From: Laetmonice hystrix
Taxonomy: Eukaryota
Direction of reading: 5' to 3'
DNA: 64,000 nucleotides
Assembly: GCA_965235115.1 (NCBI GenBank)
Contig: OZ249439.1
Coordinates: 14,508,001-14,572,000, forward strand
The translations under genes and the position numbers were made by a program. Shown here piece by piece: positions 1-64,000 of this stretch; position 1 is the first letter of the stretch; the number at the start of each line of letters is the position of its first letter. The notes under the pieces were generated by a model that saw only the letters and a program-made list of their open reading frames with translations, did not search any database and was not told the origin of the DNA.

Positions 1-255
1 GCTGGACTACCAGCACGAACCATGAAGATACAATAGGTTTTGGGAAGGCTGAAACTCAAGTTAGCAGCGGTACCACATGGCTACACTGGCGCAAAGGGGA
101 ACAGAACCAACTGCTATAAGGTATCTTCCAAAACGGAATGATGCTAAAAAAGACGAATATTTAGTGGGGGAGGGGGTAACGGTTAGTATTTATATCGCCA
201 TTAAAATATCTTTAGCTTCCCTGCTGGCTTACAATAATGGCAACTAGAGCCTAAC

Positions 256-261
256 TTTATT
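256..261 (-). terminator. Possible polyadenylation signal of the receptor gene
   Basis: TTTATT on plus (AATAAA on minus) about 560 nt downstream of the stop; motif only. Confidence 0.25.
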
Positions 262-818
262 TTATGGGGTATGGGGTTGAAAGAGAGACGAAATGATTTC
301 GTCTTTTTTGGCTTCATTCTATTTTGAGATGATGCCTAACGTGCTATCAACAGCGATTGATCAGCCGGCCTAGACGCACTCAATAACGTTAAAAGAAAGG
401 GGTGGGGATTCAAGATTAAAGTCAAAGGTCATGCCCATGGTCTCCTTCCACTTCCGGGGCAAGTGACGCAGCAGCTTTGAGCAGTCATGTCGACAGTGAC
501 GTCCCTGACTTCCGGTCTTCCTCATGACCAACCGGCGTAGAAAACACCCACACTCTAAACTTACGATATAGAGACCTCTTAGAGACTGGAATTCATAACG
601 GTTTTGTCCCAAACCCCTACAGGTCCGTCCTTGTAATGCTTCATTCGTAGGTCTGACAACCCTGGCGCATAAACAAATAAATACGATATAAAAAGGCAGA
701 GGATTGCTGATTTGTGTAGGGACTGCGGTTGGGGCTGACACAGCACACTATAAGCTTTGAATGTTTCCCATCCTGCTCCGCGCACAGGCAAAGCTGTCCC
801 CGTACTTCCTGTTGACGT

Positions 819-1187
819 TCACTGCAGCAGGTAGAAGCACCAGTAACACGCATTGAAGACGATGAACAGTGAAGGGAACACCAGTCGTGAGTACTTATCG
901 ATCTTATTTACATCCTTAACGGTAGGAATTTTCGACCTAATTTCCTTGGCTTTCTTTTTCAAAGTTGTCAGTACCCGTTTTCGCTTTTGGATGCTATTCG
1001 CATTTTTGCGCCTTAGCAGTTGCGTGTGTCCGCCGCGTATGGGATAGGAGGCGCGAGGGATGGTGGTAGTCATGCGGAAGCTCGGAGTCACTTTCATACT
1101 TTCTTCGTTTTCGAAGTTAAAGTTCTGCCGATTTCTTAAACTTAATATCGGAGACATTCTCACATCCTGTAGTTCAATCGCCTCGTT
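819..1187 (-). CDS. Lcch3: Last coding exon: end of intracellular loop and M4 (NEAIELQ...IDKYSRLVFPSLFIVFNACYWCFYLLQ*)
   Basis: Pyrimidine tract plus CAG acceptor (tttcgttttccag|AAC), phase 0; TGA at 821-819; typical KDVNxIDKYSR-M4 ending. Confidence 0.95.
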   Translation of the reverse strand, partial: NEAIELQDVRMSPILSLRNRQNFNFENEESMKVTPSFRMTTTIPRASYPIRGGHTQLLRRKNANSIQKRKRVLTTLKKKAKEIRSKIPTVKDVNKIDKYSRLVFPSLFIVFNACYWCFYLLQ

Positions 1188-1698
1188 CTGGAAAACGAAA
1201 GATAGAGAAAGATGTGAAACTAGAAAATTCAATAAAAAGACAACAAACACATTATGTCCACATAGAATAACGTACCTAAAACCTTTAATAAACGTTTTTG
1301 TGTCAGCTCGGTATTCAGGCAATTGGTGGTAATTAGAAGTTGGTGCCTCTGTAACCACTCCCATCCGTGTTCTCCCAACTGTCCCAGTCAATGATACTAT
1401 GTCGCTGGACGTAAACATTGCGTGTCTGACTAATTTAATCAAAAGATTCCAAGCAGCACGAACGAAGTTTGTTGGCATATTAATTGCCATCGGCATGCTA
1501 TCTAATTGAAATCAAATTGAATTCTGGTATATAGCTTACGTTGATCCTATCGCGATAAGTCTTGGCTTTGGATACGGCTTGGACTTGTGCTTGTCGATAT
1601 ACTCTCTCAAGTATATAGCTCGGGTAATTATTATACATAGCATGTTGTTTAATTCACCCATTTTTATTGGCATCACTCCAGTGCAGTATGCGCGGTTC

Positions 1699-1853
1699 CA
1701 GTGACGTATCCAGGATGTGTCGGGGGTGGGGTGGGGTGGGGTAGGGAGGGGCTAAAAGATTGGTCGGGGGGGGGGTCCAAACGTTGCAAATGATCACATT
1801 TCCAAGAGGGGAGGGGGTGTCCGGGCAACTCAACCCCCCTGGATACACCACCA
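1699..1853. mobile_element. Degenerate G-run-rich MITE
   Basis: cagtgacgtatccagg ... cctggatacaccacca form imperfect TIRs; no clear TSD. Confidence 0.5.
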
Positions 1854-2456
1854 TCTTCCATGAAATTATTTAATCACTTCCGGAAACGATGGGTATAGGC
1901 CTACTGTGAAGTTAAGGACCACCAGAATGCGAATAAGGATAGGCGCTTTCCCAGGAGAATAGAAGGTCATATCAACTGGGGACCTAGTGTATATCACCCT
2001 GACGTCTCGGCCGGCCGATTTTCGGGTCGTTTGACTGGCTAGCGCACGCCTGAATCTACAGTTGAGTTTCTCATCTGGTCATTATCGTCTGCTCATAGGA
2101 TCCGCTTCTTTTAAAGGTATGGTAGCGCAATGGACGTGGCCAGGTACAAGGTCATACATAAACCTTGACCGGGAGGGGGGGGGGATGACAATATTTTTGG
2201 CAATGTGGGCTGTGTTAGCGGCTGTGGTTGATAACACTACAATCGAAGACGCTATTCTGGGAGGCCTAGAGGGCGGGAAACGCCTTTGGAACCATATTAC
2301 ATGAATGGTACGTGCTAACATAATATATATATAGACTGTGTAAAGATATGGGTCCGTAAACTAAAGGAAATAGTGACTGCAAGCTGACCTCTCTTCCAGA
2401 GTACGTCAAATATAGGCGTGTTTTTCTGGTGACAACGCACCGAGCGTTTGGCTTAC

Positions 2457-2689
2457 CTGGAATTCTGTATCGTCATTATTTTTCCTGGCCTCTTTCATTC
2501 GCTTGGCTTTCCGTTTGGCTCGTGCCCCCCAGTAGGTATAATTAACTGCCGCATACTCGAGCAGCGCGGCGAACACAAAGACAAAACACATGACTAGGTA
2601 GATATCAATGGCCTTGACGTAACTGATGCGAGGCAGGGATGATCGTACTCCAGTACTGATGGTTGTCATGGTGAGCACGGTGGTGATAC
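2457..2689 (-). CDS. Lcch3: Exon: M2-M3 and start of intracellular loop ([10 protein letters not shown]...NNDDTEFQ)
   Basis: Acceptor cgtcag|GTATC (phase 1); donor CAG|gtaagc (phase 0); 233 bp. Confidence 0.97.
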
Positions 2690-3454
2690 CTGACGGGCAG
2701 AACACGGATCACGTGAAGGACACGTTCAGGTAAAAACCAACAAGCTACAAGGTTAAAAACCTCACAGGTAAACTCATCGCTAGTGATATACACAGAAATA
2801 ACCATGGTATTGCAAACAAATACATTCAAAAACTACAAGATCTAAATTTCCGACATACTTATAATGTTCATGTATTACTTGCATTAATATTTTAGATCCC
2901 ATCGCGACTGTAACTATGAGAATCCATTTATACGTCATCCATGTGCTGTTACCAGAGTGGGATGTATCATGTACCACGATTCCCAATGCCACCATCTACT
3001 ATCAAATTTCTCCATTATACGCGGCAGTCACCTAAGCATGCTGTCCAAACTGTTATGCCACCTGCTGATGGGTGCATTACTTTACGTATCAGTCTACAGG
3101 TATGAAAGCTTGTATTTCTGCAGCCCGACAGTGAAAGCTGGGTCGATATTTTAATTGGCCGCCGGTGAATCATGCGAGTAGTGCTTTATAGCTAGTGAAA
3201 AGCTTCAATGAATGCACAATGGCACGATGCACATGGCGTGGATTTGTTGGCGGGGCTTTGGCGCGCCAAGCTGTGCTTATGAAGAACTATAAAAGCCTTA
3301 GAACATGATTCATCATGCTCCGGAGTTTAAGAGAGCGAATCAACAATGCAACCATGTGGTTATGAAAATAGGGAAAATTATGAGGAATATGTGCTTCTAT
3401 CCTGATGAGAGAAATAGTTGTTTTTAAAGTAAATTATAAGGATGTTTCACTCAC

Positions 3455-3607
3455 CTAACGCAACTCTGGCTGACGTTGCTTCATGGTTTATCCAAAACGA
3501 TACCCATGATAGCATCACAATGAGTATGGAAGGCAAGTAGGTTTGGAATATAAAATACCCTATGTTTCTCTGAAGTTTGAAGCTTAGCGACAGGCGCTGA
3601 TAACTTC
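3455..3607 (-). CDS. Lcch3: Exon: loop C end, M1 and start of M2 ([52 protein letters not shown])
   Basis: Not in the ORF track; translated by hand. Acceptor ctctttcag|GAAG, donor TTAG|gtgagt; 153 bp, the usual size of this GABA-A exon. Confidence 0.97.
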
Positions 3608-3927
3608 CTGAAAGAGATGAAAAGGAAAGTCAGTTGATCATCAAAATGACAGCTTACTCCATGCAATGGATACAATACGTGAAGTGAGCAGATATGGGAG
3701 ACAGAAAACTGCAATCAGAGCATCGTTTGGTGGAATCTGGGCGGGGAACGTAGGCCAATGACGTGATAGCTCGGTCACTGCAGGTATACTATAGGTGGGG
3801 TGTAGGCCTATTCGTTAGTTGGGACTGTGTAGGTGCATTTTGGGAATGTTTCAGGGTGGTATCCTTACATATATGATATACTTTTATAATCGACGCTCTG
3901 TACTGAAAACTGGTAAGCTACATCCAC

Positions 3928-4157
3928 CAGGCATGGATCCAGGATTTTATTTAAAGAATAGGCATTCAATAACACCAATCTCGAAATTCTTACTTGAAAT
4001 AACAAGAGTTATTGGCACCAAAGGAACATCATTTATTCAAGCAGCCAAATAATGTAACATGGTCACATTATAATGCCGCGGTTTTTGAATTGAAAAAAAG
4101 CTCGGCCAACTAAAGCGGGGCACGTTCCCCCTGTGCGCCCCCCAGGATCCATGCCTG
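3928..4157. mobile_element. MITE, 230 bp, with 13-bp perfect TIR (caggcatggatcc) and 7-bp flanking duplication (catccac)
   Basis: TIRs at both ends; catccac at 3921-3927 and 4158-4164; no coding capacity. Confidence 0.8.
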
Positions 4158-6997
4158 CATCCACCAACAGCCATCTACCCCTCGAAGAAAATAGCGATAA
4201 AGTCAATATGCATCATACATGTTAGTGTCGCTCACGTATTAAAAACGCACAATACCATTAGAGTCATTCCGTTCAAGTCCTATAAAGATATGCCATGTGC
4301 CAGCGACTACGTGGAAGGACAAGGGGCGGGGGACCTTCTACATGAGAGGCGCTATAGGGGCAGGCAATGATGGGCGCCCGGCGGCGTCCAACGGCCAGCT
4401 GACCTACTTACCCGGGTTTACCTTACCAGGGGGCGCTGTCATCGGTCTTTCAACTGGGACTGAACGGCACCATAAAACACACCTTGTAATATCACGTCAA
4501 ACCTATCCCAGTACCTCTAATCATTTCATTATTGTAATGTGCTATCCACCAGAACTCATATAACCAACTGTCTGCAGCAATCCAGTAGTCTCCAAACTCA
4601 ATTGACAAAAAGAATAGATGTTTAAAGACGTAATTCACTGTCCTATTAGTGAGTCTGTGTCTTGTGGAGAGTTGGATTAAAATATAATTAATATCAATCC
4701 CACCACTGCTAAACGAGGTTTACATAGAAATGGCACTCTTCCTGTTTTCGTCCCACTTCAATAAGTACGATAGGGAATATATGATTGCACGCCCGAGCCA
4801 CAATGAAGGAAATTATGTGTTATAATGTTTTGTAATATAATTTATGTCATATTACAAGAGTCGTCAGGCAGAGATGGTGACTATATCTTTTTTGCGGCAT
4901 GGTGGGATAAGAGGAGGGAGAGCTGTCAATTTAGAAGATTACGCAGGATATGATCAATCAACATAGCTGTCTATCGTCTTCCTGCCTGGACGACATATTC
5001 AGGGTGACCAGAGAGTTCCGGATTATTAGAATAGAAATAGGACATAGAAGATGCTCCGGAGGGGGGTCTTCAATTTGACTTCATTTGCCATGATAGAAAC
5101 CGGCGAATAACCGTACAAACCAGATACTCTGGACAGGTAGCTCTGGGCTTCGGGCAAATTTGGATGTCAGAAATCGTAATATCAGCCGCTGGCATTAACG
5201 ACCCGTCTCGTGGGAAGTTGATACAGTAAGCCAATGTATGGTGATTGTACTTGGACGAAACCACGTGAATCTGAACGTATCCAGTTAACAGGAAATATTC
5301 ATATGAACTACGGTCAGGGTTAGATTTGTGTTAATGTTTTAACACAGGATATTCCCCCCGAGATACCTTCATGAAACACAACCAGAATATGATGAGGATA
5401 CATCCATGGCGTCAATAATTCGTGCCAACTTAAGGCTCATGACGACCACTGCAATGTTGGACTCGAGACTGTTCTATTGTTTTGAACTAAAGGGTTCGAA
5501 ATACAACCGTCCCCTAATTTCTACCCTGAAGAATTTCTAAGTATACTTGTCCAATAAGTCAGGCTCATGCTTCGTTCTGGTCAGTCTGCTCATGTGCCAG
5601 AAATGTAACCTCCAGCCACCGAATTAATAACTGAAGGCAGGAAGAAAAAGGCCTGGTGTGTGTCTCGATCGGTGTCCTTCTCACACCCGATCCGTACATT
5701 TCAACTCGAGAAAAAAATAAAAAAATGAACACACACAATGAAATGGAGATGTCCCACTAGAAGAGCGTATCAACGAGACCAGAACTTTAAGAAAATTGAA
5801 ATCTTACCTTTTTTCAAAAACTTTTGCGAAAACGGCACCTTGGGTTCGGTAGACCGTACCATCTTCGCTAAAAATGCAAAGACCGATAAACAAACTGAGA
5901 CATCTTGTTGACTGTTGGTACTTTCAATATTGTCCACAATAATTTCCACTGGCGACACTGGTTCGAACTAAAGTCCAGCGTCATTGTGTGGCTCCCATCT
6001 GATGAAACCACGTTCAAGTCGTGCAGTTACATATTGACATGTTCCTTACACTGGTTTACAATCTCGGTATCTCTCCAAAACTCCTATTGTTGTTGTCTTA
6101 ATGAAATGTGCAGTGATATTTCCGACGTGGGCCTGTGCCGTATCGACTCACTACAATAATTTTTGCCTCAGCAAATCGATCCATTAGAAAATCCTGAGGG
6201 AGATCATATTAAGTTTGGTTGGTAAATAAGGAATTCCGACAGTACACTAAATGGTATCACTGTCCAGAATTTTGTCCAGAGCTGAACCCACGAAAACGCA
6301 AGGGGAATACGCCCGCAGGCTGCACACCACACCAATACATGACCACAGTATGGCTTCATTTCTTCGTAATCAAAATCATATGATGTTAATGGACTAAAGT
6401 CGTTATCTAAACTGGCCTCTGACCCTGATTTATCTAAAGTGGCCACTGGCGAGTCTGTCCCTGAGATTCCTTCCGGGTTATGCCTATATAAAGTTGGGTC
6501 GAGGACGCACATTCTTTCTATAACCTTTCTCCTAGAGCATACAACCAGATAATAATCAACTACAGACTGAAGCGTCATCACGTGTATACAAGAAGTCGCG
6601 AGCGCGATGCTTCGTCTTTCGGTGGATCACCACCCTTTTTAGATTATTATACGCCTACGATTACGTCGAGTGTTTGCCCCCGTGTGGAGAACAATAATAA
6701 TCTTCACCCAAAGATAACAAAAACTTTAGTCCCATAGAGTCGCCATGGTTGCTGCCGTACACGGCCCAGAATGGTGGAGGATGTCTCAGTTTGTTCCCGG
6801 GTCTATGCAGTTAGCTGGCGGTGCTTTTAAAGTACACTCCGTGCGTCGGGCATGCGCTATACATCAACGTTATTCCCGCATTTTGAATATATCTACTTAA
6901 GGTTGAGAGGAGGTGGGGTGCCTCAAGGGGGCCCCATTGAGTAGTCGTGGGTCAGGGGGTGGACGGACGGATGGGGCGTACGTCTGTGCCAACAAAC

Positions 6998-7141
6998 CTG
7001 TCGCTAAGTTTTCTACGGTTGATATTGTTCGGTACTCGACAATGGTAAACTGTGGGATTTCGACGTCCTCCACGCCGTGAACAGCATCGGCCGGCTTGAT
7101 GCCCTTCCACTTCATGATGACGTCCTGCATGGGGTAACCAT
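6998..7141 (-). CDS. Lcch3: Exon: loop B to loop C (YGYPMQDVIMKWKG...TVENLATG)
   Basis: Acceptor gtttcag|ATGG, donor ACAG|gtttgt; phase 1/1; 144 bp. Confidence 0.95.
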
Positions 7142-7417
7142 CTGAAACGGAGAGTGCCGTCCTCTGGTATCACAGGAAACGGAAACCATACGACCACACT
7201 TCCTATAACAAGCGTTGAGAGTTGGCGCGGTCACACATATTATATGATCTCGTGTGGTTTTACTCTGGATATATAATAGTATACTGATACATGAAAGATT
7301 ACAGTTTTGTAAGACTGTAATAGCTGAATACGACGGTCAATGAGACTCAAAATTATACATAATTCAGATTTACAGTGGCCTAAAACTGGGAGGTGAGGGT
7401 ATAAATTCAGAACTTAC

Positions 7418-7500
7418 AGCTTTCTATTTCAACCGTGCAGTTCTGTACATCCAGCGGATAGTAGTGCAGATCCATCATGCAGGCCAACGTTGTGGTGAAC
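7418..7500 (-). CDS. Lcch3: Exon: Cys-loop ([28 protein letters not shown])
   Basis: Acceptor tttgtcag|GTTC, donor AGCT|gtaagt; 83 bp, the usual size of the Cys-loop exon. Confidence 0.97.
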
Positions 7501-9209
7501 CTGACAAACACAGAAGAAACCTTCGTCTTAGTCTGTACTTAGCTAATAAAGTCTGGATTAGCTAATAAAAACCACATCGTTAGAGAACATAGGCGAGAGG
7601 CAGGCGGATCAACAGTCACACATATAAGATATCTTTAGTATAGATATCTTTTCGGTTATTCCAAGAGATACTCATTTCTCTTGGCTATTTCTCCTGTAAG
7701 TTTGGTAGGCATTGCCATGCAACCAATCAGTGTTATAACCAATTAACCAATCATTAGGCGGGCCTAATTAAGCAGTGAGCTGTTAGCTTTGATTCCATCT
7801 CGAGTTGCTCGGGTATTGAACCGAGTGCGCGCCGGAATGCTGGCCCATGTTAGTCGACGAACCAATTGGTGGGATGTGACGACATTGGTAAGACCGTCAG
7901 CAGAACACGGGTATTGATCAGGTAATGACTGGCGCCTGCGGGGGACTATCGGTGGGTGGGCGTTATCAGGTATGACAGTGGTAACCAGCCCGATATGGCT
8001 CGTTAAAGGAACCCACCCCTGCCTCCCACCCCTCATACACATGACCCACTCAGCTAACTAGCCGACCTCGACGCACGATTGCGGGGGCGCTACTGCCTAA
8101 TAACATTTCTATCAGTCGCTCTATCTCATTCACAATTTACGACTGCTTAAGGAAGAAACAAAAAAGAGAAAAATGAAACGGGAAATCGAATTTCCTTATT
8201 AGATTTTCTAACACGATAGAGAATCAGCCGTGGTGTCTGTGCATGCGTGGCATCTATACTATGATGTCTTTTATTGTTTGCAATTATATAATGTTTTATC
8301 AAAATAAATGTAATGAAAGACCTAGCTCTTTCTAATGCGAATTCTGACAGTTATTGTTCAATATGTAATAATATTGCTTTAATATTGCACGAGGTAGAGA
8401 CCCCGTATGTAGTCAAATTGTAAATGTAGTATACTCTAACCAAGGATTACTCTCTATAATCCTTGCTCTAACTGCGAGCCGGTAACTTTGGCTGTGTCTA
8501 GAGTTTGCTACGTTAATAGACCTGTCGTAATTCTGCCATCAAAATATTCAGATGGACGAATGTCGGTCATAGTTCATTGTGATTGGTAACAATACATTCC
8601 AGAATTAAATGGGAATACTTGGATGCAATGGTCATTAATATTGCAAATGACACGAAAGTCACATTATGGTTATTGTGACCGCCTGGGCAGCAGATGAAAC
8701 GCCGCGGCCCTAAACAATACTTCGAAAAAAAAACAATGTTGGGGTTTTACATAAAAATCAATTTAGAAGAAGGCATTTTGGGGAGCATTCTGTGATTGAA
8801 GACCGTATTGTTTATTCTACGTATTGGAAATTCGAGCAATTTTGTTAAATCTATTCTTCAACAAGTCATGCCTACCTCTACTCCGCCAAAGCCTTTGTTC
8901 ATGTAAAAATCATTTTGAGTAATCACATTCTCTTCGTACAAAATCGATATTATAGTGGTCCGTCAGGGTCTATTCATGAATCGTGGATTGTCAATAAATG
9001 ACGTTTGTTTGTCCAATGGACTGTGGAAGCAGCAGCTGGTCGAAAGATGGAACTATTGTGTGAAATTGTTCCTACAAAGGTCTTTGTTCCGTTTTATCAT
9101 TGTCAGCGTAAGCTTTTGGTTGTTTTAAATAGGTTCTGGGGTTTCTCTGCCAAGCGTTAAGTGGTTCTGTATGCTTGTGTCACTCACCACCTCATTCAAT
9201 TTATAGTCT

Positions 9210-9760
9210 TTCTCGTTCTGTCAATGACGCTGCAAAAGTTAGGTTGCTCTACTCGTTCTGTCATTACACCGCAAACATTGGGTAGTTCTCGTTCTGTCAT
9301 TACACCGCAAACATTGGGTAGTTCTTCACGTTCTGTCATTACACCACAAACATTGGGTAGTTCTCGTTCTGTCATTACACCGCAAACATTGGGTAGTTCT
9401 CGTTCTGTCATTACACCGCAAACATTGGGTAGTTCTCGTTCTGTCATTGACACCTCAAACATTGGGTAGTTCTTCCCGTTCTGTCATTGACACCGCAAAC
9501 ATTGGGTAGTTCTTCCCGTTCTGCCATTGACACCTCAAACATTGGGTAGTTCTTCCCGTTCTGTCATTGACACCAAAAACGTTGAGTGGTTCCTCTCGTT
9601 CTGTCATTGACACCGCAAACATTGGGTAGTTCTTCACGTTCTGTCATTGACACCTCAAACATTGGGTAGTTCTTCCCGTTCTGTCATTGACACCAAAAAC
9701 GTTGAGTGGTTCCTCTCGTTCTGTCACTTACACCGCAAACGTTGGGTGGTTCGTTTTGGC
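9210..9760. repeat. Minisatellite, 36-40-bp unit (gttctcgttctgtcattacaccgcaaacattgggta), about 14 copies
   Basis: Direct reading; includes a roughly 120-bp trimer duplication (9537 / 9657). Confidence 0.92.
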
Positions 9761-10456
9761 ATTATCTCTTCAAACACTGGGTATAGTCTGAACGTTCTGT
9801 CATATCACTATATAAATTGATGTTATTTATTTCTTGTCACCACAACCGTTCAGTGGTTTAGTGTGGAGCCTGTTGAGCAGAGCAACTGCCTGCAGCCACC
9901 ACCGATACGCCTTCAAACACTGCGCACTGGAATTTCGACATACGAGGCGTACAATTACAACCGGCTAACAGGGACCATTGCACGATGTCTGGAAGTACCC
10001 GCCTAGAATTATATCCGTTCGGTTTCAGACTGATAGCCCGCTGCGGCTCGTTCGGGCACGGCTTGTCCAAACACATTAGGTCGGTAACTGGATTCGTCCG
10101 ACCGTAAAGCAGCAAGCGAGAAAAATGGGGATACATGTATATATAGGGCTGATAACTTGAAGGCGTTGGCCTACGTTCAGACGCAGAGATCTCAACACTT
10201 CAGACATTATAATAATTATTTGACTTTTATTTAACATGAGGGATCACAGTGTCATAGATTATCTTTCATAGAAAACTTAGATAATTAAAATGGGACATAA
10301 TACTATTATGGTCAATTTTTCGCTCAACTTTGGTTCCAAATACATACATACAAAGAGACCTGGAGGAGGAAAGAAATATATGACGTATATGTGAATATAA
10401 ATATAGATAGAAGAGATATACTCCATCACAAAGTATATACGGCCTTGTTGTGCTCA

Positions 10457-13400
10457 TCACAGAATATCTGTATGGCCTGGTGGTGCAAGGTGCCAGTGTG
10501 GTGACGTAGGCCGACCGACCACCACTCACAGAGTATCCATGGTCTGGTGGTGCAGGGTGGTGCCAGTGTGGTGACGTAGGCCGACCGACCACCACTCACA
10601 GAGTATCCATGGTCTGGTGGTGCAAGGTGCCAGTGTGGTGACGTAGGCCGACCGACCACCACTCACAGAATATCCGTATGGCCTGGTGGTGCAAGGTGCC
10701 AGTGTGGTGACGTAGGCCGACCGACCACCACTCACAGAGTATCCTTATGGTCTGGTGGTGCAAGGTGTCAGTGTGGTGACGTAGGCCGACCGACCACCAC
10801 TCACAGAGTATCCATGGTCTGGTGGTGCAAGGTGCCAGTGTGGTGACGTAGGCCGACCGACCACCACTCACAGAGTATCCATGGTCTGGTGGTGCAAGGT
10901 GCCAGTGTGGTGACGTAGGCCGACCGACCACCACTCACAGAATATCCGTATGGCCTGGTGGTGCAAGGTGCCAGTGTGGTGACGTAGGCCGACCGACCAC
11001 CACTCACAGAGTATCCATTGTCTGGTGGTGCAAGGTGGTGCCAGTGTGGTGACGTAGGCCGACCGACCACCACTCACAGAGTATCCATGGTCTGGTGGTG
11101 CAAGGTGCCAGTGTGGTGACGTAGGCCGACCGACCACCACTCACAGAGTATCCATGGTCTGGTGGTGCAAGGTGCCAGTGTGGTGACGTAGGCCGACCGA
11201 CCACCACTCACAGAGTATCCTTATGGTCTGGTGGTGCAAGGTGCCAGTGTGGTGACGTAGGCCGACCGACCACCACTCACAGAGTATCCTTATGGTCTGG
11301 TGGTGCAAGGTGCCCGTGTGGTGACGTAGGCCGACCGACCACCACTCACAGAGTATCCATGGTCTGGTGGTGCAAGGTGCCAGTGTGGTGACGTAGGCCG
11401 ACCGACCACCACTCACAGAGTATCCATGGCCTGGTGGTGCAAGGTGCCAGTGTGGTGACGTAGGCCGACCGACCACCACTCATAGAGTATCCGTATGCCC
11501 TGGTGGTGAAAGGGGGCCAGTGTGGTGACGTAGGCCGACCGACCACCACTCACAGAGTATCCATGGTCTGGTGGTGCAAGGTGCCAGTGTGGTGACGTAG
11601 GCCGACCGACCACCACTCACAGAGTATCCTTATGGTCTGGTGGTGCAAGGTGCCAGTGTGGTGACGTAGGCCGACCGACCACCACTCACAGAGTATCCAT
11701 GGTCTTGTGGTGCAAGGTGCCAGTGTGGTGAAGTAGGCCGACCGACCACCACTCATAGAGTATCCTTATGGTCTGGTGGTGCAAGGTGGTGCCAGTGTGG
11801 TGACATAGGCTGACCGACCACCACTCACAGAGTATCCATGGTCTGGTGGTGCAAGGTGCCAGTGTGGTGACGTAGGCCGACCGACCACCACTCACAGAGT
11901 ATCCATGGTCTGGTGGTGCAAGGTGGTGCCAGTGTGGTGACGTAGGCCGACCGACCACCACTCACAGAGTATCCTTATGGTCTGGTGGTGCAAGGTGCCC
12001 GTGTGGTGACGTAGGCCGACCGACCACCACTCACAGAGTATCCTTATGGCCTGGTGGTGCAAGGTGCCAGTGTGGTGACGTAGGCCGACCGACCACCACT
12101 CACAGAGTATCCTTATGGCCTGGTGGTGCCAGTGTGGTGACGTAGGCCGACCGACCACCACTCACAGAGTATCCATTGTCTGGTGGTGCAAGGTGCCAGT
12201 GTGGTGACGTAGGCCGACCGACCACCACTCACAGAGTATCCATGGTCTGGTGGTGCAGGGTGCCAGTGTGGTGACGTAGGCCGACCGACCACCACTCACA
12301 GAGTATCCTTATGGCCTGGTGGTGCAAGGTGCCAGTGTGGTGAAGTAGGCCGACCGACCACCACTCACAGAACATCCTTATGGTCTGGTGGTGCAAGGTG
12401 CCAGTGTGGTGACGTAGGCCGACCGAGCACCACTCACAGAGTATCCATGGTCTGGTGGTGCAAGGTGCCAGTGTGGTGACGTAGGCCGACCGACCACCAC
12501 TCACAGAGTATCCATGGTCTGGTGGTGCAAGGTGCCAGTGTGGTGACGTAGGCCGACCGACCACCACTCACAGAGTATCCATGGTCTGGTGGTGCAAGGT
12601 GCCAGTGTGGTGATGTAGGCCGACCGACCACCACTCACAGAGTATCCGTATGGTCTGGTGGTGCAAGGTGCCAGTGTGGTGACGTAGGCCGACCGACAAC
12701 CACTCACAGAGTATCCATGGTCTGGTGGTGCAAGGTGCCAGTGTGGTGACGTAGGCCGACCGACCACTACTCACAGAGTATCCATGGTCTGGTGGTGCAA
12801 GGTGCCAGTGTGGTGACGTAGGCCGACCGACCACCACTCACAGAGTATCCATGGTCTGGTGGTGCAAGGTGCCAGTGTGGTGACGTAGGCCGACCGACCA
12901 CCACTCACAGAGTATCCGTATGGTCTGGTGGTGCAAGGTGCCAGTGTGGTGACGTAGGCCGACCGACCACCACTCACAGAGTATCCGTATGGTCTGGTGG
13001 TGCAAGGTGCCAGTGTGGTGACGTAGGCCGACCGACCACCACTCACAGAGTATCCGTATGGCCTGGTGGTGCAAGGTGCCAGTGTGGTGACGTAGGCCGA
13101 CCGACCACCACTCACAGAGTATCCGTATGGCCTGGTGGTGCAAGGTGCCAGTGTGGTGACGTAGGCCGACCGAGCACCACTCACAGAGTATCCATGGTCT
13201 GGTGGTGCAAGGTGCCAGTGTGGTGACGTAGGCCGACCGAGCACCACTCACAGAGTATCCATGGTCTGGTGGTGCAAGGTGCCAGTGTGGTGACGTAGGC
13301 CGACCGACCACCACTCACAGAGTATCCATGGTCTGGTGGTGCAAGGTGCCAGTGTGGTGACGTAGGCCGACCGAGCACCACTCACAGAGTATCCATGGTC

Positions 13401-13788
13401 TGGTGGTGCAAGGTGCCAGTGTGGTGACGTAGGCCGACCGACCACCACTCACAGAGTATCCGTATGGCCTGGTGGTGCAAGGTGCCAGTGTGGTGACGTA
13501 GGCCGACCGACCACCACTCACAGAGTATCCATGGTCTGGTGGTGCAAGGTGCCAGTGTGGTGACGTAGGCCGACCGACCACCACTCACAGAGTATCCATG
13601 GTCTGGTGGTGCAAGGTGCCAGTGTGGTGACGTAGGCCGACCGACCACCACTCACAGAGTATCCATGGTCTGGTGGTGCAAGGTGCCAGTGTGGTGACGT
13701 AGGCCGACCGACCACCACTCACAGAGTATCCATGGTCTGGTGGTGCAAGGCGCCAGTGTGGTTACGTAGGCCGACCGAACACCACTCT
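10457..13788. repeat. Tandem array, 67-bp unit with 70-bp variants, about 49 copies
   Basis: Unit ggtctggtggtgcaaggtgccagtgtggtgacgtaggccgaccgaccaccactcacagagtatccat; variants add 3 nt. Confidence 0.97.
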
Positions 13789-15170
13789 GCGCCCACGTGC
13801 ACGTTTTCCGCCGCATTGTTGATTTAATTAACAAGGGTAATTATTCATCTTGAATCTTGACTTAAATAATAAAATCTACTCTAATGTCACGAGTGGCTGG
13901 AAATAGATTAAACCGTCACATCCCCCCATGGCATTATAGCTCGAATAACCCCAGATGTGTCGCAGGTCTGCGGACAGGTGTCCTTCTTACAGTATACATA
14001 CAGGTCAAGGCCACTGACCTGGATCAGGCGATCACATATAAGATACTGTGCGATACATGGAGATCTTTAATCCAATTAGAATGTTACCATACTTGTCTAT
14101 CGAGAGATGCACTCAGCTGGGCCCAGTCAGTATAGTGATATCAAGACAACTCTAATTTAAACTCGGTGCCTGAATCCACGGGCAATGTCTATATACTACT
14201 CGCGGTTAGATTCGCTGGACTTGAAGCGACTGGAGTTTCTATCTGTTCCACTAGACAGCCGAAACCATTATTGGCTGTGTACAGTTGTGCGTGGCTGACA
14301 GTCGCTCAATCCAGAGTAATCTCTCAGTTCGAGATTTAGCAGTCTCTTATCTGGATACTGATTGTATAAAGGACTTCACTGACGTTGTTCATCGGTCGAG
14401 CTGGCCACACTCGGCCAGTCGATGGGAGTAATAAATGAGGCGTCATACTGTGTGTCCGCGCCTCTATTGTCCAACCCTGTGTCTTGTAATTACTGTCAAA
14501 GTTAATCAAAATATTCTTTGGGGCTATGTTGTCGACAGGTATTAATGATCGATGTACTAGAAGGGACACAATTTTTGGTAAGACTGAAGAGGCAAAAAGG
14601 TATGAAAGTATTTTACAAATCTAATTTTATTGTTATGTAAATAATCGTTTTAAATGGCTGCTTAATGAAATACTTAGTTATTCACAAAGCGTAATGCAAA
14701 GGCTTTGGGCCAAGACGTCTGCCTGCTAAAAGTTTGCATTGTTTGGTGACCAGACCTAGCTGATTGATCAGGTATTAGTTGTAGGGCGTCGGTCAGTTGT
14801 CGTGAGGCCAATGATGCAGCCTAGCTATGGAAACACGGGCCTGAGACCAGGGTTTCACATTACTCTTACAGCGCAGTGCAACACTTCCCTGTATTCTCAG
14901 GGCGCATGAGTGAATGACGAGCATCCCCTCGCAATCAAGAGATCTCCAAACAATGGCACCTGATCTTTCTTACCGTTTAACTATTTTGTACCCTGACAGT
15001 AAAGTACATATAGGGCCCTAGAGTTCATTATGGCCCACACAAATCACAAACCGAAGTCTCAAACATACCATACTAATCAATAGGAGAAGCTTTACCCTTA
15101 ACCAGAAGTGAGAGCTGCATTAAAGCTTTGACAAATCTTTTATCCGCGGCCCTCACCGTCCCTCTCACGT

Positions 15171-15483
15171 CATGTCTGGGAAATAGTGGATCTAGTCTAT
15201 ACCCGGACATTCGCTGCCCACCATACATCATGTCTGGGAAATAGTGGATCTAGTCTATACCCGGACATTCGCTGCCCACCATACATCATGTCTAGGAAAT
15301 AGTGGATCTAGTCTATACCCGGACATTCGCTGCCCACCATACATCATGTCTGGGAAATAGTGGATCTAGTCTATACCCGGACATTCGCTGCCCACCATAC
15401 ATCATGTCTGGGAAATAGTGGATCTAGTCTATACCCGGACATTCGCTGTCCCTCATACTGCATGTCTGGGAAATAGTGGATCT
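15171..15483. repeat. Tandem array, 58-bp unit, about 5.4 copies
   Basis: catgtctgggaaatagtgg starts at 15171, 15229, 15287, 15345, 15403, 15461; aagctttgacaaatctt occurs on both sides. Confidence 0.95.
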
Positions 15484-17074
15484 ATTTGATCTATTCAAGC
15501 TTTGACAAATCTTCTGTCGCTGTCCCTCATACTGCTTAACCTTTGTTGACTGAGAAGTGCAAAACTATTTGCAGTGTAAATAGTGTTTTAGAATAAATAT
15601 TAGTGAAGCACAGGGAAGAGCCCACCGGATCCACGACGAATATTTTACACGGGGTATCATGGTTCATGATCCATGTTGTAAACATAGTAGACATGTCAGA
15701 CACATGGAATTATTCCGAAATGGATGCTCGGTGGTACATGTCTGACACGCAGGTTCTCACTCACATGTAAATATAACGTGAGGGATCTGAGTGAGCAATG
15801 TACGTAAACTGACGTATTATTACACTGGTGTCCCGTGGCTAGTGTTTGCTTCCTGTCACTAACCAAATTAATATCTAAAAACGCCATTTGTCCCTATCTA
15901 AGGCGCATTGTATTATTACTAAGTACAACGCAAGGGGCCCTTTGGGACGGAATAAATCTGGTCAGAATTGTTAAAAAAACACAGCGATACAAAGCCATAT
16001 AATACTTGTAAGTGTCGGCTTTTGGACAATAATAGGGATTGATCACCTATGGATGTTTAAGGTCGTGAAAACCTCTAGAGAGATAAATGCACGTCCCGTA
16101 TTAACATAACAGTCACTGAACTCGATGCTAAGGGCAGCATGCAGAAGAGAAACAGCGGTGAAAAATGCTCAACACTTTTAGAAAGAGTGGGAAAGTGGTA
16201 TACTGTGATGTCCACTAGGTGAGAAGCGGTACATTTCCTTGGTTACTGCGACGGTAGAAGTAAAAATAGGTGGTAGCCGTAGATAGAAACGTATATAGTA
16301 GATTCCATGGTAAAGTAGTGGTATAGAGATAAGATAAGAATACGATAACATCTGATGTCGTGAGCCTAATACCCATAGCTTCAGCAAAAGCAAAGATCTA
16401 GTAGCAGAAGTCCCATAGAATAGGCCTATTATAGCAAAGGCAGCACCAGATTCACGCTATTATGCAGATGCCGTAACCCGTCTAAAAGTCATGCTATTCC
16501 TAGAAGAGGGGCTGTTCCGTAAATCTAGCATTGCTGTAGCTTATCGTGCAAATCCTAGTGATTGTAGAGTGAAAAGGTTGCACGGGTTGGAGGTTGTGCG
16601 AGCGAACAGCCGGTTTATTGGTACATGAGCTAATATAGCGCTGTGGTCCTGCAGTACTAAACATCCATAAATCGACGCCCCAAGAGAAATACTAGGGCTT
16701 GGCTGCAGGCAGAGCAGCATTACGATGAGTTATCCGCCAAATGTTTCCGCCTCGTCTTCCTCCGCCCCCTGCACTGTTATATCTACGATCCGACGAATAA
16801 GAACCTTCGTAGTATTTGAGAATATTCGCGACGTATTAAATGGAACACAGTGAAGAGATTTTAAAAAGCACCGCTTTATGGGCACGCTCACAAATCTTAA
16901 CTCGAATGTCCCAATTTTACCTACTGTCCCATTTAACGCGTATGATAACTTCTATTCATTTCTGTCATTACCTCAAGACACTGTGTATAGTTTTATTGGT
17001 CAAATATTTTAATCCTAAACCGTAAAATAAAAAAAAATAATGAAAGGAGCAAAAGTCGGTGTTAAGAAACTCAC

Positions 17075-17298
17075 CTCATGCCGTAAGCAATGTATCCGTC
17101 ACCATGGAGACGAACCATTTTGTTCTTTTCTGTGACGTCATGCAGGAAGGAATGCTTGTCGTTCGCGAAGAATGTATCAGGAACCCAGATCTTCTCGGCG
17201 AAGTCCCCTGTCAAGGTCATGCAGTCGGAGTGGTTGCTGGAGAATGCCAAACGCTCATCCTTCCAGTATTGATTTAAGTAGATGGTTATGGTATAATC
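17075..17298 (-). CDS. Lcch3: Exon: loops D, A and E (DYTITIYLNQYWKDERL...IWVPDTFFANDK...VRLHGDGYIAYGMR)
   Basis: Acceptor tttttttag|GAT (phase 0), donor ATGAG|gtgagt (phase 2); 224 bp. Confidence 0.97.
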
Positions 17299-20200
17299 CT
17301 AAAAAAATAAAAGAAAGGCAAGAAAATAACTCACAATGTAGTGCGGTATTAAGGAGTATCAACCGGCACTGGCTTCAGTGACGCTGCAACCTTTAAGGGG
17401 AAATTTACAATAAAGTCTACTTATTTCATGTTGCTTGTTGATTTACACCGGCCGTTTCCGCACACACACATACTGATAACAATGCATACGATCCATTATT
17501 AATTCGTCAATTTATGGAGATTATTAAAAGCCTGACTAATTAGTGACGGTCATAAATGTCTATCCGAGTGTGATATATATTGAACTGGTGCGTTCCCCAT
17601 AACAATGCATATTTGCCGTTGAATCCCGAGAATTTACCGTTGAATGCTAATCGACTCACTTCAGTCTGTACCGAAGAATACTTTTGGATAAAAAGATTAA
17701 TAGATAAACGTTACGGTTGGACACGAGTGCCATCCGATTAGTCCCACTTACTACACATATTTTAATTCTGTTCAGCTAGATTTGATTTATCCCACGGTTA
17801 TTGAGCCGGTCATCGCTATATCAATGAACAGGAATCTGTAGGGGTGTGGTTGAAGTGCATAGCTCAAATACAGTTCCATAGACCTTCAGGCATTTATTAT
17901 GGCAATATTGCAATATGCATGTAATTTTTCCAAAGAAACGTCAGAACACTGGCCATAAACCACAACAGCTGAACAGTTCCTTTCCTTATTCGGCTCTGCA
18001 AAGGACTACATTTCAGGATGCAGTGATGTTAATCAACTCCCATTTTTAGACGGCCTAAGCCGAATGGCAATGTGTCCTGGTAATAGAGCAACCAGAAGCC
18101 CAAGGCAACGACGATGCGGAATTCAATAGTGCTGGCTTGTGAGCACCCTGTTTGGACAATTCTACCATAATGTGCATTTCGTAGGAAATTCATGAAGACA
18201 TTTATGCTTTAAGCAGCGTAAATATGTTTGAATAGCCAGACCGCCATGTTCTTCGCTACGGGATTTCGCCAGACACCCGCGTTTAACTCGTCGATTTAAA
18301 TAGATAAACAGATTTGCGCTGCGACAATTGGCATGCTTTTATAATGGCTTCCTGTCATGCATTAGTTCACAACTATTCCTTCGGATGCGATGCTCAGTTT
18401 AAAACTGTCCCGGTTCCAGGCTGTTCCCACTGGCCCCTCTTGAAGACAACCTTTCGATTTCCTGCGCCTCTGCTACTTTCTTCTAGCTTCAAAATTTGCT
18501 CCATTTATATCCTCTTCCCAGTCCAACTCGTGTACTTCACCTCTCCATGAAGTTCATTCAGTGCCAGAGTCAGGGAAACGGAGGGGCCTGTAGCTTCACT
18601 CAAATCAGGATTATGTTATACACAGAAGGGTAGCCACCGACTTCAGGTCCTAGGCTTTGCCTTATCTTATGGTTGGTCCTCTCTTAGCCCCTCCCATAAC
18701 TATTTGAGCACCATGACCGGACCGTTGGCATCAACTCCAACCACCAGCCATGACCGGATATACCCGGGTCAGGGACTTCAGTTTGTAATGTGTTGCCATC
18801 TAGCGTTTGTAGGCAGCATTATAGAAGACAGTTATACTTAAAGAAAGTTATAGCCGAAAACCATGATTTACAAGGAAAACACAAATAATGATATACATGT
18901 ACACGACAGGTGTCGATTTCTGCGCTCTTTAGAGTTTATTAGGGTTTGTTCACTTCATTTTAATATAATCAAGGATTATAGGATCCTTGATATAATTAAA
19001 GGGAAATCCATGGCTTTACCACTGTTAAATTTTTCAGCCCATTCTTTTCGTTATCGGGAGCAAAGTTCTCTTTGTTCGGTGAAAACAATTGTACAAAAAG
19101 TGGGTAGTTTTCAGTGGGGCTAAGAATGGTGATTTGGGGGGAAATCGACCGAGTGATATATAACTCGTGCCACTATGGCCCGGCGCTGATCGGTGTACGC
19201 TATTGATCAGTCCCTATTCCAGAGCTTTGTAGATGATACCGTATGCGACAACTCGCAATAATTTCCATAGCTGTCATGTACTTGGGGCTTATAGTTCACT
19301 GCATTTGTCAGAACTATTTACGATAGGGTTGGCACACATTGTGAAACTACGACAAACAAACTAAAGCCGGTGGAATCAATCTATACCTTAATCAATATAT
19401 CCACGTCTGTTATCCATAACACTCTCAATGACGTGATTTTACGACCACGTGCGGGTTATTCTTGTATCTCGGTTATATCAACACGGTTTCAGACTTTGTA
19501 AAACGCTTCACTAAGCCAAACAATGTCAACAAAACCATGGAAACCACGGCTGGATATAATTATCTCTCTTAACGACGTGATGTTGCACTAAAGTGTCGCC
19601 AAACGCCATAGAGGTATCTTTCCGAATTTTGGCAGATATCTTTCACTTAGTAAAACAACCCACAGTTATTTTGAAATATAAATCAAGTACGCGCATAGAA
19701 TAATACTAGCTGGTACATAACACAGGCTCTCTGTGGAGAATTCTGTGTCGTAAATCTGTGTTGTTGAATCTTTACCTGGGAATCGAAGAGTTTCACTGAG
19801 GGTTGGGAACCTGGGATGGCAATTCACAGATAAAGCATGGAATTCCTGCAGGATTGCAAACATCCACATCCATTTATCCACGACACTGATTAACCCGATC
19901 AAGTATCAGTTTAATTACCCGCCGGACTCTGCTCAAAGATCTTTGCGGATGCTGCTCTCAGGGAGCGCATCATTTTGTTGACACAATCCCGAATTGCAAG
20001 ACCTTTAATTACAACCGAGATTTGCCTTGCACTCTGCCAACCGGACTCTTCGCTGATGATTTGAGCAATCTGATTCGGATATTGTTGCATCAACAGCAAC
20101 GTATTGTTTCAACTGTTCCATGCCTTCCAGGACCTTGGTGTGATTAATAAAATCACCAATGGATCAAATGAGTCATCTTCCCATTAAAAAATCCAATCGC

Positions 20201-23200
20201 ACCGGATGTGAAAGGAATTTGTCAGACAAAGTGAGAACGTTTTGAAAACTGCCTCCAGGTGGCGGTGGTGAATTAACCGCTAGAGTACCCGAGTGGAGGT
20301 ACAGCGTTGACAATGAACTGTGGCACTTTGAGAGCTCACAGCCACTGTATTTATCCCTCCAAGGGGTCTCCGAGTGAGAGCCAGTATTATGGGTACCAGG
20401 TAGGTTTTTAAAAGCATTTTCACCGAACTAGAAACTCGATACATTTCCCGTGCGGATTTAAATGTAATTTAAAAAGGATTCTATCATACCGATAAAATTC
20501 CCACGGGGTGAAGATATAACAGTTCTAGACAGGAAAGCATGAAAACATCTTAAATCCGGCATCCACAGAGCCGAATTACACCCGATTTGGGAGCAGGTCG
20601 ATTTCAAACGACCACGGATGAATTCAGCCCAAAAATTGCGTCTGTGGATCCGACAGTTTGTTCTAGAATGGCTGGTATGACCTTCGGTTCTTCACAGGAC
20701 CCCATCCGACAACATTAAACCATATTAATATTGTTAATTGAAGATAGGTTGATCATACGAGATTTTGTTGTTACCCGACTCTAACATAGAGGTCGCTCGA
20801 GTACATGTTAGGTTACATTCGGGACTCCCTCGGGCATATGACGTCACTTCCTGCTATTCGAATATACCCTCGGGTGGAATAGCGGCCATGTTTGGCAACC
20901 AGATACACCGCCAAATGGAGGTGTGTAGCGAGGCACTGAGTGAACCGTCATATTCCATCGAGCCAGGAAGTAGTGCATTATTGACACCCGCTCCTTCGGC
21001 GTTGTATGTGCAAATATAAATTTCTGGTATGAAGGGGAACGTTTGAAGAAGAAAAATGAATCACCCAATTTACCTAAATGGGCGTCAATACGGTAATTTA
21101 TTAAATTCTGGGAAGCAATATGGCCGCGCCCATGTACGACACACGGACGACACTGGCCCGACACATGGTAGGACTACTTGTAATCATGTTGTAATTTAAG
21201 TTGTATCATGACATGATACTATTGTAATATTGCCCACTGACTTCGGGGAAAGCATTGTAGGCCTATTTTAGTTGCTTCCATGCCTGATGCAGACAAAATA
21301 CTGCAAGCACTGCCATGCTGTCGAGAGTCCCGGCTAAATGTACCCGAGATGCAATGCTCAAAATGGCACCTGTTTCACCCGAGGCTACTTTCGAAGATAT
21401 GGCCGAGGATTCCCGAATGGTTAGGTTACTGCTCATTCTCCCAAAGGATTCTTTGTTAGTCATGTGACATAGGCACCGATTACCCCCTCTATTGACTTAA
21501 AACTGAACTCTTATCAAACACACTATTTAGCGTTTCACCTGGACGATGTACCTCGAGTCTAATTGTCTCGAGTGATCCCATGTCTACTATACGATATAAT
21601 GCATGCTCTATTTCTTATTGTATATAAGGCCATCATCATTGAAATATTGATGACTGTCACGGAGTTGTACGGAGGAGAGCTTATAAATATAGGCCAGCTT
21701 ACCTGGCAGGGGATTTTCGAGTTGGACACAGTCAATAAAAATAAACAGAGGTTCCCCCCCCCTCCACAAGTATGCTACCAATGGGGCTCAATTAAACGTT
21801 AAAATGACGCTGAAGGGGTTGGCAAGGCTCCTGGACACCCTCTTAGATCCACGGATGGAGCTTCCATTTTCCCACGAAATAGCATATGTTCGAACTTCTC
21901 ATGTTTCCCGCCTTTCCAACACCTGTCTAAACCATCGATTTTAGTGTGATTTAAAATAGGTGTAGCCGTGTTCCAAGCAAACAATGATGCTAATTTAACT
22001 AGAAGTAAACTATTGCATCTCTGAGCGGAATTCTAGGTGTAAGACCTGCACTGTATGCATAATTTCGGTGTGATTTCGATCTAGGGCACAATTAACTACC
22101 TTTTCCTGTGGCATAATGGCAAGCAACGGCATTTGGCTGGTCAAAAAACCACAGCTCCGTGCTGGCATGTGAATATAAATCTCCAGAAAGTGAAGTCAGT
22201 GTGTACTGAGATGATGAAGGCAACTGGTGGAGAACCCCGGCAGCCAGCAGATTCTTGGTGACTAAGATAAGTCCCTGCGCCATGTAATGACTCGTTTACG
22301 GGCTCCCTCATCCATTCGTCATATTCTTACACAGGCAGAATGTGAGAATCTCTCTCTCAAGTCGAATTATCATTGGCTTGTAGGTGTCTGGCGTATGACT
22401 TTGACCAATGATGACAAGGAAGGTAATGCTCATTAGATGCCAGCCTCCCTTATTAGTCAGGGATACTGATTAGTGCCTCTTTTACCCTCCAGGAGCTGCA
22501 TAGTGGTTGCACAGGGAGGTAGGAGACGGGACAATGAACCCGTGATATAATGTAATATAATAACGGTTCGACCGCCTGCCGTCAGGCGCCAAGACGGCTG
22601 TCCTGGGGACAGACATGTCCTCAGCTTACCGCTGAAAACCTGCCATGAATGCCACTTGAATTTGAAAGCAGTAGTGCATTTACACCCGTATAGACCACAT
22701 CGTTCCTTGGGGCCGAATCCGGCACCGAAGGCTTGCCGGCAAAAGGCTGTCAATGGGGCAGATCGGGCTGTTTTAGTGTCACGTCCAACACAGGAACCCG
22801 CCATCGACCTAGTAATTTGAAAAGCAGGCGCGAACGAAGCTTACTCAGCAAAACGCATTCTATGCAATAACTCCACGCGTCTAAATTAGATATAAACTTC
22901 TGCCGTGGAGGCACCTTGATGAGATAATCCTATAGTAGCACCGAGCATAATATACCCCGAGGATCTATGGTCCGTGCCATGTAGCCCACAATAACGTACC
23001 GAGAGTGTGACCACCACCACATCATTATCATCGAGTAGATTAGGAAAACTTCAAGGATATACTGATTGGGAAAGCAGGGCGTTTATAAACCTTGAATTGT
23101 GGATTCATTTGGCATGCAGACCAGCCTTGCCCGGCAGACATATGTGGGGGCTTCCTTTGAAACGGATGCTCACCATGCCAGGGGGGGGGGGGGGTTCTCC

Positions 23201-26200
23201 ACCCCCGGTAGGACCTCCTTGTTTAGACGGGTCGGGACACACATGTACAAGATTCAACGAGAACTTTTTCGCTGACGTCAGCTGTGTACAGCTTCATGGT
23301 GGTTGAGTCGACACTGATGTTTTATGAAATTTATTGGGGTAGAATTGTGTTCTGTCTCGCCCACAGTAACGCCCTTTGTTATAATAAGTCGAGCCAGTAA
23401 TGCACCTTCAGCTGACCTGCTTTTCACATCCTTCGGTCCTTGTTCCTATCCAATCGACTAAACCATCTGCCTTTATAGTCAGTAGGTAAACAGATTCGTA
23501 AGCGAAAAGAAACGGGCAAAATGGAAGACAACAACTCTGTTTATCACTTTTTCCGATGGCATCTGGTTAGCCCGGTTAGTCGTGCAGAATTCACCCGCAA
23601 ATCATTGCACCTTATGAAATATTACAAAGCAGATGGTGAAATATTTGCTGGACAGGCCTGTTGGTTTACTGTGAGAGTTAATTTGAAACCATCCTTTGAA
23701 AGCGTGCCTAGGATGAGATGAACCAGGGAGCTGCGTCTGTGTGTTTAACTAACGCGGGAACGTGTGTAAGTGTCGACCATTCTATTTCCATAAGCCATCA
23801 ACTAAGTGAACGCTATCTGCAACAATAAAAGCACATCAGCGTCGGCAGTGTTGCTATGGATCTGGCGTCTCCTGCTGACTGATGTGTGCCGAATCTCGGA
23901 CAGCTACCAGAATGCCCGTTTGCCGGTCGTGGGGATCGGGGGACGCGGCTAATGCATTGAAATGTCTGGGAATCCCCGCCAGTTCTACCAAGCATTCGGG
24001 TAGCTGATATAATTACGCTATTTGGGTAACTGATGTGAATATCTCGAATGCCAAGGGTGCCGGATTTGCTGAGAACTTCCTGACATTTTGTACACAATTT
24101 GCACATGTACGAATTGTTTTCTCCCTTGCCAATGCCATCTCAGACCAAGCACGTCTGGTAAACCATCCCCTTATTCTCATCGCCACAGGATTAGTGATCA
24201 TAAAGAAAACGTGAAACGTGAAGTTGTGAAGAATGAAGTCCTATACTTGCAGAAATGTACCCATTGTATCTGTCTCTACGTATATGGGTAGCATTAATTA
24301 TATTTCTCAGTGCAGTAGTCGTATAACATGTCGAAATCACAATGTTGTATAGATTCCCATATCGTGATAGCGAGGAGGCATCCCATACGACACTGCCTGT
24401 TCCTGTATAGTACTCTAAGAGAAGTAATTATAACGCAGAGATTGTCTCCTTTATATTCTACAAGTGATTGACAAACAATAAAAAAGGATCAAAAGTGATG
24501 CTGTGAAATGTAAATCAGTGAATGTGCCTCGTCAATTAAGATAAAGTTTTGTAAAGAACCAGAGAACGTCGAGCATCGTGCCCTTCATAGAGTTTAGATA
24601 AACACACATGGAGGCACATTTGCTAAAAGGCGATGTTGTAAAACAATGACGTAAAATAATAAAACGTAATGTAAAACGTTCGTGTAAGAAACGCTAGTCC
24701 TCGTTTCCTTTAGTGTATAAACAAAGGCTTCCAGTTTTAGTCATAAAAAAGGTTAAGGAACCGTTCAGAATTTACTTAACATGAGAGATTCCGGGGCTAC
24801 AATTATGTCGCACCGTTATGACCGCGCCGGGGGAGGGGGTACGGGCTTCTCGCTGTGACGCCCCTTTAGGTAACGTCATAGACCATTTTTGCCGCACCCG
24901 ACGTTGGAATAGATAGGGTTTATTTTGTAAAACAATGGAGGTACTGTTACCGGAATTGTGTGGGAGGCTGGCGAATAGTATACAGGCCGACGTCCATCCA
25001 AGGGGGTTGAGCGGGTAGGGGCAACCCTTGGCTGGCCGACACTGAAGGGGCACTGCCATTCTCGTGACCACTCTCAAGACATAATGCCGCCAGTCCTCAC
25101 CCATGCTATGTTTCTTTTTTTTAAAGAACTGGATCGTTTGCTACCGCGTCGGTACATTTCTCCGAACTGGAGCGGTAGACGAGGCAAATGTCAATACCGT
25201 CTCAACTTTATCAAAGCACGCTATTTATAGTATTGATTCTCTTCAGCCGACGCCGGCTCCTCAAATGATCTGGCCAAACGCCTGTTACTCATGTCCACTC
25301 CCGATTTGTATCTCAACATCGCTGGTTAATGTCCACAAACGAGATATTAATCTGCACAGATCTGCGAAGTGCTTTTAGAATCCTGAAGATGTTCTAAGCA
25401 TTTTAAGCTAGTTTTTAAATAAAAAGAAACGCTCATCACTGTTGTATGAAGTATACATTTTGGTATTGCTTTTATCGATTTGATGATTAAAAAGTTAAAA
25501 TGAATTTAATGAGGAATGACACCTTTCGCCTTTAACATTCTAAATGCACATTGCAATTCTGCCTATTAATGTCGCAGAAAAACAATACGACTAAAGAACA
25601 TAACTAGCCTTCCGATTTTGGCTTTATCTGTTTGATAAGAATGGTCAAACGGTTATTGTTTGGCCTCAAAGGATGTTAACATCCGTTTTACGTCCTGCAG
25701 TTATGACCAGACAATAATGGGATCAGACGACCTATTACAGCGCAGCGGTAGCTATGACTTTTTGATTGCAGACATGCAGTAAAATGTCCCCTAATTACTG
25801 TTAGGCTGCAATTACATGCACACATAATAAAATAAAAGTCTGCCGATATTAAATACGAAAATTGTGAGGAGGCTAGCCTGAATTGTTACAGTCACAGTTC
25901 TCAAAACTTCTGGATGGACCTCCCCCCTTCCCCAATAATAAATCATGCCAACCGTTCTACATGCCACCCCCCCCCCCCCCCCGGTTAAGAATGGTCCATC
26001 ACATTATATATGCTTTGCAAACCTGATTCACACTAGTTGCCTTCAAATTCAGAAAGCAATCTTAAACGTGTGCAGGCCCACACAACTACTCTATTCCTGC
26101 CCTTATATTTATAGTTACCCCTTCACGGCAAGTGACAAATGCTTCTAGTCGACTTGTCTAGGGTGGTAATTTAACCCGAGCCACGTGTGCTAGCCACATG

Positions 26201-26689
26201 TATGTATTTATGGAAACCACTGGCTGGAATGGTTGTCCGAAAACTACAAAATACAGCCAGGGAACCCTCCCTTCGACCCGCCTTTATCAATTCTTGATGT
26301 GCTAGCCGTCCGTCTTCGATAGATGTAGGCATGCAAACTGGCAGAGGTTGTCCCATTAAGAGGGCCTATTAGTCGGCAGACATGGACGTTACTGCAGACA
26401 AAAAACTGCGATGGCCATGTCATTATTGAACCACTGGAATGATTACAAAATGTATAAAATTAAAGTTGTTGGTTGGTTAAAACGGTATAGTTTCTGTGGG
26501 ATGCAAAAGGTTAAGTGCCCATCTCATACGGACTGCAATGTGCAGTTTATAGAGCTGTCTTATCAAATATGTACTTGGTGATGTGTAGGCCTATAAAATA
26601 GAGGTATTATTATAACTAGGGAGAGGCCAACCGTTCTACATGCCACAACTAGATTATCTAGCCCTCTTCGTTGCTCTCATGACAGGTGA

Positions 26690-28619
26690 GCAATTTCAGA
26701 AGCTAAATACTTGAAGTTTACGCGAATAAGGAACAATTAAGGTCAAACCAGTATCACGCCGTGCCCCAAAACAGTTGGAAAAAACAGTGTGTGTCGACCT
26801 ACGATCCAACCCCAAACAATTTTGGAATGACGTGAATTCACGGTCTAAGACCAACGAGTGCATATCTGATCTCTACTATTGCCACACGAACCATATGGGA
26901 AAGATGGCCACAGAGGACCACGAGAAAGCTGAGGTTTTAGGAGAATTTTTTGCCAGTACATTTACAACGGAACCCCAAGATGTTTTGCCAACCGTACATA
27001 CTCCAGAAGCCAGAGGTATAACCGAGTATTCAACGAACGTCTTCATCACAAGGGAGATAGTGAGGAAAAAACTATCCAAGATTTCTCCGGGTAAAGCTCC
27101 AGGACCTGACGGCATTCACTTTAGGATGTTATTGGAATTAGCTGATGAACTATGTACACCACTCTACGATTTTCAAGTCTATTTTAAAGAATTCCACATT
27201 GCCCATTATTTGGAAATCAGCTAAAGTCACAGCCATTTACAAGAAAGGCGACAAGAGCGTACCAGGCAACTATATCCCAGTCAGCTTAACTTGCATTGCT
27301 GGTAAAATCCTTGAATTCATCATAAGGGACATCATTATTAACCACATGGGGAAATTCAAACTTTTTTCACCGAACCAATATGGCTTTATCAACGGTCGAT
27401 CAACGGTGCTGCAACTTCTCCATGTTCTCGAGATTTGGCATGAGGTCTTAGATTCTGGAGGAAGCCTATGCACAGTTTACAGGGATTTTATGAAGGCGTT
27501 TGACAAAGTGCCACATAGGAGGTAACTACACAAAATACAGAGTTACGAATTTGATGGGCAACTTCTAGATTGGATCAGGAGTTTTTTAACATGCAGACAG
27601 CAGCAGGTTATGGTCAATGGATCTGTCTCAAGGTGGAATCCTGCGATTGGTGGTATTCCACAAGGATCAGTCCTAGGGCCCGTTCTCTTTGTAATCTTTA
27701 TCAACGACCTACCGGAAAATATTACATCGTTTACGTATCTCTTTGCTGACGACATCAAGTGCTTCAGGGAAATAAAGGATGGGAGGGATTTGGATATCTT
27801 CCAAGACGACATCAATAAATTACATAGCTGGTTATGTGATTTGCTTCTCCCGTTCCATCCTGAAAAATGCAAAGTTATGAAGATTGGAAATACCGAAAGG
27901 GAATATGATTATTTGCCTGGTTCGGGAACACCTCTTATTACGGTAGAAGACGAAAAAGACCTGGGTGTTATAATAGATCGTGCACTGCATTTCAGGAAAG
28001 ACATTACTAACCGTGTTAACAATGCCAACAGGATTATGGGAGCCATCAGAAGATCTTTTTTACACTTGGACAATGACATTTTTAAAACACTTTTTAAAAC
28101 TATGGTTAGACAACATCTTGAATACGCAGCCTCTATCTGGAATCCCGGTTGTAAGAAGGATGTAACCTTGCTGGAGAGACTGCAGAGATGTGCCACAAAA
28201 CTGCTACCTGGGTTCAAAGATATTAGTTACGAAGAACGACTAATTGAAGTTTTTAAGTTGTTTAATTGTTATGATTGTGAACCTGATCGGATCCTGAGTC
28301 TTGCATCGGAAACTTCAACAACGAGAGGGCACGACTATAAACTGTACAAAAAATTCAGCAGAACTGGCAAGAGGCTCAATAGTTTTTCAAGGAGAGTAGT
28401 GTCTACCTAGAACGCCTTGCCAGCTGCCGCTGGAACTGCCCCAAATCTAATCATTTTTAAGAACAGACTTGATCGCCACCTTAAATCCCATGCTGCTAAA
28501 TTTAACTGGGAAGCGGTTCTGGTCAATGGTCATGCGCAATCCTTAGTTAATGAAGCGGTCACCAGGATCTGGGTATAGAGGTAGAATGCCTGCACACAGT
28601 AACATCCTAAGCTATCCTA
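26690..28619 (+). mobile_element. 5'-truncated, decayed CR1/L2-type non-LTR retrotransposon (RT pseudogene plus 3' end)
   Basis: Motifs KAPGPDGI, NYIPVSLTCI, NQYGFINGRST, DFMKAFDKVPH, GIPQGSVLGPVLF, LFADDI, EKDLGV, LEYAASIWNP. Frameshift near 27165 and stops at about 27525 and 28410. Ends in a short repeated tail (atcctaagctatcctaa). Confidence 0.92.
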
Positions 28620-28850
28620 ACGTATGGCATTACCGCAATATGTTGACTGTTGGTCCGAATAGACAGTGTCATTAGACACAGGCATCCCCCTAAAAAAATG
28701 ATTGACGCCACATCTAAAGATAGCCCATGCAGCTCAATGTAACGTTTTCTCTCTGCTCTCTGCTCGTTCATCCAACTTCCTCAGAGCCGACAATCCATTT
28801 AATGGAAGCCAGCCCTGCACCCTCGTCGACTCTGTCTGTTACAACTCAGT

Positions 28851-29190
28851 GCGTCAAGATGCGGGTTACGGGTGGAACCGTTTCAAGGACATCACTCACT
28901 GCGTCAAGATGCGGGTTACGGGTGAAACCGTTTCAAGGACACCATTCACTGCGTCAAGATGCGGGTTACGGGTGGAACCGTTTCAAGGACATCACTCACT
29001 GGTCAAGATACGGGTTACGGGTGGAACCGTTTCAAGGACACCACTCACTGCCTGAAGGTGCGGGTTACGGGTGGAACCGTTTCAAGGACATCACTCACTG
29101 GTCAAGATACGGGTTACGGGTGGAACCGTTTCAAGGACATCACTCACTGCGTCAAGATGCGGGTTACGGGTGGGACCGTTTCAAGGACAC
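28851..29190. repeat. Tandem array, 49-50-bp unit, about 7 copies
   Basis: Unit gcgtcaagatgcgggttacgggtggaaccgtttcaaggacatcactcact. Confidence 0.95.
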
Positions 29191-29194
29191 TTTA

Positions 29195-29266
29195 ATGGGG
29201 GGGAAAATTATGCCGGGCTAACTGAAGGGGGGCACGTGCCCCTTGTGCCCCCTGGATCCGTGCCTG
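29195..29266. mobile_element. 3' end of a MITE related to 3928-4157
   Basis: ggctaactgaaggggggcacgtgccccttgtgccccctggatccgtgcctg aligns by eye with about 4105-4157. Confidence 0.65.
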
Positions 29267-29490
29267 TTTATCGATACCACCTCGAGATGTCGTGACGGAG
29301 GACATAACAAACTTCCAGGAGACTGTCACATCGATCTCTTTATATTTAAATGTCGAATCGATTCCTTGTTCGACTCGCCGGGACCTTCCGTGAACATTAG
29401 ACAGGGAGTAGGTTAGCAGGCGTGTTGGACACTATAGGATACACAACCCGACCACTGTATCGACCATTCGACCCTGAGCCACCTCACCCC

Positions 29491-29870
29491 GGGGTAACAA
29501 TTTCAGATCCCCCCCCCCCCATTCAACGTACTCGCCGGTAATTTGAAACTAGCTTCAAGTTACCCCCTAGTTTCAAATTACCACCTCCATTTTATTTAAT
29601 AATCCTACGCAACCATAAGAAAAGGAGACTGTAGTGCGTACGGATGTGAATTACTTATCATTTTTGGGAAACGTGATCGATCAGAAACTGCAAGCAGAGC
29701 GCGACTCGTCGTTTGACCATCCCTACCATATAGCATAGTCAATAAAGACTGAGGGGCTGCTAAGAAAAAGCCAATTCCTACACATACAATTATAATTATA
29801 GGGTTTGGGGGGGGGGGGGTAACCTTAAGTTGGATGGGGTACTTCAGATTAACCACGGGGTATGTTGAAG
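29491..29870. repeat. Foldback or Mutator-like remnant with nested inverted repeats
   Basis: Perfect 16-bp IR ggtaatttgaaactag (29537-29552 / 29567-29582); imperfect inverted similarity between about 29521-29566 and 29812-29870. Confidence 0.45.
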
Positions 29871-31246
29871 TTAGTTAGTTAGGAACGGTGGGGGGGGGGG
29901 GGGGGCGCTACATCTAACTTGGTACACCTGTACATACTCATTTTACGTAGATGTATATACCAAACACATCATTAGAAGGAAGCCTGCTGAGTGAGTCTGG
30001 CCTTGAACGTTTATCTACCAAATATATCCACCAGTTGGAGATGTACGTTCGGTTATTGATCCGCGTGGCATCCACTTCATGGGGCTCAGATCACGTGACT
30101 GTCATCTCCACGGATCAATGACTCCGACAGGAGAAGGAGGCGGTAAATAGCGAACGCCCGAATTCTCACTTTCCGCCACATCCATTTAGGCGTCAAGGCG
30201 CGGCCAACAGCCAACAGTTTTTGGCAAGGCATATTGGAATGCGTCAAGTGGGGCCTGATTCATTTCGTAACGTCGTCGTCGACATCTCTATATTACATCC
30301 GGTGCTGTTCGATGTGACTTGCCGTCCCCAGTTTTAGCCCGATAGGCAGAGGGATCGGAAAAAATAGCAGCCATCTTTGGCGTCCGATTCTGCCGCATGA
30401 CCTCTTATCGATATAGCGTCCTTGCACATTTAATCCAATGTTGCACAGAATTAACAGTCTAGAGATGAGAGGATGCTCTCGGGTTTCGACCAGCTAATCA
30501 TGTTTCCACAGAGCGATGGTTTTCAAAGAAAAAAAGAAAACTCCACATACATCACTCTCTGCAGAGATCGATTGAGTAATGTTTGGATGGAAACGAGCCA
30601 CCCAAGCACTGGTTCCGCCTGCTGTTAAATGATTTTTTCAGGGATCTCGAATTGGTAATTATAAATTTCACCGTCCTGTCAACCCAGAAAACGTCTACGA
30701 GATATCGCTAGGGACAGCAGGCGATAAGGGTGATCTGCTTCACACCTTTTAATTAGGGAAAGTTGCAATTTCCTTGGCCCATTCTACACGGGTGTATAAT
30801 CACTCGGGTTTTGCATACTGCATACAGAAATGTTCACGTGTTATGTTGTGAGTGCTTGAAGCATACCAAGCGGAGACAGAAGCCGTCGGGTGTCGGCCTC
30901 CAATGTGATCGGACGGTTCTCCGTTACCAAGACGTTCGCCTTCAGCCTCCTGGCGGAGGGGATGGGAACAGTGAGATTTACAACAACCCACCATGAATAT
31001 TAATAGATGGAGATACAGCTAGTCATATATACATAGTTTATACACAAAGTACATGATATCCATGACCCTGAAGAATCTGTCTAGATACACAATGAGATGT
31101 ATAACAACACATGACACTGATTAACCTCTGCAGGATAATGCAATGATAGACAAAATACAGCGTTGGTAACTCTGGGCCCCTTCGCCCATCCATACGGATC
31201 CATTAGAGGGGTTTTCCAAGTGTGTTTTCTCTGACAGTAGTGGAGA

Positions 31247-31630
31247 TGTACGCCGCTGGCGCCATCTTTAGTATATTTGCTGCTTCCTGCCTTGTGACCT
31301 TACCGGGTCAGATCAGAAATGTAAACTAGGAACAGACTGTGCCGAGCTACCACCCACGAGCATACGCGATCATAGCGGAACAGGAACTGCTGACAGCTAC
31401 GCTCGCAGACGTCATTAGTTGATAAGCAGCCCGCACGATAACTGACGATGTAATGTTTGACCCCGGGCCTGCAAGGATGAGTAAATGAACGACCCTGAGA
31501 GGTTTGCTGATATAATAGTAAACGTTCGTATATATCAAAATGATTCATGTAACAAACGGCTGAGGATTGGGAGAAATAGGATGAAAGTAGTGCCTTTGAA
31601 TATTTGTTTCTCTTAGCCACCGGAACAACA
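31247..31630 (-). mobile_element. Candidate solo LTR
   Basis: TGT...ACA boundaries, 384 bp; flanks gaga/taga (one mismatch). No second copy in the window. Confidence 0.25.
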
Positions 31631-34600
31631 TAGAGACTCAACAACTGCTCTTTACCCCCCCCCCCCCTTCAGTATTAATTTTATCTACTCTCAAAAAGGT
31701 TTTGTAATTGATTCATCATGGCATTTTTAGATTGTAGCTATACCAGGGATGGTAACACATATTACCCTTTATATTTACTCAGTGACCAAAAGGAAAACGC
31801 AACAAACTACTATTATATTCTAGTATGATTAGACTAGTGCGAGTCAGAAATCTCTTTGTAGATATTAACGTTGCCTGCTCCCACTGAACTGGCCATGACC
31901 TCTATTTTTCGTAGATAAGTGATTGCTGGAAATGTGCGAGAATAGGAGCGTATTTCACGGGGATTGCGATCTGAGTTCCAGCACCCGAACCATTTTGCTG
32001 CTCCTACAGTTGGTCCAAATGTACTTAATCATGGCATGCAGCAGCTGCGCAGGTTGATCGAGGCCGATTTTCTCGCTTTGCTTTCTTCGGTGTGTTCAGT
32101 GTGAAAATGGCGTCAAGACCGCCGGTCATATGTGAAGGATTTTAAAGACCAGAGGCCTTTTACATCTTCGTCTAGGGAGCGGGTGCATGGTGTTACAGCA
32201 CAGCAAGGGAGAGTATTGACCTCCAGGGAAGGGGTGCTGTTACAGAACACCAAGGTCGACTATATTGACCCTCATGGTATGGAGACAATCCTACATGGTT
32301 AATTCCCACCTCCATCACCCTGGCTTTCAGCTCGCAAAATATTATCAGTCTTAAGATTCAAAATCTGTTATGGCTCCCCAGAAGAACCATCTGTAGTCAG
32401 AAGCCACACGCCTAGTTTTAATCATAACATTTTGGCGAACTAAATCCCCGGATGAGATCTGCAGGTTCGCAGGATATGGACACCAAACTGTCAATCGTTA
32501 TTTGGTGTTTGGATGGTGAGACTGTGAGTCACTGCGCAGTTCCACATACCGGGAAGATGTTGGCCGATCACAGCAGACAAAAACATTGCAAGGCAAGGTC
32601 ATGGCACGCGCCTACCATCCGGAATCGTTGGGAGATGACACTCCCTCACGTAGGCTCTAAGTGCCCCGCCGATGGCCGGGTTAGTAATGTGTGTAGGGCG
32701 GCCAGAGCGATAATGCCAGCGGTCTCCATCCACCTGAGTGGTCACTGCACGGCCGCTAATACTGACCACGTCTGAGTGGACAGATCATAGAGACGGCCCG
32801 GGTGCGGTCACACCGGCCGTATGTGATATATACTGGGGGACAGTCTACCCCTGTAGTCCGTATGGTGCGCCCAGTATAGTAGTAGATCTATACATGTAGT
32901 ATTCGTTTGGTCTACCATGTTTTGAGGGTAACAATTATTTCGTCATGTTCTGTTGGCGGGTCCCTTGTGGTCGATACGAGACAGTCGTTGGCCCGTTCGT
33001 CCATCAAACCCCGGTGATGCATTCGTATAGAAATAACTAATCTAAAAATGTCAAAATAGCCTGTCTCCGTTAGTAAAAGTAGTTTTCTAGGGAAAGATCG
33101 GGCGGTAATAAAAAATGGTCTTTATCGCCCTGCCGACGGAGTGATCCGGATGTCTATCTGAGGTTTCAGTCCAAATGCATTATTCCAGGTGGGCTAACGT
33201 CAGAGTATATGTGGCACACTAGAACAGATTGGTTGATTCAGTAAATGTCACCTTTCACATGGTATTAAGAATGCCGTCAGTTGTGCAGCCACAAAATAAA
33301 CCCCTCCCTATATCCTACATCAAAAATAGGCCTATATCTGTCATTGTTAATCGTCTATCTCACTGTATCCGATTATTGTGGTTGACCACATCTTCACCGG
33401 TAGTAGCAAAGCACCAGCCCTCGTGCCCGAAATCAGTCCGGCGTACAGGGGTGTACCATTACGCAACAATCGCACACAGAACTCAATTAGCGTGTTGTCA
33501 TTCTATATTAAAATGTTTTACGGCTCTAATTCTGGGAGGACGTATCGTGCACGGTAACCAAATCAGCATTCGGCGCCGAGCCAACGCTGGGGAATACCGT
33601 AATATAACTCACGTTCGCTTACTCCCTGGCAATCAATACAAAGCAAATCATCAATGAAACAACTGAAATTGAACTGTCAGCCAGGCAAGCCTTACTGCCT
33701 GCCATGGTTGGTGTACTGGACGGGCAGATACAGCGGAAAAAAATAAGACGAAGACAGCTGGACATGCGGTTGATTTCATCCTCCCGGAATGAAAAAATCA
33801 CCAAGGGAGCCTGAGGTCTTATCAATTCAATAGTGCCTTGCATTATGGGACATGCCAACCATTTAATGGGAGTCCCGCCCCCTCTATACGTCTTAGCCAT
33901 GTCGATTGGTCGACTGGTCTCCGATATTATACGACCAAGTTGAAAAGTAAAAGGCGGGTAACCAGCGGTAGTTTTACCCCCTACCCTGGCCAGTCCCGCT
34001 CCCAGTCGTAGAAAGTGGTCAGTAGTTGTGGCTGGACAACCAGCAGATGTGATCATTACGTTAATCAATAACCCAGGCAAAAGTAAATGTTGGCAGTGTG
34101 TGCAGGACCGAACACACTGATTGCCAGACCGGAAGTTCTCCGCCTAGGCTAATGTACATGCGCATGGCAATGCCAGCAAATATTACTTCCGGATGGAAGG
34201 ACATTCCGTGGGAGGTTCGCTGATTCCGACAGGACACGATATCGGCACCACATATCTGACTGGTCAAGATCTCCTAGTGTAGTTTTATACAGACCAGAAC
34301 AACTATCATCACATTCTGGTGTAGAATGAAAAAGACCAATTAAAACATATGAATATAACCGTTTTCTCTTGGGTTCTCCTCACTGACTAATGGATTTTCT
34401 ACGCTGACTTAGGGGTCGAAAGTTCTATTACATACGCTGTCTAACTCTTTGTGAGATTAAACAGCACGACTTTCTGGAGACTGTCATGACTTTGTGCCAG
34501 CCTTCTCCATTGGAACACGACTTTATCTTTAATCCCCACCCTGGCGTCCCTCACTATATTCTCGCCCCCCCCCCCCGACTTGAGTTATTCCTGGTGATAT

Positions 34601-37600
34601 AATAATAATAATAACAAACCACTGGAAGGGGCCATAGACTTGCTTCTCCCGTGTCCACAGCATGGAAGGTCCGTTCTTACACAGTCCACTATAGACCCTA
34701 ACGTACAGGAAGGAAGAGGATCTATTTGAATGCTATATCTACTGCGAGTTGTTAATAATGACCGTCATGAGAGCACCTAGTGCGGCCCTACGGAAACCGT
34801 CTGTTGTATGTTGAATGACAAGTCTATTAGGGCGGGGGAGGGGTCACAAACATCTCATCAACGCCTTGAGCCGACTGGCACAGTAACATAATGTTTACAG
34901 CCTGTGCTGCACTATTAGTAGACAGATAAGGACCAAAGAAAAGAAGTCACTCGGATTGGGGCTATGTCTGAATGAAGTGCGCTGCCTAACGCCATTATTG
35001 GGAGCATACGAATGCCAGAGGTGTTGTAGTGTGCGGGGCAATCAACGTTAATGTGTCTCATAAACAGTGATAATTAGTTCAATGCTCTTAATTGTTCTGT
35101 GACTGGCAGGTCAGCAGGAATTAGTATCCAGGCCAGTTCTGTTCATAAATAGCAGGTGCGACTGCCTGGATCATTAAGGGGATTCTTGATGATTGACGAA
35201 GCTCTTGACAAGTTTTCTTTAAGTAACCGTAATGTCAATGTCCAACGTCCGATTAAAGGCCAATCAGACCGATTTACGATTTTGAGATATTCTTTTCGCC
35301 ATAGTTTTCCTACGGAGAAACACCGGCCGTATCTCTAAATCGGCCGTAAATCGCCCTGTGTATCTGGGCCTTGGGTGTTCCGCCGGTCAGGTTATTCGTA
35401 ATCTCAGCTAAAGTTGCCTGTATCGTTTAAAAACCGATGTGTTTTACCATGTTTTTTTTTCGGTTATGGTATGTTGATGATTGCTTCATCTACAAACGCT
35501 TGCTCTGACATTATTGGAGAGCACCAAGATCACTGATGGTGATTCAGGTTGAACTCGGGGTACATTCCCAAGGAAACCTAAAGCTGCAGGACTGGAGCAT
35601 CATATAGAAGGGTGCTGGGCCGGGAGAAAAACCATGATTAATAATATCTGTCACAGCTGATTAACCTGTGGCAATATTTTGTGTGGGGTGTACACGTTTA
35701 TAAAAGCAAGGCTTTGTGGTGCATGACGTTAAAGGTTAAAGAACACTGACTTCTATCTCCAGAGACGCACATCACTTTGTGTAACACGGATGGCGCCACA
35801 AGCCACGCCGTGCTACTTAACATGTAAAGTCTCATCTATTCGGAGCGGCTCCCCCTGTAACCTTTCGACCACTCCTCTATATCAGGCGGTGGTGTGCAGG
35901 TACTGGACTGTTGCCCCCCCCCCCTCCGCCAAGGGACTCTGGGAACATCCCTGGGCAGGGAGCAGGCAATTCGTGCCATTGTAACCTCCGCCTCTGCCCT
36001 ACCCATCCCAACAGATCAGGGCATGCCTCCGCAAACGAGGCACTCATGCTTTCCTAAGTGTCCCAGTGGCCGCCTGAGTGAGCGAGACTGTGACGAGGCA
36101 TGAGCAAGTTTTTGACATCGTTTGTCTAGAGAGGCCACCCCTGAAAGGGCCTTCAGGTCAGAGCAAGACAAATCCATGGAAACAATGTTTGAGTAGAGTT
36201 TGAAGGAATCAACAGTTCATTCAAAGGAATTATTATATATTCTGCCAGGCTAGGACCCGGTTGTCGGCGGTGGCAGAAGACCAGTGTGGGCCTTCGGACA
36301 ACTGCAAGTGATTGCATTTGGGGAGCAGGGGTGTATTCAATACAATAGTGTATCCACCTCAGGGGATATCGGTGACCTAATCAAGATACTACCCGCATAA
36401 TTATCGGCTTGACACTACCAGGGATTCCTCCCGATATCCCGCCGATATGGGATGCGCCGTGACACCCAGGTCATATAATATAATCTACGACGGCTGCTCT
36501 ATTGTGAAACATCACATAGGTGGATACGTAATTTTGTCATATCGACGCTATTCTAATACCAACCACCGCCAGCGTACGTGGTCAATGCAATTGCACGTTG
36601 CCAGGGATAAGCCCTCCCAGCCTCGAAATCCAATGACTGACCACCGCGGAAGGATTTTTCAAATGAGTGCCTGCCTTGATGGCCAATTTATGCTGGCACT
36701 CTGTGCCGGTCCTGACAGTGTCTTTTTCGAACAGCTTGGACCGACTAAAACCTAATCGAGTTAGAGTAACAATATGATGCACCTACTCTGTCTGCTTAAA
36801 ATTGTAATATCATGTTTGCATCTGCACCAATATGTGGTTGCACCATGACCTATCCCGTAACGTATTCACACTGACCTATCCTGTAACGAATTCACACGTT
36901 TATACCACATCAGATCAGATTATAAATGTAAAGCAGTCTTTTATATGCAGAAGGTCAAAAGCGTCCTTAACGGGGTTAAATATATATAATTAAAGATGGT
37001 AATGAGGACAAAGTTTAATCAGATGAAAAACGTAACATCTGGGACTCAACCATTTCATTTTCTTCTTTTAGTCCTTAAAGGCCAACTCCCGGAGGAGACC
37101 AGCCTTGACTGTACATTGCCGTGGTGATTTGCCTTCCACGGTGAATGTACTTGTGGCTGACCTTTGAGATGCGTTTTTCAAGATGACCTTGGCTTTGAGT
37201 TGCTCGGTGGCTGTCACCGAGTGGAGCACACCATTCATCTCTCAGTTTAAGGAGCTGACGGCAGGCCGCCTGGTACCGCTGGTCTCCTCCAAGACACTGA
37301 TGAAAAATCACGAGCAGAAATTGACCGAAGCCTGGATAGGACGACCGCCTGTGACTTGCATTAGAATTATTAAATTACTTATAGCAGTCCGGCGCACGGC
37401 GGGCTTGGCACTGAGCGGCATATGATCCCCATGGTCAGTAAAGGGCGTCCCCTTTCATATATCCACGCTCCATGGCGGCCCACCGCCGCGGGTCAGTGAC
37501 GTATCAGGTAACGCTACGTCAGGTATGGCCATATGGCCTTTAATCCCAGTCAGAGGTCTATTGCTCAAGGCAGTCAGGCTCATGTTGACCACAGCCTGTC

Positions 37601-39991
37601 TGGCCTGCTATACGGGAACCTGACCTCATAAACAGAGGTCTGGGCTCCCGGATAGGAGTCTGGCCTCATACACCACGGTCTGGGCTCACACAAAGGGCTT
37701 AATTTAATACAAAGCGTTGAGTTTCATAAAAGAAAAGTGCTTCTCCTGTCCATGACAAATTTCATAACTAAGCAGTTGGCCCATCTATTTTCCGTATCAG
37801 AACGCGCGCACTCCTTAGATTCTACCCCTTCCCAGAATATGAACCCAAAGTTGATCTATTTACGTTGGACCTTGTTGTATCTTTCCGTAGATCTTATATT
37901 GAAGGCTATATAGCATAGAATCTAGCACATGGAGTCGCCTCTCCAAGGGTATAATTGAGTACGACTCGGTGTGGAAGCAGGGGCCTTCCTATAGAGCTTG
38001 CGGTGACGGCGACGTGATACGCCATTACCCTCGATCTGTGCTCCCCCTGGTGGCCAGGTGGCAGGTGGCTGGCACGTGAACTCGGCTATTTCCGGGAGGA
38101 GTTGCTGTACAGTCGGTGTCCCTCGTGATTACAGTGGTTGCTGGGTGGGATGCCTGTCACCGTGGAAACATGCCAGCGCAGTTTGGTAGGGTACGTACGG
38201 GAGGCAAGGGCTGGGGTGCCTAGAGCCTCCCGCCCGGGCAGCGGCGGCAGGAGGCGGCCAGGAGGGGGGGGGGGGGGCTTACCCACTGTTTACCCTTGGC
38301 CGTCAAATGCCGCCCAGTGCACCGCAATGCCACTACTACCCGCGAGTACCCTGACGTCACTCCGGTCATGACGTCACAAACCACACCGATATGACCTCTA
38401 CTCATTATAAGCATGTTGTTTTTCCATTGAGTAATACGACAAGATATTTTTCTTCCACTTCTTTATTATTGTTCACGTATCTGTTGACAGAAGGGAACTT
38501 TTGAAGAGCCGCTGCAACGTAAAACAAACCGTGGTGGTCTATTATAAGCTCATTACCTCTGGAGGCCTTACAACGAATGCCGCAGCGCCTATATCTTAAA
38601 AATCTGCACAATATATATAACATGCCGGTCACGAGCATCCTAAGGTAGGCATGGCCATGCAGCAGGAAAGGTCGCATTTAGAGTGCGATACCATCCGTTA
38701 CAAAAAGAGAAAAAAGTCGAACAAAGGGCAAACGGCGCGCGGCGGAATAACATGGCTTCTCTCGAAACAGCTGCACGTATATCATCAGTTATCCGGGTAA
38801 ATAAATACGGACCAGTGTACGTCATAGCCTGGGCCCATCTGATACATGGCCCAGATGGCCAGCCTTGGAGGCATTGCTCCAAATGTAGGCACTACTTCCA
38901 GCCCCTTGTTTACTTAGTACACCCACGACTGTACGAGCGATAATATGCCAACACCTCTACCCGTGTTCGTACAAAATACTGACTGAAACCCCACATAGGA
39001 AATACCTTGAAGCCGAGTGTTCACAAAACTCATTCAACCCCTCCTATAATTCTCAACCAGGCATCCGGTCAAATATTATACTTGTAGGCTATTTGGGGCA
39101 CGTAATTGGTATGATACGTTTTGATACAAATTAGAACCCGTTCATCGCTGCCAGATCAATGGCCGGATATATTAGCTAGGAAACCAGTCCAGATGGTGCA
39201 TGGGGTGCCTTCCCTGGTCTTTGACAGCTGATTTATTACTTTGGGAATTCTTTCTATGTCAAACCATTTATAATTATTCTATTAATTACAGCGGGATGAA
39301 GACACTTTAAAAAAATGGTGTCTCATCTTGATTAATGCAACGAGTCACCGCTTTTTGCGATCAATATTTGGATAAATATTGCGATGAGCGGCTTGCGCCG
39401 ACCTGCAGATCGAGATAATCTATATTTAACGGTAACTCGTCGTTCTCTCATTATTCTGTTGTTATCGATTAGCGGCCACCCTGTCCACCACGTAACAGGC
39501 AAAGTCATACTATATCCAATAGATTAACTTCTTCTGGCGCAATTCTAAAACCTCATTTGTTTTCGGAGCGTATGAGGAACAGAGCCGTCTATCGGCAGAG
39601 CGTGTGCAGGCTGTGGCTGGCGATGTTAAACTGTCGGAGTCTGATCCGGGGGTAACGGATCTATTGGAACGCCTGCTCTCTACCTTAGGCCTACATCATG
39701 TCCCGTCCAACATTAGGGAATATGCCGTGAAGTGACGCACGTGCTGGGGCGAACATCACCTGTCCATCAACTGCACGTATCTCATGGGAAATGATACTAT
39801 CCACGTCTGTTACACGTTAATGATAGCACAGCATAAGGTTTATCACTCAGCAGGGGATTTTTTATGGAAGCCAAGCTACCGGGGGTGAAAGATAGAAAGG
39901 ATGCACCACGCTTGTCCGTCTCCAGTTAATAATCTTTCTCTCATGTGTAGGCCGAGAGAACAGACTGCACTCCATGCCGTAAAACGTTAAC

Positions 39992-40110
39992 AGAGAGTGA
40001 GAGAGACAAAGGGAGAGAGGGAAAGAGAGAGAGAGAGAGAGAGAGACAGGGAGAGACAGAGAGAGATAGAGAGAGATATATATATAGAGAGAATAAGAGA
40101 ATCAGAGAGA
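39992..40110. repeat. (GA)n-rich microsatellite
   Basis: Direct reading. Confidence 0.9.
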
Positions 40111-41799
40111 GGGTGTATGTGAGATAGACGCTACACCTTACAAAATGTGTTATGACGTAGGTCAGGGAAGGATAGTAATTACTCATATACCATACCTGTT
40201 GGGATCTATACATCAGTGTTACATGATCCTTACTACCCTCATGCTGAAGATGCACGTGTCTTATTTTTCTCAGCCTCCACACATATCCAGCTCAAGTATA
40301 TACATTCAATCAAGTTTAATTTGCTCAACGAATGAGTGGCAGAAGGACAGGTTGAGCCTGTGTTTGACGATTGGCATTAAAAACTCCCTCACCCATGAAG
40401 TGACAGGGCCAGGTTTCATCTCAAACCCCATCCTCGGTACAGGGTGTACACCTGCATTCCCATCGCCAGCCATGCAATACTTGGGTGTCGTCATGGCAAC
40501 CAACACCCAGCCTTAGCCCCCATGGTAGCCCAATGAACAGCTGGTTGAATAGTGAGAGTGGGCGACGTAAGGCGGGGAGGGCCGGCGGATGTCGATCATC
40601 ACTGCCGGCGGCACCGGCCGACCACCCCGCCCGCTCGCCGGCGGCCCCGGCGGAGGCGCCCTCCACGGCCACGGCGTCCGAACAGCACGTCACGCTCAGA
40701 AACGGACCCCCAAGCCTAATACCGTCTCAGCTCTACCCCAAGCCTCCAAAACGTCTGCCCCGAGTCTACCCCGGCTAGGCATCAGAACACGATTCAACGT
40801 CAGCTGGGATTGCTGTTTGTAACCCTGATTCGGAATGCCAAGTGTAATTCAACTTGCATTCGCCGCAGTTCGTTATAAATTGTTTGGTGCTGCGAGGAAT
40901 ATTTCGGAGTGCCGGCTAATAATATCTGCCCCATATTCCCGTAGTTTGGTATTAGAGACACTAGAATAAATTCCGGTTGGCATTCATTGAAAAACGGCTG
41001 ACTTGGCATGTTTTAGGCAGAGATAACATCAGTGGGACGTTTCAGGCATTGAATAGTTTCAGGCGTTGAACTAATATGGAATAGTTCTGTCCTTTTGTAC
41101 ATGATCATCTAGAATCATCAAGTGTTCATATTGACTACATGTCAGAACCGTGAATAATGTGTATGTAGACTGTTGAGAGAAAACAAAACACGTAAATGGA
41201 GAGAAGTTACCAACATCGACCACCGACACCCTGCTATACGAATAATGCATGGTATATCAGATCTAAGCGTATATTATAACACTTGTTAATGTTTGCTGGA
41301 GACATGGAATCGTTGAGGGAGGTATATTTTTACCCCACCTTGAGCAGAGACACTGGTCACGATATGGATCTCGCGAGGTGAGAGATTGAGGTATGACGTA
41401 CGAGATTCTGAGGTTTGACCTTCACATTCTGCTCGTCTCCCAGTGACCTTCCACGGGAACCGGTGGCTTTATAAACGGGATGGTTAGACGTTTTTAAATG
41501 ACACTTTATCTCACCCGGAGCCCGCTAAATCCGCTTGTAGAGGTCAAGATCTGTCCAAGAGTCCCCTAGGAACCCCCTCCCCGACCATCATGGTGGCTGG
41601 ATCACTCCCCAGTAACCCCCCCCCCCCTCACCCTCACTCCTGACTGAGCCTCAGCGTCTCCCGGATCAACCCCATACCGCCCCCTCACCTCCACCCCCCC
41701 CCCCCGGCCCTCGGTCAGCCATACCCGGACCTGGACATACACAACAAGCGGTGCGGTCAGGGATGAGGCCAAGTGCTGTTGATCGTCCTAAATGACCAC

Positions 41800-42170
41800 T
41801 TCGGTCGGTCGATTACGTATAAATCATTAAGTGAGAACCCTGCGCAAACCTCGGCCCCACCAGTCACCACCGATTGTCGGATCAACGTTCTCTCACGTCA
41901 TCGGCGGGATATCGATCTGTGGGCTTCAACAAACCCGTGGAGAAAGGGGCACGTGGAGAACATCTACCTTTACGATTTAGGTCACGCAAAGAATGGACAA
42001 ACGTGAGTCAGTGGGAGGGCAGTGGTACTGCGCACACCGTAAACATCTGCTAATGGATTGAATTTATACAACACTGCCAAACAGACAAGTTCACACGAGT
42101 TTCATCTTGCAAATATGAATACCCTCGTGGCTTTCATCCGTCAATTGTGTATGCCATCAAACAATGGGAC
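41800..42170 (+). pseudogene. Possible highly decayed AP-endonuclease N-terminus of an RTE-like LINE
   Basis: Hand translation GRLRINH*VRTL...ISICGLQQTR resembles LRIxTWNVRTL...IDIxGLQETR; SIVYA occurs downstream. Several stops and frameshifts. Confidence 0.4.
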
Positions 42171-42711
42171 TCAGCATTAACCAACAAAACACCGATTCGT
42201 TTAGTCCTAAATAATGTACGCACACCTTTGATCATCTCCGGCGTCTGGTCTATTTATAGATATCTTTTGCTATTTTTAGCCGGATCCTGTCCATTGCGTA
42301 TGGAGTAGAACCTTGTGTAAACAGGGCGTTGCACCTACAACTCGGGTCTGTTTGAGTGACACTGAAGTCTTTATAACACGAACTGGGTCTGTCTTCGTTT
42401 ATCTGAACATACCCAGGATCGACCCTGTTCCTTCAGACCTCCCCGACATTCATAGGCTGCGCTGTCGAGAAAGATGTTCTACATATTGTAATGAATATAT
42501 ATTTTGGAGATTGTAGGTACCCTGAAGGCAGTGACGGACATAATCTGTGCGATATAGGACCCATTAATGGGCATTAGTAGGTCTCCCTGCGTCCGTCCTC
42601 GTCCTTACCACTTAAAGTAAAAATACTGCAGGATGACCTTCAAAAACAGTTCTACCCTGTTTTTCTATTTCGGTTAGCTTTGGCCTTTGTTAAGTACTCG
42701 ATGAGAGATGA

Positions 42712-43532
42712 GTTCGTATCTCTGAGTGAGAGTGGAGGTTGTCGTAGTGGGTTCGTATCTCTGAGTGAGAGTGGAGGTTGTCGTAGTGGGTTCGTATCTC
42801 TGAGTGAGAGTGGAGGTTGTCGTAGTGGGTTCGTATCTCTGAGTGAGAGTGGAGGTTGTCGTAGTGGGTTCGTATCTCTGAGTGAGAGTGGAGGTTGTCG
42901 TAGTTGGTTCGTATCTCTGAGTGAGAGTGGAGGTTGTCGTAGTGGGTTCGTATCTCTGAGTGAGAGTGGAGGTTGTCGTAGTGGGTTCGGATCTCTGAGT
43001 GAGAGTGGAGGTTGTCGTAGTGGGTTCGTATCTCTGAGTGAGAGTGGAGGTTGTCGTAGTGGGTTCGTATCTCTGAGTGAGAATGGAGGTTGTCGTAGTG
43101 GGTTCGTATCTCTGAGTGAGAGTGGAGGTTGTCGTAGTGGGTTCGTATCTCTGAGTGAGAGTGGAGGTTGTCGTAGTGGGTTCGTATCTCTGAGTGAGAG
43201 TGGAGGTTGTCGTAGTGGGTTCGTATCTCTGAGTGAGAGTGGAGGTTGTCGTAGTGGGTTCGTATCTCTGAGTGAGAGTGGAGGTTGTCGTAGTGGGTTC
43301 GGATCTCTGAGTGAGAGTGGAGGTTGTCGTAGTGGGTTCGTATCTCTGAGTGAGAGTGGAGGTTGTCGTAGTGGGTTCGTATCTCTGAGTGAGAGTGGAG
43401 GTTGTCGTAGTGGGTTCGTATCTCTGAGTGATAGTGGAGGTTGTCGTAGTGGGTTCGTATCTCTGAGTGAGAGTGGAGGTTGTCGTAGTGGGTTCGTATC
43501 TCTGAGTGAGAGTGGAGGTTGTCGTAGTGGGT
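42712..43532. repeat. Tandem array, 39-bp unit, 21 copies, very homogeneous
   Basis: Unit gggttcgtatctctgagtgagagtggaggttgtcgtagt. Confidence 0.97.
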
Positions 43533-44348
43533 GATCCCAAATGACACATTCCATATACTACTGCTATAGCCGGTCAGTGGAACCCTACAATGACAGTCGG
43601 AGAGGCGGTGTCACTCCGACACACGCCCGGCCACAGTCCACAGCAGTCCGGGCTAGAGCAATCCGTCCCGTCTCGGACCCAAAGGTCGTTTTTATATTCG
43701 GAGATCGACAATCTGGCTGCTTCGACCAAGTAGGTACTAAAACCGTGCCGCTAATCTTCCGTTCTGATGACTTGTCGTTGGTATTTACTGTAGGAGCGGG
43801 TCGAGCATTGACAAGGCGGGCACACCGACTGATCGAGGACCCCGATAATATCAGGCTGGCTGACGATGCCCACAATAACGGAGGCAATCCGCTCGGCGCC
43901 CTTGGCCTCACACTGTCAGCTTTATGAGCCGGGGGTGAGCAGGGCGTACTCGTATTGGTCGTATGACCTCAATCCCAGCGATGGCCGACGTTCGAGCCAA
44001 CCCCCACGGGGGTGAGCTAGACAGGCGTTCCGACACGGCCAAGACCTTTTGGCGGACTCTGGGGCCAGGAAAAGCAGCAGTCTATATGCCGCACAACGCA
44101 ACTATAAACTCAACCACAGTCGGTTTCCAGGAATATCTGGCAGTAAATGTCGGTACCCCGAGATGGTCCCTCCGAGAGACCAGTGGTCCGCAGTGAAAAC
44201 TTACACCTCGGCCACTTTAATTACTAAATCTAGTAGAGGAGATATAGCCAATAATCATTAATATGTTGATTTATAAAGTTGTATTGTTTTTAATCTCGGA
44301 ACCGATCAAAGAGTCCGAGCCATTCAACCCCACACGTCTATACTAGCC

Positions 44349-46048
44349 TGTGTGTGCACTGGGTGACCTTATGATAATAATGTACGTGTGTATAATACCC
44401 TGTATGTGCACTGGCTGACCTTATGATAATAATGTACGTGTGTATAATACCCTGTATGTGCACTGGCTGACCTTATGATAATAATGTACGTGTGTATAAT
44501 ACCCTGTATGTGCACTGGCTGACCTTATGATAATAATGTACGTGTGTATAATACCCTCTATGTGCACTGGCTGACCTTATGATAATAATGTACGTGTGTA
44601 TAATACCCTGTGTGTGCACTGACTGACCTTATGATAATAATGTACGTGTGTATAATACCCTGTATGTGCACTGGCTGACCTTATGATAATAATGTACGTG
44701 TGTATAATACCCTGTATGTGCACTGGGTGACCTTATGATAATAATGTACGTGTGTATAATACCCTGTATGTGCACTGGCTGACCTTATGATAATAATGTA
44801 CGTGTGTATAATACCCTGTATGTGCACTGGCTGACCTTATGATAATAATGTACGTGTGTATAATACCCTGTATGTGCACTGGCTGACCTTATGATAATAA
44901 TGTACGTGTATATAATACCCTGTGTGTGCACTGGCTGACCTTATGATTAATGTACGTGTGTATAATATACCCTGCATGTGCACTGGCTGACCTTATGATA
45001 ATAATGTACGTGTGTATAATACCCTGTATGTGCACTGGCTGACCTTATGATAATAATGTACGTGTATATAATACCCTGTGTGTGCACTGGCTGACCTTAT
45101 GATTAATGTACGTGTGTATAATATACCCTGTATGTGCACTGACTGACCTTATGATAATAATGTACGTGTGTATAATACCCTGTATGTGCACTGGCTGACC
45201 TTATGATAATAATGTACGTGTGTATAATACCCTGTATGTGCACTGGCTGACCTTATGATAATAATGTACGTGTGTATAATACCCTGTATGTGCACTGGCT
45301 GACCTTATGATAATAATGTACGTGTGTATAATACCCTGTATGTGCACTGGCTGACCTTATGATAATAATGTACGTGTGTATAATACCCTCTATGTGCACT
45401 GGCTGACCTTATGATAATAATGTACGTGTGTATAATACCCTGTGTGTGCACTGGCTGACCTTATGATAATAATGTACGTGTGTATAATACCCTGTATGTG
45501 CACTGGCTGACCTTATGATAATAATGTACGTGTGTATAATACCCTGTATGTGCACTGGGTGACCTTATGATAATAATGTACGTGTGTCTAATACCCTGTG
45601 TGTGCACTGGCTGACCTTATGATAATAATGTACGTGTGTATAATACCCTGTGTGTGCACTGGCTGACCTTATGATAATAATGTACGTGTGTATAATACCC
45701 TGTATGTGCACTGGCTGACCTTATGATATTAATGTACGTGTGTATAATACCCTGTATGTGCACTGGGTGACCTTATGATAATAATGTACGTGTGTATAAT
45801 ACCCTGTGTGTGCACTGGCTGACCTTATGATAATAATGTACGTGTGTATAATACCCTGTGTGTGCACTGACTGACCTTATGATAATAATGTACGTGTGTA
45901 TAATACCCTGTATGTGCACTGGCTGACCTTATGATAATAATGTACGTGTGTATAATACCCTGTATGTGCACTGGCTGACTTATGATAATAATGTACGTGT
46001 GTATAATACCCTGTATGTGCACTGGCTGACCTTATGATAATAATGTAT
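44349..46048. repeat. Tandem array, 52-bp unit, about 32 copies
   Basis: Unit gtgcactggctgaccttatgataataatgtacgtgtgtataataccctgtat. Confidence 0.97.
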
Positions 46049-47923
46049 ACCTGCCGGTCGGGGTAGACCGCTCGAGTCACGACCAATATACAAACCACTC
46101 AACATTTGTGACCTTTATACTTACTATGAGTTCAGATTCAAACTCTTTGAAACCGAGATATACTCCAGTTTGAAAGATATTTATGGTGGATGGAACTTCG
46201 GAGAAGCTGGCGTTGGAAAACCTTTTGGGGTGTCTGTCGGGGGATGGGATGGTGTACCTGGATTGGGGGGAGAATCTAGGGGTGGGTGGTAAGGATATAG
46301 GAGTGGCGGGGGTGTATTATAAGAGAGGGGCGCCTAAGGTGGTTGACCTCATCAACAAGGGTGGTTGAATTTCAGGCCTGAGAGGGGCATCTACTAGATG
46401 GATTCCCCTTGCTACCTCTGTTGATTGACGCTGATGGCTTCCTCAGAAGCAGATCAGTTTCTCGCCAGGTTAGCCTGACACAAAGAGCGCTCCGCCGTTT
46501 ATTGGTAGGCATCCTTGGGTCTATATAAACAGGAGTCGGGCTGTCAGAGCCCCCCCCCCCCCGGCATCCTGTCCGCCCAGTCCATCCCCCGCCCCGCCCG
46601 GTCTGGTGGCCCGCTCCGTCCTCCGGTATGACCATCGCCGCCTACACGTGCACGCTCACCGACTTCCTAGAAATCATCCGGCCAATCGAATTTCACAATG
46701 TTTTCTTTCCACTCAAGGAATCTTTGATGAAATCAGTTCAACATCGGAACTTCTCGTTCCCACTCGGGAGGAACCAATTGAGCGAAGTGGGTGCGCTACG
46801 GGACCCAGCAATCCACCAATGAACCATTGTACTTGCCATAGCGGCCCTTGGTTACCCCACTACTTGGGGGTAGACTGGGTTAGAATCTTGTCGATAAATC
46901 TTGCGTGTGTCTCCGAATATGTATGCGTGTGGGTGGTGGTGGGACGGTGGGCATGGGGTTGTCTAGCGCTGACCTATAACATTTAACTTTGACCTTTGGC
47001 ATGTGGCGTTGGTCCATGGCATGTCGCCAATGAGAAGTGTGTTATATTTTAGGTGGCTATTCACTTGACTATACGAGTCAACAGGTTAAACAATACTGGG
47101 CAATACTCAGCCAGCAAGATTAACTTTAAGTCTCAAGACGGCATAGAAAAGCGAAAAGTTTGATCCTCTGGTAAAGTGGAACGAGTGGCTAATCTATTGA
47201 TTTGGCGCGGAGGGTTGAGGTAGGGGTCTGTACGTGGCAGAAAGAACGTGTCAAGAAATCAACTAAGAACGCAGGATTTTAAAGGTATACAAATGATATT
47301 ATTCACTTTAATCTCTATATTCTCGATAAGGCCCAATTCGTATTAATAATATCCATATACGCGTTCTCCTAAAGAACGGGTTGTGAAGGGTATGCTATAG
47401 GTTAACATACTCGGGTTCAGGGACGGGTTATTTTGACGTGGAAGAATGGGCGACTACCCTGGATCGCTTCCGGGTCATTCACGCTTTGTACCACCCTGAC
47501 GAAAGATCAGAGGTCATGTTCGATGGGTCCAGTTGAAGGGTAGTTTTGGGGTGTCAGGGGTGGGGTATGTGCTCGAGTCTAAAAAAGGTGTGCGTTTCTA
47601 TCACAACCTTTCCATCCAACAGATGGTGGCATACTGAGGTGGCGAAGACATAAGCCGTAATATGAGAAAGTTTTCTAGACACGTTGTGGAGACGTGCCGA
47701 TCCTTCAATACGTGCACAGATATGGGACCACTCTCTCCTGCCCCGCCTCCCCCGGCACTTGGATACTATCTAATGCCTTGACTGCGGGAGGGATGGAGAA
47801 ATTATACGACCACCTTACTGCACCTTCTTGCTCAGCCAGGGCGTGTTGAAGGAGCAAAGATAACGTGAGGCCGCCTCGGGGCCTGGCACTTCTCAGCTGC
47901 AGGACTTGCCCGTCAAAACACAT

Positions 47924-48073
47924 TACACCTTCCCCTCTGGTCCCAGGTCGGCCAGCCCCACCCTGGCCCAACCATGGCGGCCCAAACAAACTCGGTACAC
48001 CTTGCCCTCTGGTCCCAGGTCGGCCAGCCCCACCCTGGCCCAACCATGGCGGCCCAAACAAACTCGGTACACC
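47924..48073. repeat. 72-bp tandem duplication
   Basis: ccctctggtcccagg... begins at 47933 and 48005. Confidence 0.92.
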
Positions 48074-49742
48074 TGAGGGCTGCCGACCGCCAGCTCAGGC
48101 CAGATGACCGAGCCGGGCTGCAACCAGCCGTCACCCTCGGCCGGGTGTTTCAAGTGTTGGCAGATATCAGGAGACGAGTGCCGCCATGTTTATAGTTACT
48201 ATCTGGCAATCAGAGCCACCTTGTGTCAGGAACTCGTTACCACCTGCTGAACCCCAAAACCTCAGTCCGTCAAGAATAACGACAGGTTAGGTGTGAATGG
48301 CGGCAGGGTTCACGGGAAAGTCTTCTCGACCTATTTTGAAATGTTGCTTGTCTGGTTTAGACTGAAAATGTCAACATCCTTATGCTAATAAAAATATAAA
48401 CATATGTATTACATATTGATATAAGGGGTTGTTTAACAGGTCGCGTCCAGAATAAATACACAGTGTGGTTGTCAGAGCCCGAAGACATTGCGACTAAGAG
48501 GTCGTGATCCAATAAACGATCTAATGTCCGTGCCAATTTGTCTGCAATTCTGTACCTAAAGGACGGAATCTAATATGGTCTGTGAGAGTGGATGGTATGC
48601 AAACATGGCATGGTCGATCTAAGCCTGTAAGCGCAGAGTCGCAAGCAACCCTCAAGGAATATCGGATATTGGATCATAGCGTTAAATATTTGTAAACAGT
48701 TTGCCCGAACCCATCCTCTTGGTACCTTTGTATTGAGATGTAGAGGAGGCCGCACTGCCGTTATAAACACACACCATCCATCCATTGGATGAGATGATCA
48801 CATGAGGTCCATCCACACTGATGACGACATCATGCCGGGACTCGAGACGAGTTATACCTACCGACCTGAGTCCATTATACACGCTCGTGTAATGTGTACA
48901 TCATCATCATCCATAATTTCAACCAGGGAGTTCACAACCGTGCTCTCGGCAATGTCTTCCACGCATTCAGATCGAGGCATTCTCTACAAGAAGCCTGGTA
49001 ACGCCCTCATCCTATTTCCCACGGACTTTGAGGGTGATACCCTCCCAACCTATATCCCAACACGATATTGGCTCACAGGGTGCCTGCGTAATAAATAACC
49101 TTTATGGGTCGATATGGAAGCGGGAATGCAAAGATGGGTGGCCACTCGCTCGGTCCTCGGACCAAGTTAAACCTCACAATGAAGACATACGAAAATGGGT
49201 AACACGAGAGAGCTTATTGGGATGATGACTTCTACATTGGGCGTTAGGGACACCTCCATTTATCTGGACGCTGACATTCCAGACAAACACGAGCATCCGT
49301 TACACTGATCCAGGGTTCCTCCTGACGTGAGTGACAGCCTTCATGTAGCACGTTCTGTATAAACAGTTTTCTAATACTTGATGCGGTCCACGTGCACTTA
49401 CTTCATGCTGGCAATTGGTGGAGCTTGGAGCTTCCTACAAACTAGAGCTTAAACCAGGTCCCTCAGAAACACAACTACTAACCAAGTGATCACACATATA
49501 TAACTTTAACATTATCTTCACGACCGAACAGATTTTTGATTATAACTAAAATATATGCTTCAGATTTTGTTGTACTATCACAGAGGAGACATTTCAGGCA
49601 AGGAGGAGGAAGAAAATATAACATGAAGTACCTAATTGAAAGGTCAATGATGGAACTTATTATACCATAGATAATACCAGACAACTCACAGAGGTGTCAA
49701 ACGTCTTCTATACAGTAGCATCAATGGTCTCTCTCTATGGTA

Positions 49743-50367
49743 ACCGATCGGGGAGGGGGCACAGGGTTGTCCATAAAGTCCCAAGTCGGACCGATCGGGG
49801 AGGGGGCAGAGGGTTGTCCGTAAAGTCCCAAGTCGGGCCGATCGGGAAGGGGGCAGAGGGTTGTCCATAAAGTCCCAAGTCGGACCGATCGGGGAGGGGG
49901 CACAGGGTTGTCCGTAAAGTCCCAAGTCGGACCGATCGGGGAGGGGGCAGAGGGTGGCCGGTAAAGTCCCAAGTCGGACCGATCGGGGAGGGGGCATAGG
50001 GTTGCCCGTAAAGTCCCAAGTCGGACCGATCGGGGAGGGGGCAGAGGGTTGCCCGTAAAGTCCCAAGTCGGACCGATCGGGGAGGGGGCAGAGGGTTGCC
50101 CGTAAAGTCCCAAGTTGGACCGATCGGGGAGGGGGCAGAGGGTTGCCCGTAAAGTCCCAAGTCGGACCGATCGGGGAGGGGGTAGAGGGTTGCCCATAAA
50201 GTCCCAAGTCGGACCGATATAGGGGAGGGGGCAGGGGGTTGCCCGTAAAGTCCCAAGTCGGAAGCGATATAGGGGAGGGGGCAGAGGGTTGCCCGTAAAG
50301 TCCCAAGTCGAAAGCGATATAGGGGAGGGGGCAGAGGGTTGCCCGTAAAGTCCCAAGTCGAAAGCGA
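49743..50367. repeat. G-rich tandem array, 47-bp unit, about 13 copies
   Basis: Unit gggttgcccgtaaagtcccaagtcggaccgatcggggagggggcaga; last copies diverged. Confidence 0.95.
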
Positions 50368-53318
50368 TGATCAGATCAATACAGTGGCAATGGGTGCCGG
50401 CGGTGCTATCAATGCGAACACAGGGGCCGTCCGTGTTAGAGGTGTCCAGTAGATAACTAGCTGACATCACGAGGGAACTGTTGCCAGTATAAACCATACT
50501 TCGCCTCCCGTTTGTTTGTATCTCAGGGAGCAGAGCCGGGGGTATGTGAGGAAAACTGTCGCCTACCTACTCTACAGATCGGTGGATACTCTTCCACTTC
50601 CAGTGGCGGGTGGGGCCATTCCTTCCTCTGGATATTAAAAACGATCCAATCCTTTATATCTGACTCTGCTGTCCATTTGTCCGAGTCCATCCCTGGGCTA
50701 TGGTGATCAGTTGTCTCGTGTACTCTGTGTATTGTTTTGGATGACTATTGGATGACATGGTCGATCTACGCTTGGAAGCGTAGAATCGCAAGCGACCCTC
50801 AAGGAATATCGGAGGTTTGTGTTCCAAATTTGCAATAAGAATATTTTGAGATACTCGACATCACTCTTATGACTGTGTGTTTTCTTGTGTATTTTCTAGT
50901 CGACATGGCGAGAAGAACAATAGCAAGCCTAGCGGAAACCACTAATATCTCCAGGTATGTAAGTGCTCTCTCTATATGATTACTGATTTCAACTCGTTCA
51001 GCAGTCAGCAGTCTATCAGCCATCGGTAGCTGATAGACAAGCACTATTTTCGCAATGAATGTTTTCTTTTTTCTTTTTTTTAATTATCCATCGACGATGG
51101 TATTTGTCTATATGTAAATGAGATTTACACAATGTATGCGAGCGGTACTCGCCATTGGGTCGTGCCTTCTGTATGACTGCGCTAGACCTTCCATCGATAG
51201 TGTGGGCGACACGCACCCTCCCGTGTCTAACAGCCAACCAATGACACCACAGGGAGGAGATCGCCTAAGCGGCGGCACATTGGTCGCTTTGTGGAGGAAA
51301 TGGTGGCCTCGCAAGAAAATGGACTCCTGGCCATTATCCTCGCTCTTTGAGTTGAAAAATGAGCAGTGCTGTAAACGGCCCGTGATGTGGCCAGTGCCAA
51401 GATATCAATCGCGTCGAGACATGTTTCCATGCAGCTGAGAACCTCATAAAACATTTTGATTCGCTGTAGGCAGTGTTTTATATGTAGGCGCCCACACTGT
51501 ATAAACGTAGTGACTTGGAGACGGTTACCAACAGTATTGACATACGCTCCCCAGGCCCAATCACCGCATTCAGCGCCCCGGATGGGTTTGCCCAGCAGGC
51601 GGCTCCTGATCCACAGATATAGGTGGCGTGGCCGTCGACTGGCAGTCTCCAGCACTCTCCAATGGCAATCTACATTAATATGGGCACAGACAGACGACCT
51701 AGGCCTTAAGGATGCGATTGCTCTTTTTTCTATTCTTTTTTCCCCAATGCTGAATTGACACTAAGAGGGAGCTTTCCCATGTACACAATCGACCTCTATT
51801 GACGTACTCTGAAAAATATCTCTGGCCTTGGCGCATGGTTATTCTCGCCTCCCCACACCAGGTCAATCTCCACTTCGATCATCCCATTTAGCTAGCGTTT
51901 GTGGTCTGAATCGAAAGGACCCTCCTTAATTTATGTCTGTTCCCGGAGGCACTCAAGTCTAAAGGGCACGCCACCCGACTCTATATAAATCCGGCGAAGT
52001 GGCGCTAATAAGCTATGGCTACTGGCCTTGAGGACGTTTTAGTGGAGTCAATGTCCATGGGACTACGGGGACCACCGAATAATCAGCAGGGGTGGAGAGT
52101 GCCATTGGTATGTAAGTCCAGGTAAAGATAGCCAGGGTGGGGGAAGCCGGAGATATTTGGGGGGTGGGTGGATGGAAGGACTACTGTCAGCGAGAGAGTA
52201 GGGGAGATAAATGGCGTAAAAAGATAAATGGGGACAAGTGAAAAGAGCTGAGAGAGAATAAGGTAAAGACGACAGCGACACCTGGTGGATGAGTGGGCAG
52301 GAGACTCGCCGGGTGAATTGTGCAAGGGTAGCGAGGAGGAAAGATAAAGATATGAACATTGGATCGGAGGATGGCGGATGATAGGCTGTCAGAAAAACAT
52401 AACAGGAAAATAAATATGAGATACACGAGGAAAGCACAGAATGTGTGAAAGGGAGAAGGCATTTTCCAAAGGACTGATAGTGAGTAGGCAGAGATTATGA
52501 ATCCTGATGACACATCTTACCCAAGCACAATCAGAATGTGGTGATAACTTTGCACTATGTTGGAAGGCCATATTTGTATCAAACGAACCAAAATTAAAAA
52601 AAGAAAATACAAAGAGAAAAGAGTTGAGTAATCCGGATAAAGTCCAGACGAAAGAGACGCCGCCATAAAGCACAGACATATCGCATTCTGTGAGAGCTAT
52701 CCACCAGATCAATAAGCCAATCATGGCGCGCTGAATCGGAAGCACTACGGCACGTTTTTCACCTACATCCGCTGGTCTGTGGCAAGTCACCCACGCACAG
52801 CTAATTGGCGGCAACAGCAGTGGTGCTGGGATCACTTTGTGAAGGCGACCATGTTGGCTAAGGAAATTAGCGTAACGTCCTGGGTACCTCAAACCCAGCA
52901 CACTACTTCGATCGTGTTTCTGTGGATCGATCCTAGCATGGATCCAACCCGAACCCAGAACGGGTATTTATAACCATCTGCTCTGGCTGCTACAGCTGTC
53001 CCGCGGTTATGTAATAGCATCTGTATTCCAAAGTCACTGGTGAAGAAGGGTGCGATCCTTTAGAACGGCCAACCGCATTGATTTACTAAAATGGCGAGAT
53101 CACTGCTGGCGAGAAGCCACAAAGACTATTGATGAAGACATTAACGACAAATTTGCGATAATTGGAAATCGGATATAGAATGAATTTTTATCAAGTTCGT
53201 TAAAAAGCTGGTGGCATGTCGTAATAATCCATAATGTACACAGAGAACGCTATATTAACAGAAATAATGTGTGAGGCGTCTTGAAATGCGTGAGATCAAT
53301 GTCGGTTCAAATGACATT

Positions 53319-54264
53319 GTGGAGCAGATGGAAAATAGCAATGGTACACATACACTGGTGGAGCAGATGGAAAATAGCAATGGTACACAGATACTGGTGG
53401 AGCAGATGGAAAATAGCAATGGTACACAGATACTGGTGGAGCAGATGGAAAATAGCAATGGTACACAGATACTGGTGGAGCAGATGGAAAATAGCAATGG
53501 TACACATATGTGGTGGAGCAGATGGAAAATAGCAATGGTACACATATACTGGTGGAGCAGATGGAAAATAGCAATGGTACACAGATACTGGTGGAGCAGA
53601 TGGAAAATAGCAATGGTACACAGATACTGGTGGAGCAGATGGAAAATAGCAATGGTACACAGATACTGGTGGAGCAGATGGAAAATAGCAATGGTACACA
53701 TATATGGTGGAGCAGATGGAAAATAGCAATGGTACACATATACTGGTGGAGCAGATGGAAAATAGCAATGGTACACAGATACTGGTGGAGCAGATGGAAA
53801 ATAGCAATGGTACACAGACACTGGTGGAGCAGATGGAAAATAGCAATGGTACACATATGTGGTGGAGCAGATGGAAAATAGCAATGGTACACATATACTG
53901 GTGGAGCAGATGGAAAATAGCAATGGTACACAGATACTGGTGGAGCAGATGGAAAATAGCAATGGTACACAGATACTGGTGGAGCAGATGGAAAATAGCA
54001 ATGGTACACAGATACTGGTGGAGCAGATGGAAAATAGCAATGGTACACATATATGGTGGAGCAGATGGAAAATAGCAATGGTACACATATACTGGTGGAG
54101 CAGATGGAAAATAGCAATGGTACACAGATACTGGTGGAGCAGATGGAAAATAGCAATGGTACACAGACACTGGTGGAGCAGATGGAAAATAGCAATGGTA
54201 CACAGATACTGGTGGAGCAGATGGAAAATAGCAATGGTACACAGATACTGGTGGAGTAGATGGA
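53319..54264. repeat. Tandem array, 39/38-bp unit, about 24 copies, with higher-order structure
   Basis: Unit ggtggagcagatggaaaatagcaatggtacacagatact; a 38-bp variant occurs at monomers 5, 10, 14 and 19. Confidence 0.96.
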
Positions 54265-54534
54265 AGCTTTCACTTGATTAAAGGGTAGGGATGACGTCAT
54301 GTATGGCTTTAGAACCTAAAGATGCAGTGTGTAAGGAGAAAGAAAACCTATACGTATGCCTATCCCATTGAGGGGCTGGAGTTTAGGGATCACCATGCCC
54401 AGTTGAGGCCAGGAATTTGGTATTATCACACAAGGCCGATAGCCGGTCTTTAAGAGCAGTTAAGGGTCGGTAATTAGGACGATCCCACAGAGTGGAGTGA
54501 TAGTAATTTGATCTGACCACGACGGACAGATGCA

Positions 54535-54722
54535 TCAATTAGGTCTGACCAAATTCTGCTGAGAGATAGTAATTAGGACTGACCAAACTCTACTGGGGGA
54601 CGGTAATTAGGACTGACCAAACTCTGCTGGGGGACGGTAATTAGGACTGACCAAACTCTGCTGGGGGACGGTAATTAGGACTGACCAAACTCTACTGGGG
54701 GACGGTAATCACGACTGACCAC
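54535..54722. repeat. Tandem array, 34-bp unit, about 5.5 copies
   Basis: Unit ggtaattaggactgaccaaactctrctgggggac. Confidence 0.9.
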
Positions 54723-55467
54723 CCCAGAAAAAGGTCGACAAGGCATGACCAACATGTTGTATCGCGTGTTACAAACGTCTAGTGCCAGATACTTCCATGC
54801 CATTTCACATACAATTAGGGTCTAATGACCAAACTCAACATCGCCAATATCCCTTTGGGAAGGATGGCGGCGTTACCTGTCTGCTTGACCAACGAATGCC
54901 GTGCAACATCCGTCTGGCGAATCATCATGAATAAAATAGAAGATGCCCTTTTATTCCTGAAATAATGACTGCAGCCAAAGGGTTATGGAGGCCTTCCAAA
55001 TGAGTCCATGCCCCTCATTGTGAGTGGATTATATTATTACAATACGTCCCAACTAGAGATGCCGACAAAAGATGGACAATGTTTTATCCAGTGTTACGGA
55101 GAGAACCTCTTCTTGCAATTGACCTGTCCGTTCGTACCCGGATGTTCGGATAACATAGCTCCGTGAGTGAGCCTCACCGGAAGTGAGGGCTACGGATGAA
55201 CATTGAGTGCAGGAAACGGAAGAAATCAAGAGTTGCAGCCATGGAAACACGGCCAGGTGCCTCGAGCCACCGCGCCCAGATCTAATTGTCGGAGCCACCC
55301 AATGGGATTGTGCTTAGCTTCCCGCCATCTCGCATTCCTTCGGTGCCCGTAATTCAATTAATGCGTCTTGAGCCCGTCGGTCAATAGAGTAAAGAAAACA
55401 CCGTACTACGGTACTACCACCGCCTTGACACACACGACTTAATGAAGCTTATCGTCGTCAAACAAAC

Positions 55468-55472
55468 ATGTT
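55468..55472. repeat. Target site duplication, left copy (ATGTT)
   Basis: Identical to 62460-62464 and sits exactly where the hairpin stem stops. Confidence 0.88.
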
Positions 55473-55563
55473 TATAACGTACATCCCGATCTAGAAATGT
55501 TCCCCATCGATCATCCTGACGTCGATCGATGGGGAACATTTCTAGATCGGGATGTACGTTATA
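55473..55563. repeat. Perfect 40-bp-stem hairpin with 11-nt loop, made of two opposed LTR 3' ends
   Basis: 55473-55512 is the exact reverse complement of 55524-55563. 55502-55528 is also the exact reverse complement of 62388-62414. Confidence 0.95.
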
Positions 55564-55812
55564 GTAAACTCTGTGGCCACGAGAGCTCGGGAAAAAGGAA
55601 GCCAGTGACAGTGGACGGCGTGGTCATCATCGATGTGTTATTGAAGCCAGTAATCAGCGAGGAGGTGCGGTGAGAACTTCCATTTTGTCAACGAGTGGCA
55701 TGGACTGAGGTCAGTGTGTCTAGGCTGTGAATTTAAGCCAGTAAACAAGTCTTAAAGTCAGCAGGGTGCGTTTCGCTGCTAGTGATCAGTGTCACAGTGA
55801 CAGTGTTCAGTT

Positions 55813-58800
55813 ATGAAGGGCGACGAAGCACACACGAGCACGGCACGCGGGAGCCTGACCACACGGGCCACAACAAAGGCGGCTTTAGATCAGAGACAGA
55901 CAAGTAGAGACAGTTTGGATGTTATTACTAATCAGCTGAAACCGCTGATCAGTTCACCGAAAACAGAGCCATCGCTGGTCAAAACAACATATGCTGGCTG
56001 GATGCAGAACTATGAACGGTACCTGGTTGCTCATCAGGATTATATGGCGGTGGCCCCCATTGAAAATCGTCTCAAGGCCGAGGAAGACTACGCTGGTGAG
56101 TTAACATCATTCAAAAATTTCAAGGAATCAGTTGAACACTGGTTTTTATCGAATGGTAGCCAGCATGTACCAGACAGGCAGGCAGCTCGTAGTGTCAGAA
56201 CGGGATACTCGGGGAATTCTGGACGTAGTGCCCATTCGAGCACCAGATCGGCCTTGCTGTTGGCCAAAGCTCAGGAAGGTCAACGTAAGGCAGAGCTCAT
56301 AGCCAGGGCAGAAGCCCTACATGCCAAGAAACAGTTACAGGAACAAAAGCTCAAACTTCAGTATCAAGAGGAGGAGTTAATGTTAGCAACCGAGATTAAG
56401 GTGGCCGATGCGAGGACAGCCATCATTGAGGAGCTGGAACGGAGCGAATTAAACGACAATATGGTCCTCCAGAATACTCAGTGCGAAGATCCTGGCCCTA
56501 TACAGTCGTCACAGCTGAATGAGAATTACCAGCCGCCTATGCATACCCAGAGGAATTCCGAATTGGATGTGGGCCGTCATTTTGTGGGGCAAGAGACGCC
56601 TTTGACATCGCTAGAAGCGGGTTTAGGTCAGTTGGACGGCGTTGTACGGGAACTGAGAAAACCTACATCAGATTTACAAAGGTTCACTGGGGATCTAATG
56701 GATTATCGGAGATTCCTAAGGCAGTTCAGGGCAAGGGTGGTGTGTAACACCACATGTGATGAAGAAAGGCTGAACTTTCTTGAACAGTTTACAGACGGGG
56801 AACCTCGTAGTATAGTGAAGGGGTACAGTTGCCTGGACGCCAGCGTTGGGTATCGGGCCGCATTGGCTGAACTGGAAAGGCGTTACGGGGATCAGGAGTT
56901 GATAGCCAATGCCTACATCAGACGTGCACTGGACTGGCCACCGATCAAGCCTGATGATGACAAAGGCTTGGACGCTTTCTCCATTTTCCTGATGGAATGT
57001 GAAAACGCAGTGAAGGAAATAGACGGTATGAAAATTCTGGAATTTTCTGAAAACCTAAAGAGACTGGTGGGTAAACTTCCCTTTAGAATGCATGACAGAT
57101 GGCGGACACTTGTCCAAGATACCAAGGACAAAGGAGACACGGTCACCTTCAGTCAACTGGTCAGGTTCACTCGGAATGAAGCGAAAAGGATCACTGACCC
57201 GACCTATGGCAGGCAAGCAATGCAAGAATGCTCAGGGAGTAGAAGTAGGCCTCCTAGTAGTCATAAGTCTACATCAATCAAGAAGAGCACCTTTGCCACT
57301 TCGGTGTCGTCTGGGGCCTCGCCGTGTGTCGCAAGCCAGGCACCAAGGTCACCGAGTGACGCTAAGGAACAGCCGGTTAGTTCAGCTTCTGGCCAAGGGA
57401 GGGCAGCACAAGCAGGAGATGTTGCCTTCATCAAACCCTGTGCATACTGTTCGGATTCTAACCACACTCTAGAGAACTGTCATAAGTTGAGAGCTCAGGC
57501 CTATGGTAACAGGACAGATTTTCTGAAATCAAAGGGTGTATGCTACGGATGCCTGAAACCGGGGCATCAGGTCAAGCTGTGTCATAAGCGAGCAAGGTGT
57601 GTCAGTTGTGGCCGTGCACACCCTTCTGTTTTGCATAGAGAGCCACCAGCTGGACAGCAACCGGGTGGACCCAAGTCGGGACCTGCAAATGGTGAACAGC
57701 CAGTCGATAAGGTGAGTTCACATACGGCCATCACAGGTTCAAGGGCACAAGACAATGACCAGGGCAGTCAAGTGGATGGCGCACAGTGTCATATGGGAGC
57801 CGGTGAGGAGCACGGCATGACCACTATGGCGATTGTTCCGGTCAGGGTCAAATGCCGCAATGGTGGGGTAACAGTAGAAACCTATGCATTTATGGATCCT
57901 GGCAGCAACGTGAGTTTTTGCACTGAAAGGCTGGCAGTGCAGCTGGGAGTCAGAGGCAAACAGGTAGTGATGGACCTAGACACGATGGGCGAGCGGCAGA
58001 AGTTCACCACTCACAAAATTTCTGGTCTAGAGTTGAGCGCTTTAACTGGAGACGATGACAGTGTCAAGTTGCCAGCAGTATACACGAAGCCACAAATGCC
58101 AGTAACGGTTGACCTCATACCGACCCAGGCTGATATCGTAAGGTTTGAGCATTTGACGAATCTTCAGCTGCCAGTGATAAACGCGGATATAGGCCTGCTC
58201 ATAGGTAACAATGTACCGGATGCTTACACCCCTACGGAACTCAAGACCGGTCCACGAGGGACCCCACATGCTGCTAAAACTGCAATCGGATGGATATTGT
58301 GGAATGTCATAAGGGACAGGGAGCTCCAAAATCGCTTATCGTCTAACAGAGCACAGGCTACAGTGATTGAAGATGCCGGGAGCCTAGATCGGCTAGAGCT
58401 ATTGGTTAAGAATGCCATAAACATGGATTTTCCAGAGCGTGTCGTAGACACTAAGCGCGAACCATCTGTCGAAGACAAACAGTTCTGTAGGATAGTGGAA
58501 CAGACCATGGAGTTCAGAGACGGTCACTATTACATTGACCTACCATTCCGTGATGAGAACATCAAGCTACCGGATAACCGAGAGCTGGCTATGAACCGTT
58601 TGTTGTCCCTGAGGAGAAGGATGATCAAGAACCCGGACTTCCACAAAGATTACACAGATTTTGTGCAAAATCTGATAGAAAAGGGCTATGCTGAGAGGGT
58701 CAGCGAGAGCACGGGCAGTCATGCCAAGTGGTACATTCCCCATCATGGGATATACAACCCTAACAAGGAAAAAATCAGGGTCGTGTTCGACTGTTCAGCT

Positions 58801-61713
58801 AAAACTAGAGGCATATCACTCAACGACACCCTTCTCTCTGGGCCGATACTAACTCACACTATTGTCGCCATTTTGCTCCGGTTCAGGGAACAACCTATTG
58901 CGCTGATGGGCGACATAGAAGGGATGTTCAATCAGGTGAAGGTGTCCGAGCATCACAGGAACTTTCTTTGCTTCCTATGGTATCCAGATGGGGATATAAC
59001 CAGAGAACCAGAGGTGTACCGGATGACGTCGCATCCTTTTGGCGCCGCTTCTTCGCCTGCCTGCGCCGCCTCAGCGTTACGTCAGTGTGCTAGGGACAGT
59101 CGAGGTCAGAGCTCAGAGGCCACTCTTGACACTATCCTCCGTAACTTCTATGTCGACGACCTGCTTAAGTCAGTCGCTACCGAGGATGAAGGTATCCAGA
59201 TCAGGGAGGACGTCACCTCAGCCTGTCAGAGGGGAGGATTTAGGATACACAAGTGGGTCAGTAACAGCCAGGCTGTTAATGAGTCCATTCCACTGTCAGA
59301 AAGGTCAAGGTCACTGCAGTTGGCCATAGAAGATGATCAGCCGCACTCGGAACGAGCCTTAGGACTGTTCTGGGACACGGAAGCAGACACGTTTGGTTTT
59401 AAGATAAACCTGAAGGAGCAACCAGCAACCAAGAGAGGGATTCTGTCAGTCATCAGCAGGGTATTCGACCCACTAGGATTAGCTGGGCCGTTTGTTTTGC
59501 CAGCCAGGATTCTGTTACAAGGCTTGTGTAAACAGAATTTGTCCTGGGATGATTACATCGAAGGAAAGGACTTGAAACAGTGGGAGCAGTGGCTTACAGA
59601 CATTCAAGAGTTGGAACAGCTGACCATCCCACGCAGTGTGAAACCCCCCAGCTTTGAGTCCGTCGTGAGCTGTCAGCTCCATACGTTCTCTGATGCGTCA
59701 GACCATGGCTATGGAATAGCCATGTATATACGTCTACAGGACAGTCAGGGCCCCATTTGCTGCAGGTTGCTATATGGAAAATCAAGGGTGGCTCCACTTA
59801 AAAAGGTCACTACTCCAAGGATGGAGCTCACAGCAGCGAGCATCGCTGTTCAATTCGTTGCGATGGTGACCAGCGAGATGAACTACCAGTTCGATAGAAC
59901 CATTTTCTGGACTGACAGCATGTCTGTACTCAGGTATATTGCGAACACCACGAGCAGGTTTCACACATTCGTGGCTAATCGAGTCACTACTATCCAGGAA
60001 GGCTCAACATTAAACCAGTGGAAATATGTTCCCACAGAGTGTAACCCTGCCGATGCAGCATCCAGGGGGCTAGGGGTGAAGAAACAGCAAGCTATCGAAC
60101 AATGGCTCTTAGGACCAAAGTTCCTGTGGGAGCCGGAGTCTAGCTGGCCAAGCTCAGAATTTTCCAAGGACATTCCTGTGGAAGACCCAGAGGTCAAGAG
60201 AACCAACGCAGTGGTGGCACATCCTACTGACGTAGTGAAAGTTGACGAGTTTTTCTCCAGATATTCCAGCTGGGTTAAGCTAAAGACCACTGTGGCTTGG
60301 GTATTACAACTACAAACCGCATTCCGGCAACGTCGCACCATGGACGTTAAACTTCAAGATGTGAAGATGGACAGGCCAGCCCCACTTACGGTAGGGGACC
60401 TAGAGTCAGCCGAGACTGCCATAGTCAGATACCTCCAGTGGAGATACCTGCCTAACAACGGGAGAAACATGGCCTCCGTTCAGAAACTAGATCCGTTTCT
60501 AGATGAACATGGACTGCTGCGAGTGGGAGGGCGTATCAGGCACGCCAGGATACCAACTCAGGTGAAGAACCCTATACTGATACCAAACTCGCATGTCGCC
60601 AGGTTGTGTGTCCAGTCTGCCCATCAGATAGTTGGCCATTTGGGTTCGTGCAGTACAGTCGGCCGCCTGAGGCAAAAGTATTGGATTCCTAGAGCTGGAG
60701 TTGTCGTCCGCAGCGTCATCAATAAGTGTGTGATCTGTCGTCGGTACCGGGCTAAGCGGATGGAACAAAAGATGGCAGACTTGCCGATCGAACGCTTGGA
60801 AATGGATCAGGCCCCATTCACGCAATCGGGCATGGACTATTTCGGTCCCTTTCTCATCAAGAGGGGCAGGAGTGAGCTTAAACGCTATGGAATAATCTTT
60901 ACCTGTTTCTCCAGTCGTGCAGTGCACATCGACATGGCTCAGGATCTCACCACAGATGCATGCATTAATGCGGTAAGAAGATTCGCTGCTAGGCGCGTTG
61001 TCCGCAGACTGAGATCCGACAACGGCACCAACCTGGTCGGTGCTTGTAGAGAGTTGAAGGATGAGATCAACAAATGGAACCAGTCCAAAATTGGTGCATC
61101 ACTCCGTCAGCAGGGTATCGACTGGGAGTTCAACTGCCCTGCCGCTTCCCACCATGGGGGCATTTGGGAAAGGCTGATTCGGTCAATTCGAAAGGTACTT
61201 TATGGCATCACCAAGGAACAGGTGATTCATCTAGATGATGAGGGACTTCGCACATTGTTTTGTGAAGTGGAGGCTATCCTAAACGCACGCCCCATTACGA
61301 GAGTATCAAGTGACGCCTCAGACTTGTTGGCACTGACGCCCAACCACCTTCTCAAACTCGAAGCAGATCAGGCACCACCGCCCGGGATCTTTGTCAAAGA
61401 AGACAACTACGTGAAGAGAAGGTGGAGGCAGATTCAGCACCTGGCTAACGTGTTTTGGCACCGATGGACCAGGGAATACCTTGTTGCACTGCAAGAGCGT
61501 CAAAAGTGGCACAAGGAATCGAGGAACGTCAAAGTGGGAGACATAGTTTTGGTAGTAGACAGTAGTATGCAGAGAAATCAGTGGCCAGTAGGGCGTGTGA
61601 CTGAGGTAAAGGAGGACACCAAGGGGCTTGTCAGAGTAGTCAAGGTCAGAGTAGGCTCGGCGGTCTTCGAACGTCCAGTCACCAAGTTGTGTCTGATCCT
61701 TGAGGCGGACTAA
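55813..61713 (+). CDS. BEL/Pao Gag-Pol polyprotein, 1966 aa, uninterrupted
   Basis: Three Cys/His knuckles (CAYCSDSNHTLENC from 57439, CYGCLKPGHQVKLC, CVSCGRAHPSVLH); protease FMDPGS (D at 57895); RT YVDD (59149-59160); RNase H/Pao-peptidase FSDAS (DAS at 59692); integrase HHCC plus D-D-E (DYFGP 60835, SDNG 61018, WERLIR 61168); C-terminal RWRQIQHLANVFWHRW segment typical of BEL elements. Confidence 0.97.
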   Translation: MKGDEAHTSTARGSLTTRATTKAALDQRQTSRDSLDVITNQLKPLISSPKTEPSLVKTTYAGWMQNYERYLVAHQDYMAVAPIENRLKAEEDYAGELTSFKNFKESVEHWFLSNGSQHVPDRQAARSVRTGYSGNSGRSAHSSTRSALLLAKAQEGQRKAELIARAEALHAKKQLQEQKLKLQYQEEELMLATEIKVADARTAIIEELERSELNDNMVLQNTQCEDPGPIQSSQLNENYQPPMHTQRNSELDVGRHFVGQETPLTSLEAGLGQLDGVVRELRKPTSDLQRFTGDLMDYRRFLRQFRARVVCNTTCDEERLNFLEQFTDGEPRSIVKGYSCLDASVGYRAALAELERRYGDQELIANAYIRRALDWPPIKPDDDKGLDAFSIFLMECENAVKEIDGMKILEFSENLKRLVGKLPFRMHDRWRTLVQDTKDKGDTVTFSQLVRFTRNEAKRITDPTYGRQAMQECSGSRSRPPSSHKSTSIKKSTFATSVSSGASPCVASQAPRSPSDAKEQPVSSASGQGRAAQAGDVAFIKPCAYCSDSNHTLENCHKLRAQAYGNRTDFLKSKGVCYGCLKPGHQVKLCHKRARCVSCGRAHPSVLHREPPAGQQPGGPKSGPANGEQPVDKVSSHTAITGSRAQDNDQGSQVDGAQCHMGAGEEHGMTTMAIVPVRVKCRNGGVTVETYAFMDPGSNVSFCTERLAVQLGVRGKQVVMDLDTMGERQKFTTHKISGLELSALTGDDDSVKLPAVYTKPQMPVTVDLIPTQADIVRFEHLTNLQLPVINADIGLLIGNNVPDAYTPTELKTGPRGTPHAAKTAIGWILWNVIRDRELQNRLSSNRAQATVIEDAGSLDRLELLVKNAINMDFPERVVDTKREPSVEDKQFCRIVEQTMEFRDGHYYIDLPFRDENIKLPDNRELAMNRLLSLRRRMIKNPDFHKDYTDFVQNLIEKGYAERVSESTGSHAKWYIPHHGIYNPNKEKIRVVFDCSAKTRGISLNDTLLSGPILTHTIVAILLRFREQPIALMGDIEGMFNQVKVSEHHRNFLCFLWYPDGDITREPEVYRMTSHPFGAASSPACAASALRQCARDSRGQSSEATLDTILRNFYVDDLLKSVATEDEGIQIREDVTSACQRGGFRIHKWVSNSQAVNESIPLSERSRSLQLAIEDDQPHSERALGLFWDTEADTFGFKINLKEQPATKRGILSVISRVFDPLGLAGPFVLPARILLQGLCKQNLSWDDYIEGKDLKQWEQWLTDIQELEQLTIPRSVKPPSFESVVSCQLHTFSDASDHGYGIAMYIRLQDSQGPICCRLLYGKSRVAPLKKVTTPRMELTAASIAVQFVAMVTSEMNYQFDRTIFWTDSMSVLRYIANTTSRFHTFVANRVTTIQEGSTLNQWKYVPTECNPADAASRGLGVKKQQAIEQWLLGPKFLWEPESSWPSSEFSKDIPVEDPEVKRTNAVVAHPTDVVKVDEFFSRYSSWVKLKTTVAWVLQLQTAFRQRRTMDVKLQDVKMDRPAPLTVGDLESAETAIVRYLQWRYLPNNGRNMASVQKLDPFLDEHGLLRVGGRIRHARIPTQVKNPILIPNSHVARLCVQSAHQIVGHLGSCSTVGRLRQKYWIPRAGVVVRSVINKCVICRRYRAKRMEQKMADLPIERLEMDQAPFTQSGMDYFGPFLIKRGRSELKRYGIIFTCFSSRAVHIDMAQDLTTDACINAVRRFAARRVVRRLRSDNGTNLVGACRELKDEINKWNQSKIGASLRQQGIDWEFNCPAASHHGGIWERLIRSIRKVLYGITKEQVIHLDDEGLRTLFCEVEAILNARPITRVSSDASDLLALTPNHLLKLEADQAPPPGIFVKEDNYVKRRWRQIQHLANVFWHRWTREYLVALQERQKWHKESRNVKVGDIVLVVDSSMQRNQWPVGRVTEVKEDTKGLVRVVKVRVGSAVFERPVTKLCLILEAD

Positions 61714-62148
61714 GGACACAAGTTCTCCAGTTCATTGCTCTGGATTAGTAACATTCATGATTGTGCTCAAAGACTCAGGAACAATTTCTCACATTTATTG
61801 CATGATTGAGGAAATCTAGATCAGTGTTACTTCAGTAGTTGGCTTCCAAGGGCAGAATAATCCCTCCAACTACTTTTAGGAGGTGCTGGCAGTCTACCAG
61901 CCCTTCTTGTTATTTTTTTTTTTTACAGTGTTTCAGCTGCTTTGTATCTCATGTTAGAGAACGTAAGGTCTTAAATATGACCATTCGAGGTGTATTTAAC
62001 TTTGTCGCTAGAGACTGACCCATATGGCTATAGAGACATGACACTTACTTGGATTTCCCAAGTTTTTTATTGGTAGTCTGCATGAGAACTTTTCGGAACC
62101 AGAAGAAAGGGACAATAGGGAGTAATAATTGCTCCGTGTGCCGCAATT

Positions 62149-62160
62149 AGGGAGCCGGGA
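62149..62160 (+). other. Polypurine tract (agggagccggga)
   Basis: Purine-rich run directly abutting the LTR TG. Confidence 0.8.
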
Positions 62161-62414
62161 TGTTGGCACGGGTATTAGTTTTGTTTCTACTTTACCGTTT
62201 TCGCGCACCTGTCGAATAGGCAGCGCCACCTAGCCGGAAGTGAGGGGCTTGAAAAGTTGACCAGTGACCACGAGGTTGGATGGGAGTTTCTCCAGGCTTT
62301 GTTATAAGATAGAGTGGCTCTATCAGAGTTTACGTGGCTCTACACGGATTTGTAAGGCATCTACGGAATAAATAGGTTCCAAACTAACGATCGACGTCAG
62401 GATGATCGATGGGG
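62161..62414 (+). repeat. 3' LTR of the BEL element (positions 1-254 of a reconstructed 283-bp LTR)
   Basis: Begins TGT right after the PPT; TATAAG at 62303 and AATAAA at 62367-62372. The missing last 29 nt (aacatttctagatcgggatgtacgttata) are found at 55535-55563. Confidence 0.88.
62367..62372 (+). terminator. LTR polyadenylation signal AATAAA
   Basis: Motif at LTR position 207-212, about 70 nt before the reconstructed LTR end. Confidence 0.6.
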
Positions 62415-62459
62415 CGCGAAAACGGTAAAGTAGAAACAAAACTAATACCCGTGCCAACA
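62414..62459 (-). repeat. Inverted copy of LTR nt 1-46; true outer U3 terminus
   Basis: 46/46 reverse complement of 62161-62206; followed directly by the TSD. Confidence 0.93.
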
Positions 62460-62464
62460 ATGTT
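62460..62464. repeat. Target site duplication, right copy (ATGTT)
   Basis: Directly follows ...GTGCCAACA. Confidence 0.88.
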
Positions 62465-62553
62465 GTCTACACGGTCATCCAATGTACACCAGTGCACGGC
62501 TTGTGTTGACGGTCTTTGAGTATGTATATTAGTATATCGTCAAGGTAACTCAC

Positions 62554-62621
62554 CATATTCACTTCGGATATACTGTCGAAGCTGGCTAAGGCGAGCTCCA
62601 TCTCGATATGCAGAGGTTCAC
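62554..62621 (-). CDS. Lcch3: Exon (GEPLHIEMELALASFDSISEVNM)
   Basis: Acceptor attttcag|GTG (phase 1), donor ATG|gtgagt (phase 0); 68 bp, the usual size of the SEVNM exon. Confidence 0.95.
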
Positions 62622-62796
62622 CTGAAAATCAAACAGCAGGAAATCAGCGGAAGCTAGGTCGGTTTAATGGTAGGGCCTACATATCAGGCATACTGACAAA
62701 ATAATAATTATTAAAATTATTATAGATTTCTTTAAATTCTGAACATAGGAATAACACGCATGACATAGAGATATACCCAAAATACCAAGGGGCAAG

Positions 62797-62981
62797 TAGG
62801 GCCCACGCTACTGAGTCGCCAAGTCGCCAATGGCTATTCGTTTCTCAAATTGGCTAGGAAAAATCAATATTGGCGAATTTCCTTGCAAATGGTACATTTA
62901 GAATTTGTTGAATTTTGGATAAAAACAAAGTATTTGGCTAGGTTATTGGCTAACCAGTTTTGAAAGCCAGCGAGGGCCCTG
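62797..62981. mobile_element. hAT-like MITE, 185 bp
   Basis: Imperfect TIR (tagggcccacgct / agcgagggccctg); repeated subterminal tcgccaa and ttggcta/ttggcga motifs; gcaag on both flanks (5 bp only). Confidence 0.5.
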
Positions 62982-63115
62982 GCAAGGTCATAGGAACCGC
63001 CTATACCGTGTGTCTGAGTATTGTTCTGTTTTTGTTTATTTTATTTTATTTTATTATTTTTTGGTGGGTGTTATCTTCTGAAAGAATATTCCATGCTCAC
63101 TTGAATTCTAAGTAC

Positions 63116-63251
63116 AAATACGAGCATAGCGATCCATTTCCTTCCTGATGAGTGACAGGTTCCTACTCCACTCATTATCATCAAAATACGAGCATAGCGA
63201 TCCATTTCCTTCCTGATGAGTGACAGGTTCCTACTCCACTCATTATCATCA
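63116..63251. repeat. Exact 68-bp tandem duplication
   Basis: aaatacgagcatagcg...cattatcatca occurs twice. Confidence 0.93.
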
Positions 63252-64000
63252 GCCCCTGATGTTTGAGAGCACAAGTTTGAGGACAACACCAGGAAGGCAT
63301 TACTTATTCTTTATAGATGAAACAAAGGATCAGACGCTAGAGTATCCCTTATTTAATTTTGCCTGTGTGACTCGGTGACTCAGTATGTCTCGCTCGGTTG
63401 GCCATAAAGTTTTGGTGCCAGAATTATACTCTTTCTGTCCTCAGTGCTTCTCTGTCTACCGGTGTGTCAGTCTCCGAATGTGGAGTAGCAGTTGGTTTAG
63501 CATTCATTGGTCTTAAGGCCACGGCTGGTATTTAGTTGATTTGTTCATTTACCGCCTTCCGCTACGGCCCCGGGCTCCTTCTGTGGTAGTGGGGGCAATT
63601 TGGAGGTACAGACGGGCACCCTGTCCACCTCCTGCCCACCCGACGGGCCCCCACCTCTCCGCACCCTGCCCATAATCATGGCCCTCTTACAGCACCCCCC
63701 TCCTCTTTCAGAGTACAGCAGCACCAGCATCCCCCGCCGCAGCAGTGACGTTGGTGCGTTGATGATGGCGACGGTTCAGCCATGGCTGACGTCGAAGAAC
63801 GACCCAAGCCAGGACAGCGGCGGGTCGCGGCAGTGGCTTCCTTAGCGGCTCAGTCGGGCGTTACGCGAGATCTAATCATATTCACTCGGAGACTCGGGAC
63901 CCAGGAGCGAACAACTGGCACTAGCTCATCTCCCACGTGATAAATAATATCTACAGTGGTCGCACCTAACCATCAGGCTAGAGCCTATACCACCACAGTG

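Follow-up and report, generated by a model that had tools for sequence, protein, structure and literature searches.

BEL/Pao retrotransposons are recorded as priming reverse transcription with a tRNA, at an 18-nt site for tRNA-Arg or tRNA-Gly, and the start of the process is otherwise called 'poorly understood' (PMC8742986). A triple Cys/His knuckle in Gag is named as a BEL/Pao feature in the available text of PMC554778. The Tf1 primer is 11 nt long (PMC7175516, in the part available), and the accessible section of PMC6317226 describes a self-priming screen that asks for at least 10 bp of complementarity within 0-5 nt of the LTR. Fold-back self-priming of HIV-1 minus-strand strong-stop DNA has been described in vitro; nucleocapsid suppresses it, and its products were undetected in endogenous reactions (PMC6088434, from an excerpt). 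Inverted proviruses amount to 2 of 78 in vivo, by our own sum over the categories given in the available portion of PMC9278108. Our literature search found no report of self-priming or of a spliced primer in BEL/Pao.

Coding interior and inverted termini

The window (the whole 64-kb stretch of DNA analysed here) carries an element whose termini and interior point in opposite directions (Table 1). The interior is a single ORF that has no stops and lacks env. Pfam recovers DUF1759, RVT_1 (under its curated cut-off), Peptidase_A17, Integrase_H2C2 and DUF5641. The acidic residues of PR, RT, RNase H and IN are present, as are the zinc knuckles, and Gag bears the triple Cys/His knuckle. The domain order PR-RT-RH-IN and the Pao-type Gag and Pol are those of BEL/Pao, the identity given in the original prediction.

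Protein searches at E<=1e-50 retained 2232 of 7625 candidates, and all of the best 120 carry Peptidase_A17 and DUF5641. The best named relative among the matches listed is a hemichordate element with 59% identity over residues 900-1966; none of the 120 exceeds this value. The exact sequence search and the plasmid collection gave no match. The element is placed among relatives of this kind, and the assignment is at the level of BEL/Pao, above the subclades Suzu, Sinbad, Sparrow and Surcouf. A 5-bp target site duplication (TSD) also flanks one relative (L008). In place of the two direct LTRs of 0.2-1.2 kb expected of BEL/Pao, the copy has one near-complete LTR plus inverted arms, which we read as a rearrangement of this one copy. 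The best explanation is a young BEL/Pao retrotransposon with an intact ORF, from a lineage predicted to be self-priming.

Table 1. Features of the element, in window coordinates
Feature	Position	Strand	Remarks
Left TSD copy	55468..55472	+	5 bp, ATGTT
Left terminal arm	55473..55528	-	LTR 228-283, outward-pointing (U5 end)
Natural inverted repeat	55508..55528	.	5 bp, 11-nt loop; left junction is the proposed fold-back point
LTR 244-283	55524..55563	+	sole 5' LTR remnant ahead of interior
Primer-binding site (PBS), non-tRNA type	55564..55573	+	exact complement of 62324-62333; offset 0 from LTR end
Remaining 5' leader	55574..55812	+	
Intact gag-pol ORF	55813..61713	+	1966 aa; Gag with three Cys/His knuckles, PR, RT, RNase H, IN
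Polypurine tract (PPT)	62149..62160	+	adjoins LTR 1; same arrangement in relatives
3' LTR positions 1-254	62161..62414	+	
Candidate TATA-like box	62303..62309	+	from sequence; 15-21 nt upstream of predicted self-primer
Predicted self-primer	62324..62333	+	LTR 164-173; contiguous in window copy
Poly(A) signal	62367..62372	+	+38 behind the primer's second part; L006 +38, L004 +36
Right terminal arm	62414..62459	-	LTR 1-46
Right TSD copy	62460..62464	+	5 bp, ATGTT

TSD lengths of 3-8 were tried and only length 5 matches, with a chance of about 0.001 for fixed ends. Three inverted duplicates are exact: 46/46 nt (62161-62206 and 62414-62459), 40/40 nt (55473-55512 and 55524-55563) and 27/27 nt (55502-55528 and 62388-62414). 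There is also a direct overlap of 11 nt (55524-55534 and 62404-62414). The 5' LTR remnant and the left arm form a perfect 40-bp hairpin. On the rechecked LTR numbering the interior runs from LTR 244-283 to LTR 1-254, LTR 47-227 occurs in the 3' LTR only, and 5 nt are shared at the left junction and 1 at the right. The TSD, the identical duplicated pieces and the inverted interior with its 5-nt and 1-nt junctions had all been proposed beforehand and hold after recomputation. The likeness to an 'opened one-LTR circle' is sound as geometry but is probably a by-product of where both switches fell. The age, given as 'very recent', is weaker than claimed: 113 identical nt permit up to ~2.6% divergence (3/113, rule of three). 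Identity of the duplicates dates the rearrangement rather than the insertion. Youth is better indicated by the unbroken ORF.

The left arm ends in TA at its U5 end, as do both U5 copies of the element, whereas the LTRs of relatives end in CA. The end at ...TATA is independently supported, because a 10-nt self-complementary stretch begins at the very next base. Extension of the LTR to a canonical CA was rejected, as it would abolish the TSD and would run into sequence where the interior copy diverges. LTR 254 was also considered as the RNA 3' end and set aside because the poly(A) signal precedes it by 42 nt. Within the 64-kb window there is no second LTR copy, solo LTR, second flank copy or empty site.

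A predicted self-primer and its split form in relatives

LTR 164-173 is complementary at 10 of 10 positions to the first 10 nt after the LTR, at offset 0, and none of 400 control pseudo-sites reached that match. The pairing satisfies the published screen as worded in the accessible section of PMC6317226. Judged by TGG at the LTR end, the 18-nt site for a host tRNA 3' end is missing: neither the window element nor five relatives have a TGG within 5 nt of the LTR end. A TGG ten bases into the leader was set aside as a tRNA site because of its offset. ARAGORN returned nothing. Together, the missing tRNA site and the 10-nt LTR complement carry the signature of what would be Tf1-type self-priming.

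Upstream of the primer, the LTR could pair with the leader region 55576-55581 in a further short helix. In 6/6 cases the paired stretch has CA at its 5' edge, against an LTR CA frequency of 0.04-0.07, a regularity noticed post hoc. The self-primer pair and the missing tRNA site were absent from the original prediction, and we judge them the more important feature of the locus.

Of seven testable relatives, with L002, L007, L010 and L011 set aside for their missing LTR ends, five show an 11-nt complement that appears only when a GT-AG intron within the LTR is bridged. These introns span 137-625 nt. Contiguous searches in the relatives give at best 7-9 nt, so that a contiguous PBS search misses the split primer. 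The spliced 11-nt match was reached in 3, 2, 6, 4 and 1 of 400 nulls, respectively. When the LTR end was not supplied, the counts were 0, 5, 3, 5 and 4 of 200, and each relative matches its own site (11 nt at its own junction, 2-6 nt at foreign ones), with the filters of these latter two tests chosen after the sites had been seen. L004 and L006 have one site in common, which leaves four independent relatives. Under a stricter acceptor filter the 11-nt match is kept in three of the five and shortens to 10 in L003 and 8 in L004. L009 has a 13-nt spliced match that 5 of 100 shuffles also reach, which is not significant, and one of the seven relatives has an ordinary TGG site. First exons as short as the predicted 5-9 nt would be out of the ordinary. 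Given the spliced match in five of seven relatives, these aquatic BEL elements probably assemble their primer by splicing.

The window's own LTR has no consensus splice donor, and an intron there was rejected (spliced matches reach at most 9 nt, at poor sites). Its pairing is 10 nt, compared with 11 in the relatives. Very probably, judging from these complementarities and their nulls, the 5' end of the element RNA would pair with the 10 nt directly behind the LTR and be cleaved off as a primer, as in Tf1; in the relatives an intron in the LTR would split the primer and splicing would join the halves before pairing; and the window LTR would be the intron-less form. The transcription start, the splicing and the cleavage are each predicted, whereas the complementarities and nulls are observed.

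Alternatively, the pairing could be real but structural, with a role in packaging, dimerisation or poly(A) control, and the primer could be another host RNA. ICTV describes tRNA priming for the family (PMC8742986), and both the self-primer and the transcription start are sequence predictions. We nevertheless regard this as improbable. TGG is missing at the LTR ends, and the primer sites of the five relatives differ from one another. The pairing sets in at the LTR end or beside it (in L001 the distance to the apparent end is 5 nt) and stops at 10-11 nt every time, and Rfam is blank for the window and six loci.

A wider reading seems to us evenly balanced. A widespread aquatic BEL/Pao group may make its primer by splicing a 5-9-nt first exon across an LTR intron into an 11-nt primer. 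The spliceosome would then license replication, and only the cap-proximal LTR copy would yield primer. The element in the window would be a member without the intron, preserved by integration as an intermediate whose two strong-stop DNAs had swapped roles.

Origin of the inverted layout

The architecture, TSD and ORF are observed, and we think it rather probable that they record an aberrant product of one reverse-transcription round, inserted by integrase. Every step of the following route is inferred. Minus-strand strong-stop DNA would halt at LTR 228, fold back on the 5-bp inverted repeat and copy itself over U5 and the attached primer, which would give a plus-sense end of U5 and PBS. This end would pair with the PBS of the full-length minus strand and copy the interior. 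At the far end the growing strand must displace the resident plus-strand strong-stop DNA; at LTR 254 it would switch onto that DNA at position 46 and run off its 5' end. The resulting linear DNA would keep its U5 and U3 ends intact but on exchanged sides, and integrase would insert it with the usual 5-bp duplication.

Each terminal arm corresponds to the beginning of one of the strong-stop DNAs, and each strand's 5' end coincides with a primer-defined end (PBS side and PPT side). All four breakpoints (LTR 46, 228, 244 and 254) fall inside LTR sequence. Of 1,000,000 internal inversions drawn at random, 0.3% have an end in each of the two LTRs, a figure that takes no account of the layout having been picked for its oddness. 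Of 70 end positions tested on the LTR 174-243 minus strand, with partners sought within each natural piece, 2 could fold back with at least 5 bp. These two lie in a single hairpin, and one of them is the junction itself. The fold-back stem has low stability: the arm gives -3.0 kcal/mol, and the required register has a pairing probability of ~0.23. The 'double template switch' of the original prediction holds. It had left open whether this happened before or after insertion, and we lean to before, within reverse transcription, because both arms start at ends set by primers, no breakpoint falls outside the LTR and a local hairpin underlies the left junction.

TA in both U5 copies is as expected of a fold-back copy. 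The right junction, with its 1-nt overlap, is a poor site for an RT switch. A single copy shows this layout. Its interior has no promoter and primer in front, so the copy is probably a dead end.

The main rival is a double switch after insertion. A regular element would have inserted and then undergone a chromosomal rearrangement, either by replication-fork template switching or break repair (inversion, 181-nt deletion and short duplication) or by fold-back in one LTR with repair on the other. The intact TSD and unique flanks fit such a history, as does the 27-nt inverted repeat that now brackets the interior. So do junction overlaps of 5 and 1 nt with a deletion and a duplication, a combination typical of microhomology-mediated repair. 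Any inversion has two junctions, and no additional event is therefore needed. We still hold it to be unlikely. Both ends must fall in LTRs, as few random inversions do, and a join of LTR copies 6.9 kb apart must hit a hairpin that spans 16 nt of the LTR. TA in both copies requires a family trait or an extra step, and the unbroken ORF leaves little time since insertion.

A library or assembly artefact, either a fold-back chimera or an interior mis-oriented across the 27-nt inverted repeat, is very unlikely. Perfect hairpins, a typical output of amplification and of long-read fold-backs, are present here and the duplicates are all identical. Yet a simple fold-back would not give two different junctions leading back to a matching TSD, the 27-nt repeat is shorter than any read, and the flipped arrangement would still hold both novel junctions. 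No N occurs in the window, and an array of 49 units (3.3 kb) is resolved in it, which suggests long reads and speaks against an artefact.

Least probable of all, and by our estimate hardly credible, is that swapped, hairpin-forming ends are the family's normal structure in a BEL lineage replicating with inverted ends: the ORF and both of the ends used by integrase are intact, but an inverted copy of the own LTR ends occurs in none of six related loci (29-41% identical, mostly collapsed contigs without flanks), the interior lacks a promoter or primer in front, and PPT, PBS and poly(A) signal are arranged as for direct LTRs. Palindromes in L002 and L004 that resembled the same architecture proved on reading to be separate inserted elements. 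Autointegration puts junctions at the LTR tips with a 5-bp internal duplication; the junction positions found here agree with its earlier dismissal. DIRS elements have a tyrosine recombinase, inverted termini and no TSD, and the DDE integrase and 5-bp TSD rule out such an element.

Significance and comparison with described systems

If the self-primer is true, BEL/Pao becomes the third superfamily on the self-priming list. A spliced primer, if true, would connect RNA processing with retro-replication in a new way and provide a possible host control point; it would offer an escape from tRNA-fragment silencing and explain BEL elements without a detectable PBS. An inverted copy made in reverse transcription would be a rare genomic record of folded-back strong-stop DNA that was completed and integrated. 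LTR finders miss intact elements of such inverted layout.

With BEL/Pao (Belpaoviridae, Semotivirus) of aquatic lineages the element has in common a single gag-pol, three Cys/His knuckles, PR-RT-RH-IN, a PPT, a 5-bp TSD and an LTR that starts with TG. It differs in lacking the 18-nt tRNA site, in its swapped termini and in its U5 end TA.

With Tf1, Tf2 and sushi (Ty3/gypsy) it has in common a 10-11-nt LTR complement of the site directly behind the LTR, with no tRNA needed (PMC7175516 and PMC6317226, in the parts available). It belongs to another superfamily, and in five relatives the primer is predicted to be intron-split and complementary only once spliced. Membership was rejected, as Pol is Pao-type and not gypsy-type: the element would work like Tf1 without being one. 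Self-priming is also predicted for Tcn1 and TAR copia.

With HIV-1 the element would have in common a strong-stop DNA that folds back at a hairpin in the LTR (PMC6088434, from an excerpt), and HIV-1 inversions and asymmetric LTRs are ascribed to RT switching in the available portion of PMC9278108. The HIV-1 fold-backs are, in the text available, dead-end products in vitro, whereas here the product would be completed and integrated, with its ends swapped and its interior whole.

Architecture of the inserted element

The BEL/Pao element at 55468-62464 carries an interior that is inverted relative to its termini and target-site duplication (TSD). The TSD, ATGTT, occupies 55468-55472 and 62460-62464, and 5 is the sole fit among duplication lengths of 3 to 8 (chance about 0.001). 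With LTR numbering that begins at 62161, the order along the plus strand is flank, LTR 283-228 reversed, LTR 249-283, leader, ORF, purine tract, LTR 1-254, LTR 45-1 reversed and flank. The inverted duplicates are exact (46/46, 40/40 and 27/27 nt), with an additional direct overlap of 11 nt, and the junctions overlap by 5 nt at the left and 1 nt at the right. The stop-free ORF (55813-61713) encodes 1966 aa with the Pao domain set and every catalytic residue checked. The TSD, duplicates, junction overlaps and intact ORF of the original prediction are all borne out by the sequence, and the architecture is real. U5 ends in TA in both copies (55473 and 55563) and in CA in all relatives examined.

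Neither a second copy nor an empty site was found within the 64-kb window, and the exact protein sequence is absent from the collection searched. Named protein relatives are 46-59% identical and, among the matches listed, come from hemichordates, molluscs, lancelets, echinoderms, nemerteans and fish. A genome-collection scan returned 11 loci (L001-L011), animal-type BEL elements in bacterial assemblies with 29-45% identity, that represent either contamination or true host-to-symbiont insertion. One of them, L008, lies inside a 1.44-Mb Wolbachia chromosome record and has direct LTRs and a 5-bp TSD.

The window also contains a host gene exon, an ORF with a neurotransmitter-gated ion-channel membrane domain (819-1496, minus strand), and a separate reverse-transcriptase fragment (27610-28410, plus strand) dissimilar to the BEL ORF in tblastn. 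Minisatellite arrays at 10472-13787, 42712-43532, 44347-46047, 49743-50360, 53319-54265 and 54537-54721 are homogeneous (units of 34-67 nt, 92-98% matches), and two lie within 1.2 kb of the insertion. A perfect 68-nt tandem duplication (63116-63251) lies to the right of the element at a distance of about 650 nt.

Origin of the inversion

The inversion, interesting but local, is probably an aberrant reverse-transcription product inserted by integrase, most likely as a one-off. At its 5' end the top strand carries the initial 56 nt of minus strong-stop DNA; the 5' end of the bottom strand consists of the initial 46 nt of plus strong-stop DNA. A fold-back of at least 5 bp, with partners sought only inside each natural piece, is possible at 2 of 70 minus-strand end positions (LTR 174-243), both in one hairpin; the junction is one of them, and its stem is weak, with a pairing probability of about 0.23. 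Minus strong-stop DNA may have folded back and extended over U5 and the attached primer, giving a product with the 3' end of plus strong-stop DNA that could transfer at the site right behind the LTR (PBS). The second switch would be coupled to the first, because the plus strand thus begun would have to displace plus strong-stop DNA stranded at the far end; a switch onto that DNA, from 254 to 46, would finish the product. HIV-1 offers precedents: self-priming by minus strong-stop DNA in vitro, which nucleocapsid suppresses (PMC6088434), and inverted proviruses in 2 of 78 cases by summing categories (PMC9278108). This route does not account for the TA ends or the 1-nt right junction.

A rearrangement after insertion is a possible but rather unlikely origin, since it needs one end in each LTR, as do 0.3% of random internal inversions (uncorrected for selection), and its long-range join must happen to land on the local hairpin. 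Two distinct junctions, the intact TSD and the gap-free resolution of a 49-unit array in the window make an artefact improbable. Least probable of all is a family-wide layout, as inverted LTR-end copies occur in 0 of 6 loci, most of them without flanks.

A putative self-primer and its predicted spliced counterpart

Immediately behind the LTR, ten bases (55564-55573) inversely match LTR 164-173 (62324-62333), and no TGG, the tRNA-type site, is present there; the original prediction noticed neither. Comparison of the left 500 nt with the right 600 nt gives no other inverted match of at least 10 nt except the 27-nt duplicate, and 0 of 400 ORF pseudo-sites reach 10 nt. The duplex amounts to -12.1 kcal/mol, or -23.5 with the adjoining helix, and the pairing passes a published screen for self-primers (PMC6317226).

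Seven relatives were tested, leaving out L002, L007, L010 and L011, whose LTR end is missing. L008 has an ordinary TGG site and no self match. In five relatives the best contiguous match is an ordinary 7-9 nt (reached by 13-102 of 400 controls), and the bases behind the LTR are complementary to a joined sequence made of the 5-9 nt that precede a GT donor and the 2-6 nt that follow an AG acceptor. These putative introns are T-rich with consensus-like donors, and four have the acceptor TTTCAG.

Putative GT-AG introns in the LTRs of five relatives; joined exon ends complement the site behind the LTR
Locus	Position	Length (nt)	Spliced match (nt)	Controls reaching 11 nt (of 400)
L001	6191-6327	137	11	3
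L003	5921-6171	251	11	2
L004	13604-13991	388	11	6
L005	3439-4063	625	11	4
L006	60-458	399	11	1

Because LTR ends were chosen by eye (for L003 and L005 after the match was known), the test was repeated without a supplied end, using filters fixed after the sites were seen. The same 11-mer was the top match in 5/5, at distances of 0, 0, 0, 1 and 5 nt from a preceding ACA; of 200 shuffled targets for each, 0, 5, 3, 5 and 4 gave 11 nt. In the first test, a stricter acceptor filter retained three of the five. Junctions match their own site over 11 nt and foreign sites over 2-6 nt, except for L004 and L006, counted as one because their site is the same. A 13-nt spliced match in L009 (6804-7301, 7735-7747), a divergent relative whose LTR region is very long, begins with CA, lies 5 nt behind an ACA and is not significant alone (5 of 100 shuffles are as good). 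An integrase tree of 28 rows with midpoint rooting, in which L008 and L009 have long branches, separates L003-L006 from L001 and the window element by a 98/100 split; the trait therefore extends beyond a single branch.

The window primer's last five bases are the first five of exon 2 in L004 and L006, and poly(A) signal distances are alike (+38 in the window, +36 and +38 in L004 and L006). No consensus splice donor is present in the window LTR, and we infer that it is an intron-less form. The self-primer and its spliced counterpart form a statistically firm sequence pattern; the mechanism is a prediction.

Some relatives carry further features. L005 has an additional 238-aa ORF between primer site and gag (4234-4950) that lacks a Pfam match. 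Near-perfect palindromic inserts in BEL gag and LTR (L004 6106-7276, 1.17 kb; L002 2414-2696, 0.28 kb) are apparently separate foldback/MITE-like elements, and a second LTR element is nested in the L004 gag (1386-6105).

Predicted priming and known systems

The paired stretch starts at CA in 6/6 cases, a regularity noticed afterwards (LTR CA frequency 0.04-0.07), and such a start resembles an initiator. Pairing ends at 10-11 nt in every case, as expected if this is the RNA start and every newly made PBS copies the primer. Transcription would start at the CA edge, which would make the first exon 5-9 nt long. The cap-proximal donor would be spliced and its distal counterpart, near the 3' end of the RNA, mostly skipped, so that primer forms at the 5' end alone and the intron is inherited; an intron-less lineage would arise from a single 3' copy that had been spliced. 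Alternatively, transcription could start about 70 nt upstream of the paired stretch, as TATA-like boxes in L001 and L003, some 95 nt upstream, would suggest, but such a start would require extra trimming. In Tf2, primer formation is already governed by the choice of start site (PMC5341516), and Tf1 cDNA retains a copy of its primer (PMC11042837).

The article listings searched, with Repbase, GyDB and subscription journals outside their scope, showed no BEL/Pao self-priming, spliced primer or comparable layout, so earlier notice may exist. The words 'primer' and 'tRNA' are absent from PMC3118150, PMC6238403 and PMC8556966, and 'tRNA' and 'priming' from the available portion of PMC554778. In portions of PMC3601003, PMC6934838 and PMC12451622, self-priming is listed for gypsy-type elements only, or the content is taxonomic. 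A BEL/Pao self-primer, contiguous or spliced, is apparently undescribed. The ICTV profile assigns the family an 18-nt tRNA site (PMC8742986), whereas the window element has a self-complementary site instead. Its pairing mirrors Tf1, in which RNase H cuts off the first 11 bases, which pair with the PBS (PMC7175516), and thus points to a Tf1-type priming variant, predicted from sequence, in a superfamily filed as tRNA-primed.
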